DNA from: Geosiphon pyriformis uo1
Lineage: Eukaryota; Fungi; Glomeromycota
NCBI GenBank assembly: GCA_016748015.1
Contig: JAAOMT010000009.1
Span: forward strand, 1,072,459 to 1,136,458
Direction of reading: 5' to 3'
DNA length: 64,000 nt
Both the position numbers and the translations under genes were made by a program. The first letter of the stretch is position 1. Each line of letters starts with the position of its first letter. Under the pieces are notes generated by a model, which was not told where the DNA came from, made no database searches, and was given only the letters and a program-made list of their open reading frames with translations. This document shows, one piece after another, positions 1 through 64,000 of the stretch.

Positions 1-904
1 TTAATTGACTTGATTTTTCTAAATTCGAATAATACAATATGTATAACATCAGTTAATGTCTCAATTGAAATCTTTTTTATTATTATAACTTAATCTGAAT
101 ATATAGTTGATTTTTTGAAATTAGTGTTTATAATAATATTTTCAACTTTTATTGAATTAATTATCTGCACCAAGTTTGATTCAAAAGTAAATATAGCTTT
201 AATAATTTCAGCAAATTTTGAGAGGGTAGAAGTTTTTTCAAACCCATTGATTTTTGAAAATAATTTTTCTATTACTATAAGCTTTTCTTGAAAAAACTTT
301 CTAATAACATTATTTAAATTAATATTCAAATCAAAAGACTTTCTAATAAAAACAAGAACCAGATTTTTTAAAAAGAAGGAGAAATTTGATAAGATATTTA
401 ACAAAATATTATTATTATTATTATTACTCAAGAAGTTTATTTTTTTTAAAAATGTACTTAAAACTTTTTTGGTTTTAATTTGTGAACTTTTTGATGTTTA
501 GTTAGAATTTTTTCTATTAGAAATATAGTCTTTATTATAATTAATACTGGTTTTTTCTATTAAACATTCCTTTTTTATATTAATATTATTAGATTTAGTA
601 ATATTATCAGTCTCAAAATCCCAAGAGTGACTAGTTAAAGTTTCAATAAAAACCATCTTGTTATCAATACTGTTTTTTAAAACACCACTTTTTTTTTCTT
701 CCTAGGAAAAACTTGTTTGTTATTATTATTAAAACCAGAATTTTTAATAGACTTCTTTATAATAGTCATACTAGAATTAATAATAATTTTGTAGTCAAGC
801 AGAAAGAGTATAGATTTATTGTACTAAATAATTAAAAACTACTTTACAAAATTAGTATTCTTTGATGAATATTTAGATATAAGAGAGAAAAAAGTTTTTT
901 TTTT
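1..904 (-). mobile_element. LINE0: degenerate LINE, 5' UTR and start of ORF1; runs off the left edge of the window
   Basis: ORF 90..431 (KSFDLNINL...KLFSKINGFEKTSTLSKF) aligns with ORF1 of LINE1 (KSFTLDIDL...KIFSGVNGFGRASTPSKF). The 5' motif AAACTTTTTTCTCTCTT lies on the minus strand near 881-897. Strongly AT-shifted. Confidence 0.8.
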
Positions 905-1253
905 AATTTAAGTTATAATATTTTAAGTTAAAATTAATGTAAATTAAAATTTTATAATTTAATTTAACTTATTAAATTTTATATATAAATAAATTAAATC
1001 TTAATTTGGTTTTTTTTAACTTAAAAAATAACAAATAATTAAAATAATATATTTGTTATTAAAAATAAAAATTTTATTAATATAATAATCAAATATTTTA
1101 AATCAAATATATTTTATATACTTTTTACATATAAGTCCAAAATTCCCAAAAAAGAGTCTAAAGTTTTTTCAAAAGAAGTTTTTTACCATTCAATATGATA
1201 AATCAAAACCATTCTTCAATTACGAGGCCACTGTTGGCTCTGTTATTGCTGTT

Positions 1254-3053
1254 ATGAAGAAAACCATTAAAGCTTCTGGTTTTGAGGGTGGTTTCAAGAC
1301 TGTTGCATCAAGAAAAAAGAGGAAGGGAGGTGTGTTGGAAGAGAGTATTGATAATAAAAGGGTTGTTGCCAAAGCTCTTGGTGCTCATTCATGGGGTTCT
1401 GAGACTGATGACACTATGGAATCTGAGAGTATTGACATGGAGGAAGAATGCTTGGTTGAAGAAACCAGTGTAGACTATGATGATAATAGTACTTTTACAG
1501 AAAGGGATCCTGATCAAACACCAAAGGGTTTGCGTGTAAAGACCAAGAAAGTATTAGGAAAGCCACTGGATGTGATTGATTATGATACTGTCAATGCAGA
1601 AGATGATGTATTAGATGACTCTCTTTTTCTCTCACCCTCTCTTCCAGTTAAGCTGTCCATTCAAGTGCCTGTTCGTAAATCCTTCACTTTAGATATTGAT
1701 CTTGTAGCAGTGGCTGGAAAATCCTCTTAGGAAAAAGTCAATTTTGTCAGAAAAATTTTTTCAGGTGTAAATGGTTTTGGAAGGGCCTCTACCCCCTCAA
1801 AATTTGGTGAAATCATCTGGGCATCTTTCACTTCTGAAAAAACGATGATGGTAGCTATACAGTTGGCAAATGATTGTGATGTTGTGGTAAACACCGATCT
1901 TAAGCGCCCCATCAACAATCGTACAAATCAGGCAATTGTGTTAAAAGAAATTCCTGTGGGAACTTCCATTGAGGCAGTGCATACAGCCATTTCTGAATTT
2001 GGGTTTATTAAGTCAATCAAGATACAGTTGATAGGTTTATGGCAGAAAACAATTGTCAAATTGGAGGATCAAAATCAGACTGATCTCTTGGCGGCTGAGT
2101 GGTTCATTCTTATTGGAAAAGATGTGGTGTGTGTGGCCTGGACCAATGTTGACAAACAAACGTGGAATGCCAGAGATAAGTTTAAGGCTTTGCTTTATAC
2201 TCTTCTCATAGGCACCAATGCTCATGATCTTTGGAACTTCATTGGTTCGGTCAGTGGAAAAACATGTGTTATTGAATGCAATTCTGTCAGTTATGTCCAG
2301 GCACACTGTGCCACTGTGTGCTTTAATTCTGAGGGTAGCTTAATTCAGACAATGGCAAACACTCCTGTTATAAAAGATGTTGGTCTCTAATGGTCTTGTT
2401 TAACTGCTGTACTATGTTCGATTTGCAAAAAATCTGGTCATATTTCTTTTGCTTGTCATATTGCTGGTGCATTCTCAAGTCCTAGAAGCAAGAGAGCTCC
2501 TCTCTCAGCTCAGAATTGGTTCTATTTGGCTAAGATTTATGAAAAAAAATCTGCCCCTATTACTCGTTTTTTGGCTTTTGGTGGAAAAACTTGGGCCTCC
2601 ATGGTTGGCTCTATTCATTCAAGCATTTTTCTTGGATATGACTCTCAGCTTGGTTTCATTAGAAATGGTAAACCTCTTCCTCCAGTAGTAAATGATTTGG
2701 AAAAACATTTGGTTAACATTGAAAGCAGTCTTGTCAGCCTCATAGAACAAATTGGTAAGTTGGCTAAGAGGTTGAAATCATTCGTGCGGACAGTTTCCCA
2801 GCTTAGTCCTGGATGTCAGCTGCCAGTAACCCTTCCATCGCAGAATCAAGGAGAGGATATAGTAATGGGAGTGGGTTTGGGTGATGCCACTAGTGACAAG
2901 ACTGCTGCTGTTTCAGGTTCAACTGCCTCACCTAAGATTGTGAAATTGGAAAACATGTTGGAAGGTCTCTCTGCTTTGGTCATGAGCCTATCAGCACACT
3001 TGGATGGTTTGGCTTTAGTGGGTGGTGCTTCTTCTCTACCTCTTTTTCAATGA
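1254..3053 (+). pseudogene. LINE1 ORF1 (RRM-like nucleic-acid-binding protein with CCHC knuckle)
   Basis: ORF pieces at 1254, 1845 and 2526 share one frame (600 codons), broken by TAG/TAA. RRM-like IVLKEIPVGTSIEAV; knuckle CSICKKSGHISFAC. Confidence 0.88.
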
Positions 3054-6000
3054 GTAGTCTGGTATAGAAAATTGCCACATGTAATATTCATGGGTTGAAC
3101 AATCCTGCAAAGCAAAATAATGTTATTTGCTGGCACAAGGATATGAATAATTTGGTTTCTATTTTTACAGAGTCAAAGCTTAAAGGGAAAATTCGTCCAT
3201 GGTTGACTGGCAAATTTGATAGTGTTCAGGCTTTTACTTCTGGTCTGAATTCTGGTTTTTCGGGTGCTAGTGTGTTGATCATCATGAATTCTTCTTTAGC
3301 AAAACATGTTTGCAAAGTCTCTGAGGTGCCTAGTCGACTCCTATCTATCAAGTTACTTTTCAAAAATAAACTTTCAGTGTCTATTTTGGGGCTCTATGCT
3401 GGTGCTTTATTGGTGGTTTGTTTTTTTCAGACTGGTGAAATCAACTCTCTTATTGCCAAAGCCGTTAATAAGTCTTTTTTTGTCATCCTTGGTGGTGATT
3501 TTAATAAAAATAGTTCTCAAAAGTGTGCGAGTTTCAAAAAGTGCCTTGAGTTGGAGTTGATTAACTCTTTGATTGGAAGCCTAGCCATTAATATGCCCAC
3601 TTGGGTGAATTCTAGGGAAGTTATGAAAACTATTGATTATGTGTTTGTTTCACAGAATCTGGTCAATTTTTTGGTACATTGTGGTGTTTTGGACATTGGT
3701 GAATATTTTAATACAGACCACCAGGCTGTGTTGGTTTCTATGGGCCTGGGTAGTTTATTAGATACACACTTGTTTTCTTTTCACAAGCAGACGAATAAAG
3801 ATCATTGGAAATTTGATGTCAAAAATGCCAGTAAGGCTAAGTGGCTTGAGTTTAAGGATGCTATGGCTGCTAATACTACTATGTTTTTGGGTGCATTTGG
3901 TGATGCTGTGAAGTTTTCTGATCTTGGCACTATGTGTGATGTCATTCGCAAGATTATGATTCTCTCGGCTGGTGGTGCTTTCAAGAAAAGATGGTTCAAA
4001 GGTTTTGATACAGTTTGCAGTAAAGAGTCGTCTAGATTTCATAAGCTGGAGCTGTTGGTTTCCAAGCTAGTGAAGGCTTCTTGTTTGAGTTTTAGTGTCA
4101 GTTTTGCCTTGCTTTTGGGTACATAGAACAATCTTGACCCTGCTGGGGCTTTGACAGTAAGATCTATGTTCTTTTCTGGTGCTAAATTAGATAATATTTG
4201 TTCTGCTCTGGCCAAAGCGAGGAGGTTATACCACTCTTCTAAATTAATGAAGTCCAAGCATGTTGAAGAATCTCACATTAGGCAGGCTATTACCAATAGG
4301 ATGGAGAGTTTTGAATTGGATAAGAGTTGTACAATCAGAAGTGTGTTGGAATGTCCCTTTTGCAAAGTGGTTTTGGACCATCTGGTCATGGGCAATGAGT
4401 TAGTTCTTAAACCTGATTTGGTTAAGTCCAAGGTGGACACTATTATGGAAGGATGGACCAGAAAGCATGTGATGGTGGATGATATTTCTGATACTTGGTT
4501 TCGTCAATACCAACCTTTGGACTACGTTTTTGATGATGCTTTTTCTGGGATGATAAGTAAGATAGATTTTGATGAGTTGCATCATGTGATTAACAGTTTT
4601 CTTGATGGGAAAGCTGCTGGTCTTTCGGGTATCTTTAATGAGCTTTGGAAACATTGTGATAAGTCAGTTTTGGGCTTGCTTTTGGTTTTTTTGAATTTTT
4701 GTTTGTCTTGTGAGTTAGTGCCTGGTCCTTAAAAAGAGGCTTGGGTTTCGATGATCCCTAAACCTTATGAGTGAGAGGGTGTTTTCATGAATACTTATCC
4801 TATTGTCTTGATCAAAACAGCTTGCAAGATTCTATCCAAGATTCTTTCAGATAGGATCTCACTGGCTTGCAGCTTATATGATGTTCTGCGTGATGACAAT
4901 TTTTCAGTTTTAAAGGGTACAACAACTCAATCTCCTATTTTTGTGGTTGGTTCAATAATTGAGAATGCTTTGGAGAAAAACCAGGAACTTTGGCTTGTTC
5001 TGCAGGACATGTGGAAAACGTATAATTCGGTTGGCTGGGAGCATCTTGAGAGGAGCTTGGTCAAGATCAAAATGTGTAGTAAATTTGTTCGCTTTTTTGG
5101 TAGTATTCATAGGGACTGAACCAACCATGTCATGACAGATTTTGGTTTGACCAATGGTTACCAGGTATTTGATGGGTTGGATCAAGGTAAAGTTTTTTCC
5201 CCTCTGCTGTGATGCATATTTTATGATCCTCTTTTGTGTGAAGTCAAGTGTCAAGAGAGTGTGTATGGCTATAGACTCAATTCTCATTTTGTTTCTGGAA
5301 GTGGTTATACTGAGTCTCAGGCTGAGTTTTCTACTTTTCTTGCTGCTGAAGCCTTTGTTGAGGATACTATTTGGATTGGTAGCAGTCAAGTTGCTATTCA
5401 GCATATTCTCAACATTGCTAGTGAATTTTTTAGAGTCAATGACATTTCTATTAATAATGACAAAACTGTGGTCATTCCAATCAACAGCAGAGTTAGTGTT
5501 CTGTCTCTCTTTATTAGTGGTTTACCTATTTCTGTTGCCCATAAAGGGGAACCTCATTGGTATCTTGGTATTTTTTTGTCAACTAAGAATCTTTCAAGGC
5601 CTAGCTTGATTAAGACACATTCAGACATTCGTTTCTTTACTAATTTAGTTCTAAAGAAGGAGGTTTCAGATAAGCAGTTTTTGTATCTGGTGTTAGCAAT
5701 TCTCCATTCCATAATCGGCTACAAAACATAGTTCAGCTATATTCCTGTTGGTGTGTGCAATAAGTGGGATGCTCTAATTCGAAAGGGCTTGAAGCTAAAA
5801 GCAAGTTTTCCGATAGACTTTCCTAGTGATACTATTCACCATCCCTCTTTTTATGGTTTAAAATCTTTTTCACAGTGTCAATCTGAAAGTAAAATGACTT
5901 CACTTATTAGTTTTGTGAACTCTGGCAGGATTTTGGGGCATCTGTTCTGTCACAGATCGCATGACTTACAGGTTCTGTGTTGAAAGCCCATTCACTTTTT

Positions 6001-7729
6001 GATCTCTCCTACTCATATTTGCATCAGTGTTTCTAATAATTTCTTGGCTGGTATGGTTCACATTCTTTTTGATTGCAAGTTGTCTTTGGGTGGCTCTTTA
6101 GCCAGTGCTTTTTAGTTTCACGATGGGATTCCTATGTTTGCCATTCTTGGCAAGTCTTTGTTTTTCAAGTTTTTACCTTCTCTCCAGTGTTTTGGCATTG
6201 CCTTCATGAATCAGCTTTGTGATTGTCATGGCATTGCTTTTAGCTAGTACACTTTTAAACAGTGGAAAAGATTGGACCCTCATGGCCCAGTTTCTGAGTG
6301 GTTCAAACTTTCTGCTGCATTTCTTATGACTTTTTATTTATCTTCTACAGCCTCAGTTTGTGCTGGTCTTCTTAATTTTTGTGAGTCTGATAAGTTTGTG
6401 GCCACTTGTGGTTGTCTTTTCCAAGTTGATGTTAAAAGTTTATCAGTATATACAGATGGTTCTTTAAAGTATTTGGACACAGTTGATTGTAGAGCTGGGA
6501 CGGCTGCTTTTTTTGAAGACATTGGTTTGGGTTTGGGTGTCGGTGTTCAGGGTTTGGTGTCATTTACTTTAGCAGAATTACAGACTATAGCGTTGGCTTT
6601 GGAGTGTATGCCTGCAATTTGTTCTGTTAAGTTGTTTTTGGATAGTCAAGCAGCTTTGGATGCTTGTAGATCTGAGTTAAGCCTGATGTGCCCTGACTTT
6701 TACAATCAATGTTGGGTCGAGCAGTGGCATATTTGGAATGTTATTCACAGTAAGAATTTGAAAGTTAGTTGGCACAAAGTCAAGAGCCACTCCAGTATTT
6801 TGGGGAATGACCGTGCTAATGGTATTACTAATGCTGCGTCTCTATCTGGTTGGTTTCTTCTTTCTCATGTGGATGGACACTTTTTGTTGGCAGATGGTGG
6901 TGTTGTTTTTGGTAATTCTAGACACTTTGTTTAAGATGTTTATCATGCAGTTTGTCATGCACAATGGGAAGTCGGTTCTGGTTCTGAATTTCTGGCTAGT
7001 AGTTTGTATTCAAATGTTGACTGGTTCAGTTCTTCTGGGATTTGGCACCCTAATTTGCATATGGCCACTGGCTTCATTAGCAGGCTCACGGCTGATACTC
7101 GAACTTATTTAATGAAGACTTTGCACTGCCAGCTTCCTGTGGCTGTCTGGAAGCGCATTTATGATAAATGTTACCCTAGTGTCTTGTGTTTGTATTGTGA
7201 TGAGATAGAGGTTTCTGATCATGTGTTTTCTTGTATGGTTGATGATTTGGCTCATTGTCAGGTTCTGGAATCCAGTATGTCCTCTTGGAGGTTAGTTTCT
7301 GGGCTCTTTCTTTCCTCTTCAGTGGTGTTGCAGTTTATGTCAACCTGTGCTTTGGATTTGCTGGTTTCCTCAGCTTTCTACACGGGTTTTGTTTTTAATG
7401 GATGGCTTTAAGAGACTGTTGCTGTCTTCCATGATCCCAAGGTTGCTGGGATTAAAATTACTGATTTTATGCACTCTCTATGCTCCGATTTTAGAAATGA
7501 TATTTGGTTGGTCCGTGCAAAGCATTGTGCTTTTATGGAAAAAAATGATTTGATCCCAACAGACAAATCAATTTCCATCTCAGTTTTTGGTTTAATTTCG
7601 AGGTTGTCACCTGATATGGTCAAATTACTTGGTATTACTAAAGCCTTTGACATCTTTTTTGGCTTTTGCAAGTCTTGTTCATTTTTTTCAGGTATTGGTA
7701 ACATAGTTTCTGTTAATATAGTTGTGTAG
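3050..7729 (+). pseudogene. LINE1 ORF2: APE endonuclease - reverse transcriptase - RNase H - CCHC
   Basis: Single frame of 1560 codons with in-frame stops only. APE motifs TCNIHG, ESKL, GDFN, IDYVFVS, TDH. RT AFVED (FVDD in sister copies). RNase H VYTDGS, AELQ, LDSQ, KVKSH..GND. C-terminal CLYC..HVFSC. Confidence 0.95.
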
Positions 7730-7853
7730 TGTTGTCTTGACTGGCTCGAGTGGCTGGTCATGTGTGGTTAAGTGCATAATTCACACCTAGATTAGATCAT
7801 TTTATTGATGTATTGTCCTAGATAGTATTTGGACCTCACTCATTAAATGTAAT
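7730..7853 (+). other. LINE1 3' UTR, conserved structured element
   Basis: TGACTGGCTCGAGTGGCTGGTCA hairpin, CTAG..CTAG stem and terminal TTGGACCTCACTC, shared with LINE3 and LINE4. Confidence 0.7.
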
Positions 7854-7872
7854 AAAAAAAAAAAACATATAA

Positions 7873-9312
7873 TTTACTTAAATTAATTTAAACAATACTA
7901 TAAGTTTATTTTAATAATAATTTTATTATTTAAACCAGAAAATAATAAACAAAATTTTTACATATTAAATGTTATATTAAATATTTTATAAATATTAAAA
8001 AAAAAATTATATTATTTAAAAACAAAAAATACAAAGTTATTACTTATTATTAAATTATGTTTTTTAAAACAATTTTATAATTAACTTAAAAATAACAATA
8101 TTATTATTGTTAAAATATAATCTATTATATAATTTTTTTTAAATAATAATAAACAATCTTTTGTAAACTGTTTTTATAATAAAAGTTTACAAATTAGTTA
8201 AAAATTTATTTGTAAAATTAACAATTATATATAAATTAAAATATTATATTAAAAAAATATAAATTTAATTAATTTTAATATCAAATCTAATTTTTTAATA
8301 AGTATAATATTATTATTATATTGTTAACCAAAATAAGTTTTTTTTATACACAAATTAAAAATAAAAACTTTAAAAATACTATTTTACTAGCTATTTTATT
8401 AATATATTTATTTTTAAATATACTTAAATAATTTTTAACTTAAAATTAAATAAGATTTAAATTTTTTTTATTTATAATATTTATAATATAATGTTTTTTT
8501 AATTAATATTAGTTATAAAAATTTAATAGTACTAAATTTAATTCATATATAAATGTTTTAAAGAATTTAAATATTTAAATTAATTATTATAATATATAAT
8601 ATTTTAAAACTAATATAATTATTTATAATTTAATCAATATTAAAAAAACCAAACTATTTATTTTAATATTAATATTTTAAGATATAAAAAAAATACTGTT
8701 ATTTTATTGTTTATTATAAATATATTTAATAATTTTAAAAAATCATTCATAAATATTTTAATAATATTTATATTAATTGTAATAACATTAATTAATTTAT
8801 ATATATTAATAAATTAAAAACTATAAACTAATAATAAATTAATATTACCAAAAACTTTATAATTTAAAAAATTAATTATAAATTTAAAAAATTTTTGAAA
8901 TTAAGTTTTTTTTTACAATAAAAACATTTTTAATTAAAACATATATTTTGTTTAATTAAAATTATTCAATAAATATTATTCTAAGTTTTTTTTATAACAA
9001 AGTTTTTTTAAATATTAATAAAAAACAATTAAGATAATAAAAAACTGATTAATTTAATTATTAATTTTACAAATACAATTAATTTTTGTGATTTTGTTTT
9101 TAAAAACATTAATTTAAAATTAATAATCTTAAAAATAAAAAAAATACTTATACAAAAAAACAGTAGTTTTAACATAATTAATAAAATAAGTTTAAATATA
9201 ATAAAAATTTAAGTAAACTAAAAAACAGTTTTATAATTAGAGTTTTTTATATATTTAATTATTTAAAAAACAAAAATACATATGTAAAATAAATATATCA
9301 AAAAAACAATTA
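7873..9312. other. Extremely AT-rich spacer, possibly an end-stage mutated LINE ORF2 remnant
   Basis: Almost no G/C. Only faint residual similarity to the RT/post-RT region on the + strand. Confidence 0.3.
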
Positions 9313-9322
9313 TTAAATATAA

Positions 9323-12300
9323 TTTTTTTTTAATTTATTTACGAATACAGTCCAATTACTATCTAAAAAAATACAATCATACAAAATTTTAAATTAAATA
9401 TGATTCATGCTTTTTGTACATATAACTAATTACTTAGACTAATTTAAATAATATTATATATTTAAATTATAAACTATGGAAAAATTATACAAAAAACCAA
9501 AACATAATTCAGACAAACTTAAATACAATCTAAAATAAACATATATATTCAATTTGATACTAAAATTGCAAACCAAATCAAAAGATTATAAAGATAATAA
9601 ACCAAAAATTGACAAAGTATTAAATTTATTATATGACAAAAAATCATGCTTTTTATAATATATCTTTAATCTAATAATTAGCAACTATATAATAGACTTA
9701 TAACTTTTAACAAACTTATATACTAACTCAATAATTAATATACTATTATTAGATTTTATATTTAGCATACTTACTGTATTAGCTATTTATTTTTTTATTA
9801 TAAAACTTTTAATTAAGAATGTGTATAAACAATCACAAAATACAGCTTTATATAAAAACTGTATCATTTTAGAATTAGCAGCAAAAACACTTAACAAATC
9901 AATTTATTTTTGAATTGTATTTGAAATTAGTTTTTTTTGTCATAAATATTTTAAATATACACAAATATATAATTAAAGTTCTTAATTATTTTATATTAGA
10001 TATAGACTATACTAAAGTATTTTGAATTATACAATTTTTTTTTCTTAATTACAGACAGATAATAGTATAGAGCTTTTATAAAATAAGACTATAGTATTGC
10101 AGACAAAAAACTGGTAAAGCCAAAGCATATTAGACCATCAAAGTACTATATACTAAAAATTTTATACATATTAAAAAAATTACAAAAATTTGTATCTATA
10201 ACATTATTAACATACTTGAATTTTCAACTAATAAAATTGACAATATATAAATATTTTTAAAAACAGATCTGCTTTTAATACTAAAAAAATAACAAAACAT
10301 TTAAATTACTATTGTAAATTCAGATACAATAATAGTATTAGCAAAAAAATTAATATATTTATTGTTAAGAACACAAAAATAATTTTTAACTTTTTTTTAA
10401 GCAATTAATAAATCTTTAGCTACAATAATTTAATATATATATTCTTTTTTTATTTAGCATTTATTATAAAAATTGGAACCAAAATATTTTTTACCAGAAT
10501 TACATATATTTAATAATGTTTAATTGTTCAAAAACAATGTAATTAAACTAAAAATTGGCACATATTCCAAAATAAAAATAAGAATAATAGTCTATAGTTT
10601 TATCAAAGTTGAAAAAAGCAAATTATATAACTTAATTTTAATATTCATGTTAATATTAGAAAAATAAGCAGTTATACTATTATAAATGTTTACAAATTTC
10701 AAATATTTGATTAAACTGTTCATATAAATATTTATATTATTTAACTCAGATTTATATATATATTTATTAACATAATTAAAATTATAAAAACTACTAAATT
10801 AAAATATGTAAAAAGCCAAAACTTTATTAATAGCCAGATTACTATTTTTAATAAACTTAATAAGCAAGCTAAACCAGCCAGAAACTAGGTCTTTAGAATT
10901 TAGTCTTTTTTATTTATAAAAAGTTTTCTATATAAAACACATATCATAATAGTTTAGAAGTTGTGAAAACAATTTTAAATCTTCTTAAAAAACTTACTAT
11001 ATTTATATATCAAATTAAGCCCAAAATATTTACAACAGCAATTTCAATTCTAGCACAAAAAATATTAAGAAGGTTATACTTAAAGACAAATTGCATAAAG
11101 TAAAAATACATATCATATTTGTTAGGACTTAAATAAATTACTGATAATATTTTTTGTATTGGTAAAAATAATTAAATTAACCAATAAATTTTCTGTCTGT
11201 ATTTGCCCAAAAGTCTTAAGATTATATAATTTAAGGTAATAGATTGCTTTATTAAGAAAGTTCTTTGGCAAATTAACCTTAAATTTCAGCTGTTTTTTTA
11301 GCATTTTATCTTATTTTTCATATATATTTGCTAAAACATAACTAAATTGCAGTCTGTATTTAATTATAGATTAGAAAACTATTAATACTAAATACAAAAA
11401 TTGCTTATTTAAAATAGCTTTTCTTAAGACCAAATTTAAAAAAAATCTTATATTTAAATAAGCTTTGATTATACTTGGCTTGAAAAAACTATTAATAAAC
11501 AAAAAAATACTTAAGTATTTATAAGATTTGTCTTTTTTTACCACCGAAATTTCTAAACTACTTATTGACAATAATAGATTTTTTGTCTCTTGATTAATAA
11601 ATATAATGACTATTTTATCTGTATTAATTAAAATATTATTAATTTAAAAAAATTCATAACAATATTCAAGATATATTAAATTATAACTATACTATTGTCA
11701 ATTCAAATTGTATTATCCACAAAAGTCTCAGTTATTAAAAAAAATGTTTTTTTACTTTTAATATTCTGCTTACTAGTCCTTATAAAAAACTTTGAATTTA
11801 TTCTGTAACTATACAAATAATCATGTCTTTTAATCTTATAAAACAAAAAATTATAAAATATTTTTTACAATAGTAAAAAAAAGATTTCTTTTTAATTTAG
11901 GTTATTATAAACTATATACCCTTCTATAAACCCAAAATTTATCATTATCTAATTGTACCTATTTTGTGAATTCTTTCAAAAAACTCAATAAAGTGTAAAC
12001 ACATTTTAATTTTAATTAAATTATTATGCAAATAAGATCAACCAACTAAATTATATGCTTTTTGCATATTTTAAAAGACAAACTACAGTTCTTTACTCTT
12101 TTTTAAGGCATTTTTAATAACAAAACCAATAATAAAAATTGGTATTTGTGTAAAAGTAATTTTCAAAACTGAAAAATTGTTATTATGCAAAATTTTATAC
12201 TTATTATATAACAAAGAGATCTTATTAGAAAAAATTTAAAAAAAAATTTTTATGTTGTTTTAATCAAAGCTATTAGTCTGATATTAATTAAAGTTTTTTT

Positions 12301-12568
12301 TAGTTATATAGTTTTGAAATTATAAAAACTCAGACTTTTTTTTAATGTGTAAAAACTAAGTCTAAAATTAAATATATATTAAAAATATTTAATAAACTAT
12401 TTAATACTTAAACATTATTATGTTTATAGTTTATTAAAAATACCAAATAAGTTAGTAGTCTTTTTATTAATCAATTCTTTAATTATATACAATAATTTAT
12501 TAATTTTAATATAATTTATAATCTTTAAAAATGGATTATTTTTGATATGTTTTAAAAAAACATACTGG
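9323..12568 (-). mobile_element. LINE2 segment 1 (3' end, RNase H and RT part of ORF2), heavily degenerate
   Basis: Poly(T) at 9323-9331, followed by the reverse complement of the family 3' motif. ORF remnants KKDKSYKYLSIFLFINSFFKPSIIKAYLNIRFFLNLVLRKAILNKQFLYLV match ORF2. Interrupted by LTR element A. Confidence 0.88.
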
Positions 12569-13497
12569 TGTTACAGATAATTATTCAAGGTCTCAAAGCA
12601 AATAACAAATCTGTAACTTGGTGCTTAATGGCTAATCTCATTGTTAATATTTAAAGATTGTTTGTATTTGAAGGTTGTTTGTATCTGAAGATTTTGGTTA
12701 AGTTTTTTGTATAATAAACAGAAATTTAAGAGTATTTTAATAGTCTCCTGGAATCGCAATTCTGTTGAATTTCTTTCTTAGTGTGGTGGCTAGTAATTTG
12801 GCAAAAATGCCCTTCTGGTAAGCTAACCTTAAATTATCAAACTTTATATCTTTCTTTTGGAGTCTTTTACCAGACTTATCCTTGATGTCAATAATTCAGT
12901 GCTTAATCTCTTTAATCAGTAGTAAATCAACAAACAAAAGAAAATAAAATAAAATAAAATAAAAGAAAATAAAAGAAAATAAAAAGAAAATAAGAAATTA
13001 GTATTTCATCAATAGCCATAATCAAGAGTTATTATTCCAGTGTGGTTAAGTGTTGAATTTTATCAACATAAAGTATTGATAAATAGAAGAGTAATTAGAT
13101 TTTTAAACAAATAACAATAACATGAATTTGAAAAATTGAAAAGATATTTTATTGATATAATTTTATTTTAGTTAATAGCAACTATTCTTGAAATGAGAGT
13201 TAATAAATAGAGAAGAAAAGAAATTGTTCTAAATTAATAAAACTCTATTGAATTCTCTAGAAATTGCTTTTTCTGCTTTTAACACTCTTACTATATATAT
13301 ATAATTTATGTTATACAAGATTCCTTGAATTTCTCAATTCTCTAGCCAGAAATTCTGTAATTCTTCATATGGGAATCCTGTAATTCTGGAATCCTGCAAT
13401 TTCTCTAAGAAAAATTCTGAAATTCTACTTTTACTACGTCTATTCTAATTGGCTAATTTATGTACTAATATTTAATTTTTATATTTTATAAGTAATA
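12569..13497 (-). repeat. Element A 3' LTR
   Basis: TGTTACAG...AGTAATA; direct repeat of 35023-35912. Confidence 0.9.
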
Positions 13498-13935
13498 TTA
13501 TTCTCTTCTTTAATATTAAGCTTTTGTAAAATCTTCTAAATTTCTCTTTTGTATCAATGTTGTTGCTGTAATTTCTATTGTTATTTTTAAATCTAATTTT
13601 ATACATAACTGGGGTTTTTAACTATAGTGGTCTGTCCAAAATATCCAAGTTCAAATCTTACATCTGTATTATGTATATGTTCAAACATAATGCCCTCATT
13701 ATTATTATTGAATTTAGTTAATTTTTGCTCTATTGTAAGATCTAAAAGCATGATATATTGTTTGGTGTTTGAAGTGGAGTTTGAATTTGTTGTTGGCTGA
13801 GTTTGAATTGTTATTGTTATTTAGTAAAGTTTAAATTGTTGTTATTATTAGTAGAGTTTGAATTAGGATTAAGTTCCAATTCCAATTTCCATTTGTTCTC
13901 GCTGATTGGCTCTTTTTTGAATATATGATGTATGA

Positions 13936-14822
13936 TGTTACAGATGATTATTTGGAGTCTCAAATCAAATAACAAATCTGTAACTTGGTGCTCAATATCT
14001 TGACAATGCTGGTAATACTGGTACATTGGTTGTATATGAAGGTTTTAGAGTTGATGAGTCTTTTGTATAATGAACAGAAATTCTTTGTTTAGGTTATTCA
14101 CAGTTTTCTTGTAAGTTGTTTCCCAATTTCTTTCTCAGCTTGGTGGGTGGATTTATTCTGGCATTTGTGCCTTTTTGGTAAGTTATTCATTAATATATAT
14201 ATAATTTTACCCTTATTTCTGGGTCTTTTACCAGGCTATCCATGATGTTAATTACTCAGCACTTTAATCCTTAATCAATTAGTATTTAACAAAAAAAATC
14301 AAAGAAAGCAAGAAATAAAAAAAAATAAAGAAATAAGCCAAGGTGATGTGCAAATTAGTATCTCATCAATAGCTGTGATTAAGAACTATTGTTCCAGCGT
14401 AGTTAAGTATCAATTATTATCAACATGAAGTGTTGATAGTGGAGAGTAAATTTGGATAGTAGATAATTTATTTAATATTTGTGGAAGGAAGATTTCTAAC
14501 TTCTGATTCTGCTCTTTCTACTTTTAATACTACTGCTATATATACATAATTGATGTTCTACAAAATTGCTCATATTCCCAAGTAATGTGCTATGATTTCT
14601 TGAGCAATGCTCATATTGCTGTACAATGTGCTCTAATTTTCTAATATTGCTTCACATTGCTGTACAATGTGCCGTGTTTTCTGATATTACTCCACATTGC
14701 TGAGCAATGTGCCATGATTTTTGATATTGCTCCACATTACTGAGCAATGTGTTTATGTGCTAAATACTATTTTTTTATTGGTCTATTATTTTTTTATATC
14801 TGTTTTTTTTTTATGAGTAACA
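13936..14822 (-). repeat. Element B 3' LTR
   Basis: TGTTACAG...GTAACA; direct repeat of 33499-34384. Confidence 0.93.
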
Positions 14823-14835
14823 TTATCTCCTTCTT

Positions 14836-15472
14836 TTAATATTGAGCTTTGTCGAAATCTTCATTTTGAATTAATTCTAATACTTCTTTTTCAAGTATTA
14901 TTTGTTCGACTTTGTTTCTCACATCTTCTACTTGTGTATTGTTCATTCTTCCCCATTGGTTAATGGTTATTGTTTTTATTTTAGAGTGTAACAGTATTTC
15001 TGGGTTGTTTCAAAATATGTTGTGTAGTTGGTATATTGTTTTAACATGTAGTGTTGAATTTGTTTTCTTTCTGATAAATTCTTCAATTTGTTGTATTATG
15101 TTTTGGTTGAATATTCTCTTGGTTTTTGTTAATATACAACTCCTGAATATTCAACTTTTAACCTAACTGATAGTAACAATATAATATTGGAAGTTGTTCT
15201 GTTTATTGCTTCCAATTCTCTTTTGTAAGTTTTTTTATTGGTGCTATAATAAGTATTTTCCCAAATGTGTTTTTTACTTTTTCTATTATGTTGTCTGATC
15301 AGTTCTTATTATTTTTTGGTAATTGCTGATATGGTGTATTCTTTGTCTTTTTTTTGGTGTTTTGATAGCAAATTGTTTGGTTGTTAACAATAATTTTTAT
15401 GTCTAAAAGTTGTTAACTTAAGACTTGGAACAATTGTTGAGCTATGGCATAAATATAATCTGGTATTTTCAT
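14836..15472 (-). pseudogene. Element B 3' accessory ORF (unknown function)
   Basis: Manual translation MKIPDYIYAIAQQLFQ...IFNQNIIQQIEEFI...KTIYQLH...TITINQWGRMNNTQ...FDKAQY*. Homologous to the ORFs at the same position in C and D. One +1 frameshift. Confidence 0.75.
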
Positions 15473-15531
15473 TTTTTTGGTTGCCTTTGTTGCGTATACT
15501 GTGTCTTTATATATTTTTTTATTGTTTGATT

Positions 15532-16908
15532 TTATGTGTTTGGTCCAATGATTATGATTGGTTCCAAATCTTATGGAATTTTATCTGGTTGAACTAGTAT
15601 TCGTTGTACTTCTAATTGTGGAATGTTATTGGTAGATGATGATGCTATTTGGTAATATAGTTTCAGTCAATCACCATGTACTGCTTTGGCTAAGATTTTG
15701 TTGTCTCATTTTAGTTTATAAGCTCCATTTCCAAGAATTTCTTCTATGTGAAATGGTCCATCCCATTTGGGATTGAATTTTCTACTCCATTGTTTTTCTG
15801 CTTTGATATAATATAAAAGTACTTTGTCTCCAATTTTGAATTCAACTGGTTTATCTGGTAATTGGTCATCGTATTATTCTTTTTGCTTTTCTTGAGACTT
15901 TTGAATGTTATCAGCTGCTTTTTGTCATCTGTTTTCTAGTGTTTCTATTAGGTCATAGGTTTTTCTCAACAATGTTTCTTGGAAATTAGCTTCTGTTATT
16001 GGTTCTATTGGATATGTGCTGATTTTTTTCTCAACTGGTAATGTTGTTGTTCTACCATATACCAATTCAAATGGTGTTGCTTGTGTAGTATTTTGTCTTA
16101 TTGTCCAATAAGCAAATAATATAGATGGTATAAACAAATCTTATTCATTTTGGTTTTCTTGACTGATTTTGGTAATTGCTTCACACAGTGTTCTATTAAA
16201 CCTTTCAACTAGTCCATTTGTTTGTGGATAATATGGTAATGATAATGGTCTTTTTATCTTAAATCTCTGACTTAATTCTGTTAATGTTCTATTTACAAAA
16301 TGAGTTCCTTGATTTGATAGTAGTTCTTTTAGACATCTATATCAACATATTAAATCTTGATGGACGAATTCAGCAATGAATCCTGCATTTGCTCTTTAAA
16401 TGGTTTTTGCTTCTGGCCATTTAGTGAGATAATCCATGGCTACTGCAATATATCTGTTGCCTTTACTGGTGATTGTTAATGGTCCAATTAAGTCAATTCC
16501 AATGCAATCAAATAGTTGTCTTACTTTAATTGGTCTTAATGGTTTACTTGGTCTTGTTCCTTTTCTTCTTTGACAAGCATTACAATTTTGAACATATTGA
16601 ATGATGTTTGGATATATTGATGGCAAATAATATCTTTTTCTGGTTCTTTCTATGGTTGCCTCTTTATAAAAATGTCCTGCTGTTGGATTTAAGTACATGT
16701 TGAATAATATTGTCTCTTTCTCTGGTTTTGTGATTACTCTGATTGGTTGATCTAGATTTCTTCTGTTCTTCTGGTAGAGTATATTTTGATAATTGATAAA
16801 GTATTTTGATTGTTGTTTTATGTTGTTTTGTTTCTCTTGAGATAATTTTTCCTTGAACAATTGAGTATTTATATAATGCTGAAGTTGTTGGTATTTTTGT
16901 GTGTTTAT
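15532..16908 (-). pseudogene. Element B integrase (HHCC-DDE-GPF)
   Basis: PTAGH..CNAC, GIDLIGP, GLVERFNRTL, KWDGPFHI; no chromodomain seen. Confidence 0.9.
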
Positions 16909-16938
16909 CTTTTATTATATTTTTGGGTTGAAATGTTT

Positions 16939-19516
16939 TTAGATTTGTCTTATTCATGACAGTCCGTTGGCATTTCCATTGTCTTTTCTTTTTTTATAAT
17001 GTATTGTATAATTAAATGGTAAAAGTTCTATTTTCCATCTGACATGGTGATTGTCTGCAAATTCTTGTTTCTGGATTGAAGTCAATCCTTTGTGATCAGT
17101 GTACACTTCAAACTTTTGACTCAAGTATTTCTTCCATTTGATGACAGCCCAATAGATAGCTAAGTGTTCTAGTGCTGGAGTTCTATAGTTCTTCTCAGCT
17201 GGACTTAAGCTTCTACTGGTGTAAGCTACTAGATGTTCTTTTCCATCTAATTCTTTCTGTAATAGTACTGCTCCCAATGCTTGACCTGATGCATCAGTGG
17301 TAATTATGAATGGTTTGCTGTGATCTGGATACATCAATACTGGAGCTTGGATAAGCTTTCTTCTTAATGTGTCAAATGCTTCTTGTTGAGCTTTGGTCCA
17401 TTCATACTTTACATTCTTGGTTTGTAGATGGTGAAGTGGCTGAGCCAGTTTTGAAAAATCTTTGATAAAATGGCAATAATAGCCTATAAAACCTAAAAAT
17501 ACTCTTAGTTCTGTCAAGTTGGTTAGTACTAGAAAGTTCTTAACTACTTTAATCTTGTCTGGATCTGTTTTGATTCCATCTTTGCTTACTACATGTTTCA
17601 AAAACTTGAGTTTAGTTTTTCCAAAGAAACATTTGGTTGCATTTAGTTTCAATTCTGCTCTTCTCAAATTTTCAAACACTTGTTGGAGATGATGCAAATG
17701 ATCATCAAATGTTTTTAAGAACACATTGGTGTTATCCAAGTATATAACTACTGATTTCCATAGTAATCCAGTATAGACAATTTCCATAAGCCATTGGAAT
17801 GTTGCTGGAGCATTTATCAAGCCAAATAGCATGACTTCAAACTCAAAATTTTCTTCTCTTGTAGTGAACACTGTTTTTTCTTTGTTGGCTAGATCCATGG
17901 CTACTTGCCAGTAACTACTATCTAAATCTAGTGTTGAAAACCATTTATTTTCTCCAAAAGCATTAAATAGTTTTTGGATCTTTGAAGTTAGATAGCTATC
18001 ACTTTTTGTTACTCTATTCAGTTTTTGGTAGTCTACACAAAAGTGGATTTTCCCATTTTTTTTATGGACCAGTACCACTGGTGATGACCATGGATTCATT
18101 GATGGCTGAATTAGCCTATTGTTAAGCATTTGGTTAATTTCTTGACAAATGATCTTATGGCTAACTGGTAGTACTCTGTATGCTCTTTGTTTAATTGACA
18201 TTGCATCTCCAGTCTTGATCTGATGCTGGATAATATTGGTTTGGCCAAATTCGTTTTCATTGGCAAAAATGTTATTGAAATTGTTGAGTAACATCTTGAA
18301 TTGCATCTGTTGAAGTGGATCTAGATTTTCCATGTTTATTTGTTCTAATTGTTCTGGTTGGAGCAGATAACATTCACTTCTTCCATAGATGGTTTGTAAT
18401 GTAATGTCCACATATCCACAAAGCTGTAGAAAATCTGGAATGTGGTTTGGTGGTTGATCCTCAACTTCGGTGGTTAAATATCCAATAATGGTTCCCTTTG
18501 GTATTTCGATGACACTTTCAATTGTGTTATAGATGAGAATTTTTATATTTTTGGGGCTTTTGGCTGATATGTAGAGATTAGTGAGTCCAATCTCTCCTGA
18601 TTTACAAATAGTGGCTTCTGCTTCAAACAATTGAGCTTGATCTCTTATTTCTTTTTTTATGGCTAACATATACTAGTCATATAGTGAAATGAAAATTGTT
18701 TAACAGGTTGAAATAATTTCTCCTTTGTTAACAATTTTTTCCTCTGCCATATTAACTGGTATATCTATTCTACTCATTGATTCAAATCCCTGTATTCCTT
18801 TTGTTGTTATACCTAATTTTTTTTTTCCCACTGAAACTAACTGGGCTATCTTTACCAGAGGTAAAAATATTGCCTGTGTTATTTTTTTATTTGGTTCTAT
18901 AATATAGGTCTTTTCTGAGTCATTTTATAGCATAGCAATGATATTTCTTACGTATTCTGTATCAATTATTCCTTCTCTGATGTTGATTTTTTTTTTCACT
19001 AAACTACTCCTAAATACTAATTAAATCATAGTTGTTGCTAAAATTTTCAGAGCTATTTTGAGATCAATATATGTGCACAAATTTGGTTCCAATTTGATGG
19101 CTTCTTTTCCCGAATATCTCAGATCAAATCCTGCATCAGTATTATATGCACGTTCTGGCATGATACTTTTGCCATTATTGCTGAACCATCTAAGTTCTTG
19201 TTCCTTGGTGAGATCAGGAAATGTGATATATTGTTTATAGTTTGAATCAGAGTTTGAATTTGAGTACCAATCATCGCCATTGTTATTACCATATTGAATA
19301 GAGCTGAAACCAGTGTTTTTGTTGTTATCATTATCGGAGTTTGAATCAGAATTGAATGTTGATTCCAATTCAGATATGCAGCTGCTGATTGGTTTTTTTT
19401 CCTCTGAAATTGTGTAGATCATGTGTGGTGGTGGATTGTAAATGAGATCACACTCATTACAATATTGAAAGTCATATGAAATTAAATAGTGGTCACATAG
19501 TTGAGTGTTTAACCAT
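16939..19516 (-). pseudogene. Element B polyprotein, 3' part: dUTPase, RT, RNase H
   Basis: DAGFDLRY (dUTPase motif 1); PWSSPVVLV, FCVDYQKLN, YLDN (from YLDD); TDASGQALGAVL, YTDHKGL. Confidence 0.93.
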
Positions 19517-20178
19517 TGTTACCTAAGTAGAAAAACCAATCCAAAATTATGAAGAAACGTGACCAAAAATGTGACATAACACAGAATAACACGCAATAAC
19601 GTTGGATAATGCATTATAACATTAGATAATGTGTTATAATGCAGGATAACACAGAATAGCACACAATAACATATGATAATGTGTTATAATGCAGGATAAC
19701 ACAGAATAACATGTAATAACATCAGATAACATGTTATAACATAGGATAACTAGCAATAATGTAGAAAAATGAAGCAATAACAGAAACAACAAAGCAATAG
19801 CTAGTGATAGCAAGACAATTAAAAGCAATCCTGTAAAACCAAAAGAATGTATAAAAGCAAGTAGTTGTAGAAGTGAGAAAAGAGAGAGAAGAAAAAAATA
19901 GATATGAATCTCTAGACCAGAAATTAAAATATCCATACACCTTTATCCTTTATTATCTTTCCTATTTCATCTCCAGAAATAAATCAATTATTAAAAGAAA
20001 TCAGAATTGCGAATTCATGTTCTCGAACTTTCATGAAATTTACGTGAATTAACCCTTGTCTCGTACCTCCATTCTAGAACAGATGCTCTTAGCATAATCG
20101 CCTCAAACCTATTAACAATTTAGACTAATCAATCTTAATCATGGCGATTAATGATACTAATTTATTTTTTCTCTCTTT

Positions 20179-20225
<47 letters not shown>

Positions 20226-20632
20226 CTTTTTTTGTCTTAATTTTTTGTGGAGCGGCAACATAGTAAAATTGACTGTCTGGAAATAGACTTCGTGATAGCC
20301 TGGTAAAAGAGAGAAGCTCCCCCTAAGTTTTGGATATTAACATTATCTTGTTAGCTTACCAGAAGGACGAAAAGACAATGCCAGACCCTAACAACTGTGC
20401 TCGTTAGCTCAGAGAAGAAAGCTCACATTTACGAAAAATGTTGCAATTGACGAAAGACAAACTCTATGCCTTATAACCAAAGAACTCAATGGGTAAAATT
20501 CACATCCAGGAATAGACCTTCAGAGACTGATAATTAAGACTAAGCCAACAGAATTATGTGGAAGATGCATCGTCAATAATTGAGAGCACCAAACGTTACC
20601 ATTTTCCATACTCGCCAAGTTTATCCATAACA
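19517..20632 (+). repeat. Element C 5' LTR
   Basis: TGTTACC...TAACA; CCAAT, ATAAC array, TATAAAAG, AATAAA and a poly-T tract. Confidence 0.95.
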
Positions 20633-20634
20633 TT

Positions 20635-20651
20635 TGGTGCTTCCTGTGAAG
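20635..20651 (+). promoter_or_regulatory. Primer-binding site of C (TGGTGCTTCCTGTGAAG)
   Basis: TGG begins 2 nt after the LTR end; related sequence in A, B and D. Complement of a tRNA 3' end ...CACAGRRAGCACCA; elongator tRNA-Met is a candidate, unverified. Confidence 0.8.
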
Positions 20652-20694
20652 TTATAAATCCACAGAGACAGAGCACCCCCAAAAATACATAAAA

Positions 20695-23600
20695 GTGGCG
20701 ACTATTGGAACAATAGGAAAGGACCACTCCTCGTACAGAAAAGCACTATTTTAATACTTTCGAAAAGACCTAAGAATACCAGCAGGAACCGCTTACGCAG
20801 AAAGTAATTTTTGTAACTATATCAACACAAAAATCGACTGCTTGTTAGGCTACGCAACTGATACAGGAAGACTTGGAGAACAAATCCATCAAAGCTTACT
20901 AGGGTACTCAACAGCCACGACTACCTGAGCAATCACTGAAACTCTGCACATAATCAATACAGACATTAAATATTATGTGGCACAACAATTCCCTCAAGTA
21001 CAACAACCAGTGGAATCCGACCCTGAGGAATACGAAAACGAATCCAACAACCCTGTAACTGCCCAAACCAAGTCTATGGTCAACAAGAAACCAAGGGTCC
21101 TCTTCCCAACAACTCCATCATACCATCAGACACCCCAAAATAGAATTGTATTCAACCCACCTCCGGAAACCCAGTTAGAAACACCACGAATTCTTGGAAA
21201 TCCACACCCTTGGAATCAACACAGTTGGACCAAATCACTAGGAGAATACGGATCACTGTTTGGAAATCTTACCCCAGCAGCCGGTCAAACAGAAGGAAAC
21301 CCGTCAACTTGGAAACAGCCACCAGCACAAAACTTAGCAGAATCAGCATCTCCCCTGATGGAAGAAACAGCTATCTTACAACCTATTGGTTCAAGCGACA
21401 AAGGAAAGCAACCAGCATTAGCACCCAGAGAACACTCGAATATGCAGACACCAATCTCTTTAAACATAACCAGTAACACCCCACCCATTAACCGGATTAT
21501 GGCTTACTGGGATATTGCTAAATTGGAAAAATTCTCTAGTGAAAAAGATAATGCATATTTTTGGATCACAGATGCTGAGAAAGCAATTGCTGCTAACAGT
21601 TGGAATGACGACTGCACAGTTTAGGCACTGCCATTCTTTCTGACCGGAACTGCCGATTCGTGGTACCAGAGTCTGGCAGAGAAGCCTACCTTCTTTACCG
21701 AGTTTAAACTCGCATTTCTGCAATACTTCTGTGACCCCAATATGTTAATCTGATTGCAGAATCAATTCAGCATAATTAAACAAAAAGATCATGAAGCCAT
21801 AACTACTTATTTTGGACAATTTAATCAAATTCTGTGTTAAATATTAGCTATCAAAAAGGACTACTATACTGCAGTGCAAGTTCTTAATCAATTCATTAAA
21901 AAATTGTGGAGTAGTATTCTAAGATCTGTAAGACTCCACCATCCGACCAGTTTACAAGACACTGTCACTCTTGCTCATGATTTTGAGTCTGCAGAACAAG
22001 AAGCAAATCATACCCAAGCCGTTAATTTAGCCATTAATGGAACCTCTGACATCAATGCAAAGATAACCCAATTGAGTGAGAAACTAACTCAGAAAATTAA
22101 GAGATTCTTAGCCAGAACTACAGGAACTTACCAACCACCTCAACGAAGAGAAAATAACAACAACAGTAGATACCCACAGCAACAGCAACAACCTTGGAGA
22201 TCCAATCCTTGTAACTGCTACTACTGCCAGAAACCTGGACATATTGCTCATGACTGCAGAAGGAAGATCATGAACCAAAATCAAGAAAACCCATACCAGC
22301 AACCCAGATATCAGCAAAACATAGTACCCCAATATTCCATACCTCAGAATTAACTGCTCCTATATGCACAACAAATTCCGTACACTCAACCACCACCCCA
22401 GAATTATTATCAACCACCACCAATGACACAAGCAATCCCTCACTATCAAACTTCCCCTTACAGTCCGTCCAGACCATGAGCTATAGACTATAATCAAGGA
22501 TGAAAGAATCCCAACAACAATCAGATGCAAACCAACAGTGGACCATCTCGACCAATTCCTTGCAGTCCTGCCCAATCTCGACCAACACCAACTGGATACC
22601 CGAATCAAGCTTCCTATCTCAGTCTTATGGAAAACCAGGGTTTTGATAAATCTACACCTGTGGAAGGGGGGGATATAGAACAAATCTCCCAACCTTCCAA
22701 GCAAACAAAAAGCAATATCCTACCAGCCACTATTACTGAAGACATCACTCTAGCCACCATATTTTCTTTTGACATCAATAATTTGAACACACATAGCCTT
22801 TTTAGTGGAGCAGTCATCAATCAGGATAAACCAATAACGGCCCTATACACCGATGCCAGAGTCAGAGGAATAGACATTAAATTAATCCTGGATAGCGGAT
22901 CAGCCGGTAGCATAATCACGAAGCAGCTCATGGACCAACTAGGTCGCCGAGTAGACTGTACTGCTACTGTTCAGATCATTACAGCAGATGGGAACACAAA
23001 AACCCCAATAGGAGAAATTGACAACTTCCCCTTCAAGATTAATGGAATCCAAATCCCTACCAAAGTACTCATCATGAAAGCTACTCAATATCAAGCTCTA
23101 GTAGGAAACGACTGGTTGTCAAAAGCCAACGCTACTCTCGACTAGAACACCCAAAAACTTCAACTCACGTTCAACGGACAGCATGCCTGAGTTCCAGCTA
23201 CATGCGGACACTTTAAAAACCAACGTATCGAAGAACCCCTTATTGAATTCAAAAACATATCAATACCACCAACCATCAAGACCTATCAGGTTTCATGGGC
23301 AGATAATTATCGAACTGAACTACCCCCACCACCAACCTGGAAAGAAAAAGGAAAAGGCAGAGCCAAAGAAGAACCCCAATCATCATCACTAGGATATGTA
23401 ATCTCAGACCAAAGAAACTTATTTTACCAACCCCCAAGACTAATATGTGTCGATTGTGAAAAAAAACTATCCACTATGGGCACATGTATCAGGAACAATG
23501 AAGAATGGCCCACTACCACCAAATACTATTGCAGGCCTTGTTTACTGAAAAGATTTGGACAACCAAAACAACAAGGCAAGTGGAACCACATGCCGTGCCT

Positions 23601-26469
23601 TGTATGTGGCAAAATCCTGCCAGATAAAGGACTCTGGAATGATGTGCCTGGCAGAAGAGAAACATGCAATGAGACTTGTCAATACATCATATTAATCAAC
23701 AATTGGGTATGAAAGGGAACCCCTATCAAGAATGCTTGGAAATGAGCATTCAACAGGCTAGATAGTTATCCACACAATGACCACGAAATCTGGAGAATGG
23801 CAAATGCCAAGGCCGAAAGTGCCATGCCCGAAGAAATACGAGAAATTAAGGACAACTCTTGGATGCCCAAATATACTGGACCCGACTACCCCAAGGATGA
23901 TTTCTTCACAGATGACCCAGATGCATTTCAGAACCGATATCAGGAATTGGCCCCAACTTGTGAGGAACAGGAGCAAAGGTTGGCTGATTTGAATACCAAA
24001 CTATGTGATCACTGTTTGATCTCCTATCACTTCCAGTACTGCGATGAATGTAATCTCATGTTCAATCTACCTCCAAGAATACTGTTTCCAATCACCAAAC
24101 TACCTGAACCCAAAGAAGAGGTATTGATCACTGAGGACATGTTGTTTCAAGATCCAACTGAGGATACTGAAACAGAATAGTATCTTGCATATCCCGACCT
24201 ATCCAAAGAATTAGAGCTAAAATGGTATAGTGACAATAAGGAAGAAATCTGCTTCAAAAAAGCGCATAACACCAATGCCGGTTTTGATCTACAATACTCT
24301 GGACAATCACCCATTATTATAGCCCCACATTCCCTCGTAAAAATAGATCTTAAGATAGCATTAGAAATTCCTGTTAGTACAATAGTACAAGTTGCCTTTT
24401 GATCTAGTCTAGCCAAAAAAGGAATCAACATAAAAGGAGGAATCATCAATGCTGGTTACACGGAAAACATCATCGTGATGTTACAGAACAATTCAAACAG
24501 ACCCTACAAAATAGAATCACAAGAAAAGATTGCCCAAACTATCTTCCTATCCCTAGTCAAAATACCCCAATTAACCCCGGTAACAATCCGAGAAGAGTTA
24601 GGCCTCACTGCTCAAGGAATCAATGGGTTTGAATTAAGTGGAAGAGGAAACATACTAATTAATTTTACGGAGGAAGACAGTGACCAAGTAGAATTTATCC
24701 ATACTGACACCATCATTTCTATTCCCCCATACTGACAATACATTCTCAAGGTGAATCGAAAGATCCAAGATCAAGCCCTATTATTCAAAGCCAGTCCCAA
24801 AATCTGTTCTTTAGCCGATGTTGCTAATCTATACCTACTGGCCAAAGTCCATAAACACTTCAAAATCCCCATCCACAACTCAACAGAAGATGTTATTGAA
24901 ATCCCTGAAGGGACCCTCATTGGTTTTATATCTGCAGATAGTCAGAATTCTGAAAAACCCCAGTCCATTCCAGATTTTGCACAATTATTCTTATTCTGTG
25001 ACATTACCTTACAAGTATGGAATTTGCCAAAAAAAAGTTACTTGTTTACACCAGAAGAGATCAATAAATTGAATTTATGAAATTTAAGTACTCTGCAACA
25101 AATGCAACTCAAAGTCTTTCTGAATCAGTATGCCGATGTCTTTGCCAGCGAAAATAAGTTTGGACACACCGACATCATAAAGCATCAGATTGATACAGGA
25201 GATGCTCGACCAATTAAGCAATGAGCTTACTGCGTACCCCCATCTGGCGATAACCTAATTAAGCAAGAAGTGCAACAGATGCTTGATAACAGCTTAATCA
25301 AAGAATTGTTAAGCTCTTGGTCCTTGCCAGTAGTCTTGGTCACCAAGAAAAACAGAAAAGTGCGATTCTGCATAGATTATTGAAAACTAAATAGCATCAC
25401 ATGAGGAGATAGTTATCCTACTCCCCTCATCCAGGAAATTCTGAACAATCTAGGGAAAAAGAAATGGTTCTTGTCATTAGATTTAGCAAGTGGTTACTGG
25501 CAAGTTGAAATGGACTCCAAAGACAAAGGAAAAACAGCATTTACCACTCAAGATGGAAACTTCGAGTTTAATGTAATGCCTTTTAGACTTTGTAATGCTC
25601 TTGCCATGTTTCAACACCTGATAGATGTAGTATACAAAGGAATCCTTTGGAAATCAATAGTAGTCTACCTAGATAACACAAACGTGTTCTCCGAAACATT
25701 TGAAGACCATCTGCTCCATCTGCAACAAGTCTTCAAATGCTTTCATAGTGCTGGATTGAAACTCAATCCCGAGAAGTGCTTCTTTGGAAAAACCGAATTA
25801 AAATTTCTAGAACATGTAATCGGCAAGGACAGAGTTAAACCCAATCCAGATAAAGTACAAAAAGTCAAGGATTTTCCAGCCCCAATCAACCTTAGAGAAT
25901 TATGAAGATTTCTAGGATTAGCAGGATATTATCATCAATTTGTCAAAGGTTTCTCGAACATCACAAAACCACTTCATTAATTGTTGTCCAAATATGTACC
26001 GTACTTGTAGAAGGAAGATCAACAGAAAGCATTCGACTATCTTAAGCAGCGATTGATCACATCCCCAATCTTAATTTATCCAGATTTCACTAAATAGTTC
26101 ATTGTTGCTACGGATGCCTTAAAAAATGCTTTAGGAGCAGTCTTATCACAGATAGGACTGGACAATAGAGAACATCCAGTTGCCTACACTAGTCGCAGCA
26201 CTAGTCCAACAGAAAAGAATTATAGCACAACAGATCTGGAATGTCTCACCATTTATTGGGCCATACAGACTTGGAAACATTACCTCAGTTAACCATTTAA
26301 CCTATATACCGACCACAAAGAACTTATTTGGTTACTCAACAATCCACAACTAGAAAAAAAATATGCGAGATGGAGTACTTATCTGTAACAATTCCCACTC
26401 AAAGTCCATTACAAGGAAGGATCCAAGAACACCAATGCTGACAGTTTGTTGAGGATGCCACAAACTTAA
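20695..26469 (+). pseudogene. Element C single gag-PR-Cys-rich-dUTPase-RT-RNase H polyprotein (1924 codons)
   Basis: The ORF-track pieces at 20977, 21874, 22525, 23476, 23797, 24475, 24751 and 25471 are all in frame with GTG 20695. Motifs CYYCQKPGHIAHDC, LILDSGSAGS, AGFDL, YLDN, YTDH. Confidence 0.93.
24220..24645 (+). pseudogene. dUTPase domain of element C
   Basis: Five trimeric-dUTPase motifs in order: AGFDL, (R)SSLA, GIINAGYT, EKIAQ, QGINGFELSG. Equivalents in B (~18770-19190) and D (~49975-50390). Confidence 0.9.
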
Positions 26470-26479
26470 TCCCAGACCC

Positions 26480-27846
26480 ATGGACACACTCACTTATTAA
26501 CAACTACATCAGTACCTATCAACACTATGTTTCAAGGAGATATTATCTCAACAGGAACAGAGTACCATATGAAAACAAGCCCGAAATTATTTTATTCAAG
26601 ACAACCAACTATATCGATGAGAACGCCGAAACCACCCCAACCCATAACGACTAATCACGGACAGTGAAAGAGAAACTATACTATATAATGTGCACTCAGA
26701 TCCAACTGCAGGACACTTTAACAAAGACACTACCCTCAAAAGAACACTAAACTTATACTATTGGCCAACAATACACAAAGACATTTTCAAATACGTGCTC
26801 AATTATAATGCATGCCAGCAAAGAGAAGAAGCAAGATCAACAGAACCACTTCGATCTATTCCAGTTGGAAATCTATTTGATAGAATCAGGATCAATTTAG
26901 TTGGACCTCTTTCAATTACATCCCAAGGAAATCACTATATCACTGTAGCCATAGACTATCTTATAAAATGGCCAGAAGCCAGAGCAATCCAAGTGGCTGA
27001 TGCCAAAACAGTCGCCAAATTTGTGCATCAAAACCTAATTTGCTGACATGGATGTCTGAAAGAATTATTATCTGATCAGGGAACACACTTCATTAATAAT
27101 ACACTGACTGAACTAAGCCAATGGTTTGGAATAAAGAGACCCTTATTGTCACTATACCACTCACAAATGAACAGACTGGTAGAATGGTTTAACAGAACAC
27201 TGTGTAAAGCACTAGCAAAAATAAGTCATGAAAACAGACAAGAATGGGACTTATTCATATCTTCTGTACTCTTTGCATACCAAACATTGAAACAAAATAT
27301 GACTCAGTTCACACCGTTCAAACTAGTCTATGGAAGAAAAGCTACGTTACCGATTGAACGAATGATACCATCATATTCAACAGAAACAATTAATGAAGAG
27401 AATTTTGAGGCTATCTTACACCAAAAAATATACCAGCTAATGGAAATGTTGGAAAACAATCAAAGAACAGCAGCTGACAATATTAGTCACGCTCAAGAAC
27501 GACAAAAAAAAAACATGATAAACACCTGCCAGAACAACCAATGGAATTCAAGATTGGAGACCAAGTACTGTTACATCATACAAAAGCTAAGAAACAGTGA
27601 AGTGGAAAGTTTGATCCAAAGTGAGACAATTCGTTTCACATACACGAAGCATTAAGAAATGGAGCTTATAAATTACGATTGGAAGACAGAATTTTAAAGA
27701 AAATAGCACATAGAAATCGGTTAAAAATTTATCATGTAAAACAGGAATCATCGTCATCAGTACCTCAACTAGGAACACAAATTTCATTAATCAGACCAGA
27801 AGATATACCATGAGATCTGGAACCAATTATCGTTATCGAAACGTAG
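26480..27846 (+). pseudogene. Element C integrase, separate ORF
   Basis: Own ATG 10 nt after the pol stop, in the +1 frame. HSDPTAGH..NAC, INLVGP, SDQGTHF, LVEWFNRTL. One frameshift in the A-run at ~27505. Confidence 0.9.
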
Positions 27847-27926
27847 ACAACGGGCAGCCAATTAAATTGGGGAATTCAAATATATATAGCATCCAAAAAG
27901 CAGCAAGAAACAATAGAAATTTCAAC

Positions 27927-28655
27927 ATAGATCTTTCAGATCAAATTTTAAAATTATCTAAACAATTATTTGAAACAATTCAAAAATTGACATCTCAAAT
28001 AGAAATAACAATTAATAAAAAAGAAATACAGTACAAAGATAAGAGCAGGAGAGGGAAGGATGAGAGTTCAATTAGAACTAAATGTTTTCTCTCCTACTCA
28101 CCATCCGAAAGGCAATGTGAGAGGAAAAATTGCCTTCGGGCAGGAGGTGGAAAAGAAGGAGGCAAAGAATGAGAAAAAGGTTACAAAAGAAGATACTTGG
28201 TTCCTGAGCTCGAAGAAATAAAACAAGCTTTAGCTCATGGGACTGAACTCCCTGAAACAGGGGAGTGGACACCTGACAACACCCAGGAATGGAAAGAAAG
28301 ACTTTCTCCAGCTTATTGGTTTTACAAAATTGGAGAACAGCTTAACTTGAAAACACCATATGAAGACCTCAGCCAGAAAATGTTCAACAAAGAAGCAATA
28401 CAACAAATAAAAAAATTTGTAGAGAAAAACAACCTGACTCTACATTACAAAGCAGCATACCGACTATATGTCACCTTCCAACATTGCCCAAACGTACTAC
28501 TGAATGGATCTATGAAAATCATAATGGTTAACAGCATAGAACAAATAACCAATCAACAGTTCAAAGACCTACAAAAGGCAATACTCGAGGCAACAATCGA
28601 ACATTACATGAACAAAGCCACAATAACAGATACATATGGTTTCGCAGGAGCTTAA
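27927..28655 (+). pseudogene. Element C 3' accessory ORF (unknown function)
   Basis: ORF-track pieces 27810..28172 and 28197..28655 share one frame, separated by a TGA (probably from CGA). The homologous start aligns to ATA at 27927. Ends just before the PPT. Confidence 0.78.
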
Positions 28656-28659
28656 TTTT

Positions 28660-28675
28660 AAAAAGAGAGAGATAA
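28660..28675 (+). promoter_or_regulatory. Polypurine tract of C
   Basis: AAAAAGAGAGAGATAA directly before the 3' LTR; equivalents in A, B and D. Confidence 0.85.
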
Positions 28676-29330
28676 TATTACCCAAGTAGAAAAACCAATC
28701 CAAAGTTATGAAGAAACATGACCAAAAACATGACATAACACAGAATAATGCACAATAACGTTGAATAATGCGTTATAACATTGGATAACATGTTATAACA
28801 CAGGATAATACAGAATAGCGTGCAATAACATAGAATAACATGTTATAATGCAGAATAACACAGAATAACATGTAATAATGTCAGATAATGTGTTATAACA
28901 TAGGATAACTAGCAATAACATAAAAAAACGAAGCAATAACAGAAACAACAAAGCAATAGCTAGCAATAGCGAGACAATCGAAAGCAATCCTGTAAAACCA
29001 AAAGAATGTATAAAAGCAAGTAGTTGTAAAAGTGAGAAAAAAGAGAAAAGAAAAAAATAGATACAAACCTCTAGACCAGAAATTAAAATATCCATACTCC
29101 TTCATCCTTTATTATCTTTCCTATTTCATCTCTGGAAATAAATCAATTATTAAAAGAAATCAAAATCGCGAATTCATGTTCTCGAACTTTCGTGAAATTT
29201 ACGTGAATTAACTCTTGTTTTATACCTCCGTTCTAGAACAGATGCTCTTAGCATAACCACCTCGAACCTATTAACAATTTGGACCAATTGCTCTTGATCA
29301 CGGCGATTGACAATACTAATTTATCTTTTC

Positions 29331-29364
<34 letters not shown>

Positions 29365-29771
29365 CTTTTTTTGTCTTAATTTTTTGTGGAGTGGCAATAT
29401 AGTAAAATTGACTGTCTGGGAATAGACTTCGTGATAGCCTGGTAAAAGAGGGAAGCTCCCTTTAAGTTTTGGATATTAACATTATCTTGTTAGCTTACCA
29501 GAAGAGCGAAAAGACAATGCCAAACTCTAACAACTGTACTTGTTAACTCGGAGAAGAAAGTTCACATTTACGAAAAACGTTGCAATTGACGAAAGACAAA
29601 CTTTGTGCCTTATAACCAAAAAACTCAACAGGTAAAATTCACATCCAGAAATAGACCTTCAGAAACTGATAATTAAGACTAAGCCAACAGAATTACGTGG
29701 AAGATGCATCATCAATAATTGAAAGCACCAAATGTTACCATTTCTCATACCCACCAAGTTTACCTGTAACA
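28676..29771 (+). repeat. Element C 3' LTR
   Basis: TATTACC...GTAACA; direct repeat of 19517-20632. Confidence 0.95.
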
Positions 29772-32700
29772 CCGTGCTAACCACTTTTTCTGTTCTTTTT
29801 TGTAGGTGCCAAAGTTTGATAGTGTTCATAAAATTCTTCTGGTTCCAGGAGATTTATGGCTGGTTTTTTGTCCCAGTCAAGTTCTATAGGTTCCAATAGG
29901 TTGTTTTTGATCTCCCTAATTTTTTCGGGTGTCATTCCTTCTATTTTTATGAGTGCCATTCACCAGATCTTATTGTTGTCATGTGGACAACTGTCTAATT
30001 GTTGTACTGCTCTTTTCCAGACTGCTTCTATCAATGTTTCTTTCCTTATCCAGTCACTGATTAGAATCATGTATTGGCATGATTTGTTGCATGTTCTTTC
30101 TCGCCCTGGAATGTCATTCCATATTCCTTCATCCAAGAAAGTTTCTCCACAAGTGAGACAAGATTGGTTGTCCCAATTTCTTTGCTTCTTTGGTTGTTCA
30201 AATCTTTCTATGATACATGTGTGACAGTAGAATTTAGTTGCTGTTGCATATTTCTTATTGTCATCACAACATGTGCCCATTGACAACAATTTTTTACTAC
30301 AATTGATACATATAAGTTTTGGTCGACAATAGATAGATTATGGTGGTGTAGTGTAAGTGTAGGAGTTAAAAAAAATGGTGTTGGTGGTTGTTGTTTTTTT
30401 TTCTTTCTCTTTTTCCTTTCCTTTATCATTTTCTTCTTTCTATTCCCAGTTTGGTGTCTGCTCATTTTTGTCATTGTTAGTTCAGGTTAGCTTGTCAGTC
30501 TTTCAGGTAATTTCTTCTCTTTGTTTACCCTTTCCAATATTGTCTTATAATAGTATTGGTGGCAGCTCATTGTGGTCTTTGTCGGCCCATAAGACTTGAT
30601 ACACTTTCCAGATAGGTTTCTTTTTTTCTTCTTCCAATTCGATAAGTGGGGTTGTCGAGTTGGTGGTCTTAAAGTGGCCACACGTGGCTGGTACACATGT
30701 GTGTTAACCATTTTGACTGAATTGTAATTTTTGAGTAGTCTAATTGAGTATGGCATTAGTTTTGAATAATCAATCATTGCCTACCAATGCTTGATATTAG
30801 GTTGCTTCTATCACTAGTACTTTGATGGGTATTATGATGCCATTGATCTCAATTGGGAAGTTATTAATTTTGCCAATTGGAGTTTTGGTCACTCCATCAG
30901 CTATAATAATGCATGCACTGGCAGCTCGATTAACCCAGCAACCTAATTGGTCCATAAGTTGTCATGTGATGATACTGCCAGCTAATCTACTATCTAGGAT
31001 CAATTTGATGGCATGGCCATCAACTTTTGTATCAGTGTACATGACAGTAATGGGTTTTTTTTCCAGAGCAGCTCCACTAAATAATGGTGTGGTCAATGGT
31101 TTTTCAAGTTCAAATGAAAAGATGGTGTCCAGTGATTTGTTCTTGGTGATAATAGCTGGCAGAATGTTGCTGGTAAGTGTTAGATGTTGGTTGGTTTCTG
31201 GGTTATTGGGTTGGGCATCTTCTGGGGTGACCAAGAGACTTAAATAGTTCTGAAAATTCGGGTTTTGGATATATCTGGTGCCCGAATTCTATTGTTGAGA
31301 GCCTAATAGTTGTGCCATAGAACTGAAGATCGGTTGATGAACTACCATTGATGATCTCCAGCTTTGTTGGGTCAATCTCGGCCTTTGGATTCCATTTTGA
31401 AGTAAGTTCTGTGGCAGTGTTTGAATTTGTTGGGGCTGATATATTACCTAAGGCTGTGGCTAATAAATGGGTTGTGGCTGTGGCTGATAAATTGCTGGTG
31501 TCATTGGTTAATAAATTGACGTTTAATATACTGGTGGTTGATAAGATGGCTGCTGCTTCATAGGCAAGTAATTCTGATGATATAGTTTGGAGTTCGGTGA
31601 GTTATTTGGAATTTGAAATCAGTAATCAGGATTTTGATATTGATTTCCCAATTATTGGTTATTTAAGCAATAGCAGCAATCAATTTGTAAGTGTTTTTGT
31701 TTACCACAATAGTGGCAGACACGTGTTTTCTATTGCCACTGTTGGTTGGTCGATGATGATAGATGTGACTGATTTTGGAAGTGATTCACATTTCTGGAAT
31801 TATTGCATCATTGTGGTGGTTGATAAATTGCATGATTGTCAGCTAAGTATCTCTCTAATTTTTGATTGATGGAATTACTAAATTGTTTTAATTTGGAATC
31901 CAATTTAGATGATCCATTCATTACTAGATTAATGGCTTGGATGTGGTTAGCTTCAAGTTCAGTGGCTTCAAAATCTCTGGCATTTGTGACAGCTGCTTGC
32001 AGATTAATGAGATGCATTGGATGTATGCATTGCAAAATGCTACTGCATAATCCGCGAATAAACTGATTTAGAATCTAGGCTACTGTGAAATAATTGGGAT
32101 TAATGACTTGAATCTAGTGCAAATTCCTGTGGAAGCATCCTAAGTAAGTAGTGACTGCTTCATTTTTTCTTTGTTTGATAGTAGTGAAGGTGGTTGCTAG
32201 CCTGTTAATGCTGTTATTGTTGCTGAAGTATCTTAGGAACTCTATTTTGAATACATTGAAATCTTGGGGTTTGTTAATTAGGCTTTAGTACTATGAATTA
32301 GCAGTATCTTAGAGAAAATATGGAATGGCTTGCATGGCTCTGGCATCATTCCATCCATTAGCTGTAATGGCTTTCTCCATATCATTTAGCCATACTTGGG
32401 CATTGTCCTCTTCACCAGTGAATTTTTCGAGTTTGGCTATTGGTGTGTATGCTATTGGGTCTAAGTTGGGTTGTAGCAGTTGTTGGAGTAGTACTAGTGG
32501 CTGTTGAATCTGCTGGTGTGGTTGTTATAGTGGCTGGCCAATCAGTTCAATTGGTGGTGGATTAATGACAATAACGGGAGATAAGTCCAATTGATTAATT
32601 AGATCAGAGTTTTGATTGTTCTAATTTGGTGGTGGTTGAATATTCGGAGTTTCAAGTTCCAGGTTTTCTAAATTTGAATTTTGCTGGGTTTGAAAATTCG

Positions 32701-33436
32701 GGGTTCCAAATTCCGAGTTTTCTATGATCGGGTTCTGGTAAGTAAATTCTTGATCTTCAGATTCTTCTTCTTCCTCTTTTTCTGATTCTGTTATTTCCCA
32801 AAGACTCATGTTTCTGAAATCTGGTTGAAATGGTGGTAATTAAAATCCTGATGGCATTGGCAATTGCAATTTAAATCCTTCAAAGTAATCACTGTATGGT
32901 CCTAATAACTCTGCTTTTTGTTGTTTACTTTGAAATGAGAAGCATCCAAAGGTTGATGTCACATTTGATGTGAACATATCTGTTAATGAGATGTTGATGG
33001 CACTTCTGGGCATATAATAGTATGATGGATGGGTGGGTGATTCAACTTGGGTTTTCTTCCAATTGAGTAGTTGAATTTGTTTTGGTGTTACTGCTGGGGT
33101 TTGCAATCTTCCTTTGCCTTTATCTGTATAGGTGATGGGAAATTGTTGTTGTGTATACCTTTCAATAGTTTGATTGATTTCCCTAATAATTGGTGCAAAA
33201 CTGTAGTTTCTTGGTAAGCTAGTATGTTGAAATAATTCTGTATAGAAATTTTCTCTTGCAGATTTAATGTTAACTGTTCCTCTTAAGCAGTCTGTGATTT
33301 TATCATTGATGTAAAAATTGAAGGCTGATTCTACTGAGAAATAATTATTGTTCAATCCTAATTGTTGACTGTACTGTTGGAATAAAGATTTGGCAAATCC
33401 TAAATAGTTTGTTTCTATGATTTCTGATTCTGCCAC
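29772..33436 (-). pseudogene. Element B polyprotein, 5' part: gag, CCHC, protease, Cys-rich domain
   Basis: PIAKLEKFTGE capsid-like start, CHYCGK knuckle, KLILDSRLAGSI protease and CxxC repeats. Reading continues across the C insertion. Confidence 0.88.
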
Positions 33437-33498
33437 TTTTGGATAATTGTTGATGGTACTGGTTCTCTGTAAAATTATACCTTATAGAGAGCACCAAA

Positions 33499-34384
33499 TA
33501 TTACAGATAATTATTTGGAGTCTCAAATCAAATAACAAATCCATAACTTGGTGCTCAATATCTTGACAATGCTGATAATATTAGTACATTGGTTGTATCT
33601 GAAGGTTTTAGAGTTGATAAGTTCTTTGTATAATGGACAAAGATTCTTTGTTTAGGTTATTCACAGTTTTCTTGTAAGTTGTTTCCCAATTTCTTTCTCA
33701 GCTTGGTGGCTGAATTTATTCTGGCATTTGTGCTCTTTTGGTAAGCTATTCGTTAATATATATATAATTTTATTCTTATTTCTGGGTCTTTTACCAGGCT
33801 ATCCGTGATGTCAATTACTTAGTGCTTTAATTCTTAATTAGTTAGTATTTAACAAGAAAAATCAAAGAAAGCAAGAAATAAAAGAAAATAAAGAAATAAA
33901 CCAAGGCAATGTGCAAGTTAGTATCTCGTCAATAGCCATGATCAAGAGCTATTGTTCCAGCATAGTTAAGTATCAATTGCTATCAACATGAAGTGTTGAT
34001 AGTGAAAAGTGGATTTGGATAATAAATAATTTATTTAATATTTGTGGAAGGAAGATTTCTAACTTCTGATTCTGTTCTTTCTATTTTTAATGCTACTGCT
34101 ATATATACATAATTGATGTTTTATGAGATCATTCACATTCTTGAGCAATGTGTTATAATTTCTTGAGCAATGCTCACATTGCTGTATAATGTGCTCTAAT
34201 TTTTTAACATTGCTCCATATTATGCAGCAATATGCCATGCTTTCTAACATTGCTCCACATTGCTGAGCAATATGCCATGATTTCTGACATTGCTCTACAT
34301 TGCTGAACAATGTGCTTATGTGCTAAATACTATTCTCTTATTGGTCTACTATTTTTTTATATCTGTTTTTTTTTATGAGTAACA
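33499..34384 (-). repeat. Element B 5' LTR
   Basis: TATTACAG...GTAACA; adjacent to the PBS. Confidence 0.93.
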
Positions 34385-34654
34385 ATGGAAGTAAATTGTG
34401 ACTATGTTCCAATATTTTGATTTAGAGCTGTCAAGTGAGTTTTGTTGATTTATTGGTACTGTAAGAATTAGGTTTTATTGGACTATTGAAGGTAAGTTTT
34501 CTTGTATGATAGCAGGGTTTGAAATTTATTGGACTTTGAATGTTCAGGTTTTTGAATAATTTTTGGAGTTTAAATTGCTAAAAATTTAATGAGTTTTATT
34601 AATGGTAAGTTTCTTTGTATAATAGTGGAGTTGAAATTATTGGGTTTTAAATGT

Positions 34655-34890
34655 GGGTTTTTGAACAATCAGATCTTGAATAATCGGAGTTTTAATTTTA
34701 ACAAGTTTTTAACAAATTTATTAAAAATAAATTTCAAATGTTCAAGATTTTTAATAATTGGATCTTGAATAATCAGAGTTTTAATTTTAATGAGTTTTTA
34801 ACAAATTTATCAATGGTAATTTTCAAATGTTTGAGGTTTTTAATGATTGGGTCTTGAATAATTAGAGTTTCAATTTAACAAGTTTTTCAA
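34655..34890. repeat. 89-bp tandem repeat (~2.5 copies) inside element A
   Basis: G(A/G)TCTTGAATAAT recurs at 34672, 34761 and 34850. Confidence 0.8.
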
Positions 34891-35022
34891 AGATAATGGT
34901 AAAATAAGAATTTCACAAATTCTAAATAATTTTCCTTTGTTTTTTCTTGGTTTGCCACTTTCCTGTATGATTGTTGTTGGTATTGGTTCTCTGTTAGATT
35001 ATATCTCACAAGAAGCACCAAA

Positions 35023-35912
35023 TATTACAGATAATTATTTGGGGTTTCAAAGCAAATAACAAACTTAAAACTTGGTGCTTAATGGCTGATCTTATTGTTA
35101 ATATCTGAAGGTTGTTTGTATCTGAAGGTTTTGGTTAAGTCTTTTGTATAATAGACAAAAATTCAAGAATGTTTCAGTAGCCTTCTGGAATCACAATTTT
35201 GTTGAATTTCTTTCTCAGCATAGTGGCCAGTAATCTGACAGAGATGCTTTTCTGGTAAGCTATTTTTAAATTATCAAACTTTATACTCTTTCTTTGGGGT
35301 CTTTTACCAGAATTATTTTTGACATCAATAATTCAGTGCTTAATCTCTTTAATTAATAGTAAATTAACAAACAAAAGAAAATAAAATAAAATAAAAGAAA
35401 ATAAATAAAAAATTAGTATTCTGTTAATAGCTGTAATTAAGAGCTATTGTTTCAGTATGGTTAAGTATTGAATTTTATTAACATGAAGTGTTAATAAATG
35501 GAAGAGTGATTAGATTTTCAAACAAATGACAATAACATGAATTTGAAAAATTAAAGAGATATTTTATTGATATAATTCTATTTTAGTTGATAGCAACTAT
35601 TCTTAAAATGAGAGTTAATAAATAAAAAAGAAAGGAGATTGTTCTAAATTAATAAAACTCTATTGAATTCTCCAGAAATTGTTTTTTCTGCTTTTAATAC
35701 TCTCACTATATATATATAATTTATGTTATACAAAATTTCTTGAATTCCTCAATTCTCTAGTCAGGAATTCTGTAATTTTTTATATGAAAATCCTATAATT
35801 CTAGAATCCTGCAATTTCTCTGAAAAAAATTCTGGAATTTCACTTTTACTACATCTATTCTGATTGGTTAATTTATATATTAATATTTAATTCCTATATT
35901 CTATGAATAACA
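35023..35912 (-). repeat. Element A 5' LTR
   Basis: TATTACAG...AATAACA; adjacent to the PBS. Confidence 0.9.
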
Positions 35913-38434
35913 CTAGTAAATCTATTAGTTAGGCAATATATTGAATGCTATATGCTTTTTTATTTAACTTTTTATAATTTTATTAACTATAGACTTAATC
36001 TTGCCAAATTTTAAAATCAGATTACCACTTACCACCAAATAATTTAAGACTATCTTTTAAAACAGTCATTTCAAAATATACTTAATTATGTGCTCTTTAT
36101 TAGAGCAAAAGTTTTTCATGTATTTTTCAATTATTTTTTTAATAGATACATTCTTTGCAGTTTTTAATTCATATTATTTGGATTTTTTGTACTTTTTTTT
36201 GACTATTAATAAATGTTTAATAATATTCATTAACTTTAAATTATTCTAAATTATATTATTAACTTTATGAGTTTTACTATTATTAATAGTTATTTACCTC
36301 TTAACAAAACAATCAGACTTAGATCTATTATCTAAATTTTAACTTCTTATAATTTTAACAATTAGCAATTCTAGTCTAAAAAATTTTAATAATTGTTTGA
36401 TTTTTAAGCTATTAAACCTATTATACTAATGTTTAAAAAACATTACATTAACTAATTTTATTATTATATTTTTTAGCATTTTTTATATTACATTCAAATT
36501 GTGTAGATTTTTTATATTTTTGAACTCATATATTTTTATTAAAAGTTTTACAAAAAAACACTTCTTAAATTATGTTTATTTGGTTTTATTTATATTTTTA
36601 ATCTTAAACTTCTAACAATTTTTGTTTGCTTATTTACAAATACTATTTAGATGAATATTTAACAAATTTTCTAAGCCAATCAAAACTATAACTGTTTTGT
36701 AATCAATATTATAAAAGTCAAATACTAAAATAACTCTATAATTTGCAACTACAAATAACAAATTCTTACTTAAAAACATGTAATCAATAACTTTTTCTAT
36801 TTTTTTTAAGTTGTTTTAGATAGAAGCTTTGGCTAAAAAGTACTCATTAAATAAATTAATCAATTTTAAATCCAAATAAAACTTAAAACTTGTACTTTTT
36901 TTAGATCTGTCTTTATTAAAATTTCTATTTAAGACCACAAAAGTACTAAAGTTAACTGTTTTAGTAATAAAAAAATTGATTTTTATTGCCTAACCAAACC
37001 TAAGTTCAGCAAAAACACCAGCATAAAAATCCAAAATTGTAATTAAAAGTTTTTTCTTAAACAAAAATCAAATTAAGATAAGATAACTGGAAATTTTTTT
37101 TACTTTTAAAACATAATAAGCCAAAAAACTGTTTATAATTACTGCCATATTAGTACCAAAAAAACTCATATTTAAATCAGACATGAAAATACATATTTTA
37201 TCAAATTTGTTCATAATTTATAATCTAATACTAAATTTTAACTTTGTTTTTATAATAATAAAAATTATATTTTTTAAATTTATATGTTAATAAACAACAT
37301 TTTTTTGTTTAACAAAAACATTAATATTTCGAATATTATATACAACAATTTTTTATATCAAGTTAGTTATTGGTAAGAAAAAGTGTTTGAACTCAAATCA
37401 ATATTTTTGACTTTAGCCAAAAAATCCATAATCATGTCTAATAAACTGTTTATACTTATTTTTAACTTAGCAATATCCAAAAATAATGGAAAAACTATTA
37501 TAGTTATAGTTTTATTACTAGTGGTTACATCTAAACTCTTATTCATTACTATATTTGTTTTTTAATTTCATAATATAGAAGTTATTAATAGCTAATATCT
37601 AAGACATAACTGAAAAACTATCAATCTAAGCACATTTAAACTCTTTGTCAACTTATTAATTTGTTTTGCAAAACCAGTAAAACTGCATTCAAAAATAATA
37701 AACTTATTATTAATGTCCAATATAACCAGTAAAAAAAGTTTTTTTTCCAAAAAAAACCAACTTTTAACAAATTATTTTGCTTATAAAAAAAATAAAATAA
37801 AGAACTGCCAACAATTTCTATTTAAAACATATTGTCAAAAAACATCAGATAAGCAATAAAAGCTAATTTTTTGGCATAAATAGTTGTCAGTCTGCTTTTA
37901 TCTGTTTTTAACAAAACTTTTTAAGAGAACTATTCACAGAAACTTTCCTACTAACAAAGCAGTTAATTAATATATAATCCAATTTTTCATATTTAATATT
38001 TAATTATGCTTAAACAAAACCAGTACAAATTGGCACTTCTTAAGACTGGTGTGATTTTTATAATAGAATTCAATAAGTTAACAGAATCAAAACAGATTAT
38101 TATATATCTGATCCAAACATATATAATTAGATAGCAATTAATTATACATTTTTTTTACCCATAAATTTAATAAAGTTCTAAACATTATAAATATTTGTTT
38201 TTACCAACAATATATAAAACAATGTTTTATTACAGTTTTTAGTGTTTTATGTTTTTTTGTTTATATTAGTTCTAGTAATTTTTACAGTATTTTTTCTAAT
38301 TAAGATAGACTATTTTTTTGTAACCAAATTAGTATAATCAAATTGTCCAAATTTTATTATATTTTTTTGTTATATTCTTATTAATTGCATTTTAATTAAC
38401 TTAATTATTTCAAATTTAGATAATACAGTATATA
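35913..38434 (-). mobile_element. LINE2 segment 2 (APE domain and 3' half of ORF1)
   Basis: Resumes the ORF2 reading at the CTGG/CTAG TSD of element A. Degenerate APE motifs; ORF1/ORF2 junction near 37370. Interrupted by LINE3. Confidence 0.82.
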
Positions 38435-38570
38435 TTTTTTTTTATTACAAGTTTTTACAAGTGAAGTCCAACTGCTATCTAGTACATAGAACCAAACTAA
38501 GTGGAACCAACTAAATGTAGCTCATATACAGACTACATGTGGCCAGCCACTCGGGCCAGACAAAGCAACA

Positions 38571-41500
38571 CTATACATCTATGATAACAAAAGCATCACC
38601 ACCTAAACCAGAGAAAAAATGACACAATTTGCACCTACCAAACTTAACAGTAAAAGATTTTATAACACCAAATATGCAGACAACACCAGCCAACAACGTA
38701 AAAACTACACTGCTGGACAAGCCAGAAATTACACCATTATCCCCAACCAAATTAGCTTTTTCTATCTCTGCCCTATGCTTGGTTCTAACAGTCCATATTT
38801 GAGTGCACTGCAACTTCACCACAAATCTGATGAATTCCACTAGAATTTAAATAGCTTTTTTTTTTCCTCAAAAACTGAAACAGCTTTGGCATACCAATTT
38901 CTCATTACAAAACTCTTGTACACTGCTGTGTAAAGACCCATATTCGAAGAACATGACGAGAGCAAAAGCAAAATAGTAGACAGAGATGAACTTGAAAGAC
39001 CAGATATCGACATCTATTTTTTAGCAGCTTCAACCAAAATGTCCCCACAGAGACCAGAGTCACCAGAACAAGCAAAAACATAATCAAAGAACTCTATCTC
39101 GCCACACAGCAAACACAAAACACCAGGATAACTTCTGCTATACAATCTTTTTCTAACTGCAACCAGCAGCCACTTATATACAGCCTTTATCAAATATGTG
39201 CATAAATTGGCTAACTTCCTACTGGTAAATCCAGAAAGCATGTGTGAATCAAGATGCCAAACTGTCACAGTAGCATCTCAATCTATCTCCTTAATCATAA
39301 CATTCGGAACTATATCAAAACTCAAACCAGTCTTCCAACAAGCACAGCATATTGACCAGTGTAAGTCTCAAGCAAAATGACAAACATTACCAGATATGGC
39401 AGTTTTCTCAGTGACTAGAAACCTCTTCCAAATATTAACTAGCAAAGAAAGAAACAAGGAAGTAGCCTCATTAGCCAGTGTGTCAGCCCTTATGTTGTCC
39501 AACACATCTGAATGTCCTTTAACCTTCACCCACTTAATTGAAATATTCTTGTCTTTAAGGAGATTGACAATTTGCAATCTTTCAATTCAACATTGGTTAT
39601 GGAAGTCAGGTGTAGTCAAAGAAGTCTCGGAAATGCAAGCATTAATTGCAAATTGACTATCCAAGTATAAAACCACTGAGCAAGAGGATAGAACACACTC
39701 CAAGGCCAACATCACAGCTTGCAGTTTAGCTAAAGTAGAGAATAAAAGTCCAGTGACTTTAATTCTAATGCCAGTATCTGCAGCCGGAAAGTATGCAGCT
39801 GCTTCATCTGCTGTCTCAACAGAACCAGCACATCTTAAGAACTCATCTATATAAACCTCAATACAATCAGACCACACTTTCAATAGACTATCACAAACTT
39901 CAGAGAGCCTATCAGAATCCAAAACACTCAGCACATCCTCCTTAGTAGTAGTAGTAGTAGCTTTGACTCCCAAAGAAATATAATTGTTTATAAAATCAGA
40001 TGCCAAAGAAAACCAGTAAGGCACAGGGCCCCTTGGATCCAATTGCTTTCAATGCTGAAATGTTTTCCAGTCCATCACTTTCCCTTTCTTGTCAAAAATT
40101 CTGTTACTAAAAGCAACACCAAAACACTTCAATGAAAAAACAGATTTGTAATACAAAAACTGACCCAGAATACCAGACATTGGAAAATCATTGAGTCCAT
40201 GAAAGACACAAGGTAAATTGTTTGCCAAAGATAATTCATTCTCCAAAAAAATCTTCACCACTCTTGCCAAAAAATTGTTAACAGAACTAACATACAACTT
40301 AACAGGAAATTGCAAAGGATTCAAAGGAGACTATCTCAGAATTTGCAAATCCAAAAATCTATGATTAAATAAATGTCCAAAAATACTGTGGCCATTAGAA
40401 AATGAAATCAGTAACACCAGTTTTCTTTCAGACTGCACTTGCTCAAAAGGCTTCAAACCATATAAATAAGAGTGATACAAGACCTCACTAAGGAAGTCAC
40501 GTAGTAAACCAGTTTTGGTTCTAAGATCTTTTCTAATCATGATATCCCACTTATGACACACATCTAAAATAACAAAACTGAACTATGCACGATAGCTAAC
40601 AATGGGCTGCAAAACTACTGAAACCAAATAACAGAATTGTTTGTCTGTAATAGCTTTTCTTAACATTATATTAGAAAAAACCTGACATCCTTATGGGCTT
40701 GAGCCAAACTGGACTTAGAGAGACTCTCAGTTGACAGAAAGATACCCAAGTATTAGTGTGACTCACCCTTTTTAGCAATCAAAATTGGTGCTCTATTGAT
40801 TAATAACAAAGCATTCTTAACCCTTTGATTGATAGAAATCACAACTGTCTTATTATTATTAATTGAGATGTTATTGATCACAAAAAATTCACTTGCAATA
40901 TTCAAAATATATTGTGTAAATGCCTGACTACTTCTAACCCAAATTGTATCATCAACAAAAGCACCTACAGCCAAAAAAGAGGTCTTTTCTCCACTCACCT
41001 CAATCCTGCCAGATTTTGCTACAAACCTAGAATTAATTCTATACCCGCATAAATGCTCCTGCCTTTTCACTTCACACAAAAGTAGATCATAAAATATTGT
41101 CCAAAGCAGTGGAGAAAAGATCTCTTCTTGATCTAACTTATCATGTACTTTATAACCATCTAAGAGCCCAAAGTTAGTTATTATCCTGTTGACCCAGTCT
41201 TCATGAAATTTGCCAAAAAATTAGATAAAACATCCACACATCTTGATGCAATACAAGCTCACTCACAAATAATGCTAGTCTACTGAATCATAAGCTTTAC
41301 ACATATCCTGCAGCACTAACCAAAACTCTCTGTTTTTCTTCAGAGCATCCTCAACAACTGAGCCAATAGCAAAAATAAGAAACTGGATCAAAGTACTTTT
41401 CAACACTAAAAAATTGTCACCATGAAGAACATTAAACTTACTACAAACCAAAGATATTTAATCAGATAAAATCTTAGATAGTATTTTATATGCTGTTTCA

Positions 41501-43263
41501 ACCAATGTAATAGGTCTGATATTTGTTAAAATACCATTCCACTTATAAGGTTTTGGAATCATTGAAATCCACACTTCCTTTTACAGATTAGAAACTGCAC
41601 CCACACTCAAGCACAAATTCAATAATTTCAAAAGACAGACCAAAACCTCTCTATTACAATGCTTCCAAAGTTCATTAGGTATCCCAGATAACCCAGCTGC
41701 TTTATTGTTCAGCAGATTATCAACAACCAAAGACAATTCCTCCATACCAATATCAACTATAACACTAGAGAAAGCACTATCATCCATATAATTCAGAGGC
41801 ATATATTGTTGAGCCCAGAGGTCAGGTATTTTTGGAAAAACTGATCACTTTCTTGTTCATCTTTTCATAATTTTATCAATCTTAAGCTTTACCTCATTAG
41901 ACTCAATTACCAGCTTATTATCCACTACTAAATAATCCAAAACTATCTTGTAAAATGGATGTTTCAAAATGCTCTTTATTATCTTTCCTTTGTCAGAACA
42001 GAAGTTTTCTATATGACAGTCAATTGCCTTCCTTATAGCAGTATTTTCAGCAACCTTAAACTTATAATACTTAAACTTATGATACCCTTTTTTTACCACT
42101 GACAAATGTTTAATCAATTTCACCAAGCTTATACTATTCAAAACCATGTTATTAACCTTGGAAGCTTCGACTGTATCAACAGCCAACCAAACCTTAATAA
42201 GGTGATTGAAATTTAGGAAATCACCAGAGTTCCTGTATTTCACAACCTTTGTAACAAGCAGCTCTAATTTAAAGAATTTGGAAGATTGTTTATTCCTCAA
42301 ACAGTTATATTCACTATACCATATCCTAAAGAAAACTGTGTCAGCAGCCTGCACTATGGCCTCTTCCAATATTTTCCACATTGTATTTAAGTTACCATTG
42401 ACTTCTGCCTCTTCAAACATGTCTGATCTAGCCAAAAACTTGGCAGAAGAGCAGTTTTTAAAGCTTAACCATTAAACATTATCTGCATCCTTTAATTTGA
42501 ACTTCCACTGGTCTCAGTTAGCTTGTCTGTGAATGCTAATAAGATGTGTATTCAGCAGCCCATCCAAACTAATTAAAATGGAAACTGACTTATGATCTGT
42601 ATCAAAAAACTCAGACATACCATTGACAAAATATAATGCCATAGCAGATGCTAAATTCTCACTCACTAGAATAAAATCAATCACTTTTTTAACACCTTTA
42701 GAATTGCTTCAGATGAAAGTCTTGGCCAATGAGTGTTTATCAAAAGTATTAACCAGGCCCAAACCCAAACAGAACTTGAAATTTGCACTTTTGCTAGACT
42801 CATTTTCATTAAAGTCACCACCCAAAACCACAAAAAAGCTGGAATTGACCATCTTAGAAACCATAGAATTAATATTAGCAGCTTGACTAAATTATGTGTT
42901 GATGGACACACCAGTGTACAGACCCAAGATAGTAACTGAAAGCTTGTTCTTGAACAGAAGACACACAGAAATCAAATGACCAGGAACCTCATCCACTTTT
43001 GAAACATACTAAGCCAAAGAATTGTTCATAATTATGACAACTTCAGTATCACAAAACCCAACATCCAAACCAGAAGTAAAAACCTGAAGTTCATCAAACT
43101 TATTCATGATCCAAGGCCTAATATTAGATCTCAATTTAGTCTCAGTAACAATAGAAATCATATTTCTTGAATCCTTATGCCAACAAACAATGTCTTTCTG
43201 TTTAGCTAAATTTGTCATACCTCTAATATTACATGTAGCCACTTTTCAAATAAGCTCACTTAT
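38571..43263 (-). pseudogene. LINE3 ORF2: APE-RT-RNase H-CCHC
   Basis: ATCNIRG, TETKL, GAFVDDTIW, VYIDEFL/LYLDSQ/WVKVKGHS, CLLCGEIE. Confidence 0.93.
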
Positions 43264-45137
43264 TGATGCAAAGAATGCATCAGAGAATCTGAATTTATGT
43301 ACAACAGATCTAACTTCCCCAAGATCAAGCCAATAGAAACCTCAAAAGCCATCATCTTGGATTCCAAACTGCCAACTTTGGAGATAAAAATCTTTAAACT
43401 GCTCAGACCTAAATCCGCCACCTTATCCTCTAATACTAAAGAAGAGAAAAGAAGAGATGGCCATGGAACATCCAGAACTATATTAGTATCTGGTGATGCC
43501 AAAGTAGAGACAGAAGTGGTCAGAGATACAACTTAAGTAATAGGCACTAGGGGCACAAGCTCCATACCATTTAATCTACACATAATACTTGACATTTGAT
43601 CAGCCAGCAACTCTAAAGAGTGTTTGAGTGAAGCTAGGCAATTATTGATTGAGAATTCATTTTGAACAACCGGCATGTTTTTTTTAATATCTGAAGAACC
43701 AGAAGAAGGAGGATCAGACCTAGAACTAAAGTTGAAATAGAAGTCACCAGAAGGAGAAGCAAGTAAGACAACTTGCACCCAAGATTTGCCACCAAAGGCA
43801 GCAGATCTAGAAATAGGAACACTTTTTTTAGCATACAATTTTGCTAGCTAAAAATAACAGTCTTCTGAAGTAACCCTTTTAACAATTTTTGAAGATTTAG
43901 TAATGAGCAGAGACAAAAGCATCACACTCCAGAGCTGAATGGCCAAGAAAACCACAATTTTCATAGTGAACCAAGTCCAATCTAGCCCAAGATAATTTAA
44001 CACTATTAAATATCAGCTTAGTGTAATAAGCAGATTCCATTGCATCTTCAGACTCGAAGCCAACCACAGCATAGCAAATCTTATTGCCAGAATTCAATGA
44101 ACGATTTATAATACAAGTTTTCCCACCAACTTCTTTCAAAAAAGTGCCCAAATCATGAGCAGTCATTCTTACAGGTAAAGTAAACAACAAAGCTCTAAAC
44201 TAGTCTCTTGATGCCCATGTTTTGTGATCTCCCACAGCCATAGCCACTTGCACATAATTTTTTCCAATCAAAAAAGACTATTTAGCAGCTAATTATTCAG
44301 CCTGACCTAGTTTAGCAAATTTCACCATTGCTTTTTGCCATAATCCAATAAGTTGAATTTTGATTGACTTGATTTTACCAAACTCAGCTAGTGCAGTGAC
44401 AATTATTTCTTTTGGTGTATCCATGAGAATCTTTTTGACAATCACAGCCCAATCTGAATGAATTCCTTATTTCTTGAGATTGCTGTTTACATTAATCCCT
44501 TTTTCTCTGGTCAATGATGTAGTCATTTTCATGCTTTTTTCTGAAGTGAAGATAGATCGGATGATCTCTTCAAATTTTGAGGGGGTAATGGCCCCCCCAA
44601 AACTATTAACTGTCAAAAAAATTTTTCTAATTAACTGAGTTTTTGCCATTGCTGATTTTCCTTCCATAGCTTAATATCCAAAGCAAATGATCTTTTAACT
44701 GATACTTCCACAGAAGTCTTAATAATCTTTGGGTCAATCCACTTCTTTTCAAGGAAGATAGGCAAGTGAAAAGGAAGTACAACTTCATCATCATCTATAT
44801 GAAAGTTAGAAAAGCCAAGTGGAGAACCAAAACCAGCACCAGTATTGACTTGCTTTGTCTTGGGTGTAGTAGCAGCTGAGCCCAAAAGGGACCCACCATT
44901 TGCCCCAGACATGCTAACATTTTCATCCTCACCAGATAGACTTTCCACATTAGAATAAACACTATTACCAGATTCAAATTTGCTTAAAGATATATCTCTT
45001 TTATTACCAGAGTGTTTGATATTGCCAAGAACAACTTTCTTCTTTTAAGAAAAGGAGTTACCAGCAGAACCATGAAAAGTGCCCTTAGGAGTCTTTTTCT
45101 TAGATGTGGTGCTACTAGCAGTAGCTTCCATATCCAT
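43260..45137 (-). pseudogene. LINE3 ORF1
   Basis: ATG at 45137; KRSFALDI, FGGAITPSKF, LFTLPVRMTAHDL, degenerate CCHC knuckle. Confidence 0.85.
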
Positions 45138-45146
45138 GAAAAATGG

Positions 45147-45987
45147 TGTTACAGATGATTATTTGGGGTCTCAAATCAAATAACAAATCCATAACTTGGT
45201 GCTCAATATCTTAACAAGACTGGTAACACTGGCACGTTGGTTGTATCTGAAGGTTTTTAGAGTTGAGTCTTTATATAATGGGCAGAGATTTAATTGATGG
45301 TTTTATCCATAACTTTCTGAAACCACAGTTTCATCAAATTTTTTTCTTAATGTGGTGGCCAGTAATCTTCCTGGTAAGCTATCCTTAAATCTATGAGTGT
45401 TCTACCCTTGTTTCGTGGGTCTTTTACCAGTCTCTATGATGTTTGTATCTCAGCACTTAATCCTTAATCAATTTCAGTAAAACCAAAGAAATAACAACAA
45501 AAATAAAAGAAAATAAAAGAAAATAAAGAAAATAACAAAAAGCAATTGCAAGTTAGTATTCCATCAATAGCCATGATCAAGAACTATTGTTTCAGTGTTG
45601 TTAAGTATCAATTATTATCAACATGAAGTGTTAATAGTAAAGAGTGGATTGAGATAGTGAATAATCATTTATTAATATTTGTGATTTGGAAAGTTGCTTA
45701 GATAAAATTTAAATGGAGAGGATTTCTAATTAAGGATTCTGCCTTTTTTACTTCTAATACTACTGCTATATATATATAATTGAGATTCCTTAATTCCTCG
45801 ATTCTTTATCTCAGAAATCCTGCAATTCCTTTTAAGAGGAATCCTGGAATTCTAAAATTCTGTAATTCCTTGCTCGGAAAATCCTGAAATTCCTCTTAAG
45901 AGGAATCCTGGAATTCCACATTTACTATGGTTACCTCTAATTGGCTATTTCATGTACTAATATATTTTCTATATTCTATGAATAACA
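45147..45987 (-). repeat. Element D 3' LTR
   Basis: TGTTACAG...ATAACA. Confidence 0.93.
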
Positions 45988-46001
45988 TTATTCCCTCTTT
46001 T

Positions 46002-46638
46002 TTAATATTGAGCTCTGTCAAGATCTTTTAAATCTCCTAAATCTTCTAACTCTAATTCTTTGTCATTGAGTATTTCTTGAACTTCTCTTTCAAGAATGAT
46101 TTGAGTTATCTGGTTCTGCAATTCTTCAAATTGGGTGTTGGTCATTTTTCTCATTTGGTTAATTGTAATGGAGTCCAATTCTGGATTGAGTAAGATTTCC
46201 AGTCTGTCTTAAAATCTCATATGTAGCTAATAGATGGCTCTTGCTTGTGTGATCAGATTGTTCTTTTCCACAAATTGTTCTAGTTGTTGCAGTATTGCTG
46301 TGTTGAATAATCATTTTCTATAAGTTCTAAATGTTCAAGTGCTGTCCCAAGTGGAAGTAACAGAAGTTTCTTGAAAATTTGTGTATCCATCATTTCCATG
46401 TTTCTTTGGTTAACTCTTGATATGTGGTAATACTTGTTGGTTCCTCAATTGCTAATTTTATTTTTAGAACCATTTTGTCGATAGTGTTTTCTGTTTTCTT
46501 TTTACTTTTGTATTTGGATATCTTTCTGGTATCTTGGTATCAAATGGTTTGTTGATTGATAGTAATTTCTATATTCTGTTGTTAAATCAGTTTGAATAGT
46601 TATTGTGCTAGTAAGTAGATGTTATCAGTAATCTCCAT
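46002..46638 (-). pseudogene. Element D 3' accessory ORF (unknown function)
   Basis: MEITDNIYLLAQ.LFKLI..QNIEITIN...LFNTAILQQLEQFVEKNNL...ITINQMRKMTNTQF...DRAQY*; homologous to B and C. Confidence 0.75.
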
Positions 46639-46695
46639 TTTTTTTTGATATCTTTTGTCACGTCTACCATGTCTTTATATATTCTTTTTGGTTGA

Positions 46696-48078
46696 TCACT
46701 TTTTTATGTTTGTGTTGATAACGACGATTGGTTCTAAATCTCATAGAATTTTATCTGGTTTAACTAATAGTCTCTGTACTCCCAATTGTAGAATGTTACT
46801 AATAGATGGTAACATTATATTGTGGTATGGTTTTAGTCGATCTCCATGTGCTGCTTTTGTCAAGATTTTGCTGTCCAATCTTAATTTATAAGCTCCATTT
46901 TCTAGAATTTCTTCTATGTGAAATGGTTCGTCCCATTTGGGGTCAAATTTTCCACTCCATTGTTTTTCTGCTTTGGTATAATGTAAGAGTACTTTGTCTT
47001 CAATCTTAAACTCAACTGGTTTGTCTGGTAGTTGACTATTGTGTCTTTTTTTCTGTTTCTCTTGTGACTTTTGAATATTATCAACTGCTCTTCTTTGTTT
47101 GTTTTCCAATATTTCTATTAAGTCATATGTTCTTCTCAACAATGTTTTCTGGAAATTTTCTTCTGTTATTGGTTCAGTTGGATATGTGTTGACTTCTATT
47201 TCAACTGGTATTATTGCTGTTTTACCATATACTGATTCAAATGGTGTTGCTTGTATAGTATCTTGCTTCATTGTTCAATAAGCAAATAGTACTGATAGTA
47301 TGAACAAATCCCATTCATTCTGGTTTTTTTGGCTGAGTTTGGCAATTGCTTTACACAATGTTCTATTAAATCTTTCAACTAAACCATTTGTTTATGGATG
47401 ATATAGTAATAATAGTGACCTTTTAATTCCGAATCTTTGGCTCAATTCTGCTAGTGTTCTGTTTACAAAGTGAGTTCTTTGATCTGATAATAATTCTTTT
47501 GGACATCCATGTCGACAAATCAAGTCTTGATGAACAAATTTGGCAATGGATTCTGCATCTGCTCTTTGAATTGCTTTTGTTTCTGGCCATTTAGTGAGAT
47601 AGTCCATGACTACTGCAATATATCTATTTCTTTTGCTGATAATTGTTAATGGTCCGACTAAATCAATTCCAATGTAATTAAATGGTTGTTCCACTTTGAT
47701 TGGTTTTAATGGCTCACTGGGTTTTGTTCTTCCTCTTCTTTAACAAGCATCACAATTTTGAACATATTGAATAATGTCTGAATACATTGATGGCCAATAG
47801 TATCTTTTTCTGGTCCTTTCCATGGTTGTTTCTTTGTGGAAATGTCCTGCTGTTGGATCTAAGTGCATGTTGAACAGTATTGTTTCTTTCTCTGGCTCTG
47901 TAATTACCCTGGTTGGTTGATCTGAATTTTGTCTATTCTTCTGGTAAAGTATATTTTGATGATTGATAAAATATTTTGATTGTTGCTTGATGTTATTTTG
48001 TTTCTTTTAAGATAACTTTTCCTTGAACTGTTGTGTATTTATATAGTGTTAAAGCTATTGGTATTTTTCTGTGTTCAT
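46696..48078 (-). pseudogene. Element D integrase, separate ORF
   Basis: ATG at 48078 (MNTEKY..), 62 nt after the pol stop and out of frame. HLDPTAGH..CDAC, IDLVGP, SDQRTHF, LVERFN, KWDEPF. Confidence 0.9.
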
Positions 48079-48140
48079 CTTTTTGTTATATTTTTATTGG
48101 TTTTGGTTTGGTTTTGTTATATTTTTGGGTTGAAATGTTT

Positions 48141-51100
48141 TTATATTTGTCTTATTTGCAACAAACTGTCAGTATTTCCATTGTCTTTTCCCTTTTTGTA
48201 ATGTACTGTATAGTTGAATAGTAAAAGTTCTATTTTCCATTTGGCATGGCAATCATCTGCAAATTCTTGTTTCTGGATTAAAGTCAATCCTTTGTAATCC
48301 ATATATATTTCAAATTTTTGGCTCAAGTATTTTTTCTATTTGATAATAGCTTAATAGATTGCTAAATGTTCTAGTGCTGAAGTTCCATAGTTCTTTTCTG
48401 CTGGACTTAAACTTCTACTGGTATAAACTACTGGATGCTCTCTTCCATCAGGTCCTTTTTGTGATAGTACTGCTCCCAATGCTTGACCTAATGCAACAGT
48501 AGTAATGATGAATGGTTTGTTGTAATCTGAATACATCAATACTGGAGCTTGAATAAGCTTTCTTCTTAATTTGTTGAATGCTTTTTGTTGAGCTTTAGTC
48601 CATTCATACTTCACATTCTTGGTTTGTAAATGGTGAAGTGGCTGAGCTAGTTTAGAAAAGTCCTTAATGAAATGGCAATAATAACCTGCAAATCCCAAAA
48701 ATGCTCTTAGTTCTGGCAAGTTGGTTGGTACTGGAAAGTTCTTAACTACTTCAATCTTGTCTGGATCTGTTTTGATTCTATCTTTGCTCACCACATGTCC
48801 CAAAAACTTGAGTTCAGTTTTTCCAAAGAAGCATTTAGTTGCATTTAGCTTTAATCCAGCTCTTCTTAATCTTTCGAATACTTGTTGAAGATGATGCAAA
48901 TAATCATCAAATGTTTTTGAGAATACATTGGTGTCATCCAAGTATACAACTACTGATTTCTATAGTAATCCAGTATAGACAATTTCCATAAGCCATTGGA
49001 AGTTGCTGGAGTATTTATTAAGCCAAATGGCATGACTTCAAACTCAAAATTTTTTTTTCTTGTGGTGAATGCTCTTTTTTTTTTGTAGGCTGGATCCATG
49101 GCTACTTGCCAGTAACCACTATCTAAGTCCAGTGTTAAGAACTATTTATTTCCTCCAAAAGTGTCAAATAGCTCTTGGATCTTTGGAGTTGGATAGCTAT
49201 CACCTTTTGTTACTCCATTCAGTTTCTGGTAGTCTACACAAAAGTGGATTTTTCCATTTTTTTTCTGGACTAATACCACTGGTGATGACCATGGACTCAT
49301 TGATGGCTGAATTAGTTTATTGTCAAGCATTCGGTTAATTTCTTGATGAATAATCTCATGGCTAGCTGATAATACTCTATACACTTTTTGTTTTATTGGC
49401 ATTGCATTTCCAGTCTTGATCTGATACTGGATGATGTTGGTTTAGCCAAATTTGTTTTTGCTGGCAAAGATGTCATTGAAATTGTTGAGTAACATCTTGA
49501 GTTGCATCTGTTGAAGTGAATCTAGATTCCCCATGTTTATTTGTTCTAATTGTTCTGATTGGAGCAGATAACATTTACCTCTTCCATAAATGGTTTGTAA
49601 TGTAATATCCACATATTCACAAAGCTGTGGGAAATTTGGAATGTAGTTTGGTGGTTAATCCTCAACTTCAGTAGTTAAATACCCAATGATGGTTCCCTTT
49701 GGTATTTCAATGACATTTTCAGTTGTATTGTAAATGGAAATTTTGATGTTTTTGGAGCTTTTGGCTGATATGTAGAAATTAGTGAGTCCAATCTCTCCTG
49801 ATTTGCAAATAATGGCTTCTGCTTCAAACAACTGAGCCTGATTCTTTATTTCTCTTTTTATGGCTAACTTATACTGGTCATATGGTGGGATGAAAATTGT
49901 TTGATGGGTTGAGATAATTTCTCCTTGGCCAACAATTTCTTCCTCTGCCATATTAACTGGTATATCTATTCTACCCATTGATCTAAATCTCTGTATCCCT
50001 CTAGCTGTGATCCCTAATTCTTCTCTGTTTTCTACTGACACTGACTGAACTATTTTGACTAGAGGCAGGAATATTGCCTGTGCTATTTTTTTATTTGGCT
50101 CTATTACATAGGCCCTTTCTGAATCATTTTGTAACATAGCAATAATATTTCCTATATATTCTGTATTAATTATTCCTCCTCTAATGTTGATTTCTCTTTT
50201 TGCTAGGCTACTCCTAAAGATTAGTTGAACCATTGTGGTTGCTGGAATTTCCAGTGCTATCTTCAGATCAATGCAAGTACACAAATGTGGTTCCAATTTG
50301 ATGGCTTCTTTTTCCAGATATTTTAGATCAAACTCTGTATTGGTATCATGCATGCATTCTGGCATGATACCTTCATCATTGTTGCTATACCATTTGAGTT
50401 TCTGCTTTTTAGATAGATTAGAAAGTGCAATATATATTTCAGAGTTTGAATCAGAGTCTGAATTGCTGATATTTTTGTTGCCATTTTAAGTGGGGCTGGA
50501 ACTGGTGTTTTCATCATTGTCGTTGTCAGGATTTAAATCATAATCGAAAACTGATTCTGATTTCAATGTACAGCTACTGATTGGTTCTTCTTCTTCTGGG
50601 ATTGTGTAGATCATGCATGGTGGTAGATTGTAAATGAGGTCACACTCATTACAATATTCAAAGTCACTGGGAATTAAACAATGGCACAATCTGGTGTTTA
50701 ATTGTTCTAGTCATTGTTCTTACTCTTCTTTAGTGGGTGCCAAATGTTAGTAGTGTTCGTGAAATTCTTCCAGTTCCAATAGGTTTATGACTGGTCCTGA
50801 GTCCCAGTCAAGTTCTATTGGTTCTGGTGGATTGTTTTTAATTTCTCTAATCTCCTCAGATGATGCTTCTTCTATTTTTGCGAGTGCCATTCACCAGATC
50901 TCATCTTCATCATGTGGACAACTGTCCAATCATTGTACTGCTCTTTTTCAGGCTGCTTCTATTGGTGTTTCTTTTCTTACCCAGTCGCTGATTAGAATTG
51001 TGTATTGACATGATTTGTCACACATTCTTCCTTGCCCTAGAATGTCATTCCACATTCCTTTATCTAAGAGAGTTTCTCCACAAGTGAGACAAGGTTGGTT

Positions 51101-54100
51101 GTCTCATTTTCCTTGCTTCTTTGGTTGTCCAAACCTTTCTATGATACATGTGCAGCAATAGAATTTGGTCACTGTTGCATATTTCTTGTTGTCACCACAG
51201 CATGCACCTATTGATGACAATTTCTTGCTACAATTGATGCATATAAGTTTTGGTTGATAATAAGTAGATTGCAGTAATATAGGGTAAGTGTAGGAGTTAG
51301 AAGAAGTGATGTTAGTGGTTGTTGTTTCTTCTTTTTTCTCTTTTCCCTTTCCTTTATCATTTTTTTCTTTCCATTTCCAGTTTGGTGTCAGCTCATTTTT
51401 ATCATTGTCAGTCTAGGTCAGATCATCAGTCTCCCAAGTAAGCTCTTCTCTTTGTTTTCCCTTTCTGTTGTCATCCCATAATAGTATTGGTGGCAGCTTA
51501 TTGTGGTCTTCATTGGTCCACAAGACTTGATATGCCTTCTATGTTGGTTTTCTTTCCTCTTCCTCAAACTCAATAAGTGGAGTTGTCAAGTTGGTGGTCT
51601 TGAAATGGCCACACATGGCTGGTACATGTGTGTGTTGACCGTTTTGACTGAGTTGTAATTCTTGAGTGGTTCAATTGAGTATGACATTAGTTTTGAATAA
51701 CCAATCATTGCCTACTAATGCTTGGTATTGGGTTGCTTCCATTACTAGAATGTTGATGGAAGTAATGATGCCATTGACTTTGAAAGAAAAGTTGTCAATT
51801 TCACCAATGGGAGTTTTGGTTGCTCCATCAGTAGTTATGATTCTGACACTGGTGGCGCAATCAACTCAGTGACCTAATTGGTCTATAAGTTGTTTGGTAA
51901 TTATGCTGCCAGCTGATCCACTGTCTAGGATCAGTTTGATGAAGTAATTATCAACTTTTACATCAGTGTACATCACCATGATGAGTTTTTTTTTAAGGTG
52001 GCTCCACTGAATAGTGGTACCATTGTGGTTTCCTTGAGTTCAAAAGGAAATATGATGGCCAATGTTTTGTTATTGGTGATGGTGGCTGGAAGTATGTTGC
52101 TGGTAAGTACTGGTTGTCGATTGAATTCTGAGTTGTAGAAGGTGGTGTCTTCTGGAGTAACCAAGAGACTTAAATAGTGTTGAAAATTTGGATTTTGGGT
52201 GGAACCAGTACCCAGATTCCATTGTCGAGAACCTGATGGTTGTGCTGTAGAACAGGGAATTAGTTAATGGACCACTATCAACGATTTCCAGCTTTGTTGT
52301 GTCAGTCTTGGCCTTTGAGTTCCATTTTGAGATAAGTTCTGTGGCAGTGTTTGAATTTGTTGCAGCTGATAAATGAGTTGGGGCTGCGGGTAATAAATGA
52401 TGAGTGCTGTTGGCTGATAAATTGGCAGCTGATAAATTTGTGGCTGTGTCATAGATATGTAATTTGGTTGATATATTTCTGCATTTGATTGATATCTTGG
52501 AGTTGAAAACTGGCAATTGGGATTTCAATATTGATTTCCCAATTGTTAATTTTCTATTCTTAATCAACAATTGATTTTCAAATGTCCTTGTTTACCACAA
52601 TAGTGGCAGATACACATCTCTTGTTGCCACAGCTGGTTGGCGGATAATAAGAGACACGACTGAATTTCTAAGCAATTTGTGATTCCTAAATTATTGCGTC
52701 ATTGGGGTGGCTGATAAATAGCGCGATTGTCAGCTAAGTACCTTTCAAGCTTCTGGTTAATGGAGTTACTGAATTGTTTCAATTTGAAATTTAATTCAGA
52801 TAATCTATTCAGCACTAGATTGACAGCTTGGGCATAATTAGCTTCAAGTTCAGCTGCTTCAAAATCTCTGGTGTTGGTAACTGCAGCTTGAAGGTCTACT
52901 GGATGCATTGGACATATGCATTGGAGAATACTACTGTACAGACCTCTAATAAATTGGTTTAGGATTTGTGGTGCTGTGAAATAGTTGGCATCAATTGCTT
53001 GGATTTGATGCAAATTTTAATGAAAGTGTCCTAAGTAAGTGGTAACTGCTTCTGTGTCCCCTTGTTTGATAGTGGTGAAGATGTTTGTCAATCAGTTAAT
53101 ACTATTATTATTACTAAAATATCTTAGGAATGCTAGTTTAAATGCATTGAAGTCCTGGGGTTTATTGATCAGGCTCTGATACTAGGAATTGGCAGTGTCT
53201 TTGAGAAAGTATGGGATTGCTCGAAGAGCTCTGGCATCATTCCATCTATTTGCAGTAATGGCTTTCTCAATATTGTTTAGCCATACTTGGGTATCATTCT
53301 CTTTGCCAGTAAAATTGTTGAGTTTTGCAATTGGTGCATATGCTATTGGGTCTACATTTGGTTGTTGCTGTTGAATAGGTGGTTGAAGTTGTTGTTGTGG
53401 TGGTAGAAGTGGCTGTTGTGGTTGTTGAGGCAGTTGAAGTGGTTGAATTGGTTCAATAATTGGTTCAATTGGTAGGTGATTGATGGCAATATTTGGAAGT
53501 AAGTTCAATTGATTGATTGAATCAGGGTTTAGAATATTCTGATTCTGTAGTATTTGAATATTTGGAGTCTTGGTTTCCAAATTTTCTTGATTTGAATTTT
53601 TTGGAGTTTGAATGTTTGGGGTTTTAACTTCCAGGTTTTCTGGAATCGGGTTCTGGTAAGTAAATTTTTGATCCTCAGATTCTTTTTCTTCTTCTGATTT
53701 TGATGCTTCCCATGGATTAGCTATTCTGAAATCTGGTGGAAGTGGTGGTAATCGAATTCCTAATGGTGTTGGCAATTGTGATTTAAATTCTTCAAAATAT
53801 GCACCATATGGTCTTAATAAGTCTTCTTTCCTTTGTTTACTTTGAAATGGAAATTGTCCAAATGTTGATGTTGCATTTGATGTAGATGCATCTGCTGCTG
53901 TAATATTGATAGTGCTTCCAGAAGTATAATGATATGATAGATTTGTAAGTGATTCAATTCTGTGTTTTTTTCAAGTGGGTGGTTGGATATATTGAGGTGT
54001 TACTGCTGGTGTTTGTAGTTTTCTTTTGCTTTTACTTAAGTAGGTGATTGGGTATCTTTGTTGTATGTGATGTTTAATTTCTTTGTTAATCTCAGTGATG

Positions 54101-54348
54101 ATGGATGCAAAATTGTGATTTGTTGGTAAGCTGGTGTTTTGTATTAATTCATGGTAAAAAGTTTCTCTCACTGATTTAATGTTTACTGGTGTCCCTAACA
54201 AATAGGCAATTCTCTCATTGACATAGAAATTGAAGGCTGATTCTACTGATATATAATTGTGATTTAATCCCAAGTGTTAACAGTAGTGTTAAAATAAGGA
54301 TTTTGTGAATCCTAAATAGTTTGCTCCTATACTTTCTGATTCTGCCAC
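48141..54348 (-). pseudogene. Element D gag-PR-Cys-rich-dUTPase-RT-RNase H polyprotein
   Basis: GTG at 54348; APIAKLNNFTG, LILDSGSAGS, dUTPase RSSLAKR/GGIINTEYIG/KIAQ, intact YLDD. A few homopolymer frameshifts. Confidence 0.93.
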
Positions 54349-54407
54349 TGTTGATTAGTTGTTGGTGCTGGTTCTCTGTAAAATTATACTTCACAGAGAG
54401 CACCAAA

Positions 54408-55281
54408 TGTTACAGATGATTATTTGGGGTCTTAAATCAAATAACAAATTCATAACTTGGTGTTCAATATCTTAACAAGACTGGTGACACTAGTACGTTG
54501 ATTGTATCTGAAGGTTTTAGAGTTGAGTTTTTTGTATAATAGACAGAAATTTAATTGATGGTTTTATCCATAGCTTTCCGAAACCGCAGTTTCGTCAAAT
54601 TTCTTTCTCAGCATAGTGGCTGGTAATCTTTCTGGTAAGCTATTCTCAAATCTATGAGTGTTCTACCCTTGTTTTACAGGTCTTTTACCAGTCCTTATGA
54701 CGTTTGTATCTCAGCACTTAATCTTTAATCAATTTTAGTAAAACCAAAGAAATAACAACAAAAATAAAAAAAAATAAAAAAAATAAAGAAAATAACAAAA
54801 AGCAATTACAAGTTAGTATTCCATCAATAGCCATGATCAAGAGCTATTGTTCCAGTGTTATTAAGTATCAATTATTATCAACATGAAGTGTTGATAGTAA
54901 AGAGTGGATTAAGATAGTAAATAATTATTTATTAATATTTGTGATTTGGAAAGTTGCTTAGATAAAATCTAAATAGAGAGGGTTTCTAACTAAGAATTCT
55001 TTCTTTTTTACTTCTAATACTACTGCTATATATACATAATTGAGATTCCTTAATTTCTCAATTTTTCACCTCAGGAATTCTGGGATTTCTGAAATTCTGC
55101 AATTTTTTTTGAGAAGAATCCTGGAATTCTGCAATTCTGCAATTCCTCATCCAGAGAATCCTGAAATTTCTGGAATCCTGCAATTCCTTTTGAGAGAAAT
55201 CCTGGAATTTTACATTTACTACAGCTACCTTTGATTGGCTATTTCATGTGCTAATATATTTCTTATATTCTATAAGTAACA
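54408..55281 (-). repeat. Element D 5' LTR (complete)
   Basis: TGTTACAG...GTAACA, adjacent to the PBS. Confidence 0.93.
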
Positions 55282-55996
55282 CCATAGCTTCCCAAAACTG
55301 CAGTTTCATCAAATTTTTTTCTCAGCGTGGTGGTCAGTAATCCTTCTGGTAAGCTATCCTTAAATCTATGAGTGTTCTACCCTTGTTTCATGGGTCTTTT
55401 ACCAGTCCTTATGACGTCTGTATCTCAGCACTTAATCCTTAATCAATTTTAGTAAAACCAAAGAAATAACAACAAAAATAAAAAAAAATAAAAAAAAATA
55501 AAGAAAATAACAAAAAGCAATTGCAAGTTAGTATTCCGTCAATAGCCATAATCAAGAGCTATTGCTCCAGTGTTATTAAGTATCAATTATTATCAACATG
55601 AAGTGTTGATAGTAAAAAGTGAATTGAGATAGTGAATAATCATTTATTAATATTTGTGATTTGGAAAGTTGCCTAGATAAAATCTAAATAGAGAGGGTTT
55701 CTAACTAAGGATTCTGCCTTTTCTACTTCTAATACTACTGCTATATATACATAATTGAGATTCCTTAATTCTTCGATTCTTTACCTCAGGAATTTTGGGA
55801 TTCTTAAAATCCTACAATTCCTTTTGAGAGAAATTCTGGAATTCTGCAATTCTGCAATTTCTCATCTGGAGAATTCTGAAATTCCTGGAATCCTGCAATT
55901 CTTCTTGAGAAGAATCCTGAAATTCCACATTTACTACAGCTATCTCTGATTGGTTATTTCATGTGCTAATATATTTTTTATATTCTATGAGTAACA
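55282..55996 (-). repeat. Partial tandem D-family LTR
   Basis: Starts at CCATAGC (equivalent to 54568), ends GTAACA and is followed by the outer TSD. Confidence 0.9.
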
Positions 55997-56116
55997 ATAG
56001 GTTACTATTAGATAAAGAAATATTGATAAAGTCTAAAAAACAAAAAAACTTCTTTTTACAGAAAATGTGCTTTTTGAGGATTATTGGAAATAAAAGAGAA
56101 AGAAGTTTTTTCTAAT

Positions 56117-57007
56117 TACAATATATATAACTTTGATTAATATTCTAATTAATATTTTTTTGACTATTACAACTTGATTTAATTATTTAACAGATTTTTT
56201 AAAATTAGTGTTTACTAAAATTTTTGCACTTTTAATCTTATCTAAAGCCAGTATTAAGCTTGATTTAAAAGTAAATATTATTTTAATAATTCTAATAAAT
56301 TTTAAAAAAGTAGCCATTTTTCTAAAACTATTAATTTTTAAAAATAATTTTTTAATAATTTTGAGTTTTTTTTGAGCTAAATTTTTTTTAACCACTTCTA
56401 AATTTAAATTCAAAGTAAATAATATTTTAACAGACATCTAAACCAAACACTTGAGTAAAAGAAACAAAATAATTAGATTTTTTTTTTCACTATTTTTGTT
56501 GAAAAAATTTATCTTGTTTAGAAACTTGTTTATTATTAACTTAATAATTACTTTTTTGTTTTTGGAAGTTATATTCATATTTTTTTTATTAGCTTTATTT
56601 TTGTTGTCATAGTTCATACTAATCTCTTTTATTATATATTTACTTTTTATATCTATACTTTCTGATTTAGTTATGTAGTTTGTTTTCAACTTTTTTTTCT
56701 TATTATTTATAAATTTTTTCCAAAAAACTATAAATTTAAAACCAATATTATTATTAGCTAAAACATTATTTTTGCATTTTTTTCTTGATAATATACTATT
56801 TCTGTTTAAGTTAATATTAATATTCTTAATTGTCTTTTTTATAATTACAATAATACTGTTATTAGCAATCTTATTGTTAAACACAAATGATTTAAAAGTA
56901 TTAAATTAAATAGTAAAAATAGATAACAAACAAGAAATAAAAACAAAAAACTTTTTTTAAAACACTGTTCTTTTAAAAATTTGGAATAAATGAGAGAAAA
57001 AAGTTTT
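56117..57007 (-). mobile_element. LINE2 segment 3 (5' part of ORF1 and 5' UTR)
   Basis: ORFs 56183..56437 and 56438..56884 are AT-shifted ORF1 homologs. The reading NQVVIVKKIL...KVI joins YTVLSKF at 38434. Candidate TSD TTAAATATAA at 9313-9322 and 57008-57017. Confidence 0.82.
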
Positions 57008-57237
57008 TTAAATATAATTAAAATATTATTATTACTTAAATAAAAAAACCTATAAAAAATAATAATATTAATTAATTAATTATATCTTAATATAATAATT
57101 ATAATAAACTTTTTTACTCTCATTGATCCCCTAACCACAATGAGAGCGAAAAATAATTTTGAAAAAATTGCTTTTCCTTTTCCCTCTCCCCTCAGCTCTT
57201 GTTAACTATTTCTTCTAACTTATCTTTATTTGTTGCG

Positions 57238-59179
57238 ATGGAACCGGTGGGCTTGTCTGCTGGTGGTTCTGGTTTGGATTCGGGCAGATTTGGGGACCTG
57301 CCAGAGTGCCAAAAACAAATGTGTTGATATGGTTTACATCCGTGGTGCGTCCTATAAGAAACCTAAGAAGCCTGCAGCTGGTGTTTCAGTTGTGTCATCC
57401 ACTGGTCCATTACATTTGGAAGACTTGGGTGGTGACGATAATAAGCCAACAGTGTCCTGGGGAAGCAGAGTGAATAGCGTTTCTAGCAGTGTGAGTGGTC
57501 TTTCAGATGTCGAGAATTTGGAAAACTTAATTGCTGAGGAGACAAGCTACGTTGATTCAGGTGAGGATGACAAAATGGATGAGACTATACTGTACAGAAC
57601 TCATACTCGGATGTATGTGTTGGAACAGTCTCTTAAGGCACCTCTATTTATTACTGTGGACAAAGACGATGACAATTCTGTGTTGCTGCCTCCTAAAGTC
57701 AATGGATCTAATCAGCTGCCTTCTTCTAGATCACGTGTTCTCGAGAGTCATAGTTTCAGGCCAGTGAAATCATTTGCTCTGGATGTGGATTTGTTAGCTG
57801 TTCCTGGCAGGACTAATGATGATAAGCTTATTACAATTAAAAAAGTTTTTTACAAAATTGATGGTTTTGGAAGAGTTTCAACTCCCTCAAAATTTCCTGG
57901 TGTTATTTATTCAACTTTCACAAGTAAGTCTAGTTTGATAAAGGCCAGAGAAATGGCATCTCATGAAAAAATTATTGTTAATGGTGATCTTAGGAAACCA
58001 AACATTCGTTCAGATTGGGAAGTGATCGTTAAGGAGATCCCAGTAGATCTTCCCAAATCAGCGATTGAGGCAGTGTTCTCCAAGTTTGGCAAGATCATTT
58101 CAATCAAAGTACAGCTTATTGGTCTTTGGCAAAAGGCCCTAGTAGAATATGAATTATCTGAGATAGCTGATTTGGTTGCAGATAAATGGTCTGTGTTCAT
58201 GGGAAAAGATTCTGTTCGCATGGCAAAGACAAGTGTTGATAGACATATGTGGGTATCTAGAGATCAGCATCAGACATTGCTTTACACTCTTCCAGTTGGC
58301 ACTACTGCCTATGATTTGTCTGGATTGGTGAAGGCTTATGATGGGAAAACTTGTTTTATTGGCCATAATCCGACTTCATATGTTCATGATCGGTGTGTTG
58401 TGATTTGTTTTGAATGTAAGGCATCTAAGTTGGCTGCTATTGGTTCGGTCCTGGTCTTTAAGGGTGTGAGTTTGTGTTGGACTGGTCTCTCTTTGGCCTG
58501 TTGTACAGTGTGTAAACAATTCAGTCATGTTTCTGATATTTGTTCTATGAGTGGAAACTCTGGTGCTCGCAGTAAGTGGGTAATGACTTCTCAGAATTGG
58601 GCTCATCTGGCTAATGTGTATAAGAGGAAGCAGGCTCCTATTGCACACCCAGTTTTCTTTGGTGGCAAGATATGGGCCCAAGTTGCTGGTGGTTCCACCT
58701 TTCGTGTGGTCCCTTCTGGTCCTTCTGGTATTGGTGCAAATTTTGGTACAAGATCTGCCTCGGTAGAATCCTCTCCTTCTGATATCTCTGGTTTGTGCAA
58801 TCAGATGGTGTTTTTGGAATGCTCTTTAGAGCTTTTGACAGACTGAGTTTCTGCCATTGCAAAAAAACTGAGCTGTGTTGAAGTGGTGTCTTCAGTGTTT
58901 TCTCCTCTTGTCCCCCCTCCCATTGCATCTACTTCTCTGGCCTTATGCGCAGATTTAGATATGGCATTGGATGTTCTGTTGGCGACATCTCTTTCTTTCT
59001 GCCCAACTGTTGATGATACTAATCCTGATTTTGGTTCCAGCAGTTCGAAGGTTCTAACTGCCAAGGTTGGTGGTCTGAAGTCAAAGTTGATGGCTTTGGA
59101 TGCATTAGTTGGCTCGGTTTTGGCAAGATTGGATGTGTTGTGTTCTGGTTTGGGTTCCTCAGTTCTCTTGTCTTCTTAA
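57238..59179 (+). pseudogene. LINE4 ORF1
   Basis: KSFALDVDL, VIVKEIPVDLPKSAIEAVFSKFG (RRM-like), CTVCKQFSHVSDIC. Probable 1-bp indel near the start. Confidence 0.88.
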
Positions 59180-62100
59180 TGACTGGTCTGATTTGGAAGA
59201 TTGCTACGTGTAATGTTCAGGGCATGAATGTTCCTGTGAAATAGGAAGATATAGTTTGTTGGCACAAGGACATGGGCAATTTGGTTTCTATTTTCACTGA
59301 GTCGAAGTTGAAGAATAAGGTTTGCTCCTGGATCATTAACAAGTTTGATAGTGTTTGGGTGTTTATCTCTGGTTTGAATTCTGAATATCTGGGTGCTGAT
59401 GTGGCAGTTATCATGGACTCTTTTTTAGCAAGGCATGTGTGCAAGATTTCTGAGGTGCCTGGCCGGCTTCTGTCTGTTAGATTACTTTTCAAGAATAAGC
59501 ACTCAGTGTCAATTCTGGGGCTCTATGCTGGTGCTTTTTCAGTGATACGATTTTTTCAAGTTGATGAGATTAACTCTCTTATTGCAAAAGCTGTTAACGA
59601 GTCTTCTTTCATCATTCTCAGGAGTGATTTTAATGAAAACGGTACTCATAGGAGTGCAAGTTTCAAGAAATGCTTTGATTTGAGTCTGGTCAATTTTTTA
59701 GTTGGTAGCCCGGCTGCGAAAATGCCCACTTGGGAAAATTTTAGGGGTGTTAAAAAAACAATTGATTATGTGTTTGTCTCCCCAAATCTGGTCAATGCAA
59801 TAGTACATCGTGAGGTTTTGAATATCAGTGAGCATTTTGACATGGACCATCAGGCTGTCTCAGTGGCTTTGGATTTGGGTGGGCTTTTGGATATGCATTT
59901 GAATTTTCTTTGCTCTCATGCGAATAGAGATCATTGGAAGTTTGATGTTAAAAGTGCCAATAGAGCTAAGTAGTTGGAGTTCAAAGATGCTTCGGCTGCT
60001 AATGTTTCTATGTTTTCGGATGCTTTTGGTGTGACAGTGAGGTTTTCAGATATGAACGCTATGTGGAATATTGTTCACAAAATCATGGTTTTTTCAGTGG
60101 GTGGAGCATTTAAGAAAAAATGGTTCAAAGGTTTTGATAGTGTGTTTACCAAGTCTTCCTCTAGATTTCACAAGCTGGAACTGCTGGTTTTTAAGTTGGT
60201 TAAGGCTTCGCGTTTTGCTTTTAGTAATGGTTTTGCTTCTTTGTTAGAGGTGTGGCACAGATTGGACTTTTCTGGTGTATTAGTGGTTAAGTCTCTGTTT
60301 CTTTCAGATTCTAATTTTGATCTTATTCGTTCTGTACCGGCCAAAGCAAAAAAATCATACCGCTCTCTCAAATTTTTGGAATCCAAGCATACTAAGGAAT
60401 TCTCGATCAAGCAGGCTATTGGTAAGAGAATGGAAGATTTTGAGCTGAACAAGAGTCACACCATTTGAGGTGTTTTGGAGCGTTCTTTTCGCAAGGTGGT
60501 CCTGGATCATCTGGTTGTAGGAGATAAGTTAATTTTAGAGCCTGTCTTGGTTAAGTCTAAGGTGGATGAAATTATGGAGGGATGGACCAGAAAATGTGAG
60601 GTGGTGTCTGACTTATCTGAAGATTGGGTACACCAATATTGGCCTCTGGATTACATGTTCGATGGTGCTTTCTCTGATGTTATGTGTTCGATTAGTTTTA
60701 ATGAGTTGTCAGCTGTTGTTAAGGATCTTCCTGATGGAAAGGCAGCTGGTCTTTCTGGTATCTCCAATGAATTGTGGAAACATTGTGACAAATCTGTTTT
60801 AGATATGCTTTTGGTGCTCTTAAATTTTTGTTTGGTTGGTGAGTTGGTTCCTGGGCCTTGGAGAGAGGCCTGAGTTTCGATGATTCCTAAATCATATGAA
60901 TGGGAGGGAGTTCTCATGAACACCCATCCTATAGCTTTAATTGAAATGGCCTGCAAAATTCTCTCCAAGATTCTTTCAGATAGAATCTCTTTAGCTTACA
61001 GCACTTTTGATGTCCTTTGTGGGGACAATTTTTCAGTGTTAAAAGGTATGATGACGCAATCTCTCATTTTTGCTATTGTTTCTGTGATTGAGAATGCTTT
61101 GGAGAAGAACCATGAGCTTTGGCTGGTTTTACAAGACATGTACAAGGCTTATGACTTGGTTGGTTGAGAACATCTTAGGAGGAGTCTGGTCAGAATCAAA
61201 ATATGTGACAGGTTTATTAAATTTTTTGGCAGTATTCACAATGGTCGCGTCAACAGAGTGATGACTGACTTTGGCTTAACTGATGGGTATTGTGTCTATG
61301 ATGGACTGGACCAGGGAGAAGTTTTCTCACCTCTTTTCTGGCATATTTTTTATGATTCACTTTTGTGCAAGGTCAAGAGACAGGATGGTGTGTATGGCTA
61401 CAGGTTGAATTCTCATTTTATTTCCAGAACTGGCCGAGTAGATCCTTGAGCTGGGCTGACTTTGTTTTTCACTACTGGTGCTTTTGTCGATGATACTATT
61501 TGGATTGGTAGCAGCCAGGCTGCTACACAACACATCCTTGATGTTGCTAGTGAATTTTTCAGGTTCAATGACATTTCTGTAAATAACGACAAGACAGTAA
61601 CCATCTTTATCAACTGTTGGGTGGTGAACCCTTGTTTAACTATCAGTGGCGCGCCTATTTCCATCGCCAAAAAAGAGAAATTTCATCGCTATCTGGGTAT
61701 TTTTTTGTCTTTTGAGGGTCTTTTGAAGCCTAGCTTGGCTAAAGCTCAGACGGATGTACGGTTTTTTGTGAATCTTGTTTTGAGAAAGGCGGTCTCAGAC
61801 AAACAATGTGCATATTTGGTGTCTACAGTTCTTTTCCCTATCATCAGCTACAGGACTCAGTTCAGTTTCGTTTTTATTGGTGTTTGTAGTAAATGGGATG
61901 CTTTGGTACACAAGATCTTGAAATCTAAGTCTGGGTTGCCGTGTGATTTCTCCAGTGATGCACTTCACCACCCCTTTTTGTACAATTTAAAGACTTTCAA
62001 ACAAATCCAAGCTAAGAGTAAATTAGCCTCCGTTGTTGCTTTTGCGAATTCTGCTGGTGTCTTGGGTTGCTTGTTTTCTCATAGATCTCATGACCTTTAG

Positions 62101-63867
62101 GTTCTTAGCTGGTGTTCTCATCATCCCCTGCTGTTTCTAGCTCACATTGGTGTCAGTCCCTCAAATAATTTTTTGGCAGGTGTGGTTCACATCTTTTCTG
62201 GGTATGATTTGTCTTTGGGTGGCTTTCTGACTTGTGTTTTTCACCATCGGAGTGGTACTCCTATGTCTCTGGTTCTCAGTAAGCAATATTTTTTCAAGTG
62301 TGTCTTCTCACTCAGGCGTTATGAAATTGCTTTTGTGGACCAGCTTCAAGACTGTAATAGGGATGTTTTCAGTTGGAGAACCTTCAAGCATTGGAAAAGG
62401 CTGGACCCTCATGGCCCAGTCCTCTTGTGGTTTGATCTTTTTGTTCGCTTTCTCGGTGGTGTTGTTCTTTCTTCTATTTGTTTCTTCTCTGTGGAAGATC
62501 ATGCTGATTCTGATGTTCATTTGTCTCATGGTTTTGGTGTGATTTGCAACACTCTGATGACCGTCGATGCTGCTCGCCTGTCTGTGTATATGGATGGGTC
62601 TCTAAGTGGTCTAGGCACTGTTGATGTAAAGACAAGTGCTGCCGTTTTCTTTGAGGACATTGACTTGGGTTTGGGTGTTGGGGTGTCTGGTTTGGTTTCT
62701 TCTACTCTGGTGGAATTGCAGGCAATGACTTTGGCTCTTGAGTGTGTTTCTGCTTTTCATTTGGTTGACTTGTTTTCAGACAGTTAGGCTGCTATGGATG
62801 CATGCAAGTTGGAGTCTTTGTTGGTCCATTTGGATTTCAGGAATCGGTGTTGGATTGAGTGCCATCACATAGCTAATGTCATTCGTCATAAGAATTTAGA
62901 GGTGAATTGGATTAAGGTTAGAGGTCATTCAGGCATTTTAGGCAATGAATGTGCTGATGCTCTTGCCAAAAAGGCCACTTTTTCTGCTTAGCGCCTGTCT
63001 TATTTGATCGGTGAACGTTTTCTGAGAGCAGGTAGTACTGTGGTCTCTGGTAATTCTAGACGCTTTGTTCACAATATTTTCTGTTCGGTTCATCATGCTC
63101 ACTGGGAGATTGGGTCTGGCTCTCGGGTTGTGGTAGATGATTTGCATGCTGATATTAATTGGTTTAAGTCATCTTTGGTGTGGCACCCTGATTCTCACTT
63201 GGCTGCTGGTTTCACTAATATGTGTATGGCTGGCTATCGGACTTATTTTATAAAGGCCCTTTATTGTTGGCTTCCAGTTGCTGTGTGGAAGTGCTTGTAC
63301 AATAAGAGGTATCCCAGTATAGTGTGTTTGTATTGTGGTGATGTTGAGATTTCGGATCATGTATTTTCTTGTTCCCATGATGCCACTGGTCATGTCCAAT
63401 TGTTGGACATTCATGCTTCGGCTTGGGAGGCTCTTTCTGGTCTGTCCCGGTCTTCTTTGTGTGTCTTGCAGCTGTTAGCTTCCTATAGTTCCAAGATTAG
63501 AGTTGGTGTCGCTCTGCTTAAGGGCTTTGTTTTCAATAATTAGTATTATGAATCTGTCTTGGTTTTTAAGGACTCTGAGGTTGGGGCTAGGGAAATTGTG
63601 AATTTTGTGCATGAGCTCTGTCTAGCATTTCAGGATGACTTTTGGTTGGTCCACGCCAGACACCGAGTGTTTATGAAAAAGCATGGTTTAATTCTGCATG
63701 ACGGCTTCACTCCTGCTTCAGCTTTCAGTTTGCCTATGGTGTTTTCAGCTGGTGTAGTTAGATTGCTGGGTGTGGCTGAGGCTATTGGAGTTGGTTTCAG
63801 GTTTCGTAAGTTTTGTTCTATTTTTTCGGGTATTGGAGATTTGGTTTCTATGCATATAGGTGTATAG
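59179..63867 (+). pseudogene. LINE4 ORF2: APE-RT-RNase H-CCHC
   Basis: Single frame of 1563 codons. ATCNVQG, IDYVFVS, GAFVDDTIW, VYMDGSL, KVRGHSGILGNECAD, CLYC..HVFSC. Confidence 0.95.
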
Positions 63868-64000
63868 TGTAGTCCTGACTGGCCCGAGTGGCTAGTCATG
63901 TATAGAAAGCGCATAATTCACACCTAGGTTAGAACATTTATATGATGTATAGTACTAGGTTGTATTTGGACCTCACTCGTTAAAAAAAAAAAAAAAATTA

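Follow-up and report, generated by a model that had tools for sequence, protein, structure and literature searches.

Ty3/gypsy elements (Metaviridae) usually encode integrase at the C terminus of the Pol polyprotein, and LTR retroelements are thought to carry the enzyme into the particle as part of Gag-Pol. Elsewhere, an enzyme ORF lying behind a long ORF is reached by ribosomes that restart: LINE-1 reinitiates over 63 nt of spacer, SART1 makes use of a structure located past the stop, and fungal victoriviruses and hypoviruses employ stop-restart (accessible portion of PMC5972666). Accessory genes have also been described, including a dUTPase in pol between protease (PR) and reverse transcriptase (RT) in PosPlaTy3-5 and planarian Burro, further dUTPase-bearing fungal gypsy elements in Tuber (Tmt1) and Phanerochaete (PMC2864245 and PMC6431247, each in excerpt), and, in errantiviruses and other third-ORF gypsy elements, an extra ORF between integrase and the polypurine tract (PPT; same excerpt of PMC6431247). 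Here we describe three dead copies of a Ty3/gypsy lineage in a 64,000-nt stretch (the window) of contig JAAOMT010000009.1 of Geosiphon pyriformis uo1, a genome in which LTR sequences of all kinds make up 41.2% (available part of PMC11952901). In this lineage, integrase is separate from the polyprotein and starts at an ATG of its own, and a conserved third ORF belongs to a new family. That this separate-start integrase was translated by reinitiation on the full-length RNA is, as a whole explanation, one to which we give slightly better than even prospects.

Element C (19517-29771, plus strand, LTR to LTR) is bounded by paired LTRs with TG..CA ends (19517..20632 and 28676..29771) that share 88.8% identity, and is flanked by a 4-bp target duplication with one transition between its two halves. 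Its primer-binding site (PBS; 20635..20652), 2 nt past the 5' LTR, begins with TGGTGC, as in B, D and the relatives L013, L023 and L057. The long frame with its stop spans 20698..26469, bounds that are those of the frame and not of an assigned start codon. In the order found by Pfam—gag, CCHC, protease, dUTPase, RT and RNase H (RH), without integrase—it contains a capsid domain with a CCHC zinc knuckle (21631..22260; PF19259, PF03732, PF00098), an aspartic protease with intact DSG (22834..23169), a dUTPase (24250..24594; PF00692, E 8.6e-15), and RT plus RNase H (25342..26394; RT motif YLDN in C, YLDD in D), while alignment adds a Cys-rich (CxxC) domain common to B, C and D (23434..24072) that has no Pfam match. 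The TGA at 25078 was rejected as a PR/RT readthrough site, since the frame stays open at this point in B and D and sister copies encode Gly there. The Pol stop at 26467 is followed by a 10-nt spacer and an integrase ATG at 26480 in a different frame (26467..26482). The integrase ORF (26480..27846) comprises HHCC, core and an SH3-like C terminus, and its TGA at 27811 is probably a decay product. ORF3 (27927..28655), which aligns with B, D and L040, ends 4 nt short of the PPT (28660..28672), so that the third ORF does abut the PPT as the preliminary description stated. That description also proposed C as a 1924-codon template free of frameshifts. The long frame is indeed unshifted (20698-26466, 1923 codons before its stop, 25 of them internal stops), but C's integrase ORF has its own 1-nt slip near 27504. 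Where the ORF3 alignment begins, at 27927, C reads ATA. The ATG at 27810, an alternative ORF3 start that overlaps a TGA, may itself be a decay product, because the integrase tail runs to 27846 and the alignment with B, D and L040 begins only after it; an "ATGA" coupling of integrase to ORF3 at this position is doubtful.

Elements B and D, both on the minus strand, have the same domain order as C, a separate integrase and the third ORF, and the claim of one layout common to all three copies was borne out. B (13935..34384, LTRs 13935-14822 and 33498-34384), into whose CxxC domain C is inserted, has its Pol stop at 16956, its integrase start at 16908, where the codon is ATA, and ORF3 from 15472. 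D (45147..55996, LTRs 45147-45987 and 54408-55281, with a third partial LTR at 55282-55996) has its Pol stop at 48143, an integrase ATG at 48078 and ORF3 from 46638. The gap between Pol stop and integrase is thus 45 nt in B and 62 nt in D, and both contain shifts in the gag-RH frame that are absent from C. C does belong to a different LTR family, with no blastn match to the B and D LTRs at E<=1e-10 and 59% RT-RH identity to D, against 81% between B and D. Assignment to Ty3/gypsy follows from the PR-RT-RH-IN order, an RVT_1-type RT, gypsy-type capsid and RNase H profiles, paired TG..CA LTRs, a PBS, a PPT and a short target duplication. There is no chromodomain, either in C, whose integrase C terminus matches only PF24626 (SH3), or in the Pfam lists of 50 integrase matches. 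A second RNase H of the Tat/Ogre type is likewise absent from C, and the post-RH tails of relatives have no Pfam match.

B, C and D are dead, mutation-killed copies. They are rich in stops, and 95-97% of their LTR mismatches are transitions, which would suit a split that arose by decay of a continuous pol. Such an origin is scarcely credible, being already contradicted by intact relatives that are equally split, such as L002, with its 1621-codon open Gag-Pol and separate 426-codon integrase frame, and by a 42-member cluster of free 407-430-aa integrases that includes R. irregularis proteins. The layout thus occurs in less-mutated relatives, and the intact ones have no continuous Pol-integrase frame. 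In 18 of 18 aligned intact homologues, an alignment from which B's out-of-frame integrase row was left out, the start Met falls in the same column as in C and D. Because a profile built from free-standing integrases was used to collect the related loci, the sample (the best 80 of 543, near-copies included) is biased to split elements. Of the 72 loci in it whose contig includes the integrase N terminus, 68 open the integrase with an in-frame ATG, which in 64 cases falls exactly where predicted. These ATGs have a purine at -3 in 61/68 cases (54% for internal ATGs) and a G at +4 in 58/68 (34%), although the latter enrichment may reflect protein conservation. We are therefore confident that the split layout is native to the lineage.

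The geometry of the junctions bears on whether an ordinary Pol-integrase fusion could still be made. Across 45 Pol-integrase junctions—measured with the L021 ATG taken at 5809, not 5785, and the Pol stop of L010 and L011 taken as the end of the in-frame tail—the gap ranges from -20 to +727 nt (median 62), with 11 junctions within 20 nt, 24 at 21-100 nt and 10 above 100 nt, and all three frame relations are used (13/18/14). Programmed frameshifting or readthrough at the RNase H stop is geometrically open in 15 of them, including C through a +1 frameshift, and three R. clarus gene models do fuse RH to integrase. However, these models skip the RNase H end NADALSR, which is retained in the sister locus L068, and therefore resemble intron predictions that span the stop. 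A single frameshift or readthrough cannot bridge the other 30 junctions, B and D among them, which already contradicts this route and makes it very unlikely. The need for a non-standard expression strategy, anticipated from the window, is upheld.

The same picture comes from an RT-RH search that was unbiased toward free integrases. Among 112 tree rows, it recovered 23 Gag-Pol proteins without an integrase domain, all of which group with the window copies in one clade; P0130 and P0160, which lack integrase domains yet are positioned among fused elements, were excluded from the count. The split clade has support of 97 (FastTree, 144 rows) and 96/95 (IQ-TREE, 56 of these rows, hand-chosen) in trees built from database matches, with GyDB, REXdb and Repbase references not among the rows; multi-copy gene models (P0093-P0100) were omitted, as were loci with <250 residues of RT-RH. 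Fused P0212 and L087 are placed inside the split clade in both free trees, and the split rows stand alone on one side in 0/200 bootstrap trees, while a constraint tying the 30 split rows together was not rejected (AU p 0.51). The lineage occurs in Glomeromycotina fungi, with named members from Rhizophagus, Gigaspora, Glomus and Cetraspora, and in soil metagenomes. Among fused elements, the closest to it in the trees come from animals and metagenomes, with 41-47% RT-RH identity, and a search of viral contigs gave one match, a distant fused element. No published description of a Pol/integrase split, or of a clade with this layout, was found in the literature searched. The earlier view of a distinct lineage with a native separate integrase stands.

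How the separate integrase was expressed is a matter of weighing three routes, and we give an even chance to reinitiation on genomic RNA, as read from sequence. Gag-Pol would terminate after RNase H, and integrase would be its own cistron with its own start codon, reached by post-termination 40S subunits that resume scanning across a short AUG-poor spacer or, alternatively, by ribosomes restarting at an overlapping stop-start. Reinitiation would keep integrase at a low level, as needed with an unfused Gag-Pol frame, and the free enzyme would be packaged in trans via RNA or Gag binding. Consistent with scanning, the 22 spacers of <=100 nt contain 7 ATGs, where dinucleotide shuffles give 17.2 (0/300 as low), a deficit that is partly compositional because the control word CAT is likewise depleted (13 against 20.1; 7/300 as low). 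The 11 junctions within 20 nt count in favor of reinitiation, and in L025, L026 and L041 the stop of an inserted ORF overlaps the integrase ATG. In the 10 spacers of >100 nt, ATGs are as frequent as expected (38 against 37.0), and the spacers of L030, L051 and L082 hold several short ORFs, a poor fit to scanning.

These long spacers would be less of a difficulty if integrase, and ORF3 with it, were translated from a subgenomic mRNA produced by an internal promoter or splicing, as Pol is in foamy viruses. Any gap length and frame would be tolerated, and ATGs in the long spacers lie mostly outside the last 70-100 nt, the deficit being limited to ~60 nt upstream of the integrase AUG (32 ATGs, where mononucleotide shuffles give 62). 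Moreover, some relatives carry an extra stop or frameshift inside gag-pol, which would leave few ribosomes at the RNase H stop and favors a separate mRNA, equally workable where gag-pol is itself recoded. On the other hand, no splice-acceptor or TATA position is shared among 33 spacers, YAG is absent from seven of them, and a subgenomic mRNA does not require overlapping stop-starts, which occur also at inserted ORFs. We regard this route as possible but doubtful. Still less probable is internal ribosome entry, at an A-rich leader (the spacers of B and D are A-rich) or, in one subclade, at a structured 38-nt motif. This motif was found in 22 of 88 loci searched, always immediately before the integrase ATG and at no other place, and its stem covaries (29 cells changed on both sides against 7.9 shuffled, 0/500, in a shuffle that ignores relatedness). 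Rfam has nothing matching it (16 loci). However, it is missing from most split loci and from B, C and D, where the best window match (E 2.3) lies elsewhere, and for the motif a role in binding protein, in assisting reinitiation or as a ribozyme is equally conceivable.

Reinitiation, the preferred reading, has parallels in known systems, each with differences. Like LINE-1, SART1, victoriviruses and hypoviruses, these elements have an enzyme ORF behind a long ORF, after a short spacer (63 against a median of 62 nt) or an overlap; unlike them, which are non-LTR elements or RNA viruses, the product here would be integrase and the spacing varies widely. Caulimoviruses, which to our knowledge have no integrase, likewise have several ORFs on a genome-length RNA, and the gaps served by their transactivator TAV (a few to 700 nt in the partial source) come close to those here, but ORF3 has no match to TAV or the listed families and is missing from eight split elements.

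ORF3 belongs to a conserved all-helical family of ~140 residues (525 clusters), relative to which the ORF3 of C has an N-terminal extension; an HMM of the relatives' ORF3 found C ORF3 as its best match in the six frames of the window (E 1.1e-5). The predicted model has a pLDDT of 96.7 but no fold match at E<=0.001 by Foldseek in PDB or BFVD, and its best score in VIA is Z 4.5. Pfam and PDB sequence searches gave no family match, with no family matching more than 1 of 133 members; ribosomal uS13, the best PDB sequence match (E 1.4), was set aside. While errantiviruses also have an ORF between integrase and the PPT, ORF3 is short and basic and has no transmembrane segment (19-residue hydropathy maximum 0.91 in C; 1/117 family members >1.6). 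The absence of env features, together with the lack of ORF3 in eight relatives, speaks against the "virus-like" label once given to the lineage. The prediction for ORF3 is a soluble helical protein of basic character that most likely serves as an accessory binding RNA; part of the lineage does without it. It was rejected as a requirement for the split, which those eight relatives share. Overlapping stop-starts occur in 4 of 8 elements without ORF3 and in 1 of 15 relatives with it, cases that are not independent on the tree. An ambitious scheme, to us improbable, would have a Glomeromycotina-wide clade that gave up the Pol-integrase fusion for a polycistronic genome-length RNA with trans-packaged integrase, ORF3 as a new-fold TAV-like transactivator enabling restarts across long spacers, the motif as a new class of eukaryotic reinitiation or ribosome-entry RNA, and overlapping stop-starts used by ORF3-less elements.

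The other accessory domains do not define the lineage, contrary to what had been proposed. No match to dUTPase or CxxC was found in the 96 related loci searched, and all 41 database matches of the CxxC domain are G. pyriformis gene models. Nor are such extras foreign to Ty3/gypsy, given the fungal dUTPases between PR and RT in the excerpts cited above, whose position the Geosiphon enzyme shares, as does that of Burro. Those fungal elements, in the excerpts, have no described separate integrase, and C differs from them in its CxxC domain and lack of a chromodomain. The dUTPase motifs are better preserved in sister copies than in C. AlphaFold on the CxxC-dUTPase region gave a mean pLDDT of 35, unusable for a fold search, and the idea that CxxC is the Cys/His tail found behind RNase H in relatives, moved to a new position, was rejected for want of an HMM match. 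Both domains would be later additions in Geosiphon families, where the dUTPase likely serves to prevent uracil from entering cDNA, a role proposed for other elements that carry the enzyme.

These findings also matter for public data, in which such elements are misannotated, with introns predicted over the stop and contigs filed in bacterial bins. Two new objects lend themselves to yeast reporter tests: the ~140-residue ORF3 family, confidently modelled and unmatched in fold, and the compact 38-nt RNA motif. How a fungal ribosome gains access to a second and third cistron past an ORF of 1300-1900 codons is a testable question, as is the loading of free integrase into the particle, since an integrase separate from Gag-Pol would have to enter alone. 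A diverse and successful clade with free integrase indicates that coupling of integrase to Gag-Pol is dispensable.

The central finding of this study is that a separate integrase, an ORF with its own start codon downstream of a Gag-Pol frame that stops after RNase H (RH), is almost certainly the native layout of the lineage to which the three Ty3/gypsy-type copies B, C and D belong. The DNA evidence is decisive: among L001-L085, leaving out L081, which is fused, 72 related loci include the integrase N terminus within their contig, and 68 of these carry an in-frame ATG at the integrase start, 64 of them exactly at the predicted site. Of these 68 ATGs, 61 have a purine at -3 (versus 54% of internal ATGs) and 58 have a G at +4 (versus 34%). 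A protein search with the C integrase, restricted to 191-609 residues and thus alone unable to prove that matches stand alone, returned free-standing matches covering 99% of the query, including Rhizophagus irregularis and Cetraspora proteins, and all 18 aligned intact homologues have a Met in the same alignment column as the C and D starts. A decay origin of the split is excluded for the lineage, since related loci and intact homologues keep the integrase start codon. Fusion of Pol and integrase by recoding is likewise excluded, with 30 of 45 junctions (42 loci plus B, C and D) blocked by an integrase-frame stop that bars any single frameshift or readthrough; the distance between Pol stop and integrase start has a median of 62 nt (range -20 to +727 nt), and all three relative frames are in use (13/18/14). 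Four continuous Pol-integrase controls (L081, L086, L087 and L091) show 24-32% integrase identity. The loci were sampled by a profile of free integrases and the best 80 of 543 kept, so the frequency of the split is not measurable from them. In four public Rhizophagus gene models (P0102, P0104, P0109 and P0234), predicted introns apparently account for the joining of integrase to its neighbour, RNase H or ORF3. We found no published description of the split, although supplements, subscription journals and Repbase entries could hold one; it goes unmentioned in the accessible portions of PMC2864245, PMC11952901, PMC3248453, PMC13468544, PMC10508981, PMC5972666, PMC6431247, PMC13465315 and bioRxiv 10.1101/2021.03.30.436303.

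The arrangement proposed in the preliminary description, one Gag-RH frame, a separately started integrase and a third ORF (ORF3) at the PPT, is present in C, and B and D are alike. C (19517-29771, plus strand; LTR pair identity 88.8%) has TG..CA LTR termini and a 4-bp target duplication; its PBS lies 2 nt past the 5' LTR and its PPT at 28660-28672. Its long frame (20698-26466), encoding capsid, CCHC, protease, dUTPase, RT and RNase H, contains 25 internal stops and, as had been claimed, no frameshift, unlike the Gag-RH region of B and D, where frame changes are present. Pol stops at 26467 and the integrase ATG lies at 26480 in a different frame (the gaps in B and D are 45 and 62 nt, respectively). 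The end of ORF3 lies 4 nt short of the PPT. C is inserted in the CxxC domain of B, which is on the minus strand, as is D, another copy. All three are dead copies, because LTR mismatches are mostly transitions (103/106 in C, 88/93 in B and 87/91 in D) and C has lost catalytic residues of RT and integrase. Transitions thus make up 95-97% of LTR-pair mismatches, with no one dominant dinucleotide context, and CpG observed/expected is 0.4 within C; the mutation pattern suggests a methylation-linked or RIP-like process. Elsewhere in the window, a related LTR pair, 84% identical (12571-13495 and 35025-35910), surrounds B with scant internal sequence remaining, and D carries an additional, partial LTR in tandem (55282-55996), with the D target duplication flanking all three LTRs. 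In each of the three copies (20635-20677 in C), sequence just past the PBS partly complements it and could pair with it by folding back. The window also holds three decayed LINE-like elements (1089-7729 and 57206-63867, plus strand; 39500-43900, minus strand) with an RRM-like ORF1, APE endonuclease, RT and RNase H, and a region (8001-9000) with GC down to 7% and local direct and inverted repeats.

As to how the integrase is expressed, we give roughly even chances to reinitiation on genomic RNA, in which ribosomes would resume at the integrase start after the Pol stop. Short spacers (n=22) are ATG-poor (7 versus 17.2 in shuffles, 0/300 as low), a deficit tempered by CAT being low as well (13 versus 20.1, 7/300 shuffles); 11 of the 45 junctions are at most 20 nt, and the ORFs inserted in L025, L026 and L041 terminate at the integrase ATG. 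Also counted in favour is that no shared splice acceptor or TATA site was found in the spacers. Translation from a subgenomic mRNA is the less probable route, and internal entry is improbable. Against reinitiation, the 10 long spacers show no ATG deficit (38 versus 37.0), and some relatives recode within gag-pol too, so that few ribosomes would be left at the RNase H stop. According to PMC5972666, reinitiation has precedents in LINE-1, across a spacer of 63 nt, in SART1, in victoriviruses and hypoviruses, and in caulimoviruses with TAV. Whichever route is used, the integrase would need to be packaged in trans. The inserted ORF of L026 (521-1234) is a captured Mrr_cat_2 endonuclease whose stop overlaps the integrase ATG. 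Eight loci (L022:2882, L030:870, L031:3290, L037:902, L051:3358, L085:2879, L021:3552 and L050:374) show a readthrough-type context, a TGA in frame with CTA immediately 3' of it; in six of them it comes after the protease, an unusual position for readthrough, and in two before. L056 and L068 have instead TTTAAAC ahead of a stop. A post-RNase H tail of 200-400 residues with a conserved Cys/His cluster and no Pfam match occurs in proteins P0105, P0108, P0111-P0113, P0116, P0118, P0121, P0123, P0128, P0134 and P0170 and in loci L002, L013, L015 and L018.

A 38-nt RNA motif ends 0-37 nt 5' of the integrase ATG in 22 of 88 loci (L001-L005, L007-L016, L019, L020, L038, L048, L052, L064 and L083; for example L008:1138-1181), 18 of which were used to build its model, and was found nowhere else. 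Its stem covaries (29 cells altered on both sides versus 7.9 shuffled, with slid controls at most 6), its loops are almost invariant, a 2-bp pseudoknot from bulge to loop is possible, and an Rfam search gave no match. None of the copies B, C and D carries the motif, which therefore bears on the lineage, not on the window.

Between integrase and PPT, relatives encode members of a protein family ~140-150 residues long, with 525 clusters at E<=0.001. In a search of the six window frames with the HMM of this family, C ORF3 ranked top (E 1.1e-5) and D second (8.8e-4); B ORF3 reached E 0.15 only, but is supported by direct B-C similarity (E 1.5e-9). Because an N-terminal extension is common to C, B, D and L040, the C ORF3 start is placed at 27927 (ATA) and not at the ATG at 27810. 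Judged by its sequence, ORF3 is not env: median pI is 8.8, a hydrophobic window occurs in 1 of 117 members and no Pfam family in more than 1 of 133, and a predicted model (pLDDT 96.7) has eight helices and no match in a fold search. Of 88 loci, 29 have an ORF3 match 3' of integrase, and many of the rest are incomplete there; ORF3 is not needed for the split, since eight loci have none and show a PPT-like tract 22-201 nt after integrase instead. In L029 (1945-2886) a captured NUDIX ORF occupies its position.

The dUTPase and the CxxC domain, the latter a likely zinc-binder whose cysteine pairs are retained in B, C and D, had no match in the 96 related loci searched, and the dUTPase family is in none of the 120 RT-RH matches listed. 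All 41 CxxC matches are Geosiphon pyriformis gene models, one of which, P0381, matches C at 100% of the aligned residues, so this fungus is very likely the host. A dUTPase between PR and RT is known in PosPlaTy3-5 and other fungal elements, according to PMC2864245 and PMC6431247. Between dUTPase and RT lies a conserved 130-residue segment (24661-25060; B/C/D identity 41-44%), possibly a degenerate second dUTPase-like domain.

A search of long proteins for RT-RH listed 120 matches, 112 of which entered a 144-row tree with 29 loci rows and B, C and D. With support 97, one clade unites every row labelled as a split locus (26) and 23 Gag-Pol proteins lacking integrase; B, C and D, three models from R. 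clarus and the fused rows P0212 and L087 also fall in it. IQ-TREE on 56 rows recovered it at 96/95, again with P0212 and L087 inside. A single origin of the split is allowed by the trees, no more, since a tree constrained to unite split rows is not rejected (AU p 0.51, likelihood slightly higher), yet 0 of 200 bootstrap trees isolate them. The R. clarus RH-integrase fusions are likely predicted introns, because the models omit the NADALSR end of RNase H, which the sister locus L068 keeps. Rhizophagus, Cetraspora, Gigaspora, Glomus and Geosiphon supply the named members, and most members of the lineage are soil contigs; L082-L085, on short contigs filed under bacterial genome records, are probably fungal contamination. 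Of the distinct, virus-like complex lineage first envisaged, the native separate integrase within a supported RT-RH clade stands, whereas the dUTPase and CxxC domain prove local and ORF3 is no env. The lineage of B, C and D is a Ty3/gypsy form defined by its free integrase, in which ORF3 is common and the dUTPase and CxxC domain are local.

Follow-up and report, generated by a model that had tools for sequence, protein, structure and literature searches.

We identified three elements, B, C and D, in the window, a stretch of 64,000 nucleotides of Geosiphon pyriformis DNA, and confirmed that in all three the integrase (IN) is a separate reading frame. The elements are decayed and represent a Ty3/Gypsy lineage with this layout. 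Retroviruses and LTR retrotransposons bring their integrase into the particle within Gag-Pol or Pol. Our searches of the open literature, Repbase aside, gave no description of an LTR retrotransposon whose IN is an ORF of its own. Our best explanation, in which our confidence as a whole is evenly balanced, is that this is a split Gypsy lineage whose IN may well be made by reinitiation behind pol.

Separate integrase frames in the window

Element B is interrupted by the insertion of element C (Table 1). In translation and Pfam comparison, the gag-pol of C encodes, in one frame, a capsid-like domain, a CCHC motif, protease, dUTPase, RT and RNase H (the RT and RNase H Pfam matches were scored on copy B, not on C), and its RT-RNase H reaches 468 bits with our own profile. 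There are 23 internal stops within the 1846 codons of this frame. The IN of C has a YPYY-type N-terminus, an H2C2 zinc finger, an rve core and a C-terminal GPY/F-type region; it is also decayed, with a frameshift near 27515. The IN ORF of D runs from 48078 as a single frame over 453 codons with seven decay stops. In all three elements the pol TAA sits six codons past the NxDxL(S)R motif of RNase H. The junctions that the earlier note had described, with a TAA followed by spacers of 10 nt in C, 62 nt in D and 30 nt in B, were found as claimed when the coordinates were rechecked. Two further TAA lie in the spacer of B, and an ATA occupies the homologous Met position. Target flanks are CCAT (left) and CCGT (right) for C and CCAT/TCAT for B.

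Table 1. Features of elements B, C and D, in window coordinates
Element	Feature	Position	Strand	Details
C	5' LTR	19517..20632	+	TGTTA...TAACA; 88.8% identity with 3' LTR
C	Primer-binding site			TGGTGC-type; 3' of 5' LTR
C	gag-pol frame	20929..26469	+	Start not defined; closes at TAA 26467-26469
C	pol/IN spacer	26470..26479	+	10 nt, non-coding; no indel at 3% or above in family contigs
C	Integrase ORF	26480..27846	+	ATG 26480; +1 frame relative to pol
C	Additional 3' ORF	27810..28655	+	After IN; no Pfam match
C	3' LTR	28676..29771	+	Polypurine tract before it; right flank CCGT
B	3' part	13936..19516	-	RT-RNase H, IN, 3' ORF, 3' LTR 13936-14822
B	5' part	29772..34384	-	5' LTR about 33498-34384, gag/protease region
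B	pol/IN junction	16906..16941	-	TAA 16941-16939; 30-nt in-frame spacer; ATA 16908
D	Whole element	45147..55281	-	LTRs 54408-55281 and 45147-45987; gag-pol, IN
D	pol/IN junction	48076..48143	-	TAA 48143-48141; 62-nt spacer; ATG 48078

By tblastn, the 3' ORF of C has counterparts in B and D (E 6e-11 and 4e-15). Relatives of the window elements carry an ORF3, which was studied in a 17-row alignment, 8 of 25 candidate rows having been removed after a stop turned up in one. Its structural model is confident and helical (pLDDT 95.5). ORF3 gave no Pfam match below E 0.03 and no BFVD match, and the structure search returned a best PDB hit of Z 4.8 (rmsd 3.3 over 70 residues) and only generic Atlas neighbours. 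By hhalign, no homology was found between the window 3' ORF and ORF3 (0.2% and 0.8%).

The pol stop in family contigs and relatives

Since the copies are decayed, a single stop is uninformative in itself, and contigs of run X1, which may be the same sample as the window DNA, were used to tell decay from ancestry. For the C family, 2221 contigs were aligned over 601 nt, and runs X2 and X3 gave none that aligned. Most of the depth carries C at the internal stops: 87% at 26290, 94% at 26386 and 75% at 26498. Neither the junction TAA nor the ATG appears among the 40 best-supported of 158 differences; this top set goes down to a share of 34% and leaves out 5 of the 15 T>C sites, so that a minority of CAA is possible. 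No indel was present at 3% or above in these 2221 contigs over the 601 nt. For the B/D family, 1150 contigs were compared over 171 nt, and all 14 differences with a share of at least 4% lie outside the pol stop (48141-3), a second TAA in frame with it (48117-9) and the ATG. Judged from these alignments, the junction stop is ancestral and not a product of decay, the decay stops mostly reading CAA in the family contigs.

At position 48080, 71% of the B/D depth lacks one base, in a spacer that is of low complexity and with summed depth that does not equal copy number. Depth and loose ends suggest that a short, B-like spacer is the usual form in the B/D family and the long spacer of D a minority. 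The usual spacer is probably in frame and contains the second conserved TAA. The junction alignments did not reveal the arrangement that would speak for a fused gene, namely CAA in most copies together with an in-frame spacer. The spacer lengths of 10, 30 and 62 nt had been taken as a sign of non-coding DNA; the lengths are right, but depth and loose ends in the B/D family favour one common short spacer, so they are not three independent draws.

The split layout was also present in relatives, including loci with intact ORFs. Of the metagenome loci baited with IN, 41 hold both genes and every one of these is split; stand-alone INs were the bait for this set, which includes near-duplicates. Across 40 resolved junctions the spacers range from -20 to 1600 nt, and their lengths modulo 3 are 0, 1 and 2 in 8, 13 and 19 cases. 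Seven are of 30 nt or less and 13 exceed 100 nt, some of the long ones being inflated by decay stops (probably L014 and L015, possibly L017 and L040). Stop and start overlap at five of the 40 (TAATG at the pol/IN junction in L048 and L068; -14 and -20 are among the other values), and a further two junctions have a 2-nt spacer (+2). Locus L026 has an ORF-to-ORF TAATG as well, plus an 11-nt overlap onto IN.

Among loci baited with RT as controls, 69 of 73 that could be assessed were fused, and the only one within the clade, L126, was split, with an IN that has its own Met. In-clade proteins found by RT had no IN in 5/5 cases and, in a second search, in 6/6; this second search covered 16 of 150 single-stretch matches and was dominated by multi-RT gene models. 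Five of its ten out-of-clade proteins likewise had no IN, so a record of a protein without IN does not suffice to prove a split. The RT clade (42 rows; FastTree 89, SH-aLRT 92 in a quick tree) holds no continuous fused ORF. It nests among fused RT-RH-IN polyproteins of Gypsy architecture, in a tree built without named reference lineages or a Copia/BEL/retrovirus outgroup. We infer that the genes were fused in an ancestor and came apart where RNase H meets YPYY. The lineage is abundant, with thousands of contigs in one run and many families in soil metagenomes, and its hosts are likely mycorrhizal fungi.

The stop could be mutational decay, or the IN an unrelated Ginger-type transposon adjoining IN-less elements, and the heavy decay of the window copies and the Ginger1-like start and target sites of the IN point that way. 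However, the stop is a fixed feature of the family contigs, loci with intact ORFs have it too, and the IN is located between the LTRs. The RT and IN trees are congruent (Mantel 0.63, 0/999 permutations; 22/31 splits common), the closest relatives of the IN belong to fused Gypsy elements, and monophyly of split and Ginger sequences is rejected (p-AU 0.013). This reading is largely refuted and we consider it very improbable. The proposal of the earlier note that IN is a stand-alone ORF behind a genuine stop is supported across both families and the wider lineage, in contigs and metagenome loci alike.

Routes to the integrase AUG

The sequence comparisons make it highly probable that IN is initiated at its own AUG. 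For the route to this AUG, we give reinitiation about an even chance. Ribosomes would terminate at the pol stop and then reinitiate at the IN AUG on genomic RNA, directly where stop and start overlap or are no more than about 30 nt apart (the situation in C and B), and by scanning, or aided by structured RNA, across longer spacers. Reinitiation after long ORFs has precedents in fungal viruses and SART1, and the TURBS-type described there spans about 20-30 nt from stop to start and needs no strong Kozak context (PMC10275272). The start lies within about this distance in C (10 nt), B (30 nt) and 7/40 relatives, and beyond it in 33/40. Reinitiation of this type would also involve an upstream RNA element that pairs with 18S rRNA. 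In six tested spacers longer than 150 nt, AUGs occur at chance level (34 vs 32), so scanning reinitiation is a poor explanation there. Spacers of 31-150 nt are depleted of AUG (6 vs 18); this was dropped as a translation signal, being nonspecific, since the control word GTA is equally depleted (4 vs 14).

The main rival of reinitiation, possible though clearly less probable, is that IN and the 3' ORF are expressed from subgenomic RNAs, made from an internal promoter or by splicing from near the 5' LTR, with the spacer as a 5' leader. Long spacers filled with AUGs would fit such RNAs, as would the second stand-alone ORF behind IN, at spacers of 3-1238 nt. They are also favoured by the strong Kozak-like context, dispensable in TURBS-type reinitiation (PMC10275272): a purine occupies -3 at 62/64 IN AUGs vs 250/431 internal AUGs, a signal that is partly A-richness and that counts for our best explanation as well. 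TAACGG words recur, by eye, in one group of spacers, and a candidate branch and AG lie immediately 5' of the AUG of element C. On the other hand, the five overlaps and two 2-nt spacers leave no non-coding leader, and the acceptor signal is not general. A branch with YAG precedes 6/64 IN AUGs vs 41/431 internal AUGs and is thus not enriched, and in 10/64 there is no AG within the last 30 nt. Splicing, which the earlier note had listed among the routes, therefore lacks general support as far as an acceptor adjoining the IN AUG is concerned.

Structured RNA might instead bring ribosomes to the IN AUG in the manner of an IRES, independently of pol termination, which we regard as improbable. A sense-strand hairpin of 40-45 nt ends 0-30 nt 5' of the IN AUG in 34/82 loci, with compensatory changes at 9 of 11 pairs (0/500 shuffles match), although the structure was drawn from the same sequences as were used for the covariation test. 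In 10 loci compared with Rfam nothing came near threshold, and the hairpin pattern had no exact match among genome or viral contigs. The hairpin is small and its stability no better than that of shuffles (z -0.3 to -0.6). The window lacks it (best E 2.6), as do other subclades, and the window junctions showed no consistent structure when folded (z +0.6, -0.9 and -2.3). The hairpin may be a packaging or protein-binding site instead.

A Pol-IN fusion that persists through readthrough, frameshifting or a stop-removing intron seems less probable still. Its case consists of the probably in-frame usual spacer of the B/D family, the IN frame that stays open across the stop in 9/40 loci and, apart from one decay stop, in C, and five Glomeromycota gene models that attach upstream domains to an IN of the clade (four RT-IN, one Gag-IN). 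These joins are probably predicted introns, and three of the models excise the C-terminal motif of RNase H, at differing places. The lineage also appears, from its stop contexts, to use readthrough between gag and pol. TGA-CTA is a readthrough context, and it occurs at 7/9 in-frame gag/pol stops examined and at 0/40 pol/IN stops. The metagenome loci have three different pol stop codons and three frames with no common stop context, in 31/40 a further stop, in the IN frame itself, lies between the pol stop and the AUG, and the B/D family conserves a second TAA. Readthrough and frameshifting to IN are thus unlikely.

A separate IN might meet the cDNA within the particle, having assembled along with it by contacts to RNA or Gag, or might act on released cDNA; we lean slightly towards the former.

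Meaning and relation to known elements

A successful lineage without the Gag-Pol link to IN would mean that this link is dispensable, and an IN made apart from Gag-Pol would need a non-textbook route to the DNA for insertion. This raises the questions of how a downstream enzyme is translated from a eukaryotic polycistronic RNA and whether integrase must be packaged. Annotation is also affected, as INs of the lineage are labelled lone DDE integrases or are attached to pol through predicted introns. Screens for rve only, a domain used as a Ginger marker in PMC5751038, could miscount them as Ginger DNA transposons.

The window elements resemble Ty3/Gypsy (Metaviridae) in their TG..CA LTRs, primer-binding site, polypurine tract and short target duplication, in the order gag-PR-RT-RH-IN and in an H2C2/rve IN. 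Their nearest Gypsy kin is probably the YPYY-bearing Athila/Tat-related group; the YPYY motif is described in a subset of Gypsy INs (PMC2836005). A dUTPase between PR and RT is shared with PosPlaTy3-5 (PMC2864245). No chromodomain, the chromovirus feature, was matched by Pfam in the full IN of D or the listed domains of 120 near-length homologues. In the fungal elements described in PMC3248453, IN is a pol domain, and canonical Ty3/Gypsy differs from the window lineage, which has IN outside pol and an extra 3' ORF. Because IN lies outside pol, we file the lineage as non-canonical Gypsy-type and not as a canonical Ty3/Gypsy member.

PMC10275272 describes CHV1 (UAAUG), HvV190S, caliciviruses and the non-LTR element SART1, where the start of a downstream ORF overlaps or adjoins the stop of a long upstream one. 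The TAATG of L048, L068 and L026 is similar, but most spacers here exceed 30 nt. Troyka was dropped as a precedent, given the 3-bp TSD and CG termini reported in PMC12440569.

Ginger1 likewise encodes a Gypsy-type integrase on its own and has TGTNR ends; in five Ginger1-like proteins the start is a few residues ahead of YPYY. The window IN reads YPYY-H2C2-DDE-GPY/F from its own Met, with YPYY and GPY/F read by eye. Ginger1 targets are 4-bp CCGG/CCGT (PMC2836005), and the LTR flanks fit CCGG/CCGT after C>T/G>A decay in 9/9 cases (about 6 independent events; background 14.6%), with the pattern fixed after the flanks had been inspected. The comparison with Ginger that the earlier note called for was partly borne out: start position and target preference are common to both, but Ginger1 is not sister in the IN tree, a small sample with five Ginger-like rows labelled from Pfam architecture only. 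Unlike Ginger1, the window elements have direct LTRs and not TIRs, RT and Gag in cis, and no OTU/Ulp1/PHD domain; homologues of the window IN end at about 400-450 aa. One doubtful proposal is that the IN of the lineage acts as a free Ginger1-like transposase, made from its own AUG (with the hairpin in one subclade), never in Gag-Pol and with no protease cut, and captures cDNA ends outside the particle for insertion at CCGG/CCGT. If true, the lineage would be a living case of the intermediate that has been proposed to link Gypsy retrotransposons with Ginger1 DNA transposons. How Gypsy integrases could have given rise to Ginger1-type transposases is left open in PMC2836005, and the split lineage would offer one concrete path.

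Integrase split from pol in window elements and relatives

Three Gypsy-like LTR elements (B, C and D) and three non-LTR elements, L1-like by eye, were found in the window, and C>T and G>A changes account for the decay of every copy. C encodes capsid-like, CCHC, protease (PR), dUTPase, reverse transcriptase (RT) and RNase H domains in a single frame. An earlier note had read the integrase (IN) as a stand-alone ORF downstream of a real RNase H stop, and its stops, starts and spacers of 10, 62 and 30 nt (C, D and B, respectively) agreed in position on re-check. The junction stop lies six codons past the NxDxL(S)R motif of RNase H.

Because C's gag-pol frame carries 23 decay stops, ancestry was tested with contigs of the same families from sequencing run X1; these possibly derive from the window's own sample, so the test covers the family and not another host. 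Across the 2221 contigs of C's family, three internal stops (all TAA) had C in 75-94% of depth, the junction TAA and ATG were absent from the best-supported 40 of 158 differences (a minority variant is possible), and indels in the junction region were all below 3%. Likewise, none of the 14 differences at 4% or more in the B/D family (1150 contigs; complete list) touched the junction stop, the further in-frame TAA or the ATG. Judging by depth and loose ends, the short spacer of B, which is in frame, is apparently the commoner form in this family.

Near-length homologues of D's IN numbered 758; the 120 listed were 390-451 aa long, and most of them shared the same Met start. This Met was invariant in a 55-row alignment, partly by construction of the ORF calls. 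Rhizophagus irregularis, R. clarus and Cetraspora pellucida were the named species in the clade, making a Glomeromycotina fungus the likely host. With the alignment as bait, 80 metagenome loci were recovered (including near-duplicates), and IN was split in 41/41 with RT-RNase H, the 39 loci without it on the contig being left out of the count. Two distant viral-contig loci were fused. Spacers ranged from -20 to 1600 nt and fell in frames 0, 1 and 2 in 8, 13 and 19 of 40 resolved junctions (L052, whose Met was not found, was omitted), and in 31/40 an own stop closes the IN frame between the pol stop and the AUG. Several loci retain fully intact ORFs, such as L007 (gag-pol, 1612 aa; IN, 424 aa). 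We conclude that the pol/IN split is real, ancestral and lineage-wide, and that these elements are a variant of the Gypsy type with putative translation and packaging routes. A search of openly accessible papers found no description of a separate IN ORF in an LTR retrotransposon; the available portions of PMC11952901 and bioRxiv 10.1101/2021.03.30.436303 contain no mention of integrase and nothing about it, respectively.

Coordinates of features in the window and in fetched loci (L-numbers)
Feature	Position	Strand	Remark
Element C	19517-29771	+	LTRs 88.8% identical; inside B
Element B	13936-19516 and 29772-34384	-	interrupted by C insertion
Element D	45147-55281	-	
B/D-group LTR	12569-13497	-	3' LTR
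B/D-group LTR	35022-35912	-	5' LTR + PBS
B/D-group LTR	55282-55996	-	truncated; adjoins D's 5' LTR
Non-LTR element	1000-7900	+	decayed; endonuclease, RT, C-terminal RNase H-like region (by eye)
Non-LTR element	39500-44700	-	as preceding (by eye)
Non-LTR element	57200-64000	+	as preceding (by eye)
Cys-rich stretch, C	23190-24180	+	PR-dUTPase interval
In-frame TGA-CTA	L046:2498-2503		gag-PR/RT boundary
In-frame TGA-CTA	L042:2882-2887		gag-PR/RT boundary
In-frame TGA-CTA	L054:3290-3295		gag-PR/RT boundary
In-frame TGA-CTA	L075:780-785		gag-PR/RT boundary
In-frame TGA-CTA	L069:902-907		gag-PR/RT boundary
In-frame TGA-CTA	L038:3552-3557		gag/PR boundary
In-frame TGA-CTA	L039:4661-4666		gag/PR boundary
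Extra ORFs	L026:5345-7011		427 and 127 aa
Hairpin (example)	L016:4457-4506		
ORF3 (example)	L027:5455-5874		

Bait controls and phylogeny

As a control for bait bias, 83 RT-baited loci were fetched: 10 had no visible IN and 69 of the other 73 were fused. Among the four unfused loci, only L126 lies in the split clade, and the remaining three look like single lesions. The closest three long RT-baited protein homologues lacked IN, and in total it was missing from 12 of 120 RT-baited proteins (five of the 12 in-clade); for representatives, IN was missing from 6/6 in-clade and 5/10 out-of-clade. As counter-evidence, this IN is joined to upstream domains in five gene models from Glomeromycota (to RT in four, to Gag in one). 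In three of them the RNase H C-terminal motif is deleted, each time at a different position; judging from the protein models, we read the joins as predicted introns bridging the stop. Outside the split clade, the RT-RNase H proteins P0137 (Calcarisporiella), P0490 and P0492 stop 5-13 residues past RNase H and are candidates for further splits, decay or truncation. Eukaryotic Gypsy pol genes also occur in many bacterial and archaeal MAG records (L096-L174), likely through binning contamination.

In the RT-RNase H tree (252 rows), 34 split rows, five IN-less proteins and three gene models formed a clade of 42 (FastTree 89), with the fused protein P0261 as sister; a quick IQ-TREE on 90 rows gave the split clade SH-aLRT 92. 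In the IN tree, 44 split rows and four models formed a clade (92), with fused INs nearest. Both trees have midpoint roots only; from this nesting, we infer that the split lineage probably arose when a fused ancestor underwent fission. RT-RNase H and IN topologies are congruent (Mantel 0.63; 22/31 splits in common), and thus IN travels in cis.

Translation of the integrase and accessory features

IN very probably initiates separately. There is perhaps an even chance that the route is reinitiation, in which ribosomes would resume at the IN AUG after the pol stop, and the route may differ among subclades. We set these estimates because overlaps resemble stop-restart, yet most spacers are longer and long spacers keep AUGs, which counts against reinitiation. 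Stop and start overlap or lie 2 nt apart in 7/40 junctions, and the two extra ORFs between RNase H and IN in L026 form chained overlaps including TAATG; both resemble stop-restart cases reviewed in the accessible part of PMC10275272. The spacer range given there is 30 nt, whereas 33/40 spacers here exceed it. A subgenomic RNA is a rather unlikely source of IN, and internal ribosome entry appears improbable. For splicing, which had been proposed previously, no general acceptor was seen before the IN AUG. A purine occupies -3 at 62/64 IN AUGs compared with 250/431 internal AUGs, an excess partly due to A-richness.

Readthrough of the pol/IN stop is unlikely because stop identity (TAA 26, TAG 10, TGA 5), frame and context all vary. 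The readthrough context TGA-CTA occurs at 0/40 pol/IN stops but at 7/9 in-frame gag/pol stops examined, where programmed readthrough is likely, at two positions within one lineage. Frameshifting into IN is possible in at most 9/40.

A sense-strand hairpin of 40-45 nt with a one-sided 11-nt purine-rich loop ends 0-30 nt 5' of the IN AUG in 34/82 loci. In a model built from 29 of these, with the structure drawn from the same sequences as scored, 9/11 pairs had compensatory changes and 95.9% of cells pair; the score was reached by 0/500 shuffles, and slid controls were far lower. The hairpin had no Rfam match near threshold, was no more stable than shuffles and was absent from the window. Separately, eight loci (L049, L050, L056, L058, L060, L064, L071 and L080) have AUG-free spacers of about 75-98 nt; AG is absent from the last 30 nt in 7/8, and several repeat TAACGG, which we take to resemble a Myb site.

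A conserved stand-alone ORF3 of about 140 aa, confidently predicted as all-helical, lies 3' of IN in about 29 loci. B, C and D also share a 3' ORF, for which homology to ORF3 of relatives was unsupported. In one subclade (L007, L016, L021, L027, L031, L032, L036; proteins P0126, P0127, P0140, P0426), gag-pol continues for 215-343 residues past RNase H; Cys/His motifs can be picked out by eye in this extension, which may be an additional domain or one that recruits IN. The Cys-rich stretch of C, likewise present in D, has a weak LIM match (E 0.004); a second segment, between dUTPase and RT, is without domain assignment in both.

Comparison with Ginger1

The available part of PMC2836005 describes Ginger1 with a YPYY motif, TGTNR ends and 4-bp CCGG/CCGT targets, and discusses a possible Gypsy origin. 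The comparison called for in the earlier note held for start position, shared by five proteins classed as Ginger1-like from their OTU/Ulp1/PHD architecture, and for targets: 9/9 window LTR flanks, about six independent events, fit CCGG/CCGT/ACGG after decay (background 14.6%), the pattern having been set after the flanks were inspected. It failed for grouping, as a constraint uniting split INs with the two closest Ginger-like rows was rejected (p-AU 0.013; 58 rows, LG+G4). Therefore, rather than demonstrated ancestry, the likeness to Ginger1 is either a parallel or a sign of deeper kinship.
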